From Lytechinus pictus (taxonomy: Eukaryota), in NCBI RefSeq assembly GCF_037042905.1, contig NC_087245.1, positions 22,570,001-22,634,000 on the forward strand: a DNA stretch of 64,000 nucleotides, written 5' to 3'. The translations under genes and the position numbers were made by a program. The notes below the pieces were generated by a model that saw only the letters and a list, made by a program, of their open reading frames with translations, was not told the DNA's origin and ran no database searches. Positions 1 to 64,000 of this stretch are shown here, in pieces. Within the stretch, counting starts at the first letter, position 1. Every line of letters starts with the position of its first letter.

Positions 1-2517
1 CATTAGGCTACCGGTACTAGTATTCTGGACATACCGGTATGTGACTAGATCTCTTTTGTCTGCACAAGGGTGCTGAGTAAACGCTATCACATACATGTAC
101 ACGTACAAGTATATCCGGCAATTTTCTCTGGAGCAAATATCATGGAACCGCATGTCGAGATCAAGACCAATGATAACCATACATGAAAGTTTAGAAATTA
201 TTAATAAGTTTTGTACAAAATGCTTTGAAAAGATCCACCTACATGTAAATGTATGGCAGGGCTGTACAAATGGGGAGGGGGAATCCCTTGAAATTTTTAT
301 TTAAGGAGCAATTATGTTTTGGGGGCAATAGGGACTTTTTTTGCTTGTCAACAAATTATTGACAGAGAAATAATTCAAATTTGCATGGACTTGTGGGCTT
401 GCACATTCAAGTATTAGTGCCACATACAAAATTATTTTACAGAAGCTCTTTGACATGTGATGTCATGTATGCTGTCTGTACATTTGTCAGCACTCTACAT
501 GTATTTCAAAGACATCTGGTGATTTTTTTCTGTAAACGATGACTCACAACTAGCTATGCCTTGATCACACTGAAAACCGGGTTTAAACTTGGCACATTCT
601 CAAGCTCAACTTTTGTTATTACAGACAGGGTGCAAATAAATATATTGGGCTCTATTCCATGCACATGCACTTGCATTGTGTATGGGAACACCATATATGT
701 TTGCCATTGCTTGCAAACACTTCACTTTTTTTTAGGTCAAATTATTTTTTCAAATTACAAACTGCTTTATCAGAAGTCCAAAAACAGCACAATATACTGT
801 ACAGACCTGTATACATTAATATGGAGAATATATGCAGGATGTTTTCATATAGGGCTGTGCTGGGTAATTTTCTGAACCAGTCGTTTCTATGAAAATTGAA
901 TTATAATAACAACAAAATCAAAAAGAGAAAAAGAGGAGAGCATGCATTTTTGTTGATTTTGAATAAATGTTCAAAATAATAAAGTTCATAATTCTAGAAC
1001 CCCCCATGTACACAATAAACAACTGGTTCAGGAGACTACTCAGCACATCCTTTTGTGAAAAGCCACCCCCATTCTGTTGTCTTGAAAGGGTGCAGCCCCC
1101 GGGGGGGGGGGGGGGGGGGTGGCACTCATATATGCTTGTGGTACGGGGACTTGCCGCTTTGATGACCCCCTTTTTCAGACCTAATTTCTAGATCTCTAAA
1201 TACTCCAAATGACAAAAAGTTCCATTCAAAAGCCACCTCGCCCTGCTCTCAAGACCTCCGCTACAAAACATCTCAGTTCTTCAATTGTTTACAAAATGGT
1301 GAATAAATGTGTTTTCAAGCTATTTAGAATGCTGAACAAGAAATTAATACTCTTATGTATCTGTATGTGTCTCAGAAGTATTTTGTTTATGTAAAAAAAA
1401 GGGAAATTAAGTTTTCTTCATTTGATTGAAAGTCAATGTAAATTTAGCGTATGGGTGCTTACGTGTCAATGAAAGTAAATCAAACAAATTTATGTTGATG
1501 AGTATACAGTAACATACATGTACATGTAGAGGGCGTAGGAAATGTAAACAAACCGCATTTTGGTGAATGGATGTTAGTTTATTACAGATTATGAGAATAA
1601 AGTTTTAATAAAGAAATCTTATTAGGAGAAATTGAGCTTAAAGTGAGCGAATGAATATATAAACATTATTAGTTCAAAAACCATAACAGCGGTGATGAAG
1701 CTGATATTCTGTTTAATTCGTGCAAAGCATGAAGGGGTGATTTTAGTTGTAGCTCATCAGTTTTTATATTTTATAGGATTTGACAAAGACAAAACTACTA
1801 GTAGTATATACATTTATTTTATTAAAAGCAAAGGGTATTTAAGGCGATAATTTACATAAAAATAAGCCCTATTTACCGCTCATCAGACTCATGAATAATC
1901 ATACAAGTCAGAGGTACTGAATTCTTTTGAAGAATGTTTACATTTAATATTTATACAAAAGGAAGTACTTCCTTCAAGAGTTTCTGTACGCATATAAAGT
2001 CAATGAAGATTTTATTTCAATTTAAACATATTTATATCTAAATGACAACATAGCAAAGAGGTCACAGTTAAGAAAATGTGTTACATATAAACATACATGT
2101 AATTTAGTTTAAATACATGAAATAGCTATCATAAAGAGCAAGGCATGGATGTTAAACAATGATTAGATTCAGTAAATCAAACTGCAAACAAGTGAGTCAA
2201 ATCATGTTTTTTGACAAAATATACATTTCAGCATAGTTATGTTTTTTATTTCTTTTTCTGATTATATGGCAAGTTCCCCCAAGTCTGTGCAGTCCCCCTT
2301 GTCTACGCACACGCGTATCTGCGCGATTCTAGTAAAAGAAAAGAAGATATGCAACGAACACAAACTTTACACATGCAACACATAGACAGATTTTCATTAA
2401 AAAATCTGACTCAAAATGGTAGAAAAATAATGAATTTTGGGCATTTCATGTGACAGCCTCAAAATGCAGCCTTTCTCATCAAAATACCCAAATCGTGTGG
2501 AAAGTGAATGGGTGCGC

Positions 2518-3171
2518 CCCGGGGGGGTCACTCTCCACATGGCCTGCTACGCACCCGCGTCCAGAAAAAGCTTTGAAAAGGGTCCCGTTTCAGGCACTTG
2601 GGCGGCGTCGACGTCTTTGGCAAAAAGGGTTGCATTTCAGCACCATTCGCTCGTAAATCGCCGATAAGGGTAGCCTTTTCTTTCTTTCTTCACGCCGTTT
2701 AGGGTTGCTAATTTGGTTATGAAAATTACGCCATTTACGCAAATTTGAGGAGACCCGGGAGTAGACCTAAGCTATAAACACCATGAAAGGCGATTTACAA
2801 AACAATCCTCCCACACGCCGGTTCGGCCAGCGCAGCACTTATGAGAGCATGGACCTACATGTATTAGGTCCATGATGAGAGTTACCCCCGTACAGTTCTA
2901 GCTAGTCTCTTTAACCTGGCTCTATACTAGGCAGCATGCGTTACGCACACGGTCCACAGGTATCACATTAATCGATTTTGATGTTTACGCCACTTAGGGT
3001 ATCAAATTAAGGGATTTCCCTGTAACCTGTTCACGCCACTTAGGGCGGCTTTTCTCATGGGTTACGCCATTTAGGGTTGCAAATTTACATGTCATTACGC
3101 CGTTTAGGGTGCATTTCTGAGGTTGTCGGACACGGGTGGGTAGCAGTCCATGTGGAGAGTGACCCCCCGGG
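2518..3171. mobile_element. Non-autonomous DNA transposon (MITE) with ~50-bp TIRs and 8-bp TSD
   Basis: Left end CCCGGGGGGGTCACTCTCCACATGGCCTGCTAC matches the reverse complement of the right end (GTAGCAGTCCATGTGGAGAGTGACCCCCCGGG); GGGTGCGC flanks both sides (2510-2517, 3172-3179); internal repeated ACGCC(A/G)YTTAGGG motif. Confidence 0.85.
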
Positions 3172-3786
3172 GGGTGCGCAGACATGCATGGGTACCATTT
3201 TTTTTTTCAATCTGAAAATGACTGCCAAAGGTTTTTTCCAAGAAAATTCTATATTTCTTTCAATTTTTATGAGATATTTGGTACACCTACTCATAACTAT
3301 AAGGAACATTACTGTCATTATTAACTGAAAGATTTTGTGAAATAAAAAGAAATTCATATTAAATCTTTAGACTTTACTCAAATCGTTAGGTGCGCAGACT
3401 TGGGGACCACCATCATTATAATATATACAGATTGAATAAAATCTATTTATACAACAAGACGCAGACTCAGTCAGAGCTTGAAAGTTTCCTTTCTCCGGAG
3501 ATCCAATGGTCAAAATTAAGAAGTAAATTTGGGGTTTCACCTCAGTATGTAACTTAGGGTAAACATAACAGTACTGTAGTCTAACTTAGATACACTACAA
3601 TATGGTCCAATTCACAAAACCCGTGCCCAAAAAATTCCCAAATTCCTCGGCCCAGCGCCCCGGGCGCCAGACCGGGCCGACTCACACCAGTCACTCGCAA
3701 GACAAACGCCCGATCTAACTTTAATTTAAACTTTACACTACCGACCGTATCTATTTGATACATGTCATTGAATTTATTTTACATAC

Positions 3787-3960
3787 CGTAATTCTATCTC
3801 ACCAACGGCTCTATATGGCTGTATTTTGAGCTTTACTGAGTATTAAAAAGGGAAAATAACAGATGATCAAACTTCCTTCCGTGCTCGACATTGACAACAT
3901 CAAGTAAACGAGATTCTGCGCTGCTCGTCAGATTGAGCCCGAGGGATCGGGAGGGTGGGT
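3787..3960 (-). other. Possible non-coding first exon of a leftward-transcribed gene
   Basis: Minus-strand donor ACG|GTATGT at 3786-3781, CpG-rich segment 3640-3720 just inside the putative intron, TATA-like TATTTATA near 4037-4044. No coding exon identified within the window; 5' end approximate. Confidence 0.3.
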
Positions 3961-6900
3961 GGGGCCGGGGCACTGATCTCAGTGGTGGGGGGGGGGGGGG
4001 TGTTGTGTTCAATTACAACGGCACTAGCTGGCGCCCTATAAATATGGGCAATGTGCTTCTGAAACATTGAAATATTTATTTTCGAAGGGAATATTTTTGG
4101 ATGATATATGAGCTTATAAAACAATTTAAATATTGGATTGATATTCAGAGAATTTGATGATTGAAAATGTGATTAAAAAAAAATCAATTCAACTTTATTA
4201 CTGCAATGAAAATATACATAGGCCTACAAACACGACAGAATATGTTTTGGAATTAAAATTTTGATATTTAAAGCCTTCTTTTTTTTGGTTAATTTCTGTA
4301 ATTTTGGAGTTCCCTCGAATCATTTCAAATATGGTGATTTTTTTCTTCAAAAAATGTAGCAAATTAATGTAGAACCCTACAAGTATCAGACCCACCACCT
4401 CCCCAAAACATGCACCCTAGCTCTCCCCAACGACCCCCCCCCCATAAGCAGTAAAATGTGGGAGAAATGACTGGATAATCATTACAGACAAGATAGAGAT
4501 AAATCAATAGAAAAACAAGTAGAAGTAGGAAAAAAGAAAAAAAGAGAAATAACCTGAGAGCAGTGGTTGCTCAGATTTTAGCGACAAAATTGCCCCCACT
4601 TTCTAAAGTGATCTTTTGTAAATTGGTTATATATATCCCAATTTTTTCAAAGTCTCCCTATCTCACTGGTATATTAAACTGAAGTCATCATAAATAATAA
4701 AATTTATGGTTAAAATCTTTTGCGTTGAGCTTCCTTAAAAAGAAAAGGGGGCGGGGGCAATCAACTATAATGCTGAACAAAATATATGGAACCACAGTGT
4801 TCAAGTAGATGTTTTCTTTATAGTTTTAGTTTACAATATCTATATATTTTTTTACAATGACAAGTAAACCCCATTGATACCAAAATGGGGAAATAAGAGT
4901 GAGTGAATATCAAAAATATAATTTTCAAGCATTTTTTATTCATCAAATTGCAGCATGTTGTCTCATCTAGAAATGCTACAATTTGTTTTTCTGGTCATAC
5001 ATATTTACAACAAAAATGGCAGAGTGACCAACCCCTCCAATGCCCCCACCCCCTCCCAAGGTTCCAGAGATTGAATAATTTCCTTGGTTGAGAGTGTATA
5101 TACTGGAACAGCAAATGTATTTGAACTGAAAGTATAAAGACACTATGACAGCAAAATATTTTTAAGGACCAACCATGTGATTTATTAATGTTTAGCTCCT
5201 TTGAGACACACAAGCATGCAACAAAATTATACCACCACCAAAAAGTAACAGATAATGACAAAGAATAATATATTTACAGACATACTGTGCATAAGTACGT
5301 GTAGGTGGTGTGGACGGTAATATGATTTGCATAGTACAATAAAAAGATTGCTAGATTCATGATAGCAAAATTACTTTAAAAATACTGCAAAGTATTAGCA
5401 CAATATTAAGAGTATGTGGCTTTTCATAGCAATGTCATAAATGGGGCAATATGCATGCAGAATTACAGATAACCTAAATTTCAAAGTTTAATATCTTTTT
5501 AAATAACCAACTTGTTTCTGTATTCTGACCAAGTATACAGCATCATTTAACTATTTATTGCCAATAAAACATTTGCCAAAAGAATTGTGCATAGATTTTC
5601 CATTACATACAGATCATAAAAAATTTCAATGATGCTAGTATTAAGAATAAGAATACATTGATTCATTTACTATTCTCAATTCCATGATTTGATCTTCATG
5701 TTTTTATAAATATCTGGGGAAACACAGAAAGATCATATAAATTTGCATTTTCTCATAGCAGTAATCATTATAAGCTTTGTCATACAAAGAATGGTAGCAG
5801 ATCGACAGACACGTCAATCAATAACTAATCTGTTTTTCTATAATGAGATGGTGTAGTATATGAGATACACCATGTACATGAACAAGTTAAAACAAGTTGA
5901 AACTCCATAATACATGTACATTGTCCTTTAATGTCAAAACCACAAAGTATTGCAAGTTTTCTTGTTTTTACTATCATTTTACTTCATTTACTGACATCTT
6001 GCGCTTGACAAAGTATCAAGTCACTCTTCTGTTTTCACAAAGTGACGGTTCGCAATTCATGGTATTTGTCACTTTAGGAAAATCCCACTGAATATGCATT
6101 CAGTTATGGATGCAGAGCACTATTGCAATCAATCTGCTCTTATTGAATTCTATATATTTTACATGAGCATGGTGAAAAATAGTCATTTCCTAAAAAATTT
6201 CCTTCCTTTGTTCGCTCATGTCACTTTGTGAAAACTGGGACACGATACATGTACTTTGGTTACAAGTGAAAGAATGGTATTGACACTTGTATAAATCTTA
6301 ATCATGCTAGTTGCTATACTGATAACCATTATGGTATATGTAGCAGTGCCAGTGGCAGAGTTAACCAGATAAGCAACAATATTATGGAGGGGCCCCCATT
6401 GCGTACAATAATGTGACTCATAAAATGGTATTCACCCGGCTAGATGTGCTACTGAATGGTAGTAATAGGTAATATGCATGTTTTCAATTCTATTGTCCAA
6501 TGATGTTGCATGTACATTTGGAATCCCAGATCACCTTGGAATCATGTAGAAATGTAAAAAAAAAAGAAGTTAATATAAACTTCCCTTTAACTGCTACAAA
6601 AAAGTTATATAAAATTCCATACACATAAATCATAATGTAAATAGATGCCATTACCAAACAGTTTAAGTACAGAGTAATAATAAAAAACACCTTCTGAAGT
6701 ATTGTGTCATCATTAGGCACTGGAAGCAAACTGATGTCTTGAAGAAAATTTTGATAAATTGACAAATACACATATTTTGAGAAAATTAAAGAGTTTTTCT
6801 TTAGGGAAGTTCATCAATAAATCAGAGTTTTAATAGCACACCTTTCTAAATTCATAATGACTGTGTGCATTCTTAGAATATAAATATTGCAACATACATA

Positions 6901-7067
6901 TGGCTTCAAAAACAATGTATAATGGTAGCATATCATATATCGTATATCATAAGATATGAGTAAAGTTTTCTTTATTTTTCTTCTGTAGCTTACTTGACCG
7001 AGGTACATACAAATTAGATAAATATATTCAACAATACTAAATAGGTTCATTATTGCGAACTGAAATA

Positions 7068-7278
7068 ATCGCTAGAGGGTATTCATTTGTCTCGCAATCT
7101 ACTATGGTTAACAAGGAAATTCGTGATCACTCTCGCAAAAAGTGTTCACTAGCTTTCTAGGAAATTCGTGATCACTCTCGCAAAAAGTGTTCACTAGCTT
7201 ACACTTTTTGCGAGAGTGATCACAAATTTCCTTGTTGACCATAGTAGATTGCGAGACAAATGAATACCCTCTAGCGAT
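7068..7278. repeat. Inverted repeat (~78-bp arms) with internal duplication, in the 3' UTR of the THEG-like gene
   Basis: ATCGCTAGAGGGTATTC...CGCAAAAAGTGT (7068-7145) pairs with ACACTTTTTGCG...GAATACCCTCTAGCGAT (7201-7278) with about 2 mismatches; the loop repeats AGGAAATTCGTGATCACTCTCGCAAAAAGTGTTCACTAGCTT. Confidence 0.9.
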
Positions 7279-7323
7279 ATTCAACAATATTAAAAAGAAT
7301 ACATATGAATCAGTTTATATTTC

Positions 7324-7876
7324 CTAAGGCTTCTTTTGACGCATCTTCCGTGGTATAGGCGCACATAGTTCATCTATCCTAGGAGTGGGTCTAGCATGAA
7401 TGGCAGCTGAAGAGACTTTATATGGGTCATATTGCTCATTCTTCCCTCGACTCTTGGGCCGAGCTAGCTGTTGCAGTCGCAATGTGGCGATTGCTTTCAA
7501 TGTAGAGTCCTCCGTGTTCCACCTTATTGGCTTGGCGAAACGGAAATGGTTGTGCAGTGCTTTGGGTTCCGCCAGAGCTTCGAGGCGTTCAGAACACCGC
7601 GCATTCTTAGCAGCGGATGAAATTTCGTTGTCCCATTCGTTAATGTCATAGTCCCAACTTTCCTTGATCTTGAGAGGTTGGTATGTCTTTGGCTTTGCCA
7701 AGAAGTCAATGCGCTCTGATGCGGTGGCTTGCTGTGCACCTTTGGTGACGTGTGTCATCACGGGTCGGTGGAGGGTGAAATGACGAGCCCAGTCCTTGGG
7801 CTCAGCAAGAAACGCAACGCGCTCATTCGCTTCAGCATTCTGGGCTGCTTTGCTGACTACTGACTTTGGTGAAGGT
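7324..7876 (-). CDS. THEG: THEG-like exon 5 (terminal)
   Basis: Acceptor ttccctag at 7877; PSPKSVVSKAAQNAEANERVAFLAEPK...RIDELCAPIPRKMRQKKP*. Confidence 0.9.
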
Positions 7877-10800
7877 CTAGGGAAAGTGAAAGAGACGAAA
7901 AAGATTATGATATAACAGATGTTCAAGACTTAGAATAAAATAGTATCAATCAATTCCCCAATACGATTTTATGTAATTTATTCAATCATAATACATCTTT
8001 TCCAGTAACTGTGATGATAATATTTGACACATTGAAAGAGCCAATGCCTCTTTTGATTATAAAAAATACACAAAATACACACACTTTATTTCATAAGCTT
8101 GGTTATATGAATTCTTGATTATCTTGTGATTTTAAGCAAAAAGACTGTTAACTTTTAATATGCCATCAGAAACATGTAGATAACCTGCACCTTCTGAAAT
8201 GCAAAATAAGAAAATATATTATATTACCCATGAGCACATAGGATAGGATAGGAGTTACACTTCAAAATGTAATTTAATAGACATAACCAGATAGGATTCA
8301 AAATCTTATTTGACCTTTACTGGTGCTCTTACCTGTCACTGACATATCTGCTGTATATAGGCTTGTGGTTGCTTATGGCTGCTACCCAGTCTGTACAAGC
8401 TACAAAGATAATCAATGTAACAAAAGAGGTCAGACAGTTTTATACTTGGTGCGTAACTTCATGAACTTGTATTTAAATATATTTATACCTATAACAGTTG
8501 ATAAGGGCTGATGAATAAGAATTTAAATCAATCCAGTATCATCAATACAAATAGAGCTAAACAGTTATACTGATTTTAAAATGAAATTGCAGAACTTTTG
8601 AAGGAAAAAAACAGGAGAATTGAAAAGATCTTAAAACTGAAAAGTCAAGTCCACTTTGACAAATCTTACATCTGAATTTGATTTTTTTCCAGTATAATAT
8701 TTGTTTCCCCCCTTTTTCATTGAAATATAGGCTACTTTTTGTTGTGGTACAATGTAGCAGACCTGCCCACTATGAATATTAGAAAATGAGGCAAATCAGT
8801 AAACATCAACATTTAGCTTTGACTTACCAAATTTTGTTGTACCATCTGATCCAGGCATAAGAGGGGGCTTGTCTAACCAATAAACAGACCTCCTGCAGAA
8901 TCATGGGAAAACAAAAATGACAAAGTAAACATACCGTACTGGTAACTTCTGACTTAGGAGGTACAATTTCCCTGAATGTTAAAGAGAAATGCCAGTAGTT
9001 GCAGTAAACACCGATTTCATGAGAAAGTCTGTAAAACCAGGCTTAATTGTCAGTATATCATCGAGGATCTAGATCTGGTACAGTTACATAAACTGAACTT
9101 TGTGAAATCTTGAAATCTACGCTGAAAAATGTTCACACTGAGGATCACCAACACAGATAGGCACACGTGGGACAGTGTATTATTATTACTGGAATAAAGA
9201 CCCGACGGAAGTGACCGAATCCGCGCTTATTTTGCTTATTTCTCAGCAATTACACAATTTCTTCCAGAATCCTTTGGCACATATTTTTTATTCATACAAA
9301 CAGACACTTGGGTGGTCATTATATTAGATTCTGTAAAAAGTCATTTTGAGATCGTTACCAAAACTGGAATTTATCTTTAAAGCCTTTAAAGGATGATTCC
9401 CTCACAGGTAGCAATGCCATACCAAGTTAAGAAAGAGGCTTCAAAGTACACAACGAATGGAACAAAATAAAAAAAATACATTATGTGGTTGTTTTGGTTT
9501 ATGCAGAGTATCTAGGTTTTACATTATATAATGTACAAGTGTAAATAATGTCTTAATAATCAGCAGTTGCTGATTGCTCTTAAACCTTTGACAGGTAAAG
9601 CATAGGACAATATGCCTTTACTGTGTTTAATACCAACTTGAATGCACACAACAATGGGAGAACTTGGGTCAAGGCAGCAACCAAGAACATAGTGTTTGAA
9701 AAAAACATGCTAGACACAATAACTGGCTATTGTAAAGAAAATCGGTTATACATCCCTCAGGCTCATGTATAGGGAAAAAGCATTCAGGCATAGCCATATG
9801 TAGCCTTGGACTGTTTGGTCATTTACATGTACATGTACAAACATAACACTGATGTGTAGTCTTAAGGTAATTGTAATTACAGTTACATGTGATGTAAACA
9901 AGACTCTTATGGGGGAATTGAGGTTATTAAAAAGCTTTTCTGTTTTTCTTCTAGAAAGTTAAATTAGCTGTGTCTATGTTGATTTGTTTTCATTGGTGTA
10001 AATAATGTCTTAATAATCAGCAGTTGCTGATTGCTCTTAAACCTTTGACAGGTAAAGCATAGGACAATATGCCTTTACTGTGTTTAATACCAACTTGAAT
10101 GCACACAACAATGGGAGAACTTGGGTCAAGGCAGCAACCAAGAACATAGTGTTTGAAAAAAACATGCTAGACACAATAACTGGCTATTGTAAAGAAAATC
10201 GGTTATACATCCCTCAGGCTCATGTATAGGGAAAAAGCATTCAGGCATAGCCATATGTAGCCTTGGACTGTTTGGTCATTTACATGTACATGTACAAACA
10301 TAACACTGATGTGTAGTCTTAAGGTAATTGTAATTACAGTTACATGTGATGTAAACAAGACTCTTATGGGGGAATTGAGGTTATTAAAAAGCTTTTCTGT
10401 TTTTCTTCTAGAAAGTTAAATTAGCTGTGTCTATGTTGATTTGTTTTCATTGGAAAACTCAAAACCTCTATAAAATGCAAAGCTATTATATAAATTTCAA
10501 ATTGTGCCTTCTGCAGGCCTATATATTCATATCAGCATTAATAGTTTGTAACACATTAATTCCTTACAAATACTTTTGTCACTAGATAAAACACAACCAG
10601 ATCTATAAACAGAGCCACAGAAAAATTCATGAAAATTACATAGCATTTTATCATCCAGTTAAAATCATTATTCATATACATGTAATCTCTTCAAATGAAT
10701 AACAAATAGACTTTGCACTTATCAATCCATTTCAATTGTTTATTTAACATTCAAATCAGATGAAATTTAAACAGAAATGAGAAACTGTCGCAAACTTGTA

Positions 10801-11918
10801 TCGGTAATTATTAAGCAATTTGTATAGTGCATACCTCTCTGCACTGGGTTCATAAAGTTCAAGTTTATTTACATCATTAATAAAGCAATTTGATGGTGCG
10901 CAATGTACTGCCAATCATCTGTGCTCTTCCCAACCAAAGCAGACAGGCATTAAATAAAAAAAAACACTACATTGACCATCTCCATTTTATTTCATAATAT
11001 ACATATGTAAACCAATGATGCAAATAAGAATCGTTATAATACAAGAATTGTGCCTTTCAATTATCGAAACATCGAAATGTGCATTAATACCATATTGCTT
11101 AACATGCTAAATTTTCCTCCATTTTACATGCCAAAACTAAAAGTGTTCTGATCATGGAAACAGAGAAGAGATCTACATGTACGGTATACAAAAGTGATCA
11201 GTTTTTTGTTGTTTTTTTGTCAATATATTTAATCTTATAATCATGAAACTGCTACCGTGCAATTACACCTCTGCATTATATAGTCTAGACATTTTTTGAT
11301 AATCTTGTAAAAGAAAGAAAATTGAACAAGAAATCACAATCACAGTTACCTCAGGCGATGTTCGTGCAGGCTCCACTCCACTTCACTACCGCTACATCGC
11401 CTGAGGTAAATCACAGTTGGATATTGTCAACTTGGACATTTGTGTTTGTGTGTAATTTTGTTAATCTAAATCTAAATAGCCGTAGATCTATCTTTTTTCC
11501 TTGGGTCTTTTTTTAACTTGTTAGTTACAATTTTTTTGCAATTTCACTTTTCAGACTGGGGTTTATTTTATGATACTGGCGTGCCAAGATGCGAATTTCG
11601 GAGAATATGAGGCTCTATTGCTGGTTCAACAATTTACAAAAGCTGATGGGATCAGGGAGAAGGCCTGAGTGAGTCTCTGAGAGAAAATAATGAAGTAACT
11701 GACCTGTCCTCGCGATATGTTGGAGGCAACTGCTTCGGGCGAGCCAGCACGTCCAAGCGGCGTGTCGACTGAGGCGCTGAAAATTAATGGAGAGAAAAAA
11801 ACCAATTGATTACTGAAAACCGACATAATTTATATACAGATAACAGTCTCGGTAAAATGATTTCATAAGTTTTCTTTGAAAAATCAGCAATGCACTTACC
11901 TTCAACTTCAGTTGCCAT
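7324..11918 (-). CDS. THEG: THEG/SPMAP2-family (testicular haploid expressed gene-like) sperm microtubule-associated protein, 5 exons, 258 aa
   Basis: complement(join(7324..7876,8333..8399,8828..8892,11704..11776,11900..11918)); all introns GT-AG, phases consistent, 777 nt. Protein MATEVEAPQSTRRLDVLARPKQLPPTYREDRRSVYWLD...DRPSPKSVVSKAA... with repeated R(L/I)xxLAxPK and VSxAA motifs typical of THEG repeats. Which vertebrate paralogue (THEG or THEGL) is closest cannot be determined here. Confidence 0.85.
8333..8399 (-). CDS. THEG: THEG-like exon 4
   Basis: ctttgtag|...GACAG|gtaag; CTDWVAAISNHKPIYSRYVSDR (an in-frame alternative acceptor 9 nt downstream is possible). Confidence 0.75.
8828..8892 (-). 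CDS. THEG: THEG-like exon 3
   Basis: ctgcag|...TTTG|gtaagt; RSVYWLDKPPLMPGSDGTTKF. Confidence 0.85.
8983..9376. mobile_element. Kolobok-like non-autonomous DNA transposon
   Basis: TTAA on both flanks; AG termini AGAGAAATGCCAGT / ACTGGAATTTATCT. Confidence 0.7.
9539..10453. repeat. Tandem duplication, 457-bp period, two copies
   Basis: GTGTAAATAATGTCTTAATAATCAGC starts at 9539 and 9996; both copies end ...GTTTTCATTGG (9996, 10453); no differences seen by eye. Confidence 0.9.
11348..11408. mobile_element. Micro-MITE-like 61-bp hairpin insertion
   Basis: ACCTCAGGCGATGT / ACATCGCCTGAGGT perfect inverted repeat, flanked by direct repeat AATCACAGTT (11338-11347, 11409-11418). Confidence 0.6.
11704..11776 (-). 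CDS. THEG: THEG-like exon 2
   Basis: ttttcag|...GACAG|gtcagt; PQSTRRLDVLARPKQLPPTYREDR. Confidence 0.85.
11900..11918 (-). CDS. THEG: THEG-like exon 1 (start)
   Basis: aataatATG GCA ACT GAA GTT GAA G|gtaagt; phase 1 matches exon 2. Confidence 0.75.
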
Positions 11919-12021
11919 ATTATTAAAATAACGGCCAAAAGATAACCCAAAAAAGGAGAGATAGTAACTCCCTCTTTTAGTACGTGTACGTGAATGACTG
12001 TGTGTGTGATGTGGTGACCAC

Positions 12022-12063
12022 GTTGCCAAGGCTAAGCTGATTTGTGTGTTGTTGAATGGTAAC
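12022..12063. promoter_or_regulatory. Two RFX X-box-like motifs upstream of the THEG-like gene
   Basis: GTTGCCAAGGCTAA (12022) and GTTGAATGGTAAC (12051-12063) resemble GTTGCCATGGCAAC, 100-145 bp from the ATG; both imperfect. Confidence 0.45.
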
Positions 12064-13590
12064 TACGCGATCGAGCTTACTTCCGCATTACTGATGAATA
12101 TTCATCACATGGCTGTTAAGGTTAGTCTTTTAAATGTAATTTTATTTTTTATTTTTTAAATAAGTGTTTAATTTATAATCTTTTTTTACATTGTAATGCA
12201 TTAGTATATATTTAAAAAAAGGGAAAAACATTGTGTTGATAAATAATTTGAATTTAGTGATAAATTAAGAAATTGCAAGTGTAATATTTGTTATATATAT
12301 AAATGAGAGCCTAGAAACAAGTCGAAACGTAACGAAAGTTATTTTTTATTTCCCTATTTGAATATTCATTACGCACGTGTACACTTTGGTGTTTTCTTGT
12401 TTACTTTTTTTCCTGAGCTCGCCGGGCCGAGAGCAGATTGATTTTCCCCTCACATTCGTACTTTCCCCATGTAAAGTAATCGAAGTATACATCATAGAGA
12501 TATATACCAAACTAGTAATATCTCTATGGAGTATAGTATACATGTACACACTTCGTTATGCTTATGCTATAAAATGATAATTTTTCGATTTATCTGAGGC
12601 TCTTTTTAGATTTTATCAGAAATAAATAAATAATAAAAAAAACATGGCTGTCGACAAAAGTTTCCACTTGAGTGAGCACTAAAGGTAACTTTTGAAAATT
12701 CCGTCCAAAAGTAACTTGCTCAAAAATGGTTGAGGGTTGCCAGAAAAGTGGACGTAGAGCATTAAAAAGAATATGACTTGAATATTTTTTTCTTCTTTTC
12801 CTTGTAATCTTTGTCATTATACCCCACACTTCTTCTTCAGCCCTACCAAGGAGATTTTTTTGCCCTCGGGGGGCGGATCCATGCAGGGGAACCCGGATTT
12901 TTTTCAGCCACATTCTCCCCGATCGGCCGCTCGAAGTTGATTATGTTTGTTTCTTTAAAGGGGTAGTCCTAATAGTCACTTCTAAGCTTTATTCTTATAA
13001 ATCATGCATAAATATATAATAATCTCATAAGTCTTATTTAAATAGTGCGAGCGCGAAGCGCGAGCTTTTTTTTAATGTATTTTGTCCTAAAATTTAAACA
13101 GCCTGGGCAATGTTAGTGATCCTTAAATGAGATGTGTATCCAACTCTGGATCCAACTAAATAATTACTGCGAGCGCGAAGCGCGAGCAGAAATTTTTAAT
13201 ATACGTTTTGATCTGATAAAAAAGGATCTGTTAACAGCTGCTTGCAGTTAGCTATGAAGATGTTTCAACAGTGTATTTTAACAATCAAATAATGCGAGCG
13301 CGAAGCGCGACCTGAAAATGTTGACATTCTACCTGAAGAATGGAAATTCTAAGTATTTTTTTGTAATCGTAAAAAGGATAATTACATAATTAAACAATGA
13401 TGCGAGCGCGAAGCACGAGCCTAAAATTCGAGATTTACCTCTAAAAATGGGACACACTATATATGTTTTTGTAAATCATGAAAAGGATGAGTAATAGGAA
13501 ATCTTCCAACATTAATAATGCGAGCGCAAAACGCTAGCAGAAAACTTTTGATATTGTGATCTGAAACTGGATAATAATTTAAATAGCTAG

Positions 13591-15965
13591 AGACAATGAC
13601 AATGACAATTAATGACAATGACATTTATTCCCATGTCACCCATAGAGTGGGTATTGGAGAAACAATCATGCAAATGCACAAAATCATCAATGGTATTTCA
13701 TCAAGTAATTTACAAATCATTTAGAGTACATTTTAGAAAAATTCAATAAAAAACTACAAAATTTAACATTAAAAATAATTTGATAATTACGGTTGAAATA
13801 GTACCCTGAAGCTTCAAAAATATAATCAAAATTTACATATGATTAAAAAAAAAACGAAAAATCCATTACGAAACTTTGTGTTTAAAAATGGATCTCCTCT
13901 GACACCCCAATTTCAAATTCCAAGCTACTTTCACTCGCCCCCCCCCATCCCAATATCAACAAGGAATGGTTATCCTTAAGTAAACAACCACGCACTCTCC
14001 CAGCTAATCCACCTTCCCCTAGGGAGAAGTGACCTTCATAAGGCCTGGAAGAGAGAGAGAGAGAGAGGGAGTTAACTGGGGGTGATTTTTTAAAAACTTA
14101 TTGTTATTTCGGCAATTGTGGGTCATTTTGCATTGTTCAAAATTTCAGTTCGATCTCCATCTAAATTTTGAATCGTTTTTAGACATGCTAATGTCCTAAA
14201 ACAAATAGAATACAAATATATTCTTTCAAGATTACTGTCAGCCAGGAAGCTCTGAAGAGTTTGTTTATACTATTACGTAACAAGGACAGCTGTAATCCCA
14301 CTCCATGCCGTTCATCAGCCTGATGTGGTGGCATGCACAGTGTTTTATCAGCTCTTATCAGCAGCTGCAGTCACTCGACCCCACCCCAGTTTAAACGAGA
14401 GAAATGAAACTTTCCCAAAAACTGAAAGTGGGGTGTCAATACCCCACTTGAGCTCCCATTGACTAACACGCAAGACATTATCAGCAGTCAGATGAACCCC
14501 ACCCCAGTTTAAACGAGAGAAATGAAGCTCTCCCAAAATCTGAAATTGGGGTTTCAAATACCCCACCTGAGCTCCCATTGACACAACACGCAAGGCAATG
14601 GAGTTCCTGTGTTATAAGCTGGTGGGGTATTTTTTAAACACAAGATTCGCGTAATGCAAAGTAACGACATCATCACATCGTTGGCTATTAAACCACAGTT
14701 TAAAAAGCTCAAAATATTATATTTCGAGCATAGCAAAGTTTGGAAAGTTTGATAATTAGGCCTACAGTTGAGATAATCATAATGGATTCATGCCCTGAAG
14801 CTTAAAAAACCCAGCTTTTAAAAATTATAATTAGTATATACATTTGTCTAATAGAAGGCAAGTAATGGCATCAGCATATCATTGGCTGTTATGCCACTAT
14901 TCAATTAACAGCTCAAAATATTGAATTTCGAGCATAACTTATTTAGAAACGAAGCATAAATTTCTTGCAAAATTTTACAAGGTTGGAACGGATTTCTGGT
15001 TTTTCACAATTAAATGGCTGATTCATTTTGAGTGTACTCGGTCTTTCAGTGTAACTTTTTTCTTTAGCAAAAGAAGGACAAACGAATAGATAGTGAAATT
15101 CATCACCAATTGATTGAAGGTTGCATAATGTACAAAGCCTCATGTTTCTTCGACGGTTTTCATATTTTCCTGAGGCAATAGGAAGTCGATGATTTCCACA
15201 ACGAAATCTACAAAAAGGGATTCTATCTTTTGTATTCATATTGATGAGGTAACTTTCTAGACGAAGATTTTCTTTGAATATTAGTAGTTAACACACTGAG
15301 AATTTTCGTATATTAAAGGTCAAGTCCATCCCAGAAAAATGTTAAAATAGAGAAAAATCAAACTAGCATAACACTGAAAATTTCATCAAAATCGGATGTA
15401 ATAAGAAAGTTATGACATTTTAAAGTTTCGCTTATTTTTCACAAAACATTCATGTGCACAACTCAGTGACATGCAAATTACACCGTTGATGATGTCCCTC
15501 ACTCACTATTTCTTTTGTTTTTTATTGTTTGAATAATACAATATTTCATTTTTTTACAGATTTGACAATAAAAGACTAAATTTACTGAACAATATAGAAT
15601 TAAACAAAGCTTATTCCACATGTTCAGGGAGGAATGAATTAATCTTTGTTTCACTTGAAAATATGGAGAATATCAGAATATTTCATAAATATAATAAAAT
15701 ACAAAAGAAATAGTGAGTGGATGACGTCATCGGTTCCCTCATTTGCATACCGACCAGGATGTGCATATAACTTTTTTGTGAAATTAAGTGAAACTTTAAA
15801 ATGTCACAACTTTCTAATTTTACATCCGATTTTGATGAAATTTTCACTGTTATGTTTGTTGGATTTTTCTCCTTTTTTATTCAAATCAACGTTTTGTTGG
15901 GGTGGACTTGTCCTTGAACGTAAACCAATTTTGCAACTGTGAATCCTTTATTCGCGGATCTACAG
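13591..15965 (-). mobile_element. 5'-truncated non-LTR retrotransposon (RTE-X-like) fragment
   Basis: Minus-strand C-terminal ORF2 peptide ...IFKENLRLESYLINMNTKDRIPFCRFRCGNHRLPIASGKY...LCTLCNLQSIGDEFHYLFVCPSF (zinc-knuckle) ending at 14943; upstream frame continues across the insertion at 15317-15914; AATAAA plus (ATTGTC)n tail at 13591-13630. That the tail belongs to the same copy is inferred. Confidence 0.7.
15317..15914. mobile_element. Kolobok-like MITE inserted in the LINE fragment
   Basis: TTAA|AGGTCAAGTCCA ... TGGACTTGTCCT|TGAA; same family as 24002-26227. Confidence 0.8.
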
Positions 15966-18900
15966 CTTGTTTTACCCAATATCTGCTCGAGAAATCAGAA
16001 ATGTCAAATGAACTCGTCATACCCATTTATCTTCGTTAACCAACTTGTCTGATATACACCTTGATCAGAAAGTATATGTACAATCTCGTAAATCATACCA
16101 GACATTTTTGTTTTACTATTATGAACTAATCCATGCGTATATACACATGTACGCGCGTGTTTCAGATTTCGACCTATATATAATCTGGGCATTCTAAATG
16201 CCTTTTTTTATCATGAAAATCAAAGCGAGCGCAAGATATTTGATATTCCGATCTGAAAATTGTGAGGTAGATATGGATCGCATATAGAGCCGATATTTTT
16301 CATTATTATTACTTTGAGTTTTGACATATATAGGACCGGGAGATTCTAAGGAAAATATGTCATCATAATTATGAAAATGATGACTATCTCCCTATTTCTC
16401 TTCCTAAGCGCGATATGAAACTTGACGATATTCCATTCTGAAAAAGGGACAATTTGATTATCAAATTAATATCTTATTCATTAATCTAATAAGCCTAATG
16501 AGAGCGCGAAATCTGTTAATATTATGGCCTGAAAACTGGACGTCTAAAGCAATTTCGTGATATAGGATGCATGAGTTAATATGTTTCAACAATCAATGCG
16601 AGCCGAAATTTTGGATAAACTGTCATGAAATTGGGATTTTAAGTAGTTTGTTGAAGAATTGATATTGAGATATACATAACTCACTAATCAAAAGCGAGCG
16701 TGCGGCGCTAGCTGATACGTTTTGACAATCTGACCTGAAAAGGAATATTTTGAGAACTTTATGGGATACAGGAAAATAAAGGAACCTGACATATCAAATT
16801 TTGCGAGCGCGCAGCGCAGGCAGAAAAAGTCAGACCATAAACCAAAAATTTTTACAGAGCAATATGTAAAAATAAATTTGTAAATCAAACAAAATAATGG
16901 AAGTTCGATTTCCGAGCTGAAATATCTTTTGTGTATTAACAAAATTTGATATTTTAAGCTCCATGTTGAGCAAGATATGTAAATCACCTAAAAGGCATTG
17001 CGAGCGCGAAGCGCGAGCAAAAATTTCATATAGTGACATGAAAGATTTTTTGTATTATGTCCGAGTCTTTAATTCCCCTCATCTTATTTTATTCACTCGT
17101 CTTAATTCCTCCTCTTATATTTCTCCTTCTTTTTTCTCCTCTCTTTTCCCTTCTTTTTCTTTTTTTTATTTCTCCCCCCCCCCTTTTTTTTTGCTCCGCC
17201 AATAGGGGGCCCGGCCCCTCGGGCCCCCTGCATCCGCCTATGCTATACTATCCCTCAATCCGACCCCATTTCCCCATAATCCGCGAAAAACTCGCCTTGA
17301 TTTTTTTCCTGTTGCTCCTTGAAATTAGGAGAGAAATAATATAGAGTATTGCACTGACGTGAAGTTTGGGAGGGAGTGGGCGGAAAAAAACCCGGAGAAA
17401 ATAAAGAAAAAGGGTAAAATATTATCTCAAAAGATATCACAAAATTAGATTTTATTTCGAGGGTAACAAAAAAAGTCGCTCGCTTCGCTAGCGAGCAACT
17501 TTTATGTCCTGAGCTCCAGCTGGCACAAACATTCGCCATCAAAAGCACTTATTTAACTCGGGCTATTAAAAGAGCTGCAATATCTGTTTCATTTTCATCG
17601 ACACTGAAATCTGAGAAAACTATAAACACGTAATTTATATAGGCAGATCCAGCCTAGGGACCACACAAAGTGCCCCCCCCCCGCATTAGAGATGCAAAAA
17701 CGGGGAAGAGAAACTAGTGAGGGATGACGAGGAGAAAAAAAAACAAGAAGAGGAAAAGTACATAGAATAAGGAAGATATTGTTTGAAATTAGAAACACCT
17801 TTAAGTTACATCAGGCTTGTAAATTGCTCTGTTTTTAGGATGAAATTTCGGGCTTATCATAAAATGAAAAAGTGTCCTCTATATTTTTCACGCTCTCTTA
17901 CTTACCTCCTCCCTCTTTTCGCATGATACATAGAAGCTTGGAGTGGCGGCCCCAGCAACCCCCCCCCCCCTGCGGCACCGCCCCTGCATTCATTAACATT
18001 TTCGTCCGACAAGTTGCCAGGTCTGACAACTTTCCTCGATTATGATTGGCCGAGAGGTACTGTTGCCATAATAACTGTCGGATAAAACGTCTGACAAGTC
18101 CTTTCATGAAACGCTCCCCTGAACCGGGCCAAGTAAATTCATGTGAAAACAAATTATTTTCCTCATTCAATCGGGAGGATTTTTTCAAAATACTACCTTG
18201 TTTACACTGTATGGGACCCGAACTTGCCTTTTGTGAGTAATATGCTGTATATGTGAAAGTCTTTTTTATTTTTAATAAAACATACATTTGAAATAAAAAA
18301 GCCACACGACAATGATCATTATGTAGTCAACTTTCTATAATAATCTACCGAATGTTACTCCATTTTGTTCAATGACCATTACTGTCCCAACCTGATACGG
18401 TTTCTTGTGATTTTTTCCGGCAGCCACATAATGATAGCATCGGCAAGGTGATAATAAAAACTCAAAAGAATACTCGATAATCTTGCTTTTCGAATATGTG
18501 ATTGTCACTTCGTTTGATGAATCTGAATGCTTTGCCGAGCCTCTTGTTTCATAATATATTATGAGCGAGCGCAGAGAGCGAGGAAAATAGGTATTAGTGT
18601 AAATTAGTCAGTCGATATCGCCACTTAAGCACAAAGAGACATTGTATGTTGTCGATACAACTAAAATTGATGTATCAACATTTTTCGATTCGGGCAGCTA
18701 TATCTGTTATTGATATACGAGCTTGCATGGTGCCTGAAACAACATCTTTTTTTTAAGTTTCCTTAATCTACCGTATAATAGACCTAGCAATGTAATGGTT
18801 ATCATATTTCTTATACCTATGATTTATCAGCATAGGAATAAAAATGGAGACAGACCTTACGTCATCCCATGAAAACACCATTGCTTTGCAGCATAAGAGC

Positions 18901-20066
18901 AAAAACAGTGCTGTTTATTCGAATAAAATAATGTATATTTATTATTGTTATATTAAAATCGATAATCAGTGTAATTATTGTTGATAGAGTGGAAGAGAAG
19001 CTGGCGTTTCCAAGTCGAGTTTTACCTCAATGCTTAATTCATTTCGGAAAATTTGCCACCGACCGGGGGGGGGGGGGGTGAGTGGTAGAATGGGATGGAA
19101 TATGTAGGCCCGAACAAAATAAGATGAACGAAAGTAAGAGAAAAGAAGTAAAATTAAGTAATTTCCACGGGCCTTCTGTGCATCATTCCTTTTCTTTTTT
19201 CTCTCTTCTTATCCTAAATTTCCTATTTTTTTCTTTGCCTCGACTACCGATGTTCCATTTCTTCTGCAATTTCTGCCAACGGCGAATGCGAAGTTGCTGT
19301 AAAAAATGAATTGTGGATCACCTCTAACACCCCTGCTGGACTAACCTGCATGCCTGTATTATAATATTTTTCAACGGGCTTTCAATATTATAGAGTCGAA
19401 AATTATACTCGACTAGCTGGTAAGGCGACGCCGACCGACCAACTTGATACCAAGATTAAGGGAGTGGAGGCATGGGGAGTGCCCCAAAGTTCACGACCAA
19501 GATTACAATTAAAGAGGAGAAAAGGGAATCAAGAAAAGGAATGTGAAAGGGTGACGATATCGATATTAGAATCTGTCAAACATTAGATTTTCATTGAAGG
19601 TCCAAATTGTTGCTCGCTCGCTTCGCTCTTTTGCACTTTAAAGAAATTTCGCCACACATAGTACCATGTTGTGTCTCCTCAACATTTTTGGCTCACCATG
19701 CACAATTTCTTGTCAGTGCCAATTAAAAAAAAGTCATTTGAATTAAAGGTGTTAATTGAGAATGTTGGCGTTGGGGTTTTCATGCCCATGTGCCCAAAGG
19801 CCCCGTGTCAATGCACCGGACTCCTCTCCTGTATAGTGTACAACCGTATACAGTCAAAGTTGTTCAAGTTTTATAAGTTCATTTTAAAAAGTGTTTATTT
19901 TCTATATATTAATTATCAATTCACTTGAATGTGCATTCATGATTTGTGTACTGAAGGTCCCCTCAGCAGCCCCACTTGTTGATCAAAGTTTCAATCAGGG
20001 TCTGTGCCTGCAGACTAGACAATGTATACGTAGGCATTTACTGTAAATGTGTACAGACAGAATACT

Positions 20067-23000
20067 CAGCGACGTAACAGGCGGGGGGGGGGGGGAGGCA
20101 GGGGGGCAAGGTGCCCCTCTGGCGGAGTTCACCGGGAAAATAAAAAAAACGGGAAAAAGAAAAAAAGGGGGAGAAAGAAAGAAAGGGAAGGGGAAAGGAA
20201 AGAAAAAAGAGGAAAGGGGGAAAAGGAAAGGGAAAGGGGAAAAGGAAAGGGAAAAGAAATCTAAGAAAAAACAAGAAAAGGGAAAACGGAAAGAAAACGG
20301 GAAAAGGAAGGAAAGAATTAAGAACATGTGAGAAAGAACAATTCTCCCCAAAATACAAATACATTAGCATGATTAGGGAAATAAATTAAAGATGACAAAA
20401 AGGCAAACAAAAGCGGGAAATGAAGGTAGAATGGAATGAGTCAAAATCTAAATTGGAAAATAAAGAAAAGGGACAAGATAACACAACCGGGCTGCATGCC
20501 GAGTACAACCGCGTAGCCAGGATTTCATTTTGGAGGGGGCGGTAAATGCACGCAAAGCGTGCCAACGCTTACAGAGCGCGCGAAGCGCGCTCCCTAGGGG
20601 GTGGGTGCAGGGAGGGGGAGTTTCATAAAGCTTTTCATAAAGCTTTTGGTGTTTCATAAATTAAAATGAAAAGGAGTCGTCTCTCTTGTCTCTAGTATCT
20701 ATATCAGCTCCAATTCAGTTGACTATATTGTGATTTTGAACCTGGTTTTCATGAACCTTGTTTTCAAAAAAGATTGTGAACGCACAAAAAAGGAATACAA
20801 TGGAGGAAATTAAAATGATAATAACCCCGCGCGAAGTGCGGAAGCTAAAGCGTTTTATCAATTTTTTGCCATGAAAAGGGTCCCGAGAAAAGGATATTCT
20901 CAAACTTATATTGAATACTTCCCTTGGAAAGATCAGATTTGATTACAAACAATTTAGCGACAGTGCATATCTTTAACTCGCAAAACAGAGGAGAAGAAGT
21001 GTATATGCCAGGAGGAAGATATTCCTCCCCGCGCAGAGCAACGAAACTCTTAAATTTCAAAGGGCGGATGTTTCATCAAAATAATGCAGATATCTCCAAT
21101 ACCCCATCGGCTCTAATTCAATTAATTTTCTAAGATTATTGAACTTCATTAAAAGGAAAATAGTGCGCAAAAAGTTGAAACTTCTGTGATTTATTGAAAT
21201 TATATAAAAAGGATGCCTAATTTCTTTGACTTATCCTGAAGCGCTTCATTTTGAATTATAAAGAAACTTAAGAGTCATTCAAAATTTCAAACTGAGGGCG
21301 AAAAACAGGACAGGAGATGAATGTACAGGGAAATGACATGAAGTTGAATAGAATTTGATAAAAAATATTGTACTTTTTTATTTAATACCCTTATACGATA
21401 CGAATTTTATACCTTCCTCTTTTTGGATTAGGAACCTGTTTGGTCCAAAAATTATGGTTGTTTAGTAATGAGCTGAAAAGCGGGAGAAGTTGACTTTAAG
21501 GAGGTGACGGCAGAAATTGATATAAAGATTTTACCCGCCCGGAGCCGACCCGACCAGAAGTTGCGCGATCAATTAAAAAAAAAAGATAACTTCATATACT
21601 TCGGCCTAACCTTACTCTAATTCCATGCCCTAATGTATACATTTGAACTTTAACTGGCAATAAACACATATAGCTGAGGTAGAAAAACAGGGTTAGAGAA
21701 AGGGTGGGGGAAACAATGGAGATCTTCAATATTTTCATTTAACCGCGCGCAGCGCGGAAGCAAAATTCATAATCATAAATTTAGAGCAAGAGTGAAGGAT
21801 TCTCTCTTTTGAGAAAAAAAAAGAATAAAAAGAAAAAAAAACCACAAAGCTACCTTTCTTCCCTTTCCTCCCTTCCCTTTTCCTTTTCTCCTCTCTTTTT
21901 TCCCTTCTTTTTTTGGGGGGGGGGACGTTTGGGGGGGGGGGCGACCGCCCCCACCGCCCCCCCTGGCTACGCGCCTGGCCGAGTATTGAAGATAATGAGC
22001 GGGAAGAAAGACGGATGGTATATAGCATAATGTCGTATGAAAGTCTATCATAAACTTGCTAAATCTCCAAAGCTACCGGGGGCTCTGTCCAAGAGTCAAG
22101 ACCCGTGCAGTGGGGGTTCATCGGTAACCTTTAAAGGGCTCTATAACGGGTCCCTATTTGGACCCTTCCTGCATTAAGCTTTGCGTTGAAGCACTAGCGT
22201 ACGGGGGGGGGGGGGTGGTTCCATGCACAGCCAAGGGGAAATAAAAGAAAATAAAGGAGGTAGCGAAATGAGATGAACGAAAAAAAATATATGACATGAT
22301 ATTTGCTATAATGATGTAAAAATCTATCACATGATTAGAATTTCATTTCAAAAGGCCATTTTTCTTTCTGGCTCGCTTCGCTAGCTGGCGACTTTTTTTT
22401 ACAAAATTTCCCACATTTGCTACGATGTGCCCCCTAAAAATATTTGGACGATAACGGTACACAACTGCATTAAATTTCTGTGTTGTGTGAAAGCTATATA
22501 AATATACACGCAATTTGATTGAAATTAGTGGCCATCTGTAAGGTTTAAAATGGCTTTAATATCAAGAAGTTCCGGGGCTCCGCCCGGACGCCACCCATAA
22601 AGCACTGTTGTATGGATGAGTTTGGACTATGGCCCCCAAAAGTTCTACAACCAAACAAAAAAAAAAGGAAGAAAGAAAGAAAAGCAAAGCAAAAGTGTAT
22701 TACATTTTTCTGAAGACCACGTCAAAATCTATCTTCATGTATAGATTCTCATGAAAATGATTTTTTTTAACTCGCTCGCTCGGGACTTATATTAAGCTAC
22801 TTCTTGCCACAAGCGCCATACTGCCCCCCCCCCGAGCATATAGAGCTTCGCCCTGATGCGCACAATCATAACAAAAATCCTGTTCACCGTGGCGTACAAA
22901 ACAAGAGATAGAGAGAGAAAAGTAACGAGAGAAGGGTGAAATATGATATTTTCCTTTTAAAATTATGTCAAAATCTATCACAAAATTGGATTTTTGCGAT

Positions 23001-23191
23001 AAAAATGTAAAAAATTTGCTCGCTCGCTCCGCTCGCTTGCATTTATATAATTTTTTGCCCGATACACCATATCGCCCCTCAAAACAATAAAAATGTTTGC
23101 CTTATATATGACGCCATTGCCTGTTCCATGATATCACCGGGAAATTTTGGGGTCTTACCCCCCCTGGCCACCGGCCCCTGTTACGCCCCTT
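20067..23191. mobile_element. hAT-like non-autonomous element with G-rich ends, hosting nested elements
   Basis: 8-bp TSD AGAATACT (20059-20066, 23192-23199); imperfect TIRs CAGCGACGTAACAGG / CCTGTTACGCCCCTT; purine-rich tract 20140-20330. Confidence 0.65.
20506..21977. mobile_element. Nested hAT-like non-autonomous element
   Basis: 8-bp TSD GCCGAGTA (20498-20505, 21978-21985); TIRs CAACCGCGTAGCCAGG / CCTGGCTACGCGCCTG. Confidence 0.8.
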
Positions 23192-24142
23192 AGAATACTA
23201 CGTTGAATGTTTCGATGATGATATTTTTATGGATCTGTTGGGATATTAAGTAATGAATTACAGTAAATATCAGTATGCGAGCGAGCGATCAAATTTTCAA
23301 TAATTGGAAGACAGAATGATGACCAAAATTGTTTTTCAAGGGGCGTGTAATTATTGGAGAAAGGCAGCGTGTGAGCGTTGTGAGTGAGCCTTGATTTGCT
23401 TCAGTCGTTTAAAATGATATGCATAATACCGAAGATGAGAAGGGTAAATTATCAATACCATAGACTTTAAATAAAGTTAAATTAGAAATAATCCGACTTT
23501 TCGATTTAAATTGTTCCATTTCATATTTAGTTATCCAAATGAATTATAACATTTTATTCCACATTGTTATATTTGTATGGATAATTGAGACCATCACTAA
23601 ACAAAATTTAGTCGGATCCGGGGCCTAATCAGTCTCGCTTCCCATAAGTGGTGCAAAAATAGGGGAGAAGGAGAAAGATTACAGAAGAAAAAAAAAGGAA
23701 GAAGAGGAGAAAGAGGAAATTTAATGGTACAATGGTGAATAAAAACGGTTGCACTTCGCTCTCACATTATTTTGATTAGGGAGACACATATTCTCGTCAT
23801 GAGTCCCTACAAACAGCATATGAAATGTCCCATTATTAGGTCATTATATACATGATATAATTATGTTTGAGAAACTCATCATCTTCTTTAGAGAAAAAAC
23901 GTGATTAAAACGTTCCATTTTCAGGTCAAAATATAATTTTCAGCTCGCATGTCGCGGTTGTATTATCTGATCGGTGAGATAATGCATATGAGTTCCTTTA
24001 AAGGACAAGTCCACCCCAACACAATGTTGATTCGAATAAAAAAAGAAAAATCCAACAAGCATAACACTGAAAAATTCTTTTAAATCGGATGTAAAATAAG
24101 AAAGGTACGGCATTTTTAAGTTTGGCATAATTTTACAAAATA

Positions 24143-25527
24143 CACACAAAAAACAGAAACTTGCATGTGTTAGTAATCGTACTCAAATGTCAAAATAATT
24201 TTGACACTATAGCGACATACTTCGATGAGTACTTTCACTCAATGAAGGTACTTTGAAAACTCATCTTGTCGAGTATATTTCATTTGACACTATAGTGACA
24301 CATCAAGTGAGTAAATTTGAATAACTCAATCTAATGAGTAACTTAACCCAGTGTAATGAGTATGTTTAAAGTATATTTACTGACTTTTTGAGTATGTGAG
24401 CATATTACACACTTGATTAGTTTTAGCGATAATCTGACGATTAACTGCGCTGAGAAAATGAGTAGTATATGACTCTTGTATGTGAGTTTTGGGGTGTTGA
24501 GATCATGCATCCAAGTAATTTTACTCGGATCTCGCGTTAATTGCTTGCGCGCACACGTGATACCGGCCAAATGTGCAGAGCATGAAGACTTTTCTGGTAA
24601 GTTCTACATGTCTTTTTATTTATTTTCCCCCTTTTCTTCTATAATTACTTTTCTTGACAATAATAGCTTAGACCTACATGTATGGGGCAAACATAAATGC
24701 TATTTATGGTGACAACAGGGTGCATTGATCTACATTCTCATCCATCCGAGGCTCACGCCTCTCGGTTTGGGTAACCACACACCAGCCTGTTGTTGCGCCG
24801 CTACCCCGGGGCCAGAAGGGAGTGAAGGCCAGTGTGCCGCTACGATTGCTGGAGTCATTTATGAGGAGGGCAAATAAGTGACATCGTCCATATCAACAGG
24901 CTGGTGTGTGGTTACCCAAACCGAGAGGCGTGAGCCTCGGATGGATGAGAATGTAGATCAATGCACCCTGTTGTCACCATAAATAGCATTTATGTTTGCC
25001 CCATACATGTAGGTCTAAGCTATTATTGTCAAGAAAAGTAATTATAGAAGAAAAGGGGGAAAATAGATAAAAAGACATGTAGAACTTACCAGAAAAGTCT
25101 TCATGCTCTGCACATTTGGCCGGTATCACGTGTGCGCGCAAGCAATTAACGCGAGATCCGAGTAAAATTACTTGGATGCATGATCTCAACACCCCAAAAC
25201 TCACATACAAGAGTCATATACTACTCATTTTCTCAGCGCAGTTAATCGTCAGATTATCGCTTTACCTGGCTGTGAGTTTTTTCACCCGTTCTGCTATCAT
25301 ACCTTACAAACTTGAAGAAAAACTCATTTGTACGGATTGTTTTACATACTTTCACTGACAGGGATACTCAAGAAAAGTAGTTAATAAGTAATGTCCTTGA
25401 AAAAAAGATCAGGTGTAACAGAAACCCAGATTCTCGAGTAAAAACACATACGTTACGAATTTTTGCACTTAATTCTTTATGTAAAAAACAATTTTACTCA
25501 TGGAAAATAGTTCTCGTTTTTTGTGTG
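24143..25527. mobile_element. CACTA/EnSpm-like non-autonomous element
   Basis: TA|CACACAAAAAAC ... GTTTTTTGTGTG|TA (CAC..GTG termini, 2-bp TSD), repeated TACTCA/TGAGTA subterminal motifs. Confidence 0.65.
24425..25261. repeat. Near-perfect inverted repeat, 368-bp arms, 101-bp spacer
   Basis: 24425-24792 is the reverse complement of 24894-25261 (one mismatch seen); the ORF track shows identical mirrored peptides 24476..24712(+) and 24974..25210(-). Confidence 0.95.
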
Positions 25528-25669
25528 TAGTATCCGGTTGGTACGCAAAACGAGGGAACTGATGACATCACTCACTCACTATTTCTTTTGTATTTTATTA
25601 TATGAAATGTTCTAATTTTCTCATCATTGTCCTTGAAACAAAGTTTTATTTCTCCCGGAACATGTGGCA

Positions 25670-25921
25670 CACTAGCGTACCTACGGGTGCAGAGGGGGCA
25701 GACTGCCCCCCCTGACGATTTTTTTTTTTTGCTTGTCAAATTTTTTTCTGGTACAAAATCCTTTTTGTGGTTTGATGACCTTTTTTTTTTTGCTTGTCAA
25801 ATTTTTGGCCGGACGAGATCCTTTATTTGTGGTTGAAGAATTTTTTTTTTTTTGCTTGTCAAATTTTTTGGCGGACGAATTTGCCCCCCCCCCCCTGTGG
25901 AAAATCCTAGGTACGCCACTG
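25670..25921. mobile_element. hAT-like MITE
   Basis: 8-bp TSD ATGTGGCA; TIRs CACTAGCGTACCTA / TAGGTACGCCACTG; three internal T-run+GCTTGTCAAA repeats. Confidence 0.8.
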
Positions 25922-27379
25922 ATGTGGCATTACTATTGTTTAAATATGTCATGGTTAAGTCAAGTTGGTCCTTATTGTCAAATTTGTAAAAATTGAAATA
26001 TTGTATAATTCAAACAATAAAAAACAAAAGAAATAGTGAGTGAGGGACATCATCGATTCTCTCATTTGCATGTGGCTAAATTGTGCATATAACTATTTTG
26101 TGAAAAATAATTAAAATGTCATAACTTTCTTATTTTACATCCGATTTTGATGAAATTTTCAGCATTATGCTTGTCTGATTTTTTTCTATTGATTCAGGTC
26201 AAAAATATTCTGAGGTGGACTTGACCTTTAAACAATCTTTAAAATGTTTCGTTTTTACGCATTAGTGAGGTTATGCCACTTCATGAGAACATGCACACTT
26301 ATATACACTGTTCCTTTTCATGCAGGTCAGTATACATGTATATATTTGTTTTATCTAAGATCAAGCTCGCGCTTCAAGTCTCGCTCGTATATTATTCTTG
26401 TTCATGATTATACAAAAAAAGTCTTATGTGGAGTATTTCATCAACATCTTTGTCCGACAAGTTGTCAGATATAACACCTTTCCTTTATTTTGATTGGATG
26501 AGAGAAGCACTGTTACTATGGTAACTTACTAGAGCCAGGGAACACTGGTCCAGTAGGATATGAAATATATCTGACATTTCATATCTGATTAGTAAAGCGC
26601 TATAGGGTATATATAAGCAAGCTCATTTCGAAAATAAAGTGACATTAATTTATAAATACAAAATTAACTCGCCAAGAGATCTCATTCGTCGATCGAAACG
26701 GTAAAATAGCCCAAATTATTTGGCCAGTCAAACAATTAGAGTTCCAGATCCAGGGGGAGGGCACATCCAGCCTGTGCCCCCCATTTGAGAGCCATAATCA
26801 AACATTTAATGTAAATATGCAGTTCTACACAAGTGTGCTCCCCTTCTGAAAGTCACAGCATGTATGTTTTAATTGGAATATGTCGTACATACACAATTAA
26901 TGAGGACTTTTTTCTTGTCTTGTCAAATTTTCTTCGGGAAATGCCCCCTCCGTTTGGAAAATCCTGCATGGATCGATCCGCCCCTGTTCCCATGGACAAA
27001 GGAATTTAATTATATACTTTTGTCAATCAGGTATATCAAATTAAAAGGGTTGGGTTGAATGAATATCCTTTGCCTCTTTTGCCATGCACCTGTAATATGA
27101 CACCTTACGTTTGATTTTAAATAACAAAATAATAATGTATATGCTTTCAGTCATACTTATGTCATATTATGTAGGACTGTCCACACAGATTCTCTTAAAA
27201 TGAAATGAGATTACAGGAAACGTAATTAATCATTTGAAAAAAAGAGAAACAAATATGAATATAGGATCATAACAGCATTTATTATACATTATTTAATTTT
27301 TTTTCTTCAAAATTTCTCAGGGGGGGGGGGCAACGATTCTGACAGAGGTTGGGGGCACATGCCCCCGTGCCCCTTTTAG

Positions 27380-27514
27380 GGTGTGTGTGTATCTGAGTTT
27401 TGTCAGACGTGTATCAATCAATTATTTCCGTCTGGGACCGACCCTTAACGTCACCATCCGAAAGACGTGATGGCTCGAACCTCTGCATCAATTTGTAACT
27501 TTCCCAAATAGCTT
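27380..27514 (-). mobile_element. 5'-truncated copy of the SINE at 46794-46965
   Basis: Colinear with 46794-46935 (B box GGTTCGAGCC, GTCTTTCGGATGGTGACGTTAA core, (AC)n tail) but lacks the first ~30 nt of the head. Confidence 0.8.
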
Positions 27515-28670
27515 ATTGGGATGCTTCGGGCTGAAAATAATATGATTTAAATAGATACAGAAAAATCATACAAACAAAACACTAAAAGTTTGATCCACAT
27601 CGGACAATGAATAAGTTCCGGTGAAGCAGTTCTAGGCATGTCATGAATATTCAATGAGCAAACTGATGATGTCATATCCCCTCATGTTCTTTTGTATTTT
27701 ATTATATGAAATTAGGTTTATTCAATTTTTTTCTACCAAGAACGGAAAAAAAAAAACCGATTGACAACTGATTTAGTGCATTAGATATTCACTGCATGCT
27801 GCAACTTATTTAATTATAGAGGAGACACATCAGTTATTCATTCATGTTATATGAAAAAAATGAAACAATTATGATTTCATGGAATAACACAAGAAAAAGG
27901 AAAGTGGGGAGTGACATCGTAAGCCTTTCCGCCCACCTCATATAAAAATGATGCTAAACTTTAAAATTAATTAACTTCGTTATTTTTTTACCTGATTTTG
28001 ATGAAATGTTCAGCATTCTTCTCTGTGAAGTATACTCTATTTATTCAGAAATATATTTTCAGTCCGGAGTACCCATTTAATTGGATTACAAGCGCTGTTG
28101 TTGATTTGCTTTTCAAGTGGCTTTACTCTCAAATGATCGAAGCTTTATGCTTTTTATCCGTAAACAAAAAAAAAAACCTATATGGTTTTATGCTAAAATT
28201 TCACATACCTTCAATCAAAATGAATTTAAAGCGATTAGGAATGAATAAAAACATGACTGGTTGAGGGAATAATTCAGGGCACTGCAGGGTTTTTGGCTGG
28301 GGGCGCTGATGTATTTGAAAAGACAAAAAAAAAAGAGAGAAAAAAGAAAGGTTTTCACTACAACAGGAGATCAAATTGGTGCCAAGAAATTTGAAAAGGG
28401 AAAAAAGGAAAGAAGAAAAAAAAAGCAGGTTTCACCAGCAGAAAATGAAGCAATTGAAGCCCATTTTTTGTTTATTTGTAATTATTTTTACACATCTTTC
28501 AGAAAACCCGGGGTAATGCCTATGGAGAATTATACACGCAGCACCCCAAGGACATTTTTGGAGCTGCTTTAGCACCCCCGCTTCCCAGGGCCATGGACAA
28601 ATAAATTAATTTTACCTTATTCATAATTGTTCACAAATTATTTTGGCTGATTTTATTCTCGGTAAGATAG

Positions 28671-28738
28671 TATCGCGATATCGATAATGTTTTGCGCGCG
28701 ATAGCTAGCTTTTCAGAAGTTGCAAAAACATGGCGGCG
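28671..28738 (+). promoter_or_regulatory. CpG-rich SMCHD1 proximal promoter motifs
   Basis: Palindromes TATCGCGATA (28671-28680) and TATCGATA (28679-28686, DRE-like); AACATGGCGGC (YY1-like) overlaps the start codon. Confidence 0.4.
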
Positions 28739-28876
28739 ACCATGGCAGGTGAAAGTTCGATGGAAGAAGATTCGACTGTGTACGTGTTCGACCGTCGCAA
28801 GGGCTCAGAACCAGAACGGAAAATCACCCTTGGAGGAGTCTTTAGCTTTGCTGATTTTAAAGACTTGATAAAGAAA
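28730..28876 (+). CDS. SMCHD1: SMCHD1 exon 1
   Basis: [49 protein letters not shown]|gtaagc. Confidence 0.88.
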
Positions 28877-31800
28877 GTAAGCTATCCCTGAAGGCTGAAA
28901 GCCGCTGGCGCTGCGAGTGGCTCGACATTCGGCATTCGCACAGCCAAACACGGGTCTCGTGCCCATCATCGAAAAATAAAGCCACACCACGCAAAGGCAA
29001 AGCATCCCCGCAGCTCGGCCCGGTCCGTCCGGTGGGTCCAGCTGAGCTGAGGCTGAGCTTGAAAACAGGGCTAATGCAGTTTCACACTGACTGACTTAAT
29101 TCAGTTAGAGTAAAGTGCCAAAATATCGGACACTTATTTGACCAAAACAAAAATACAATTATTGAATTTGAATCAAATAAAAATCATGATGTTTATTTCC
29201 GTAGCCTCGTAGGGCGTAGTAAAAAAGTATGATGGGGGGACCTAAAGTTGGCTAAACATGCTAAAATAAAGTAAAGCTACGCACTTTGTTTTCAAACAAT
29301 AAAACTATCCCAATTTGTAATATTTCAACAAATATCTTTCACTAATTTGTGGCAAACATTCTAAAGATCATTAACCAAGTCCAAGAAGAAAATATCGCAA
29401 AACTCACTGTCTGGAGAAAAAAATTATTTTACTTATTTCAAGAAAATATCACATTTTCTTTGTGAATTTGAAGAGAAATGACCTTCAGACTGACAGAAGT
29501 CAGAAATGTATAATTTTTGAAAAAAATCCAATTATTGGCTGCTAAAAAGAAGAATGAAATTAGGTAAATTTTCAGCATTTCTCTGCCATAGACTGTGTAG
29601 TTAAGAAATGGACACACACAAATCCAAATTTTTAGCTTCCGAGAGCTGTTATAAATTTATTATTAATGCCAAAAACTTGTCCATAAAGAGTCCAATAGGA
29701 TTTTTTATGCTCTATCTGATGGTATGATTTTTATAAAGATTTGGAAACCAGATCACAATGAAAAATTGTTACAAAGTGAAAAAAATTGTGCAAAACAGAA
29801 AATTCATTTTCCCATAGAAAACGCATGGAGAAATGGCAATTTCAACACACACAAAAATAAGGGTTTGCAATTTATCTTTAAATCCTTATTCAAAATGATC
29901 ATATAAACTTGTCCTTACTGTCAAAAGAAGCCCCTGAATTTTCTCTTTCCATACATGCCAAACACAAGTTAATAATCATTTCAGATCACATTTTTCTAGT
30001 AGCCTGAACTTCCCCGAAAAAATGTGCCATATTTTCCCCTAAATCAGCCTGTTTTATGCTGACACTTTTCAGTGTGGCTTCAGACACCCTACTAATACGA
30101 AAATCCCGCCGTGTTTTCCGAACACCTCTTGATTTCGCCACCCGATGTAGATAGAAGGGGTCCTAAAGCTACGCACTCGATTTATCATGCAAAAAAAGAA
30201 TATTTCCTGTGCCTCAATTTCTAAAATATATTCATATTATTATAGGATAAAATGAAATTTAAGCGAATATAACTTAAAAATTCCAAACAGTTGTTGGTTT
30301 CTCTGCATTTAGAGATTTACTGCAGCCTCTGTAGAAAAAAATTGAATAGGAATCGTTCGTCACTCTGCAGTCACAGTTCCACACACACAGACAGAGTGCG
30401 CATTTGCCATAAAAAATGTATGCGCGAGTGGTGCGTAGCTTTAGGACCCGCGCAGCTTTAGGACCCCCTACCATACAAATGTCATAAAAAATAGAATTGA
30501 AAAAATTATGGTAAATGGAAATTATTTACTTACTACCAGAAGCTTGTTTTTTGCCAAATATCGGATGCAGTTTCCAAATATCGGAGGCGTAGAGTTGTGC
30601 GCTTGATCAATTTCGGCGATTTAAATCGCGCTCTAGACCCCAAAATAATTGCTTAAAGGGGAATCCAGCCTTGGCCATAATACGTTGTGTTGGGAAGGAG
30701 AAAAATAAATTAAACAGAATGGGGAAAGTTTGAAAGAAATCGGATAAGCAATAAGAAAGTTATAGCTGCTTTAAAATTGAGATCACTAATAGTATGTCAG
30801 GGATGCCACTTTTCCGTATTTATACGGAATTCCGGCTTTTTTCCTGCTATCTGTCTTATTTCCGTATTTCCGACTTTTCCTGTTTTCTGTGTATTAAAAA
30901 AAACGGAAAGTCCTCCTTTTTTCCCCCTATCTCTCCCGATTGCGATGCATGTCGATCGACCGAGTGAGAGATATTTCCCCGAGATATTTGCTTTTATACA
31001 GTACATAATTTATAAGCGCGCGCACTGCCTACTACGTTAATTGAGTTATGCTTTTATCAAGGCTTTCTGATTAGAATTATCGATGTCCTGGGGTGGTATT
31101 CTGAGATCCATTTTATCTCAGATAAAATAAAATATTTTATCTCCGTTAAAATCAGTGAGATAAAATACCCTTAATCTCTCCGAATTGGTATTCTGAGAAC
31201 AATTTTATCTCCATTTTATCTCTGTAAGACACACCTATTTTTTAATCAATATCCAATTATAAACGCGCTTTTATAGCTCTCTCATATCACTCAACCAATG
31301 GAAATCCATTCCGCTAGGAGGTGTGGCGAAGGAGTGAGATTGCGTCAATTTATTGACTTCAATACGCTTGCACTATACGCCTGCGCGTCTTTACAGAGAT
31401 TTCTTTTTAACAAAAATGGCAATACTCTCATCTTTTTTTCGAAGTCTATATCGCATCTTTTTAAGCATCATTTCAAAGACAATATTAGTCAAGAAAAGTC
31501 TTAAGAAATACTTCCTGATTGTACAGGAATAACTTTAAGGTGCTGTTCTCAATGAATATATCATTTTTCTTAATTTTCATGCCAACATTTGGAGTTAATT
31601 CACCTAGAAATATTGACGAAATCAACGTCGTGGAGATAAAATAGCCCTTACCCTCTTTTAAGTTTATTTTATTTTTTTCTTCAAAGTAACTTGGGCGCAA
31701 GCACATCACCCGCGTTGCAATGGCCAGATACGCGATGGGTATGTCTACGCAGCCACTGCTCTGTTGCGTATCATCATAGATACGCAAGATAAAATTTATA

Positions 31801-34800
31801 CTCAAGATAAAATTTTAAATTTTATCTGAGAGATAAAATGTCATCTCAGAATACCAATTTCATTTTAAGAGATAAAATAAAATATTTTAAAGATAAAATG
31901 ACCTCAAAATACCGCCCCGGGCCAATCAATGCGAGCGACAAGTTCCGAACGCACGCACATAGACAAGCGCAAAGTAGCGGCACGAATCGCGGTATAATAG
32001 CGACTGGTAAATACGTCTGTAAATATGATGACGTCATCCAAGATGGCAACTTACGATGACCAACGAAGGAATCGAGGATGACTAAGTTTTTATCATCATT
32101 TGAAAGGAATTAGCGGTAAATGCGGTCTAAGGTACGATGTTTCTGAATTTTATATATTTTTTCGTAAGTTTGGATGTAATTATTTTTTCATAATGTGACA
32201 TTTTATGTACCAAAAACGATCCGAAAATCGGGTTTCCGCCGAATGTTAGATCTAACGTTACTGCTGCATGCTGATACGGAACCCAGGGAGCTCCGGCCCG
32301 GAAAGCGGGCCGGAGCTCCTTGGGTTTACGTATCAGCTCCCTGGGTTAGCTGATACGTTGTCTTTATGTACGGGCCAATAACTCTTCAGTCTATGTATTG
32401 GTGAGTGGAGCCAACGCGGTTCAGCTGAACAACCAAAATACAGAGACTGAAGCTTTTAGTCTAGCGTTCTATGAGAAACACACAACTAACTACCGTCAGT
32501 TTTTCAAACCTAATTGACTTCAAAGTCATCGATCACAACAAGGTAAGAAGCCACTTGGTCCTCCCCCCCCCTCCCCTAAATTTGAGGTGGGGGCGGACCC
32601 CCCCCCTCCTATTTTTTTTATTTTTATTTTTTTTTGCTTGTCCAATTTTTTACCTGTGACATGTGTCCATCCCAAAATTAAAGGTGGACCCCCCCAAAAA
32701 AAATTTCTTGGACACTATCCCGGCCCGCGATAAGTTTCAGTATTTTTGGAGGACACCTAGTGGCATCCCTGGTATGTAGATTTCAAATTGGCAACTAGGT
32801 AAGTAAATTATGACAAAGGGCAAGGACAACTTCCCCATAGGCCATGTACTTTATTATCAGGGATTTGTGGTTTTCTCCTAAGTACCCATTCCCCTGGGGC
32901 AGTAATCTCAATATAACCCAGGTAGTATATTGTTTTATGTCCTCATGAAAGAAAAATATAATTTGAAATAAAACTTTTGGGAAAACTGAAATTTTAGCCA
33001 TAATATGTATTGGAGTACATGGAAGAGTAGTCCTTGCCTTACATCACTATGACATCCCATATGCGGCCAATTTGAAGTCTCCATGGGTATAGTGATTACC
33101 AATATTTACAACTTTTAAAAATTCATAACTTTCTTGTTGTTTGTCCAATATTGTTCAAACTTTCACCTATCAACTTGTCTGATTTTTCTTTTTCTTATAA
33201 AAACAAGTTTTTATTTGGGTTGGATTCCCCTTTAATTGTTGATAAATAGTTTAGCTGCGCGAATGCCGATTTTGATTATTACTAGACCTATCAATAATTT
33301 TGATATAGAAATCGGTAAATATTGATAATTTACTTACCAAACGGACCTCTCTCGGCTCTGAACATCAGACGTCTTTGCTCAGCTGCGTGCGACTTTATTC
33401 TTAAAACGAGCGCGTGCGCGTCAACAGCACGCATTTCCAATTCGATTGGCCGATGTGTCCGATGGCGATGTTTGGGATAGTGCCATATTTGGAAGGGTGT
33501 CAAATTTCTCGCCATGGGGAACCCCTGCTGCGGCCATGCAGATTTTTTTTTCGATATATCGAACATGTGTGATCTCGGCGGTGATATTTCTGGCGGACGT
33601 CACTTCCCCCTTACTAAATTCTTTTTGGTCATCGATCTTTTGGAGTCCATAATTAGCGAGGGTCATAAGAATCTCTGGAAGTCAAAATCTTGGTTTTTAC
33701 CACTTGATTTAACCCCTGGAATATTTGTTTTGAGCTGCAACTTGGATTTTCCGTGTGTGCAGTTCAATAGCACGTATGTTCATGTATCTCATGCATGCAA
33801 GTCCCCTGCCAGTGCAGGTCCCTGTAGTTATGGGAGGGAGTTGAAGTCATTTTTGTCCGATATTTGAAACCGTATAATGTTTGGGGACTTTACGGTACTC
33901 TAGGTTTAATTGAGCAAATTTCCCCACCAGCAGATCAAATTTTTCGCAAATATGCACAATTTTGCAAAATAATTCTCTCTCAAAATCGAATCACAATCGT
34001 GACAATTCAATTAGCCTAGGTCTCTGTTAATTCTGCTGAACTCCGTTGGCTCTACTCACCAATTACAGAGACCGAAGTTCTAACTCGATCTGTACTAGCC
34101 AGCTTCAGGAGGCTCCTGGAGAATATCACTGACATGCTTAATCTCCATGGAGCCAGGGATGGGATGCCATTGCTCTACAGACTACACGCACCAAGTATTT
34201 TGCCAACAATAATATTGCTCTAAAATACTTGTTTTCTTTAGGGTTTCGAGCCCAAACTTACATGTATGTAAATGGGCTACCATTTTTACCTTTTTGGCAC
34301 TAAAGAGTCATATCTTAAAATAAAATTAAGTTAGAAAAAACTTGAAAATATTAAAAGTAGAGGAGCGTTTACTCACAGTCTGTTAATGTCGCCATCTTGC
34401 TGTCTTTGTTATTGTAGCCTAGCTACAAGACGCGTATAGAGGGTGACAATATCAGGTGCAGCGCTAACTTAGATAAAAAAAGTACTTGCATTTGCCTATA
34501 AATATCATGAATCTTACCTTATATTTAAAGTTGTCTCAACATACTGTACTTAAATGTGACACTTGGCCGAAGCCTATTAACCGAATGTCAAAGCGGTTGC
34601 AGGTTTTCTCTGCATTTTGGTTATTTATTGCAGCCTCTTTAGAAAATATGAATAACGGAGTTAGTGATCATTATTCACACTGCAGTTACAATGCTAGAAA
34701 ATATTGTGCCAATGTTTTTGCTCTTGGTTGGCTCTTTTTCATGGATAACGATGGTGCAATCATTGTGCCAAAAGACAGCCAGAAAACTGAAAGACTTGCA

Positions 34801-37800
34801 ATAGATGGTAAGTAATGCATGTAAGTCACCCTCATGTGCCAGACTTTTACAGACCAGCCAACATTTGAAATAATAAATAATATTCTTTGATCCCTAGTGT
34901 ATTGATCCCCCAAACTGTCTTTTCCCCCCTAAATTCGTATTCTACTAGTATGCTAAAATGTGAATAAATATTGCAGATGGGGGGATCCTACTTCTTGTAA
35001 TTTTCTCAACTGCTGCGTGTTTCAGAAAGTAATCTCAGGAAATGCTCCAGGATCATATCAGTCACAAACAGTTGTAAAATATGTCCTGACTGATGAAAGA
35101 ACGTGTCTATTTCATTCAAAGAGACAGTGTAACGTATGACTTTCAATGAAGTGTCTTGCCTCATGACCAATCATGAAATTTTAATTGCTTCTCTGATTAG
35201 CTTCCCCTTCGTTCCAAAACTTCTTCAAATCAGTTGAGGTTTTGAGGACAACTGGCTTGACAAATCTCACAAGTGAGTCCTTGAGAAGTTTGTGTTTTGT
35301 TTGTCATCTAGTAAGTTGGTTCATCCTTCTCAGTTTGGATTGGTAACAATGGTAATGAATACTTCAAGAATAAGCAATAAAGTTTGTTGTAGACTGCAAT
35401 TGAGAACCATGAATCTCATTGGCTTTCTTTGTTCGAGAATAGAGAAATTGTTGATTTCAAGGCTTTTGCTGTCAAAGGCTTTTAAAAAATATCCTTTCTT
35501 GTCTTCGATGGAACATGTCTTGTCTCCCTATGTTTGTTTGGCAGGAGTTTCTTGGTTGAACTTGGTTTTCTCTCTGAAGAGACCCATTTGATTTGAAGGA
35601 TATGACTTTTCAAGTTTCCAGTTGACCCTAAGGATTTAGTATCTGTGTTCGGTGTCTTTAAATCTTAGTGGAGGTTTGACAATCATCACTCTTTTTCTCC
35701 ATTTTAATACTTTTCTTTCTCTCTGAAGACAATGTTTGTTTCTTTCTTTGCTCTGGATTTTCCTTTTATTTGGCTTTGGTGGTTTGGACTTTCCAGCTGA
35801 AGATGTAGCATCTGCTCTCACTTTCTTTGACTGATCAGAGGCTTGTTGGTCATCATTTTGCTTTGTTTTCTCAGATAGGATACCAGCTTCTTGCCCAAAG
35901 GAGATCACCAAAGCTTCTCTTTTTGCTCATAGCAACCTCCCTACTAGTGAAGACACCAGCGATAACCATTGTATACATACGTGCATGCTTCACAATTTTG
36001 TGGGTTGCAGTGCAAGAGAGCTTCTGCGCTCCTTTCAGTTCTTTATGTCACTTTGACGACTTCTCCAAGTCGTAGTAGATGGAAGTAAGCAAATTAGCAG
36101 TGGGAAAGGGCAAGGTACTGTAGGTGCTCCCTTCTCAGCAGCTAAATATAAACAATGGCATGGGCATCCCAATACAAATATGTCTGGATTTGCTTTCCTC
36201 ACATAGACAGCAGCATCTGCATGTACACCTACCATTACATATGTGTTATGTGCTGAGAAACAAACACAGTAACTCCATGGTATTTTTCTTTAATTCTCAA
36301 GAAGTTTGTAAATGTTTACTCCTGTGGATCTCTCTTCTGTATTTGCAGTAGTTAGTTGCACACGAAAAAATCTATGGAGATCTTCACCATAATAGTGGAC
36401 AACAACTGGAAAAAGCTGTTCATTGGTCGGAGTTGCTATCAATTGGTCTAGAATGAAATCAAACGAGGATAAAAACATCAAGCAAAAACTGTAATAATCA
36501 AACTTACTTAGCTTGTACATGTGTTTTGGATTTATTTCTAAAACTGATGAATTGTACCAAAATCAGACTTGGGATTCCTCCCCCCTTCACAATGAGAAGA
36601 TTGGTAAATTTTGATGTCCATTTTAAAATTCTATGTTCTTATTTAAGCCTCATCTTTATGTTTGTTTGGTATTTATAGGAGTTTGGTATCCCAGATAATG
36701 GCAAGTTTGTCATTGCTACCACCAACAGAGAAGAGATCAATACAGATGAAGCTTACGGTAAGCTATGTTCCTACACTGTACGTTATGCACAATCATTAGT
36801 ATTGTTAACCTCGCCTGTTCAGACAGGATGGAATAAATTTCAGCAACATTTGTGGGGCCCGAGTCATAAAGGACTTACAATAGCAAATAGTTGTGACTTT
36901 GCCATTATGGCAATCTTTTAAAAAGATGGCACAAAATGATTTTGCCAGAATTGCATAGACAAATTCACGATATTAAAACCAAGTCATGGCATCATTGATA
37001 AAATCATTATTATATCATGAGTTTGTCCATGAAACTTTGGACGAGTAATGCATTTTTTATAACAAATGGGTAACTTATCTCACCATCTGAAGACTATGGA
37101 AAATGTTGCAGATTTTTGATGCACCAGGTTTGAACAAAGCGTTATGAGGATGCCATCTACCTAGCTAAAATATGCTTAAAAAATGAAGGTCTGATGAATG
37201 CTATGGATGCAGAAAACTGTTGTGTTTATGAGGATTACATTTTTCTGAGACCTTTTCTGATGGTGACTGCTGTCGTGTCAATGTCAAACTCTAAACCCAG
37301 GTCAAGTTTTAAAATTTGATCATAAATTTGAATATATAAGGACCCTTTTCATGAAACTTAGACATAGGGTAATCAAATGTCACTGATCATGTGGTATAAA
37401 TTTCAGGTTACATAGTCAGTTTTGTAGTCATTTGTGGTCTCTGAACTTTAACCATGTTGTATTAAAATTGAAACCTGAAGCAAAGGTTAAGATTTTTTAT
37501 TTTCAATTATAAATCCCTCTTTAATAAAACTTAGATATAATGGTTTGTAGTAATTATTGGAATTTAGATTCATAACAGGCAGGTCAAGGGTCTTTTGGGG
37601 TGAATAATTTTTGACTATTTTGTGATGTAACATTGAAACTTAACTGAAGGTTAGGACTAGAATTTTCATGGTAATTTAGAAATTTATTAACTATATTTTG
37701 CAAAACTTGGATGTAATGGTTTTCAGGTATCAGAAATCTGTTTAATTGATTTGATTTCATGCTATGTTTTTCTGCCAAATATATTAATAATAAATAGTTG

Positions 37801-40800
37801 ATCCCATGGCAAAGCGGCGTCAAGCAAATTAAATATTTGTTTTACCATTTCAGAAGAGCTGGTGGAGGATGGAGACACTCTGTATCTTCTTGTGCACCTC
37901 AAGCAGGCCTTGCTTGCCCCTACCCAAGAGAGGGTGGAGTACCAGCCTCACTTTGACACCCTTATCAGGAGTGGAATGTATGAGTACTATGCCAGTGAAG
38001 GACAGAATCCATTACGTAAGAATGGGATTTCTTGTTTTTCATTTCAATTCAATCAGTTCTTTTATGCATTTAATTTAGATCACAAAGCATGTATAAAATG
38101 AATCTAGTGCAGAAAAGAAATAATAGAATGTATCATTATTATCATATTGCTGATGTACGAAATTATACAGTATGAAATAAAATTGGAAAAAACCACAACA
38201 AAACACATAGACCTTGATAATTCTTAATTCTTATTACAATTTCCTCACAGCTTTTGCAATAGCTGAACTGATAGACAACTCTCTTGCAGCCACAATGAAT
38301 AATGATGGACCCAGGTGCATAGAAATCAGATTGGTATGTGTTTGTCTGAAGTCATTGAAATTTATTTTCATTTTTGTAAATATCCCATGTTATTATTTCT
38401 GAAAGCAAGTTATATGGTAATGGAAACAGTCTTGTAGACTTTGACCATATTCACATTCACTTTCCTTGACAAGTACCTACTAAACAAAATCAGTTAAATG
38501 ATTGCTTAATTAACATTCGTGGGCAGAGTTATTAATGCATGTTTTTTGAGCAGCTCACTTTCACTGCCTGTTAAATGGCTCTTTATGATGAAATATATTG
38601 TTTTTACCTACATGTAGAAATGTGTATTAGATATTGTGTTTGATGAAATGCACAGGCGAAATCAGTTGAAACTTCCTGGGAAAATTGTACATTATCCAAT
38701 TCTTAGAATGAAACATGGAAAAGCTTTTTGCATGTGACATTACAAAATAAAAACTTTAAAAAGCCAAACTGGTTTATTGTCTAATGAAATATTGCCAAAC
38801 CTTCATTGATAATATTACTGAACATTTGATATAGGGCACTTAAGCTCCCTGTATTCTGTTTATAACTTAAACCTTGGTAACAAATTGAAATGGGTATAAT
38901 CATAATTGAATACAAATGTGATTTGGATTTATTATGAAAAATCATCTTAATAAAGAATTATGAAACAATTGATGCTAAAAGTCAAGTGATGTGTCTCTCA
39001 TTTGTCTTGACATCTGGATGGAATTCCCCTGTAATGATTTATTGAATTGTACTTTCTATTTCACTTTCAATCAGTACCTGGATGAAACGGGGGATAAGAG
39101 CACGGTCTGTGTCATTGACAATGGCAAGGGCATGACAACCAGAGAACTCAACAACTGGGCCATCTATCGTCTCTCAAAATTCAACCGAAAGAGGAGAAGA
39201 CATAAACATCAAGAGAATAACGGGTAACAATGCCTTATCAAACAACAATGTGTGGTTAAAGAAGGGTATCATGTGTTATGATTCTGTATTAGATTATTTC
39301 TCTGTCAGTCACCAGAGAATGGTACCAAAGCAAGAGAATGGTGGGTAGTAGCACATTATTATACAATGATTCATGAATAATTCATGTACATCATAGTATA
39401 TACATCATCTCGGATGATAATATTTGTAGTAAAGTACTCCTTTTGAATTTAATTCAACTGGAAGAGGAAAAGATCAAAACTAGAAAACAATTGGTAAGAT
39501 CACTTCATCAAACATTGATCCATGACTCAGAGCTTCCAAGTCTCCCGGATCCTGCGGGAGAATACTGGATTGCGATCCAATCTCCCGTTCTCCCGACCCC
39601 ATGCCAAAATCTCCCGGATAATCAGGATTTTTAGCTGTTAAATTGTAAAATTCATACAAACGACTGTTTAACGAGTCTAGCATGTTCAATTCCCTAACAC
39701 CCACGTGGAACCTCCTTATCACATTTTCATTTTACCCAGTAACTTCTACCAGTTTTTGTATAATCGTACATTGATTTCCCATGTAAATGAAGATAATTTT
39801 ACTGAACGACTGGTGAAGTAGTCTAACAAGCCATTTTATTTCCGGGTTCTGCAATGTATGATGAAAACTCTTCAGCGGTACTCTATGCACATGGCCCCCG
39901 ATGCGCCCCGGCGGCCGGGGCTAGCTCCAGCCGGCCGCGCTGCGCCAGGAAGCTCCGAGAAGGAAAGTTCACGAGCACTGCGAGGCATTTTTTCGTAAGC
40001 TTGCTTGCGCCTTATTCGAGCTGAAACTGTGGATCAACGATGGGATTAACAAGTGGATTACTTTTACACCTCGACTTTCAGTTTCAGGAATAATTTTATT
40101 GACAATCCTGAAAAATTAGAAGCAAAGTGGAGATTTTTCCGCCTACTTTCACTTGGGTTGATCGGATTCGAACATTTTCTCTTTCGTGAGTGAGCTAGCC
40201 TGGCGCTGGCTCAGTGGCTGGCTGAGCTGTGCGAAGCACGCCCCGTCCCGATTTATCCACACTACAATCGCATCGCCAGTGACCATGGAGATCATGGAGA
40301 TGAAGTCATCCAAGACCAAGACGACAAAATACTTGTCGAAGTATAAAGATACTTTTCAAGCAGAATGGGACTGTGTGACAGTTTTCACAGGAATCCCTCA
40401 GAGACTTTTAACAGTCCACATATTATAAAGCTCATTTACCATGTTTACCACTACTGCAGCCCCTTCCCCCTCTGGCCAATTAAAGGTATTTTCATGTTGA
40501 ATGCATTCTTTTATGAATTATTTAAAAAATCTACTGTTTTGCCTGAAGTGTATATTTAGTCAATGACAATTCATGAATTCTCTCTAATGTGCATTTCATC
40601 TATCGGAATTTTTTTTTTGATGGTTTAGACAGCTGTCGGTTACTATCAAATGTTGTTTCTTAATGTGTTTTGCTACCCAAAACTCCCATCCGTGGGACAA
40701 CGTTCCGCCGCTCCCTCACAAAATCATACCTCCGCGAAATCTACTGGATTCTATCATCCCAATGTTGGCAGCTCTGATGACTATTAGATTGTAGATATTA

Positions 40801-43800
40801 GATAGTAGATTGTACATGTATTAATTCAGTAGCAGAGTATTATTTTTTAACTTTGTGTCCGTTGTATGACAAAGTGTTGCTGGTCCATGCGTAGAGTCCC
40901 TGAGAAATGTCTCGATGTACATTTTCCAATGGCTGTAATATCACTGCATTACCCTAGTCCATATAAAAGTAGATTTCTGATGTTGTTTTCATGATATGGA
41001 TTCAATAATGGTTGCTTGATGAGGATTCGGTCAATCTAGGAGGCTGATTATGACCCAAATAGAAGTTCATGTGAAATTTGTATTCATACCATATCTATGA
41101 AAATTGCACAGTTTTGCACTAGCAGTGATTTTGTCCATTAATATAAATTACAATCATTTGTGTCTGAAAAATGTGAAAATACAACATTAGTTCTAAGTTA
41201 CAAGTTCTAAGTACTGAAATAAAAATAAGGCATATAAATTCTGCAGAGCTTCCAAGTCTCCCGGATCCTGCGGGAGAATACTGGATTGCGATCCAATCTC
41301 CCGTTCTCCCGACCCCATGCCAAAATCTCCCGGATAATCAGGATTTTAATCTGTTAAATTGTAAAATTCATACAAACGACTGTTTTACGAGTCTAGCATG
41401 TTCAACTCCCTTACACCCACGTGGAACCTCCTTATCACATTTTCATTTTACTCAGTAACTTTTACCAGTTTTTGTATAATCGTACGTTGATTTCCAATGT
41501 AAATGAAGATAATTTTACTGAACGACTGGTGAATTAGTCTAACAAGCCATTTTATTTCCGGGTTCTGCAATGTGTGTGATGGAAACACTTCAGCGGCACT
41601 CCATGCACATGCGCCCTGGCGCGGCCCTGCCTGGTCTCTGGCCGGCCGCGCTGCGCCAGGGGGCTACGAGAAGGGAGTCCACGAGCACTGCGAGGCATTT
41701 TTTGTAAGCTTGTGTGCGCTTTACTCGAGCTGAAACTGGATAAACGATGGGATTAACAAGTGGATTACTATTACACCCCGACTTTCAGGAATAATTTTAT
41801 TGACATTCCTGAAGAACAGAAGCAAAGTGGAGATTTTTTCGCCTACGGTACTTTCACTTGGGTTGATCGGATTCGAACATTTTCCCTTTCGTGAGTGAGC
41901 TAGCCTGGCCTGGCGCTGGCTGGCAGAGCTGTGCGAAGCACGCCCCGTCCCGATTTATCCACACTACAATCGCATCGTCAGTGACCATGGAGATCATGGA
42001 GATGGAGTCATCCAAGACCAAGACGACAAAATATTTTTTCGAAGTATAAAGATAATTTTCAAGTGGAATGGGACTGTGTGACAATTTTCACAGGAATCCC
42101 TCAGAGACTTTAAACAGGCCACATATAATTATAAGTCTTTACAGGGCCAGGCAAGCTCATTTACCATGTTTACCACTACTGCAGCCCCTTCCCCCTCTGA
42201 ATAAAGGTATTTTCATGTTGAATGCATTCTTTTATGAATTATTTTATGAATTATTTAAAAAAAATACTGTATTGCCTGAAATATATATTTAGTCAATGAC
42301 AATTCATGAAATCTCTCTAATGTGCATTTATCTATCTGCAAAATGTTTTGATGGTTTAGACAGCTGTCAGTTACTATCAAATGTTGTTTCTTAATGTGTT
42401 TTGCTACCCAAAACTCCCATCCGTAGGACAACCTTCCGCCGCTCCCTCACAAAATTATACCTCCGCGAAATCTACTGGATTCTATCTTCCCAATGTTGGC
42501 AGCTCTGAATTCTGTTATCCATTATTTCTATTTATTTCATTACAGTGATGAAGACAGAGAGATTCCAAAATCTCTAAACAGTGACATCTCATACTTTGGA
42601 GTTGGAGGAAAGCAAGCGGTGTTTTTCATTGGTGATTCAACAAGGGTGAGTGAGGGAATCATTCATGACACTTTATTGAATGTACTCTACATTGGATACA
42701 TTGGATGGTATTGTATGCTTTTCATCTCTTTCAATCTAATCCAATCTAATCTAATATAATTGTATGCCTCTTTTCTTACAGATGATCAGCAAACCTAAGG
42801 ATTCAAAGGATGTTCATGAGATGACCGTATCAAAAGACGAGTTTGAGAGGAGAGAGAAATGCAAAGAAGACATCTACAAGGGCATCATCCATAACAGACA
42901 GGTGAGTGGTAGTTTCAAGTCATTTGTCCAGGAGGCATTAAGTGCACAGACCAGTCACCTGACAAAGTGCTATGCTTATTATTGGTTATTTATCATTTTC
43001 TACCAGAGTCATTTCTCGCATAGGCCTAATATGTTTGTATGCATACAAGCGTTTATTGATTTTGTTGGATTCTGTTCAAATTCATTATGTGATCATTACC
43101 ACAATTTTCAATCTTGTTTATCGATATCTTGCTATTCCCTCTTGAAGCCTGGTGAAGGTAGCCATTTGCCACCTGAGGATGAGATCCTACACAGTCTGAT
43201 CAAGGAAGAGGAAGGCAAGGAGAACTTCACCCATGTCGTCATCACTAGTGTCAAGTCACAACACATCAAGTTCCTCAAGGAGGACTTCACCAGGTGGAGC
43301 AGGCAACTAGCGTAAGTATCCCTTCTTTCTTTCCAAGAACTCTTTCCTTTTCCCCTTCTTTTTCTCTTTGTGGCAGTGTTTCCCTTCTTCCCATGCAGTG
43401 TTCAAATTTGGAACCACTCACCAGGATCTGCTGTAGAGAGGCTGCTGTGCTAGTCATCCGTGTGATGCATCCTCCTGTTAAGTCTTTTGGCCCATATTTT
43501 GAACTAGGATTAATCATAATTGTCCGGGAATAATAACTTAAATAGTTTTCTTTATTGTAAAAGCATGAGGTTAAAGCACAATAGACATAATAACACATAC
43601 ACTGTAAACCAGTTTTAATGTTTGATTGCTATATCTTGTTATCATTGTTTTGTTATATTTTATATTTTGTAAATCCAATGCAAATCAGCCTAATAAAACC
43701 ATAAACCAAACCAAATTTTGATATTTTTGGCTTCTTATAACTCTAGCACAGAGTTAGATCATGGGCTAAAATTAAAATACTCTGTACTTAACATTACAGG

Positions 43801-46800
43801 CGTTAGTTTTTGTAAAGGTAAAAACCTGTATGTTATTTGATAGCTACTGGTTGCATGTTTTAACTCGAAATAATTTGGCTCTTTTTCCCTCAATATTATT
43901 CCAGACACATCTATCACTACTACATCCATGGACCATCAGGCAATCAGTCCCACCTGTCCAACTCCATGTTTCGTACACCGAGCCCTTACAAGAACATTGA
44001 CATTAGCATCACCATGTACAAGAAGGGCCATACCCCACGCCAGCTCAACCTCAGAGACATTGAAGATGATCATCAGTCTAACTTCATCAGGTCAGCCAAG
44101 GACACCTTTGAATTCCGTGTATTGGTTGAAGGAACTGGTCTGGTAGAGGGCGTGCTTCGATATCATCCATTTCTCTTCGACAGAGAGTCCTTTCCTGTGG
44201 ACTATGGTTTAGGTAAGGGGGAAATATATTTATATGTGTGTATAATTGAACAATATATCAGGGCCTGACCTTTACTTTTTTCTTAGGGAGCCAGCCGGGC
44301 TCCTCAAGCACTTTTTTAGGGAGCCCGCATGGGTTTTAAGGAGCCCAAGTTTATCCCTTTTTTTTGCATAATACTGGTCATTACCTATTAAAATATTAAA
44401 GCACACCATCACGATACGTTTTTTGTTTAATAATCATCAGCACCAGTTGTATTTATTCAGGGTAAATCAGATTTTGACACCCCAACACACTTAGACACCG
44501 GTCACAAACACATAAGTCAATGACTTTTTTTTTTTCATTTTTAATGCCCCCCCCCTCAAAAAAAAATTAAATTAAAAAAAGGAAATAAATTAAATACATA
44601 AACAAAATTGATTTTTTTTCATGCTGAATCATGGATGTGGGTTGGTGTGTGTTTGTGTGGGTGTGACTGTGCGGTGGACTTGGATATACATGTATATGTT
44701 AAAGAAATTAATTCATCATCTAATTTCTACTCCAAATATTGTGTTTATATCAGTACAAAAACCACACAGGCTAAGTATGTCACATGTAGGCACATGTTAC
44801 ATGTACATGCATGTATACCCTAACTTTTCCTGCAGTTCTTTGAAAACGCAGATCTCCACGAAAATTGCATTTTTCTATGGGGGAGTCTAAATTTGGTGAA
44901 AAAGTATTCATCAATAACTTAAATATATATCACAATGAAGAAACCATCCAACTTTATTGGTAGTTTTAAAAAAAAACCTGAAATGTAAACTCTATCTGAA
45001 ACAGAAAATCACCATCATTGAGGCCTTTACTGACCGAATTGTCCCCCAGAGCTCAGGCAGAGAGAGAGAGCTCCGACTTGCACAAGTGTCAGTGCGTGCG
45101 TGAGTAAAATCCGGTGGCCTCCTAAAATCAGATGTTGCCATGTTTGATGATTTACTGTCTGATATTTACCCCCTCCCTTGAAAAAATGAAACAAATGATT
45201 TTTCAGGAATAATTCACTACCGAGGTGAGTTATTTTGGATGTTAATAGGCGCCCTTTTGACAAGCAGAGCCGAAGTCTACATGACACAGAATCGTGATAT
45301 CTCTAAGGGAAATGTGTGCATTGAAAATTACACACGGCGTAAATGATAATGGACCCCTGTACATGCAACTGTTTCTCGCACCGGTGTAGCCCGATTCTTT
45401 TTTCCATAGGTACCATGTGTGTGGAAAAACGTGGTACAGAAAAAAAGACGCAGCTAAGCAATTTGGAACTCGCTATTTTCGCTATTTTCAAGGTTTTTTA
45501 TGATTTTGAAAACATAATTTAGACTTACAAAGCGTGGATTAGTGTGCTGGTAAGAAATTGCTTTTTTGGTGGCTGGTACTAGAAAATCTTAGGGAGCCCA
45601 CCGGGCTTTTTCAATTACTTTCTAAGGAGCCCGCAGAGGTTTTAGGGAGCCTTTTGCCACCGGGCTCCCGCTAAAATCGAGCCCTGTATATGATTTGGAA
45701 TGAATTATAGATCTGGAATATGTTGGAATAAAAAAAAAGCTATATGCTCTTTACAATTAGTTAATCAAAAATTGATTTCTTTATGGCTTCATATTGGTGT
45801 TTTTTGCGGAAAAATAAACACATTATTAAATTAGAGCTTGAAATTTACTTGACATGTTTTACTATATACTATCTTTCTTTAGCTGTTCAGGAAGTTGACG
45901 ACGAGAGTGATGTCAAAAGAGATCGACCTGCGAGGGGTAACAAAGCCATCTTTGAGTGCTACTGGAATGGAAGACTCATTCCATATACACTTGTCCAAGA
46001 GTAAGTAGATATATTTAGCAAAATCCATTATTACATATCGTATGTGAAAAGAGTGCATGAGCGGAAAAAAGTTGAGAATAGAATTAAAATTTTTCATCTG
46101 TAGTTTCAGACCAATTTCTCTAACTGATTGGTAAACTTGAAACAACTTATTTTTTTTTCTCATGTTCTATATTCAGCAAGTCTTATAGCGTAGTTATAAT
46201 CTTCATTTTTTTTCGGAGGGGGGGGGGGGTAGGGAGAAGGGAAAGTGTTACAGTAAAAGGAATGTGCAGGTTAGTCCTGTTCTTGTTACTATGGAAAATT
46301 GTATATTTTGTGGACTCTCTGTAGTTATCATCAATGAAAGGCATTCTTCACGCTCCAGTGTGTATGTAGCAGAAATCGTTTAATTCGATCTGTGCTGTTT
46401 GATTCATCTAGCTTTGACTGGTGCAGCGTGCCAAAGAGGCGACTCAGCATTCCTGTCGAGTGCTACAACAGGGTGTCTGGCGCCCTCTTTGCCAACAACA
46501 AGTTTGAGGTCAGCACAAACAAGCTGACCTTCATTGACCTTGAGCTGAAGCTAAAAGATAAGAGTGCTGTCTTTCAGAGAGTGGTAGGGGGTCAGGTAAG
46601 AAAATAAAAACAATCTTTGTAGAATTGTCTTTAATGACTTCTGTAGGTAAACCAATATCAGAGCCCTTTAACATTTTGGTTATTGTTATTCTGTTTAAAA
46701 GACTATTCATGAAATAATCGTATTTTATTTTTCGTATTTTAAATTGATGACAAGTTTTCTTGTCATGGGCCCCAGGTTGGTGATAATCTCAGAGGTGTGT

Positions 46801-49800
46801 GTGTTTGAGTTTTGTCAGACGTGTATCAATCAGATATGATTATTTACGTCTGGGACCGACCTTTAACGTCACCATCCGAAAGACGTGACCAGGGCTCGAA
46901 CCTCTGCATCAATTTGTAACTTCCCCGCATAGCTTGGATTACAGGCGCACGCCACAACGCCCAGGGATTCATTGTAGATATATTATACATATATACATGT
47001 TACAGAGGTATTGTTATGCGGTGAATGTGTTAGCATGCAGGTTAATGGTTCATTGGATGTTGTTAAAGGAGAATGAAACCCTTGAAACAAGTTGAATCCA
47101 TATAAAAAAGAAAAATCAAAGAAACATATTGTTGAAAGTTTGAGGAAGATTGAATGAATAATAAGAAAGTTATGAGCATTTGAATATTGAGATCACTAAT
47201 GCCATGTACATCCTCCTATTGGCAATGCGACCAAGATCTGTGATGTCACACACGTACAACTCCCTCATTGCTTTAGTACTTATTTCACTTACATTCTCAC
47301 TTTTATAGAATCTATCACAAGGTGAGGTGTTCTCTTTATGAGAGGACAAGTACAGAGGTTTCACAACATTGTATCATTGATGAATCGTTTGTCATATGAT
47401 TAGAAAGAGCAAAAAGAGATGTTTTGGGGTATATTTTCAGTGTCCAAAAGGGGAGAGTTGTTCATCTGTGATATCATAGATCTTGGTTGCGTTGCCAATT
47501 GGAGGATCTCCATAGCATTAGTGATCTCGACATTCAAATGCTCATAACTCTTCTATTGCTAGTCCTATTTTACTCAAACTTTTGTTGATCTTATTCTTTG
47601 ATTTTTCTGCTTTCACAAAAGCTAACTTGCTCCAAGAGTTTCATTCTCCTTTAATTTTGACAAGACATTAATCTAGATTTTCCACTCTTTTCCGAGGTTT
47701 TAAATGAGGATATTTGAACTAAGTAAATGTGGAGATGATTTGAAACAAGTTAGACAGGCTTCAATTCAGATATTTTTTAATTATCTCAAAGTGATTTATA
47801 ATTGATGCAAATTTAACAGTACGAGCATGTTCATTGTCTTGATATCCAGCCCCAGAGAGTCAAGATCGACAAACAGTTCACAGAGTGGCTGCATGAGTGT
47901 CATGAGAACCTTGACAAACAGGTCTGTTTCAGAGACTATGTGGGTAACATCATGAGGCATGAACTACCCAAGAAACAGCAAGGACCGTGGGCTGTCTTTG
48001 AGACGGTGGAGTGGGACGGAAAGACATATTCCACAGGACAGCAGGTATGATTGAAAATAGTAAAGATGGGATAGTGGAGATGATATACTGTGATGGACAT
48101 GAATTAAAGTTCCCATTTCATTTTTTTTGGGGCCAGACATTTAACTCTCTCCAAAAATAACATGGTCTGTAATCTGTATTGAAATTAGAGGAAGCAGAGG
48201 AATGAGTAGTTTCCTTGTGTATATTTATGAGTGAAATATGAATAAATGCATTTTCCAAATTTCACTAAATTTATTGTTGTGTTAATTTGATGATTTATGA
48301 GCATTTAGTTTAATTCCTTGTAAGCATTTTGCAGGTGTTGTATATGCCAGATATAGAAGTTGTAAAATTATCTAATATGAGATGATGGATTGTGAAAAGT
48401 AGATGATTGAGATATTTATCCAATATCTAGCTGAAGTAGTTTGTAATTCAGGTTTTAAATCTGGTATTGTCCTTGATTACCTCACACTCAAAAAGATTGT
48501 TCTAATCCTTTCCATCCATTTTGCTCTATCTGGTGTGTCCTCCTTCGTTCCTGCCCCCCTCCACTACTTGCTTCCTTTTCTCCTTCGGTTTCCTTCCCCT
48601 GTAACCGTCTGCCCAAATTTAAATTGCTATCACATTGAACAACAGCTTCAGTAATAGACTACAAGAAGAAGTTTGTAATTGACTAAGTGATTTGTATTAG
48701 TACGTTTTGAAATTACTATTGTTGTGCTAGGTACGAGTCTTGAGGACAAGTCCAATTCTTCATGGATCGATACAGCGCTTCATGTTGTTTGGGGACTTTG
48801 AGAATGAGATCCAGAATGGGACATTGTTTGCAACAGGAGGAGAATTTGAAATTGTACAGGTATGATGCTCCAAGAATCATTTATATTTGTCTTGATTTGA
48901 GATTATTTTGTTTGTAAATAAGAGGTGTAAAAATCAGTATGTCACTGTTGCTGTATGAAGCATTGTTTAGATAAGTATGGAGTGCTAGTCATGCCAAATC
49001 TGATTGGTATTTTTCTATAAAAAGAACCCACTAGGAATCAGCCTGAACTTGGTTCACAGAGGTATGGAAGGCCAAGTGTCAGTTTTAAATATTTAGTGAG
49101 AACATAAAGATTTAAAAAGAAAGGTTTATAAGGAATGCAGAGTTGATTTCAATATCCATTTCCTTTACATTTTATTTGACAGGAACCAAGGCTATTGTAC
49201 AATGAAACAAAGATCTACCCCCTAAGTAAACTGGACAGGACAGCGGATGTGAGGCAGATTAAGAAACACATTGATGATGAAGAAGGAAAGTAAGTCCTTA
49301 TAATGATTGATAAATCACTTTATTTCATTCATTCATCATAAAATACATTAACAAGATAACATACAAAACTGGATACATCAAAATTTAACACATTACTGTA
49401 TAAGGTGTTATTTTCGAGAGGGTTTTATTTTCACAAATTTCGAGAATTGCCTGAACAGCCGCAAATTTAACAACATGCAAAAATATTGACACATGGAAAT
49501 GAGACTGAAATTATGAAATTAAGATTGTATGATGAACTTTTATTCCCAGACTTCCAGGAGTTCTTGTCATCTCATGGCCTGAAGCAAATGAGGTCCATGC
49601 AGGAGAAAAACGACCAGCTGGGAAACTAATAGGTTAGTGCTGAGAGAAATGGTGGAAAAATAAAAAAATGTAGATGGAAGTTTATTTGTTGTTAAAAGAA
49701 AAAGTAGTTGTTGCACATCTCTTAATTCCCCACTGAAGGTGGTTGTTGGAGGAATATTATTTTTTCATGATGCATTCAAAAGTCGTATTAGAGTTAAGTT

Positions 49801-52800
49801 ATCAAATTATTCAGGGGTAAACACATGTTATTTCTTGTAGTGTTCCTAAGTTAAAGGACATTTGTTTGACATTTTTAGTTTTTATACCATAGAATTAACA
49901 CATGTTTCAAAGAGATTATGAAGTTGTTCACAAGTAACATGCAAAAAGAAAAATGACACCACCCTTCCCCCCAAAAAAAAAACCACATACAAGAAAAAGA
50001 ACAGCACACACCAGCAATATATTTGTGATACTTTTATCATTTTGGAGATGGTATGGAGATGTAACAAGGGCATTTGACATGATTTAGTACAAATATTACT
50101 TGGTTTACATAGTTGTTGAGACTTGAAGCATAAAGCATATGAGCCCACCTTGATAATTGCGATGCTATTTATTTGATGACTTGTACTTTTTCCTATATTT
50201 TATTATTTATATTAGTCTTTCATTAACTTGTTTGTTTCATGTACTTTTTTGTGTCTAAAGGTGCAATCAAAGCTGAGATCCATAATAGGAAAGGTCAATC
50301 CATGTCAAGGCTTCCTGGAGCTCAGCATAACTCTAAGAAACTCATGGTGGAAATGAAGATCATCTGGCATTGTGAGTAAGACATAATCAAAACCCTAAAC
50401 CCTATTTAGTGAGTGTCATATCTTCCACTGAGCATGGTTGAATCAGTCATATTATTGACCAATACTTGGGGACCCATTGTGTACGTTGTCAGCATATCAG
50501 CCTGGTGATGTATTTGAGTCAGCAGGGCTCAAACTATGCATGATACTCTGTGCAAACTCTTGCCTTAAACCGGTTGTATGTCTAATTTGCCATTTTCCAT
50601 CCCAATTTAGGCTGCCTTACAGTCAAACCAATGAACTCCAAACCATCCTGTGGTGTATCATTTGAAATACCTTAATAAATTTGGTTGGTTTGAAGTTCAT
50701 TCCCCTATGTGGCATTACTGTAAAGAAAGGCTATGGATGGGATTGCATTCAAGGGTAAAAGTTCAGGGACCGATTGCATAATACTTGTAATGAATGGTAA
50801 CTTTAGTGTCAATGGTAACTGTCATGGTAACATTGCTCAATAGCCAATCAAAGATTTCCTCTGTAACTGTGATTGATTGTAATCGTTGATGCTAAGTCGG
50901 TGTGGTCTAGGTATTGAACAGTGTTAGTGATAATTATGAAGCAATTGTTTGTTTTCCATTCATACAGCCAGCAGTGGTGACAAGGTGATAGTAACCCACA
51001 TGAGTCAACATCACAAGACATGGGCATTCTGGTTTAGGCAGATGGGTAAGACAATCATATTCAGATGATATAAATGTATATCATGAATTATCAGGTTTTT
51101 TTATAAGGCATGTTATACAGCAAGATGAATATTTCTTTTAAAATCACATCTTTAATTTTATTCAAGATGTTGGTTATTTATTCAAAGATTGTGCATGATG
51201 ATGATTATTCATTATCGTGTTTTATTCTTTCAATATGAAAGTAGACTTTGTCCTTTGGTTTTGGCATAGTCATAGATTTGCGTGATTTTATTTTAACTGT
51301 GTATATGTAACTTATATACCTTGAAGATAATGAGTGATATTTAAAAGATTAAAATGGAACTTGGTTTGTCAATTTTCTTTAGATATTGTAAGGAACCTTG
51401 GCCCCCATACCCTGATACTGCAGGCAGTCCTCGGGGAGGAAGGAGCCACTGACTTTGGAGGTCACCCACTACCAAGTCACAAGATCAAGTTCACAAGTAC
51501 AGGTGAGTCTCAAGATTGGTTTTGCTTGTCATACTATCATTTGTTCTAGCCACAAAGGGTATAGCAGAGATGCCAACCCTCCCGATTTCCCGCCCTTACG
51601 ATTACCATCCTTATCCTCCCGAAATTACGATTTTTTTGCATTGATTGGAAGTACATGTATCGTCTGCTAACTTTAGCATGTAGTAACTCCATTATGTTCG
51701 CTGCTATTAAATTCTGTGTGAAAGGCAGACAAATAAGGTGCAGCGAAAAGCTGGTGCATGTGATATGCCCAACGGGATTTGTCGAGTCGTGCGGTGGAAT
51801 ATCGGTGTGTGATTTCGGCATATTGATGGGTTGATATTGACACGAAATGGCGGAAAATCAACAAAAGAAGACCAAGAAATGGTCTCAGAAGTATAAGACT
51901 GAATACAGTCTCCAGTACCCGTGTATTCGGAAGTTGGAAAGAGGAATTTACCATGCATTTTGCACAATTTGCAGCGTGGACATTTCAGTTGAGCACGGAG
52001 GTCGTGATGATATTCGTAGGGAGCAAACGGCATACAGACATTGCGAAGACGAGATCTTCGAGCCCCACTAGTACCCTGTTGACTTATTTCACCAAGCAAG
52101 GGACCAGCGAGGAGGAAGACGTTACCCGCGCCGAGCTTTTCCTTACTGGATTTATAGTTGAACATAACCTGCCTATACATGTAAAAATGCATATTTGATA
52201 TTTTTCTTTAATTTTTATGTTAAAAAGTGGGAACAATGTTTTTTTAAAAACATGTGAAATGCTCCAAAATAAGGGTCAGATTGCACCAGAGAGCATCTAG
52301 AAACCCAGAGCTTCCAGGGCCCTAAGGCGGGCCCTGGAACCCTGGCCGCAAGGGTCGAGCGCTCTGCGCTCGAGATGTGCGCTATGCGCACATAATTTGG
52401 TGTCGGTTGCAAATCCTCCCTAAATCTGATTTCCAAAAGTTGGCATCTCTGGTATAGTCACATAACTTACAAGCAAGTGCCAATATATTCCTATTTACTT
52501 CCAAGCACAACTAATACTAAAAAAATTGAAAGATTGTATCCATTTTGGTTTTGCTACATATCATTATAAGTGATCATGAAGTGGCTCTGATGTAATTGGT
52601 CAATTTGTCACTTGGCATTGAACGAGTTTGCAAAGTTCATCAGCACTAAAATGACAGAAGTGAAGAAATAAAGATTGTTTATTTCTTCAAAACTAAAATG
52701 TACTGTCAGTTTTTGTCTCACCTGCATAGCAGAGTGAGACTATAGGCGCCGCTTTTCCGACGGCGGCGGCGTCAACACCAAATCTTAACCTGAGGTTAAG

Positions 52801-55800
52801 TTTTTGAAATGACAGCATAACTTAGAAAGTATATGGACCTAGTTCATGAAACTTGGCCATAAGGTTAATCAAGTATTACTGAACATCCTGCCTGAGTTTC
52901 ATGTCACATGACCATGGTCAATGGTCATTTAGGGTCAATGAACTTAGACCATGTTGGGGGAATCAACATCAAAATCTTAACCTAAGGTTAAGTTTTTGAA
53001 ATGTCATCATAACTTAGAAAATATATGGACCTAGTTCATGAAACTTATACATAAGGTTAATCAAGTATCACTGAACATCCTGCATGAGTTTCACGTCACA
53101 TGACCAAGGTCAATGGTCATTTAGGGTCAATGAACTTAGACCATGTTGGGGGAATCAACATCAAAATCTTAACCTAAGGTTAAGTTTTTGAAATGTCATC
53201 ATAACTTAGAAAATATATGGACCTAGTTCATGAAACTTATACATAAGGTTAATCAAGTATCACTGAACATCCTGCATGAGTTTCACGTCACATGACCAAG
53301 GTCAATGGTCATTTAGGGTCAATGAACTTTGGCCGAATTGGGGGTATCTGTAGATTTACCATCATAACTTTAAAAGTTTATGGATCTGATTCATGAAACT
53401 TGGACATAATAGTAATCAAGTATTACTGAACATCCTGTGCAAGTTTCAGGTCACATGATCAAGGTCAAAGGTCATTTAGGGTCAATGAACTTTGGTCAAA
53501 TTGGGGTATTTGTTGAATTACCGCCATAACTTTGAAAGTGTGTTGGTCTAGTTCATAAAACTTGGATATAAGAGTAATCAAGTATCACTGAACATCCTTT
53601 GCGCATTTTAGGTCACATGACCAAGGTCAAAGGTCAATGAACTTTGGCCATAATGGGGGTATCTGCTGAATTACCATCATAACTTGGAAAGTTGATGGAT
53701 CTTTCTCTTGAAACTTGGACATAAGAGTAATCAAGTATCACTGAACATCCTGTGCGAGTTTCAGGTCACATGATCAAGGTCAAAGGTCATGTAAGGTCAA
53801 TGAACTTTGGCCACGTTGGGGGTATTTGTTGAATTACCATCATATCTCTATAAGTGTATGGGTCTAGTTCATAAAACGTGGAAATAAGAGTAACCAAGTA
53901 TCACTGAACATCTCGTGCGAGTTATAGTAGTTTTCAAAATCAGCACTGCTGCTATATTGAATCGCGTGATGCAGGTGAGACGGCCAGAGGCATTCCACTT
54001 GTTTTCTTTGTGTAACAATGCAATTTAGGTATAGCATGTTGTGTGTAAAGAATGCAGTAAAATGCTCTGTTTCTTTAGACCAGGGGTTCTCAAACTGTTT
54101 CTTTGAAGGGCCAGATGAGACTCTAAGTAAACCTGAAAGGGACAGGGTGAAGTGGATACTTAGAAAAAAATGTGCGCGAAGCGCAAAAACCCTTGCGGTC
54201 GGGTCCTAGATGCTCTCTTGTGCAATCTGGCCCTTACTTTGGGAGCATTTAATCCAACAAATTTATAACAGTTTCATATGGAACGCAGGCAAAATTAGAA
54301 AAGATTTCAAAATACAGCGAGAGTCAATATTAATGATAACAAAATTGTAGTACTTAAAGGAATCTAGATTGTACCTATACATACCTGGTATTGGGGAGAC
54401 AGATAATGTCTTGAAGTATCAATATTTTTTGTAGTCAAAGTAGAATGAATAATAGAGCATGTCTGTTGTGTACTCTAACAAGGGTATCAGTTTCCTAATC
54501 ACTTTCAATATGGGGAAACGCGACAGTCTGTCAGCCACAAGTTGCTTGAACCTTGGCACAAAAGGTGTAATTGCCAGACAAAGGCACTGGTGCAAATGTT
54601 CACTGGTCAAGCAGGGGCCGCGGAAGCGGGGGGGGGGGGGGGGGATTTTTTCCATAACCATGTACAAAAACGTGAAAATGACCATATGATTGTGATTTTT
54701 TGCATGGCCAGCCCCCCCACTGTTTGAAAACCATTCCACAGCCCCTGTCAAGGTACTTCGGTATGAGTTAGTTCTTTAAAATGTTCATTGTGGAAAATGC
54801 ACTTTCGCACCTGTATGTAGATCCAAACATGGTGAGAACAGCGCTGGTCATCTAATAAGAAAGAAGATCGAAAAGAAAGAAAGACTCCACTAAACTTTGT
54901 TTAAAAGTCATATTATTTTGACTGCCATTACTTATATTACGGTTAGGTCTACATGGATACACAATGTAATCATACTGAGCTATGTTTCATATTGTGACTT
55001 AAAAGTGATTAAAAAAAAAACCCAGCAGAATCTCGCGGGCTGGATAGAGAAGCTCCGCGGGCCGGATCTGGCCTGCGGGCCGTAGTTTGAGAACCCCTAC
55101 TTTAGACGGTGCAAACTGGACACTTTGCACAGCTTGGCACTGATCTTAACAAATCCAACAATTCATGAAAACACATTGGTTGTTGGAAATTGTGCCTTAC
55201 ATTGCCAGATCATGAGAATTAAATTATGGAACTCTTTTTCAATCCTGTATTCTGTTAAACAAAACTATTTTCTCTGTTAAACAGAGGGTCCACCAAGCAA
55301 GTTCAGCATTGATATCCTGGATCCACCGTTCAGGGTAGATGTCCCTTTCAACATTCCTCTTCAGCTACAAGATGAGTTTAACTATCCAACCAAGCCAACA
55401 AACAGCCTCAAACCAATCCTTGAAGCAAGGTATACCAGTCGAGCTTTAGATACAAGTTAAAGGAACATATTATTCTAAACAAAGGATGAAAAAGAATGAT
55501 TAGATATTGATCCAGATGAGCACTGACAAGTTGCTTGGAATTGTGGAGGAATACCCAGAAAAATGTTAAATAGTTGTTGTCATAAGAGTTGAAGTGAAGG
55601 TAAAAGGTATAAAGCTAAACATTTCTAAGTCCAGACCTATTAATGAAATATTGGTGAGATTGGTTGATATTATTGAAAATTGTGATTGTAGATAAGAAAT
55701 ATAAAGATCAAAATGAAGATTTAAGTCATATTTTTTTGGCTTTCATCTTTAGTGGCCTTGCCATGAGCTATGAGAAAACTGAAATCAAGGGTATGTCTTT

Positions 55801-58800
55801 GATAGTGAAGGGAGTGAAGGCATCGGGAGATGTAGGATCAGCCCAGGGAAAGAACTTCAATCTAACATTGAAGATACCAGGACTGGAGATCCCAACACAG
55901 CAATTGAAGATCAGAATCTTGCCAGGTAAGAATAGGAATATCACATTGGTGAGTGAAAATTCACCCTACAATAATGTAGCATAATTACTCTGGCTTTAGC
56001 AGAGCAGCAGGAATAAATATAGAGAGCATGTGTAGCTAGGAATCAGTAGACTACTAATCATCTTTTATTATACAAATAATTCACAGAATTGAGTGTGTGA
56101 GTGGAAATGCAGTGCATGTAATGCATGTTAAAGTATGCATATGAATGAATTAAGTTAAGCCAACAAAACGTTGTGACTCTCTCTACAAGTTTCAATCTCT
56201 TTTTGAGACTACCGAACAATCGTCTACTTTATAGCATTGGACATATTCTTCATCTACACTGTTAATTAAATGCAACTTATACAGAAAAATCAGCATGAAC
56301 CATGAGTTTAACTGAGAGTTTACAAAGCCACCTTTGTGAATACAGGTCATCGCCTTTTTTTTTATTTGCACACTTTCTTTTGTCAGTATTTGCATCAGTC
56401 CTAATGACGTAAGTTGATTTTGTCATCTGGTGCATGTTTTCAGCTCCCCACTGAAAAAGTAGAATCGATATCAAACTGAATGTTTTCTTGTAAAACTACT
56501 GGAACTTGCAGGCATTCAAAATTGCAGTGCAAATTCTGGAGATTATCTTAGCAATTCTAGGATGATGTGAAATTTTGGTTGTTCCAATATCTCAAAGTGC
56601 AGTTTTCAAAGATTCATTTGATGCAGGAAATTCTTTGATAATATCGAATCCCTTTTCGTTTGGTGAAGATTTCAGATATCTTTTCAAGCTATGATGGAGA
56701 TTGAGATGTTGAGGCTTTTATAAAAAGCTTGCTTATTGCTGCTGCTGGGAACCATCCGGATGCTACCCAGAGCTTCCGTGTCAATTTTCTGCTTCCGAGC
56801 GCCCAGCCAGATGCTTTGAGAGCTTATATCAAGTTTTTCAGTAGAAATTTTTTTGAACCAATCATCAAAATAATCGCAAATTTCTTCCAAATAAGCATAA
56901 AGGCTCTGGCTGCTTTGAAATGGCTCTAATTGTATATTTAGACGTGGTAGATGTTAAATTCTCTGATATATTATGCCTGGAGTGGTGTTCAAATCCCCAT
57001 GAATTTTCTGCTGTGAGTGATATCTCTGTGATAGCCTAGGTATCGATAGCTTTCACGTAATAGGGCCCTCATATTCAGTGGTTGAAATCGTCACAAAGCA
57101 TGTGCACAACGATAAAAAAGCATGATAATACCTTGAAACAATGACAACAACATACTGGTTCATATCACCTGTTTGATCTTTTTTGAGCAAGTAAATTCGT
57201 TAAAATATGGGTTTGTCGTACAGTCAAATTGCCCAACAACATTACAGAATTCATGAAAGAAATGGCCCACTAAGAGATAAATGTAAATATTGTCATACAG
57301 TTCTCTCTTTCATTACACATATATTCACAAGCGTGACATTTGTTGATTTCTTTCATACATGAAATAGACCTGGAAATTATAATTTCAGTCTTGTCATTTC
57401 TCCCAGTTTCTCATCAGTTTCTCTCATTACAGAAACATAATTGCAGAAAACAACACAATGAAATGTGATGCCAGATGCACAGTTCTCTATACATTCGTGG
57501 ATGATGGCATAAAACATTCAAAATTATTATTTGTCATTCTAAAGCCCTAGGATTTGTATAATTAACGTTTTTTCACTTTGAAAGCTGCAGAATTCTTCCA
57601 ACTTGGCCAGCCTCAATTATGAATCAATAAGAAAACCACCAGAAGTGTTTGTGACACTCAATGCATTTTTTTACCATCTACTAATTCCCCTGACTGAATG
57701 TCCAAATGGCTGGTTCTTAACATGGACATTGTGGTACATTGTATGGACATGTCCCACAAGTCTGAAACCAACTTTCTATGGCAGGTATGCCGTTGAACTC
57801 TGCCTCCTGAGACATCTTACAATGAGATCATTTCAACATTAGATCATCTAATGTAGATGTAATCAGATTAGCTCACCAATCTGTTTTCTTGCGGTTCACT
57901 AAAGATAAGGCACGCTCAACTTTAGATGTTGACACATGAAAAACTTGAACAAGCTATATCAAGTGGAGGAAATTGGCAAAAGTCTTCTTTCCTTGGCAGG
58001 AAAAGTCTGCTCTACCGGGCATCTCTAGACTTCATCTCGTGACTAAGTGGTGACGGTGGATCATTTTTTAAAGTCACATCCATTCAAGATGATAAACATC
58101 TGTCTGTATTAACTTGCGGGATTGGTTTGAAGTGCTTGAGAAGCTCAGCAACTTCGATGTCTCCTTATTCTTTAAAGTCATTACCATTTTTGGACTTAGC
58201 GTAGGAATGGCAGAGGGAACTTTGTTGGTCATATGGCATCTATATCTCTCCTCTCAGCAGTGGATTAGTTGCTCAACAAGCTTTGAATCCACATCTCCAG
58301 GATCAGTTGAATCCCTAAGGTTATCACTGATGTAGCTCCTATCACTGCATGCCCTTTTGCACTGCAGTTATTTTCTTTAGAATATCACGAATATAGGTGT
58401 CATCTTTTTTAAAACAGAGGGATATCTGAGCAAGTTCATTCCTCATGTCCATGTACAAGGCAACATAAACCATGAATTTTAAGGTGGTGATTTCTTCCAC
58501 ATTCCTCCGGCCTTGGTTGCAATTTACCTGTCTTTCTCTTCTCTTATGATCGTATCTAAATGTGCTACCATTTCTGGATAGTTGGTCTCGAAGACTGGCA
58601 GTGCTCTCCTGTGATGGTCCACCCATCTTGTTCCATCGACCCTCTTTGGTCTCACTACTTTGCTGCAAATGATAAAAAGGTACATAAACATAATGACAAA
58701 TGAAATTATAATATAAGAAAAATTTGAAGTGTCTCTGCTTAAACGTCTTGACAAAGCATGATAGATTATTTCAAATCAGAAAAATGTCTTTTAAAAAAAA

Positions 58801-61800
58801 AATCAAAATATCACTGACAACTTAGGTTGGAGGTCTTGTTTTGGCTATTGAGTTTCATGATAATCAAATGACAGTGATGATAAAAATGATTGGAAAAATA
58901 TATTAGTATAACACATTTTTAAGAGGCCTATCTGAATTGACAATAGAGAATTACGAATTGGACAAAACTAATAAGTAGTACACCTGAAAGCAACCATCAT
59001 CCAGTAATACTTAACCCAGGAAATCACGTTTGAAGCAAACTGTTGGGCTCTTCAAGGTAGACATACCATAAGTAATGGTGTATTAACCGCACCTTTTTCT
59101 CGGCGGGATATAAGCAAAAGTCGGGGGTGCGGTTTATCCACGGTGACGGGTTTGAGCCCGCCCGCGTAACCCCTCCCGAACATGTAAGAAGTCTGCCAGT
59201 TCACAACACATCGAGTGGCCGGGCGTAGCCGCCCAGGGCAATGTCGTTTAGAGGGGTATGAGCCGCGGGTAATGGGAAGCGATTATTACGATCTTAATCA
59301 AATAGTGTCCATAACAAATGCACCTACCTTCATGACACTAATTTCGACTTTATTCTCGATTCAAAGCAGCGAAGTTCCCTGGCTAAGTTCAAAGAGACGC
59401 CAAGCATTCTCGGTAATAATTTGTCACAGCTGAGCAAGAGCCGAGAGCTAGCTTGCGTTGTATTGTGGTTTTAGTGCGACTTAAGCTGGTGCTATTCATT
59501 TTAAACCCTCAAAGTCCCGTTTCGCGCCAGCTTATTTTTTTCTTTCCTGTTTGGTTTTCATTTGATACCATGTACACCGTGCACCACGTATGAGAGAGAC
59601 GGCACGAAGCCGTAAAACAAGTGGAAAAAATGCCAATTTCTTTGTTTCTTGAATCTTCCTGTAATCCCGTATCCAAAATTCATGCTAAGCCATCGGATGC
59701 TAGACAAATTCTGATAGTGATTGTGAGGTTGTGATGCAAGAAATGTGAAAGACACAGTTCACAATTTGATAAGATGTACTGGTAGTGGTACCGTATCGAA
59801 GTTTGCAATGTACATGTACAAGAACGGCAATGCTGTGTGTGTGTACACTGTGACTGTGAGGTGAGTGAGTGTGTAAGTGGCCAATATTGTCGGGACCTTT
59901 CTTTCTTGCTAACATTTGTAGATGAATTGATCAAGAACAGCAGATTTCCGCATACCGGTAATCTCTTTGAATACTTTGAAATCTTTAACTTAGTTTTTGT
60001 CTCTTCGTACCTCAAATATGCATGTAAATGTGAGAAGGATTTTTTTTTTTTTTTTTTTTAGTCCAAAGTTGGGGGTGCGGTTAATACACCGTTACTTACG
60101 GTACACAATTTCATTTTTGAAGCTTCCACGATCAATGCTGGTATCAATCAAGATACTATTTTACCTTTACAAATTTTCATGTCAACGAACTTGATGCAGA
60201 CAATTGTTTCCAAATACTGAGTGAAATTCTATGCTCGAACATGGTTGGAATATGTCTTCCTCAAGTCCACTCCATTGCAACGTTCTTTTAGCTCAGTGAT
60301 GTTGGTGAAATAGCTGAATGGCTGCTCCTGTTTGTGAAAGTGGTAAGCAGTGTCAAAGCTTGATGAGGCAATAGGGTGCCTTGATGTCCATTTTCATGAC
60401 GAGCAGTCACCAGCAGTCACCTTTCACTCATTACAAATAGGGATTAAAATGTATGGGGGATGGGTGAGTGCTCGCACGTCCCAAGGCTCATCCTATTGAA
60501 ACCTGAATACATATGTACATAAAATGTGAAAGATGATGTAATTTGTAAATTCATATGAATTATAAGAAGTATTTATACAAATAATCTAGACGTTGAAATT
60601 CTTTCAGGCATTCCATTCATGGAACGAAATGGCACTTCAGTTCGTCTAGCCAAGCATCATGTTCGTATTGGTGATGATTTGCTTGTTCCTTATGGTTCCA
60701 TTATGGTTCCAGGAAGTCAGCTGACTGTCAATCCAATGCCATCATGCTCATGTGCTTTGTGGTCCTCCCTCTTCCACACTTTAATGGCCTGCCGATTTCG
60801 TTGAGAAACAAGGAGACACTTCAAATAGTGTTCCAGTAGTTAGCTGTACTGCTGGTAGCACCGGTCATGAGAAATTTTCATGCCTAGTTGTTATGGATTT
60901 CCAAGAGCGATATTAGAGCAAAGCAGAGCAAAATCGCCCGACATTGGGCTGTATGCATAAAGACAAGCAATTGCTTATAAGCAAATGCTTTAAGCAAAAG
61001 CAAGAGCTGGTCAAGCAAAAGGGCAAGTTCAAGCAATTGCTTAAATTCGTATGCACAAGCTTTTGCTTGTGCTGAAACCTTTTGCTTGCACTGCCTAAGC
61101 AATTGCTTATGTGTTGGACAAAGGATCGTTACGGTTGTGCGAACATCGCACAGTAGGACAACGACGCTTCGTTCCCGACCTGGCAGAAGTATTTGTTATT
61201 ACGCAAATAGGGGGAAAACAGCGCAGAGCATCAGGGGGGTTTCTGTGTAGATCGATGGAAAAAAATTGCCGTAAAAAGTCTAAAATAACAGGAATTTGAT
61301 TAGATATGAAATCACAACATAACCTCTGGAATATGGAGCTTGAAACGGTATGAAAATTTAATCCTTAAACGAGAATGCCATGAGTAAGCAAGAGCTCAAG
61401 CTGGTCTGGAGGTGCTTGAAAAAACGCAAGCAATTGCTTATCAAGACAAGTAAAAGGTTTGTTTTATGCATATGGTTTTAAGCAATTGCTTGATCTTTAA
61501 GCAATTGCTTGCGGACATCAAGCAATTGCTTGTGCTTGCTAGCAAAAGCATTTGCTTGCAAGCAATTGCTTATGTTTATGCATACGGATTCAAGTAAAAG
61601 GCTAGCACAAGCAATTGCTACTTTTTATGCATACGGCCCATTGATTAGGTATAGTAATTATTAAGGTGTTGGTGTTTGTTATGTTCCTCTCAGTACTCAT
61701 AGCGGTATTTATTTTATGCTGCTTTTGTTCTGTTCAAATTTAATAATGTCACCAATGTCTTTTCTTCTTTAGGTGAGCCACACAAGATCATTGTGCCAAC

Positions 61801-64000
61801 ATTTGAAGAAACAGATAAGCTTTGCATAGAGAATGGCAAAGCGCTTCCTATATCAGTAGAAATCAGAGACGGAGCTGGTAACTTCTCGATGCATCCAAAA
61901 CTCATAGTACAGTGCAAGGTAAGGTGCAGTATAAGCATTGTAGCGTCGTGGTGAAGCGTTCTGACTCTTGCCTTGTAATTAGAGGGTTATGTGTTCGAAT
62001 CCCACCATGGCCTAACGTCCTTTGGCAAGGCTTCAATCCACAATTTGCCACCTTCCACCCAGGTGTTAAATGGGTACGCAGTAGGATGCGAAAGCCTATG
62101 TAGTATGCTTAGCAATTGAGTCTTGGAACTCTTGTTGGAATGCTCCTCAGGGAGTGGAGTAGGTGCATACATTGTATGCGGTCATGTAAGAATGCAATGA
62201 CTTGGGTAATAATACATCTGTGAAGCGCTTAGATACGTCGTTCCGATGTATTAAGCATTATATAAAAGCGGATTATTATTATTTATTTCTGTAATATATA
62301 TCAGATTTAATTCAGATAAAACTATTAGAAAATATGAGAACAAAAATGTTTATCAGTGATATGCATGTAATAACTTTCACTACTAATCAAGATTTTTGCA
62401 TAAAACAGGTGGAGATGATTGGGAATGCTATGCATGTAACTAACATTGACTGACATAAATATTTGACAAGGTCACCTTTGTTGGAATATGATTGCAGAAG
62501 AGAACTAGAAAGTCACAACATGCAACCAAAGTCTATCTCATCCATTTATGACATCAGACATTCCTTTGATTTGCATATTAATTGGAATCCATGACAACCA
62601 AATCCTTTTATTTCTCAGAACACTTAGTAGTATCCTGTATGGTATACCCTAAACTGTCTATGTTACATTGTCAATTACTATTTACATGCGGGCTCTAAGT
62701 TTGATTAAGGTATATATATTATTGTCTGTGACAACTGGTATATTCAGAATTTATTTAGGTAAATTTACAAAAACAAAAACATATACAGGCGATCTCTTAC
62801 CGCACTCTCTTTATTTTATCAGTTTCTTGGTGCAGTTGGATTGCCTACATACACAGCAGACTGCAGTAACTCAGGGAAGGCAACCCTTACCGGCAATCCC
62901 ATCTTCATCAAAAACATCTCCAAGAAATCACAGAAGATCAACGCTAGAATTGAATTACCGGTAAGTTAGAAACTCCAAAACATATCTATTTTAGTTTCAC
63001 GCCAACACCTTTAAAGTAACGTGCACACATCTCCCTCCCCCAAGTACTTGAATAAATGAAATGATTATGATACTACCTGAAGATGAAGAAAACACATGGA
63101 ATATATTTATATCTCATACAATCTCTTATCTTACCCTTGTTCCAGATGACCAATTTCTGACTCATGTTTCTTATTATTTGGGAAGTTTATAGTGATAGAA
63201 ATGCTTATAATATTAGAAACTGAAATATGAACCCATTTATTGTGAGGGGTCACTTGACCCAAAAAACATTTTTAAAAGTGTGAACAAATCACAATAGTCA
63301 AGTATGATTTGATTTTCCCCTCAGCATATGAAAGGAGTCAGCAGTGTGGAGAAGGCTATCATGGTCACACCCAGCACCAGTGCGTGTAAGATCAATGTGT
63401 TCTTCTGTCAACATCAACACATTAACGACCCAAAGAAGAAACCTGTCAAGATGAAACCACAGGAAGAGATCGAGTGGACGGCCGGAGAGAGTACATCGCA
63501 TATTAGTGAGTAGAGAAAACTTTGTAACATCCCTGTAACCCAAAAGCCACATCTTACACCCTCCACTGGACAGGACTTGTGCAGTGACAAAAAAGAAGAA
63601 GATTCAAAGCATACCTGAAAGCTGTGGTTTGAATCTGTACCTTAAGTATGGGTAGACTTGTGTACCAAAACTGCAAAAAAGTTAACTAGACCTGTTTGAT
63701 ATTGGAAATTCGAAGGTTTATTTCCCGTCATTAAAATAACTTTATGAAAATATCTCACTTTTTATTCTCAAAGTTGTATTCCCACTCAGTAAAATATCAT
63801 TTGTGAAGGTATATATTCTGATTACTCTACCTAGTAGAATGACCCGAAAGACTTGATATACCACTTCCCAATTGCACCTGTTAATTGATTGTTATTTCTG
63901 CAGGTTTTGCTCTGTTTGATGAGGGTGACCATCACATGAGGATCACTAAAGAGTTAGCAAACAAGTTCAAATTCAACTGGCTACCTTCTTTCAACCCCTC
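28730..64000 (+). CDS. SMCHD1: Structural maintenance of chromosomes flexible hinge domain-containing protein 1 orthologue, exons 1-24, 3'-partial
   Basis: 24 exons with GT-AG introns and consistent phases (3317 nt, ~1105 codons). Peptides match recalled vertebrate SMCHD1: [115 protein letters not shown]. The SMC hinge domain would lie beyond the window. Confidence 0.96.
29230..30473. mobile_element. Tc1/mariner-like MITE
   Basis: TA flanks; TGATGGGGGGACCTAAAGTTG versus CAGCTTTAGGACCCCCTACCA; repeated TAAAGCTACGCAC. Confidence 0.6.
30798..32771. mobile_element. hAT-related element with 6-bp TSD
   Basis: GTATGT|CAGGGATGCCACT ... AGTGGCATCCCTG|GTATGT. Confidence 0.85.
31091..31917. mobile_element. 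PIF/Harbinger-like MITE
   Basis: TIRs GGGTGGTATTCTGAGATC / GACCTCAAAATACCGCCC; flanks CTG/CGG; many mirrored TTTATCT/AGATAAA subterminal repeats. Confidence 0.7.
36035..36450 (-). pseudogene. Decayed hAT transposase fragment
   Basis: Interrupted peptides [10 protein letters not shown]...[12 protein letters not shown] and [22 protein letters not shown] (hAT CxxH motif). Confidence 0.7.
36679..36757 (+). CDS. SMCHD1: SMCHD1 exon 2
   Basis: atag|[26 protein letters not shown]|gtaagc. Confidence 0.9.
37854..38015 (+). CDS. SMCHD1: SMCHD1 exon 3
   Basis: tttcag|[12 protein letters not shown]...[15 protein letters not shown]|gtaag. Confidence 0.95.
38251..38333 (+). CDS. SMCHD1: SMCHD1 exon 4 (GHKL motif I, ELIDNS)
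   Basis: cacag|[27 protein letters not shown]|gtatgt. Confidence 0.95.
39075..39223 (+). CDS. SMCHD1: SMCHD1 exon 5 (GHKL motif II, DNGKGM)
   Basis: tcag|[38 protein letters not shown]...|gtaac. Confidence 0.93.
39528..40776 (+). mobile_element. hAT-related non-autonomous element, copy A
   Basis: ATGACT|CAGAGCTTCCAA ... TTGGCAGCTCTG|ATGACT (6-bp TSD); short transposase-like N-terminus [23 protein letters not shown]. Confidence 0.85.
41244..42507 (+). mobile_element. hAT-related non-autonomous element, copy B
   Basis: AATTCTG|CAGAGCTTCCAA ... TTGGCAGCTCTG|AATTCTG (7-bp TSD); colinear with copy A with scattered substitutions and indels. Confidence 0.85.
42546..42645 (+). CDS. SMCHD1: SMCHD1 exon 6 (GHKL motif III, FGVGGK)
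   Basis: tacag|[33 protein letters not shown]|gtgagt. Confidence 0.95.
42782..42901 (+). CDS. SMCHD1: SMCHD1 exon 7
   Basis: tacag|[40 protein letters not shown]|gtgagt. Confidence 0.93.
43148..43311 (+). CDS. SMCHD1: SMCHD1 exon 8
   Basis: cttgaag|[33 protein letters not shown]...WSRQLA|gtaagt. Confidence 0.9.
43905..44212 (+). CDS. SMCHD1: SMCHD1 exon 9
   Basis: ccag|[13 protein letters not shown]...[23 protein letters not shown]|gtaagg. Confidence 0.95.
44259..45686. mobile_element. hAT-related element with 5-bp TSD
   Basis: TATAT|CAGGGC ... GCCCTG|TATAT; subterminal GGAGCCC/GGGCTCC repeats at both ends. Confidence 0.7.
45883..46000 (+). CDS. SMCHD1: SMCHD1 exon 10
   Basis: ctttag|[38 protein letters not shown]|gtaagt. 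Confidence 0.93.
46412..46595 (+). CDS. SMCHD1: SMCHD1 exon 11
   Basis: ctag|[40 protein letters not shown]...VVGGQ|gtaag. Confidence 0.95.
46794..46965 (-). mobile_element. SINE (~172 nt) with 7SL/SRP-Alu-domain-like head, B box, Deu/Nin-like core and (AC)n tail
   Basis: Minus strand: CCTGGGCGTTGTGGCGTGCGCCTGTAATCCAAGCTATGCGGGG ... GGTTCGAGCCC ... GTCACGTCTTTCGGATGGTGACGTTAAAGG ... CAAACACACACAC; second copy at 27380-27514. Confidence 0.75.
47067..47650. mobile_element. Kolobok-like MITE
   Basis: TTAA|AGGAGAATGAAAC ... GTTTCATTCTCCT|TTAA with extended imperfect inverted arms. Confidence 0.85.
47850..48044 (+). CDS. SMCHD1: SMCHD1 exon 12
   Basis: tccag|[25 protein letters not shown]...[21 protein letters not shown]|gtatga. 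Confidence 0.92.
48731..48859 (+). CDS. SMCHD1: SMCHD1 exon 13
   Basis: ctag|[23 protein letters not shown]...[11 protein letters not shown]|gtatga. Confidence 0.92.
49183..49289 (+). CDS. SMCHD1: SMCHD1 exon 14
   Basis: gacag|[35 protein letters not shown]|gtaagt. Confidence 0.92.
49550..49632 (+). CDS. SMCHD1: SMCHD1 exon 15
   Basis: cccag|[27 protein letters not shown]|gttagt. Confidence 0.9.
50261..50371 (+). CDS. SMCHD1: SMCHD1 exon 16
   Basis: taaag|[36 protein letters not shown]|gtgagt. Confidence 0.92.
50968..51045 (+). CDS. SMCHD1: SMCHD1 exon 17
   Basis: tacag|[25 protein letters not shown]|gtaag. Confidence 0.9.
51383..51502 (+). CDS. SMCHD1: SMCHD1 exon 18
   Basis: ctttag|[39 protein letters not shown]|gtgagt. 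Confidence 0.92.
51565..52451 (+). mobile_element. Internally deleted hAT-related element with frameshifted transposase N-terminus
   Basis: GTATAG|CAGAGATGCCAAC ... GTTGGCATCTCTG|GTATAG (6-bp TSD); 51847-52190 encodes MAENQQ...[22 protein letters not shown] / VGSKRH...[18 protein letters not shown] (zinc finger plus hAT N-terminal motif). Confidence 0.88.
52710..54003 (+). mobile_element. Helentron-associated (HINE/DINE-1-type) element with internal tandem array
   Basis: T-run then GTCTCACCTGCAT (52715), inner inverted GTGAGAC, short (CGG)n, about 7 tandem units (CTGAACATC at 52879, 53071, 53263, 53426, 53588, 53741, 53904), 3' subterminal ATGCAGGTGAGAC (53969-53981), ends in T-rich site. 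Confidence 0.75.
54081..55099 (-). mobile_element. hAT-Charlie/Buster-like deletion derivative
   Basis: 8-bp TSD CTTTAGAC; TIRs CAGGGGTTCTCAAACT / AGTTTGAGAACCCCTA; minus-strand remnant [19 protein letters not shown]...[25 protein letters not shown] (hAT dimerisation domain). Confidence 0.88.
54612..54747. mobile_element. Small nested MITE with 5-bp TSD
   Basis: TCAAG|CAGGGGCCGCGGAA ... TTCCACAGCCCCTG|TCAAG; splits the Charlie-like transposase remnant. Confidence 0.8.
55285..55429 (+). CDS. SMCHD1: SMCHD1 exon 19
   Basis: aacag|[33 protein letters not shown]...KPILEA|gtatac. Confidence 0.92.
55753..55925 (+). CDS. SMCHD1: SMCHD1 exon 20
   Basis: ctttag|[13 protein letters not shown]...[27 protein letters not shown]|gtaag. 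Confidence 0.92.
57820..60420 (-). pseudogene. Fossil ZNF862-like hAT transposase, fragmented
   Basis: Minus-strand pieces in the expected order: [38 protein letters not shown] (~60360-60240), [15 protein letters not shown] (~58640), [53 protein letters not shown] (~57940-57840); stops and frameshifts present. Confidence 0.75.
59066..60101. mobile_element. pogo/Tigger-like MITE
   Basis: TA|CCATAAGTAATGGTGTATTAACCGCACC ... GGTGCGGTTAATACACCGTTACTTACGG|TA. Confidence 0.85.
60946..61639. mobile_element. PIF/Harbinger-like MITE
   Basis: ATT|GGGCTGTATGCATAAA ... TTTATGCATACGGCCC|ATT (3-bp TSD); many palindromic AAGCAATTGCTT subterminal repeats. Confidence 0.8.
61773..61918 (+). CDS. SMCHD1: SMCHD1 exon 21
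   Basis: ctttag|[48 protein letters not shown]|gtaagg. Confidence 0.92.
61940..62288 (+). mobile_element. tRNA-derived SINE with L2-type tail
   Basis: A-box-like GTCGTGGTGAAGCG, B box GTTCGAATCCC (61993-62003), core CCACCCAGGTGTTAAATGGGTAC, tail TGTGAAGCGCTTAGA...TATATAAAAGCGGA(TTA)n. Confidence 0.8.
62823..62960 (+). CDS. SMCHD1: SMCHD1 exon 22
   Basis: tatcag|[46 protein letters not shown]|gtaagt. Confidence 0.92.
63325..63505 (+). CDS. SMCHD1: SMCHD1 exon 23
   Basis: ctcag|[27 protein letters not shown]...[15 protein letters not shown]|gtgagt. Confidence 0.9.
63904..64000 (+). CDS. SMCHD1: SMCHD1 exon 24 (runs off the window)
   Basis: ctgcag|[31 protein letters not shown]..., similar to recalled vertebrate [27 protein letters not shown]. 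Confidence 0.88.

Follow-up and report, generated by a model that had tools for sequence, protein, structure and literature searches.

We report that the sea urchin Lytechinus pictus, in whose genome bindin is present, carries a SINE derived from 7SL RNA. Apart from this case, such SINEs have been described in only a small number of vertebrates. The family is a young, non-autonomous retroposon and almost certainly a true SINE; its copies are dispersed, carry a head whose 7SL origin and exact extent are apparent on alignment, share a 5' end at 7SL +1, and finish in an (AC)n tail, with target-site duplications (TSDs) in a minority of copies and 5' truncations among them. Taken as a whole, the best explanation, which we consider very likely, is that a 7SL-headed SINE was formed by a graft and would be transcribed by Pol III, engage SRP9/14, and be mobilized by a LINE. 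The copy in the window (the whole stretch of 64,000 nucleotides analyzed) is 171 nt long and lies on the minus strand at 46795-46965, where the original prediction had placed it, with its +1 at 46965 and the end of its (AC)5 at 46795. A second, 5'-truncated copy, also foreseen, is more diverged than the first. The relevant features are as follows.

27383..27514, minus strand: 5'-truncated second copy, beginning at nt ~31 (87.9% over 141 columns, E 3e-47)
46401..46595, plus strand: neighboring exon of an SMCHD1-like gene (PF22899, E 1e-22)
46795..46804, minus strand: (AC)n tail, from the sequence
46816..46852, minus strand: 3' stem-loop, from folding of copy L007; putative site of recognition by a LINE reverse transcriptase
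46853..46889, minus strand: short Deu/Nin-like core, ~28/37 by eye versus the AmnSINE1 row in the excerpted Fig. S4 of PMC7245038
46889..46918, minus strand: spacer and tRNA-like T-arm, short variant, with no significant 7SL match
46892..46902, minus strand: putative Pol III B box, nt 64-74
46919..46965, minus strand: 7SL-derived head, nt 1-47, comprising the closing helix, helix 3, UGUNR-type turn, and helix 4, from 7SL alignment
46951..46960, minus strand: putative Pol III A box, nt 6-15 within the head, by position of the human 7SL A box (6-15)

The element is antisense to the SMCHD1-like gene, ~200 bp downstream of the listed exon, and apparently sits in an intron, judging from a GT that follows the frame. 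No TSD is detectable flanking the window copy, and its +1 base is not the majority base among family copies. An Rfam scan of this copy (E<=10) gave no match to SRP, tRNA, or 5S models, and the tRNA or 5S origin that had been held out as an alternative for the head thus finds no fitting model; of six weak matches the top one is mir-1268 (20.7 bits, E 0.33), which originates from Alu. ARAGORN calls no tRNA genes in the window, and no tRNA was called in five loci with family copies. The 5' end is not tRNA-derived as in SINE2 elements, the one tRNA-like stretch being a T-arm-like piece at nt ~57-77.

A genome-wide Rfam SRP search returned seven full 7SL genes in the host (272-283 bits), and family copies at only 32-35 bits, with a cutoff of 70. 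Direct alignment gives 32/33 identical columns between the window copy and five of the seven genes, and 33/34 for the other two; over the whole 5' domain, a typical copy matches two host 7SL genes, L031 and L037, at 40/47 and 41/47 positions, respectively. The SINEBase threshold is >=60% identity with a tRNA, 5S, or 7SL sequence across 60 nt or more (PMC3531059), and the first 60 nt match 7SL at 43-44 positions (72-73%), with the real homology spanning 47 nt only. On this similarity we regard it as virtually certain that nt 1-47 derive from the host's own 7SL RNA, as had been proposed from the human sequence. Of 132 heads found, 117 could be parsed and 15 could not. Resemblance to 7SL stops with the final base of the closing helix, which is nt 47 in 80/117 copies and nt 45 in 19/117. 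All head helix pairs are retained in 97-116 of the 117 parsed copies, with helix 3 pairs in 109-116, helix 4 pairs in 114-115, and the UGUNR-type turn in 112, so that the predicted preservation of helix 3 and the turn is borne out; loop 3 is also retained. At the third pair of the closing helix, 110/117 copies have U-A, as does L037, and the other six host genes have C-G. The sequences suggest that the source was probably a 7SL paralog resembling L037, and the U-A pair may be simple inheritance from it. The conservation of the head in these young copies reflects common descent and not copy-by-copy selection.

In HeLa assays, a 46-nt 5' Alu domain retains ~86% of the activity of a full Alu, compared with 7% for the 3' domain, the latter being needed mainly for the B box according to the authors (PMC11760393). 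By analogy, the urchin head would be the same piece as this domain sufficient for Alu retrotransposition (PMC11760393), although SRP9/14 dependence has been demonstrated only for L1-driven Alu. We favor, with some reserve, a candidate function in which the head works through binding SRP9/14. For the head, a forced SRP-type fold is less stable than the minimum-energy structure (-8.0 versus -12.8), and the host 7SL genes behave likewise (-11.2 versus -14.8 and -8.3 versus -12.6). An unlikely but appreciable alternative is that the 7SL piece supplies an A box and start site only, with SRP9/14 irrelevant and mobilization achieved by the 3' stem-loop alone. The tail does carry a stem-loop, non-L1 LINE partners recognize 3' structures according to the relevant part of PMC7245038, and helix 4 is irregular, its fourth pair being present in 14/117 copies. 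The A box of human 7SL occupies positions 6-15 in the same excerpt (PMC7245038), and that stretch of the window copy is identical to host 7SL; however, an A box would need only about those nucleotides, whereas the retained piece covers the folded domain to its final base, and changes in head length are confined to loop 4 with the stems remaining paired.

Beyond nt 47 the element is not 7SL. Comparison of the body with the 3'-terminal 60 nt of host 7SL reveals no 3' strand (p 0.83-0.99) and no significant helix-5 homology, and with a fixed chimeric body and a 7SL match ending at nt 47, a plain 7SL retrocopy is excluded. The description of the element as Alu-like therefore applies to the 5' domain alone, the element having neither a 3' Alu strand nor poly(A). 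Nucleotides 64-74 presumably form a Pol III B box by the consensus, and one or two B-box words occur in 117/130 copies counted; no four-T run is present inside a typical copy. The A and B boxes and the lack of an internal T4 are no more than indications of Pol III transcription. The B box was predicted correctly, but the hint that it comes from 7SL fares less well, since a tRNA 3' half fits better. That the first ~85 nt are all 7SL, with nt 48-85 diverged and a B box arisen in place as in Alu with no tRNA part, is improbable in our view: the global alignment can be extended to 7SL nt ~87, with 18-19/39 matching columns versus a shuffled mean of 14, and the hagfish element retains 96 nt of the 7SL 5' part (excerpt of PMC7245038), but the matches are not significant (p 0.14, 0.07), local tests give p 0.18-0.56, and the L100 subfamily agrees with 7SL at only 13-14/40 positions. 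The tRNA sequence outscores 7SL in 6/8 variants; in the two oldest copies its match does not reach significance.

Comparison with host tRNAs, covering two types and using a motif designed with tRNA-Arg in mind, gives 17/22 matches to tRNA-Arg(ACG) for the long variant of the B arm and 14/22 for the short variant found in the window copy; the long variant matches tRNA-Lys at 12/22. The L100 arm is closer to tRNA-Lys (p 0.006) than to tRNA-Arg (p 0.11). Among long copies, 4/4 of those with the 7SL base in loop 4 have the most tRNA-like arm, compared with 3/29 of the others, and overall the long and short arms show no association with loop-4 state (p 0.24). The exact B-arm motif has no sites in the genome; at 2 mismatches there are 20 sites, two in family copies and 18 of one sequence, of which 3/3 fetched are tRNA-Arg(ACG). 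This search lends weak support because the motif was designed around tRNA-Arg. Together we judge derivation of the B arm from tRNA to be reasonably probable on sequence grounds. A quite improbable alternative takes the B box from downstream of a 7SL gene by genomic deletion, with the Deu core and tail added later. A canonical B box lies 18-42 nt past the gene end at six of the seven host 7SL loci, and nt 49-85 weakly match the 7SL gene flanks (p 0.036, 0.012); however, the match is limited to the B-box word, at 12-14/22 versus the 17/22 for tRNA-Arg, no B box of this kind occurs within 600 nt of L037, the paralog most like the head, and in hagfish families Deu domains come after tRNA heads. 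The position of the B box outside most host 7SL genes may explain the graft.

The remainder of the element comprises a core, a stem-loop, and the tail. The likeness of the core to the Deu/Nin domain agrees with the original prediction by eye over ~40 nt of the alignment in the published excerpt, with the rest of the ~130-nt domain largely absent. The L007 stem-loop folds at -13.0 kcal/mol (z -4.4 for a window picked by eye and z -2.2 for a wider window). As anticipated from the window copy, the tail is (AC)n and not poly(A), and AC runs of 4-30 nt end 130/133 tailed copies. A partner LINE of the L2/CR1 type is a tentative suggestion. The tail has no significant match in 40 regions downstream of reverse transcriptase domains, drawn from 150 that were listed out of 12,239 candidates; several of the 40 stopped short of the element's end. 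One LINE family (L162, L186-L191) was rejected as a partner, the (AC)n of its 3' region being internal and the match giving p 0.11-0.35. Nor is a tRNA-headed sister with the same core present among the loci examined: 36 tail-listed sites without the exact head motif comprise 24 with a 7SL head and 12 that are 5'-truncated or split, and the L100 search and the L110/L114 searches each contributed 20 loci, which have 7SL-type heads, truncations, or decayed copies. An old tRNA-headed parent would be missed, because these searches require close identity.

The dispersal proposed from two copies extends genome-wide. Head and tail 18-mers with <=1 mismatch have 1,355 sites (including the seven true 7SL genes) and 1,482 sites, respectively, spread over many contigs, and reversed control patterns have none; as lower bounds, these point to at least 1,350-1,650 copies, which are interspersed and within the SINEBase definition (<1 kb, >=100 copies; PMC3531059). 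Full-length elements account for 109/133 tailed copies and share one 5' end, so the head is not a chance juxtaposition; the 7SL +1 base opens 86 of the 109, and 24/133 copies are truncated. Unique flanks surround 104 of the 133. Among these, TSDs of >=5 bp flank 23 copies (shuffled flanks mean 2.7, max 6) and TSDs of >=8 bp flank 10 (null mean 0.14), leaving 81 without a TSD >=5 bp. Separate insertions with differing junctions fall at a single CA-containing site of a shared host repeat in three locus groups (L005/008/009/015/084; L006/021/026/056; L016/029/091). The marks of retroposition are thus a simple-repeat tail, a TSD excess, and 5' truncation. One-off 7SL/repeat chimeric retrocopies, or spread as passengers or by tandem duplication, are very improbable as an explanation: duplicated flanks occur at L039-L044, L048/L049, L057/064/067, and L100/L106, and tandem copies at L012 and L079, but the head-body junction is the same in every full-length copy, and the unique flanks, TSD excess, and subfamily variants argue against it. 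A hammerhead retrozyme was considered for the tandem arrays and rejected; no core is seen by eye, and Rfam ribozyme matches are absent. Thirteen sequence words were sought in 24 sequencing runs, and at least half are present in 14/24, all of one organism; six RNA runs have 3-4 of the 13 words each, and speak neither for nor against expression.

The closest known counterpart is the hagfish SINE1-1_EBu (Ebu1-1), described in the excerpted text of PMC7245038 as likewise an independent, young, 7SL-headed chimeric SINE outside mammals, with a similar copy number (~2,400), a microsatellite tail, and a similarly proposed origin, an exchange that placed 7SL on a pre-existing tRNA SINE. Unlike the urchin family, which has nt 1-47 only, a tRNA-like B arm followed by a Deu-like core, TSDs that are short or absent, and an invertebrate host, Ebu1-1 retains both the 5' part of 7SL (96 nt) and the 3' part, joined across a central deletion, a 7SL B box, RTE-derived tail pieces, and ~17-bp TSDs. 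In Alu/FLAM, B1, and shrew-mole Urop, the 5' Alu domain also begins at 7SL +1 (excerpts of PMC13023118, PMC11760393), but these have a 3' Alu strand after central deletion, poly(A), and L1-driven mobility, and the urchin family has none of these; it lacks the complete Alu domain architecture of Alu, B1, Urop, and Ebu1-1, and resembles the engineered 46-nt minimal Alu construct in the account of PMC11760393. Tree-shrew Tu SINEs are also 7SL/tRNA chimeras (excerpts of PMC13023118, PMC7245038), and 7SL and tRNA may both have contributed to their leftmost unit (PMC13023118); they belong to the mammalian SINE1 lineage with complete Alu-type monomers, and are set apart here by description, not sequence. 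By eye, the first ~40 nt of the Deu/Nin domain appear common to the urchin family and the DeuSINEs SINE2-3_SP (sea urchin), BflSINE1, AmnSINE1, SINE3, and EbuSINE1, with SINE2-3_SP likened by description only and not by sequence; the urchin core is shorter than the 70-120 nt invertebrate Deu forms. Head replacement is known for DeuSINEs, with 5S rRNA and LINE-promoter heads, and those in the excerpts of PMC4824008, PMC5804259, and PMC4758252 have tRNA, 5S, or LINE-derived heads and none from 7SL, in contrast to the urchin family. No earlier description of this family was found in the papers searched, Repbase and Dfam lying outside that search.

We infer that an older Deu/Nin SINE with a tRNA head had its 5' half exchanged for nt 1-47 of host 7SL RNA, probably through template switching. 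Pol III would transcribe the element from the 7SL A box and tRNA-derived B box and continue into the flank as far as a T run; the 47-nt head would fold as the SRP 5' Alu domain and bind SRP9/14, parking the RNA on ribosomes, and a LINE protein would recognize the 3' stem-loop and prime at CA/AC target sites. A further reading, which we hold at slightly less than even, joins these into an independent invertebrate 7SL SINE built on the bare 46-47-nt domain, gaining ribosome access through SRP9/14 and hijacking a non-L1 LINE. In this reading, an element formed by Alu-style deletion would be left without a promoter, because the canonical 7SL B box of this animal lies outside the transcript, and grafting onto a tRNA B box would be the only way for the 5' domain to spread.

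Specialist accounts of 2024-2026, as excerpted, place 7SL-derived SINEs in supraprimates, hagfish, and one shrew mole only, all arising through similar central deletion of 7SL (PMC13023118, PMC10886601). The urchin family would bring them to invertebrates and break the central-deletion rule. As the equivalent in nature of the minimal Alu domain engineered in the laboratory, it would allow a direct test of SRP9/14 ribosome targeting with non-L1 LINEs, with a tractable embryo as a setting for asking whether such targeting helps non-L1-dependent retroposons, and its near-identical young copies should serve as insertion markers. If SRP9/14 and a non-L1 LINE are indeed involved, Alu's ribosome-targeting trick would be portable across LINE clades and phyla.

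The SINE predicted in the window is present at its expected place as 171 nt running from 46965 (+1, from which element positions are counted) to 46795 on the minus strand, and the second, 5′-truncated copy proposed with it was also recovered, without the first ~30 nt and with 87.9% identity over 141 columns. The window copy lies ~200 bp downstream of an SMCHD1-like exon (PF22899), antisense to that exon, and apparently sits in an intron of the gene; the first four-T run past the copy is near 46700. The features concerned are as follows.

27383-27514, 5′-truncated second copy
42755-46595, plus strand, exons of the SMCHD1-like gene, with PF22899 matches at 43864-44268 and 46401-46595
7324-7929, minus strand, exon with THEG repeats (PF14912, E = 4e-41)
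Element nt 64-74, B box

The window also holds several partial copies of a MITE-like inverted-repeat family (15313-15918, 25922-26231, 23998-24140, 47063-47654, 33123-33235, and 30653-30790). Other repeats lie within 9539-10453, 24425-25261, 39528-42508, and 52771-53923, and comprise an exact 458-bp tandem duplication, which could be an assembly artefact, a 368-bp inverted repeat with arms 99.7% alike, a direct repeat of 1.25 kb (89%), and a satellite with a unit of ~190 bp.

The 7SL-like head of the original prediction can be traced to the 5′ Alu domain of the host's own 7SL (SRP RNA): with the seven host 7SL genes (L031-L037) as reference, a typical copy is identical over the whole domain at 40/47 columns to L031 and 41/47 to L037, and the window copy matches host genes at 32/33 or 33/34 columns. 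The Rfam metazoan SRP model finds seven full 7SL genes in the genome at 272-283 bits, together with 18 weak matches (32-35 bits), and all eight of the weak matches examined are family copies; tRNA and 5S models, also run on the head, do not fit. We collected 132 full heads and parsed 117 for helix counts. Among these, 80 have a 7SL part that stops at nt 47 and 19 one that stops at nt 45, the endpoint being the last base of the helix closing the 5′ domain; the three pairs of this helix form in 97, 114, and 110 heads, respectively. Helix 3 and the UGUNR turn are retained as predicted (109-116 and 112 of 117), loop 3 is intact in 97, and helix 4 has three pairs in 114-115 heads and the fourth in only 14; head length varies in loop 4. 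Given the youth of the copies, such counts reflect the elements from which they were made and do not bear independently on selection. The SRP-type fold differs from the computed minimum-energy fold for the head and for host 7SL genes alike. At the third closing pair, 110/117 heads and L037 have U-A and the other six 7SL genes C-G, and this shared sequence character points to an L037-like paralog as the donor.

Past nt 48 there is no significant match to 7SL, its last 60 nt included (p 0.83-0.99); where nt 48-85 are aligned to the adjoining 7SL sequence, 18-19 of 39 columns agree (p 0.14 and 0.07), and thus the 3′ Alu strand is missing. Over 22 positions, the long variant of the B-box arm shares 17 with host tRNA-Arg(ACG), 12 with tRNA-Lys, and 12-14 with arms downstream of 7SL genes; for the short variant, the window copy's form, these values are 14, 11, and 11-13. 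All four long copies in which loop 4 still has the 7SL base carry the most tRNA-like arm, compared to 3/29 other long copies; long versus short arm alone is not associated with that base (p 0.24). The comparison covered two tRNA types, the tRNA idea preceded it, and the divergent subfamily L100 fits tRNA-Lys better than tRNA-Arg, so we regard the arm as a likely tRNA 3′ half without assigning it to an isoacceptor. Tandem clusters of tRNA-Lys(TTT) and tRNA-Arg(ACG) genes are located at 9.70-9.74 Mb of contig C4 and 10.80-10.81 Mb of contig C14.

The predicted Deu/Nin-like core is also apparent by eye, in that ~37 nt after the B arm resemble the start of the Deu domain and share ~28 positions with AmnSINE1 as drawn in Fig. 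S4 of PMC7245038. This Deu-like stretch is followed by a stem-loop, whose folding z is -4.4 for a sequence window picked by hand and -2.2 for a wider one, and then by the predicted (AC)n tail, which is found in 130 of 133 tailed copies at 4-30 nt. A typical copy has no internal four-T run.

The 811.7-Mb genome carries a gene for bindin, a sea-urchin marker (PF02084, 236.7 bits; absent from all 14 control genomes), so that the host is a sea urchin. A DNA search of this genome gave 1,651 first-look candidates, and the 40 scored yielded 45 matches, most ~99% identical and with the same start base. Allowing one mismatch, the head motif occurs at at least 1,355 sites (7SL genes included) and the tail motif at at least 1,482, with none for either reversed control; these are lower bounds on copy number. 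Median identity to the typical copy is 94.8% (range, 78-100) in 48 long matches, a non-random sample of loci from the motif lists. The 133 tailed copies, from loci L001-L125, comprise 109 of full length and 24 truncated, seven of the latter starting at or just before the core hairpin. A divergent subfamily of two near-identical copies (L100 and L106), ~83% identical to the main form, has a helix 4 like that of 7SL and its own type of B-arm hairpin; its existence, together with decayed copies (L110, L111, and L114), indicates that the family predates its recent burst.

With tandem members and repeated flanks left out (n = 104), target-site duplications (TSDs) of ≥5 bp flank 23 copies, against a mean of 2.7 and a maximum of 6 when flanks are shuffled, and those of ≥8 bp flank 10 (shuffled mean 0.14); the other 81, including the window copy, have none of ≥5 bp. 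CA or AC is the usual start of the TSDs, which mostly overlap the tail, and each of three host repeats received several insertions, with differing junctions, close to a single CA-containing site. The short or missing TSDs and tail-primed junctions are reminiscent of L2/CR1-type insertion. An extra A precedes +1 in 64/109 full copies, and fold-back sequence of ≥5 nt in 6/110, long in only one; at the 5′ junctions of L015, L072, and L096, the insertion is preceded by its own 5′-end sequence in inverted form, as expected from cDNA fold-back. Locus L012 (981-1994) carries a head-to-tail array of six non-identical units, ending with the most diverged one and enclosed by a single 9-bp duplication, which suggests repeated insertion at an older copy's 5′ junction, or template jumping; similar arrays occur at L079, L023, and L050. 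A dimer at L039-L044 (a monomer in L040), with identical flanks on five contigs, travels as a passenger in another repeat. Different MITE-like elements with G-rich/C-rich inverted ends, presumably PIF/Harbinger-like, are inserted in family copies at L086, L096 with L061, L105, and L169, and three of these insertions share a target trinucleotide directly past the B box.

In the most likely life cycle, the 7SL A box and the tRNA-type B box would together direct Pol III to start at +1, the head would bind SRP9/14 and carry the RNA to ribosomes, and a LINE protein would take the 3′ stem-loop and prime at CA/AC. Shallow searches found neither a partner LINE among 40 regions downstream of RT domains nor a tRNA-headed parent SINE in the loci examined. 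External support comes from HeLa cells (PMC11760393), in which Alu activity was ~86% of the full level with the 46-nt 5′ domain and 7% with the 3′ domain; according to that study, the 3′ domain is needed because the B box resides there; the element has the same 5′ domain with a foreign B box.

In the portions of the literature available to us, the hagfish element is the first clear SINE1 outside Euarchontoglires (PMC7245038), SINE1 was restricted to primates, rodents, and hagfishes in 2024 (PMC10886601), and the shrew mole was added to the 7SL-SINE hosts in 2026, with tree-shrew Tu a possible dual 7SL/tRNA unit (PMC13023118). Named sea-urchin SINEs belong to the SINE2 (tRNA) series in the corresponding parts of PMC4824008, PMC5804259, PMC4758252, and PMC3531059. 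Literature searches outside subscription papers, several supplements, Repbase, and Dfam turned up no echinoderm SINE with a 7SL head, and the family could be listed in one of those sources as an unclassified or tRNA-labelled entry. The SINE and its 7SL head are genuine, and the architecture differs from those described, which share a central deletion (PMC13023118), whereas this element is without the 3′ Alu strand.

A reason for the graft may lie in the host 7SL genes. In six of the seven (L031-L036), the gene end is followed after 18-42 nt by a canonical B box, downstream of the terminator and in some cases in a perfect T-arm-like hairpin; the paralog flanks diverge and the box is retained. 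L037 has none within 600 nt downstream, and inside the 7SL genes only one weaker word fits the B-box pattern, near their 3′ end. A literature search on this point gave nothing for animals. Three of the 7SL genes, on contig C10, are each preceded at a distance of ~35-40 bp by a diverged family copy, in the same orientation and duplicated with the gene.

L031:878-1460, upstream family copy
L035:1295-1464, upstream family copy
L036:1316-1464, upstream family copy

If the downstream box, a candidate promoter element, is the one at work in host 7SL genes, it would be left behind in a retrocopy or after an Alu-style deletion, and the 5′ domain could then spread only on a borrowed B box, which is a possible explanation for the graft.
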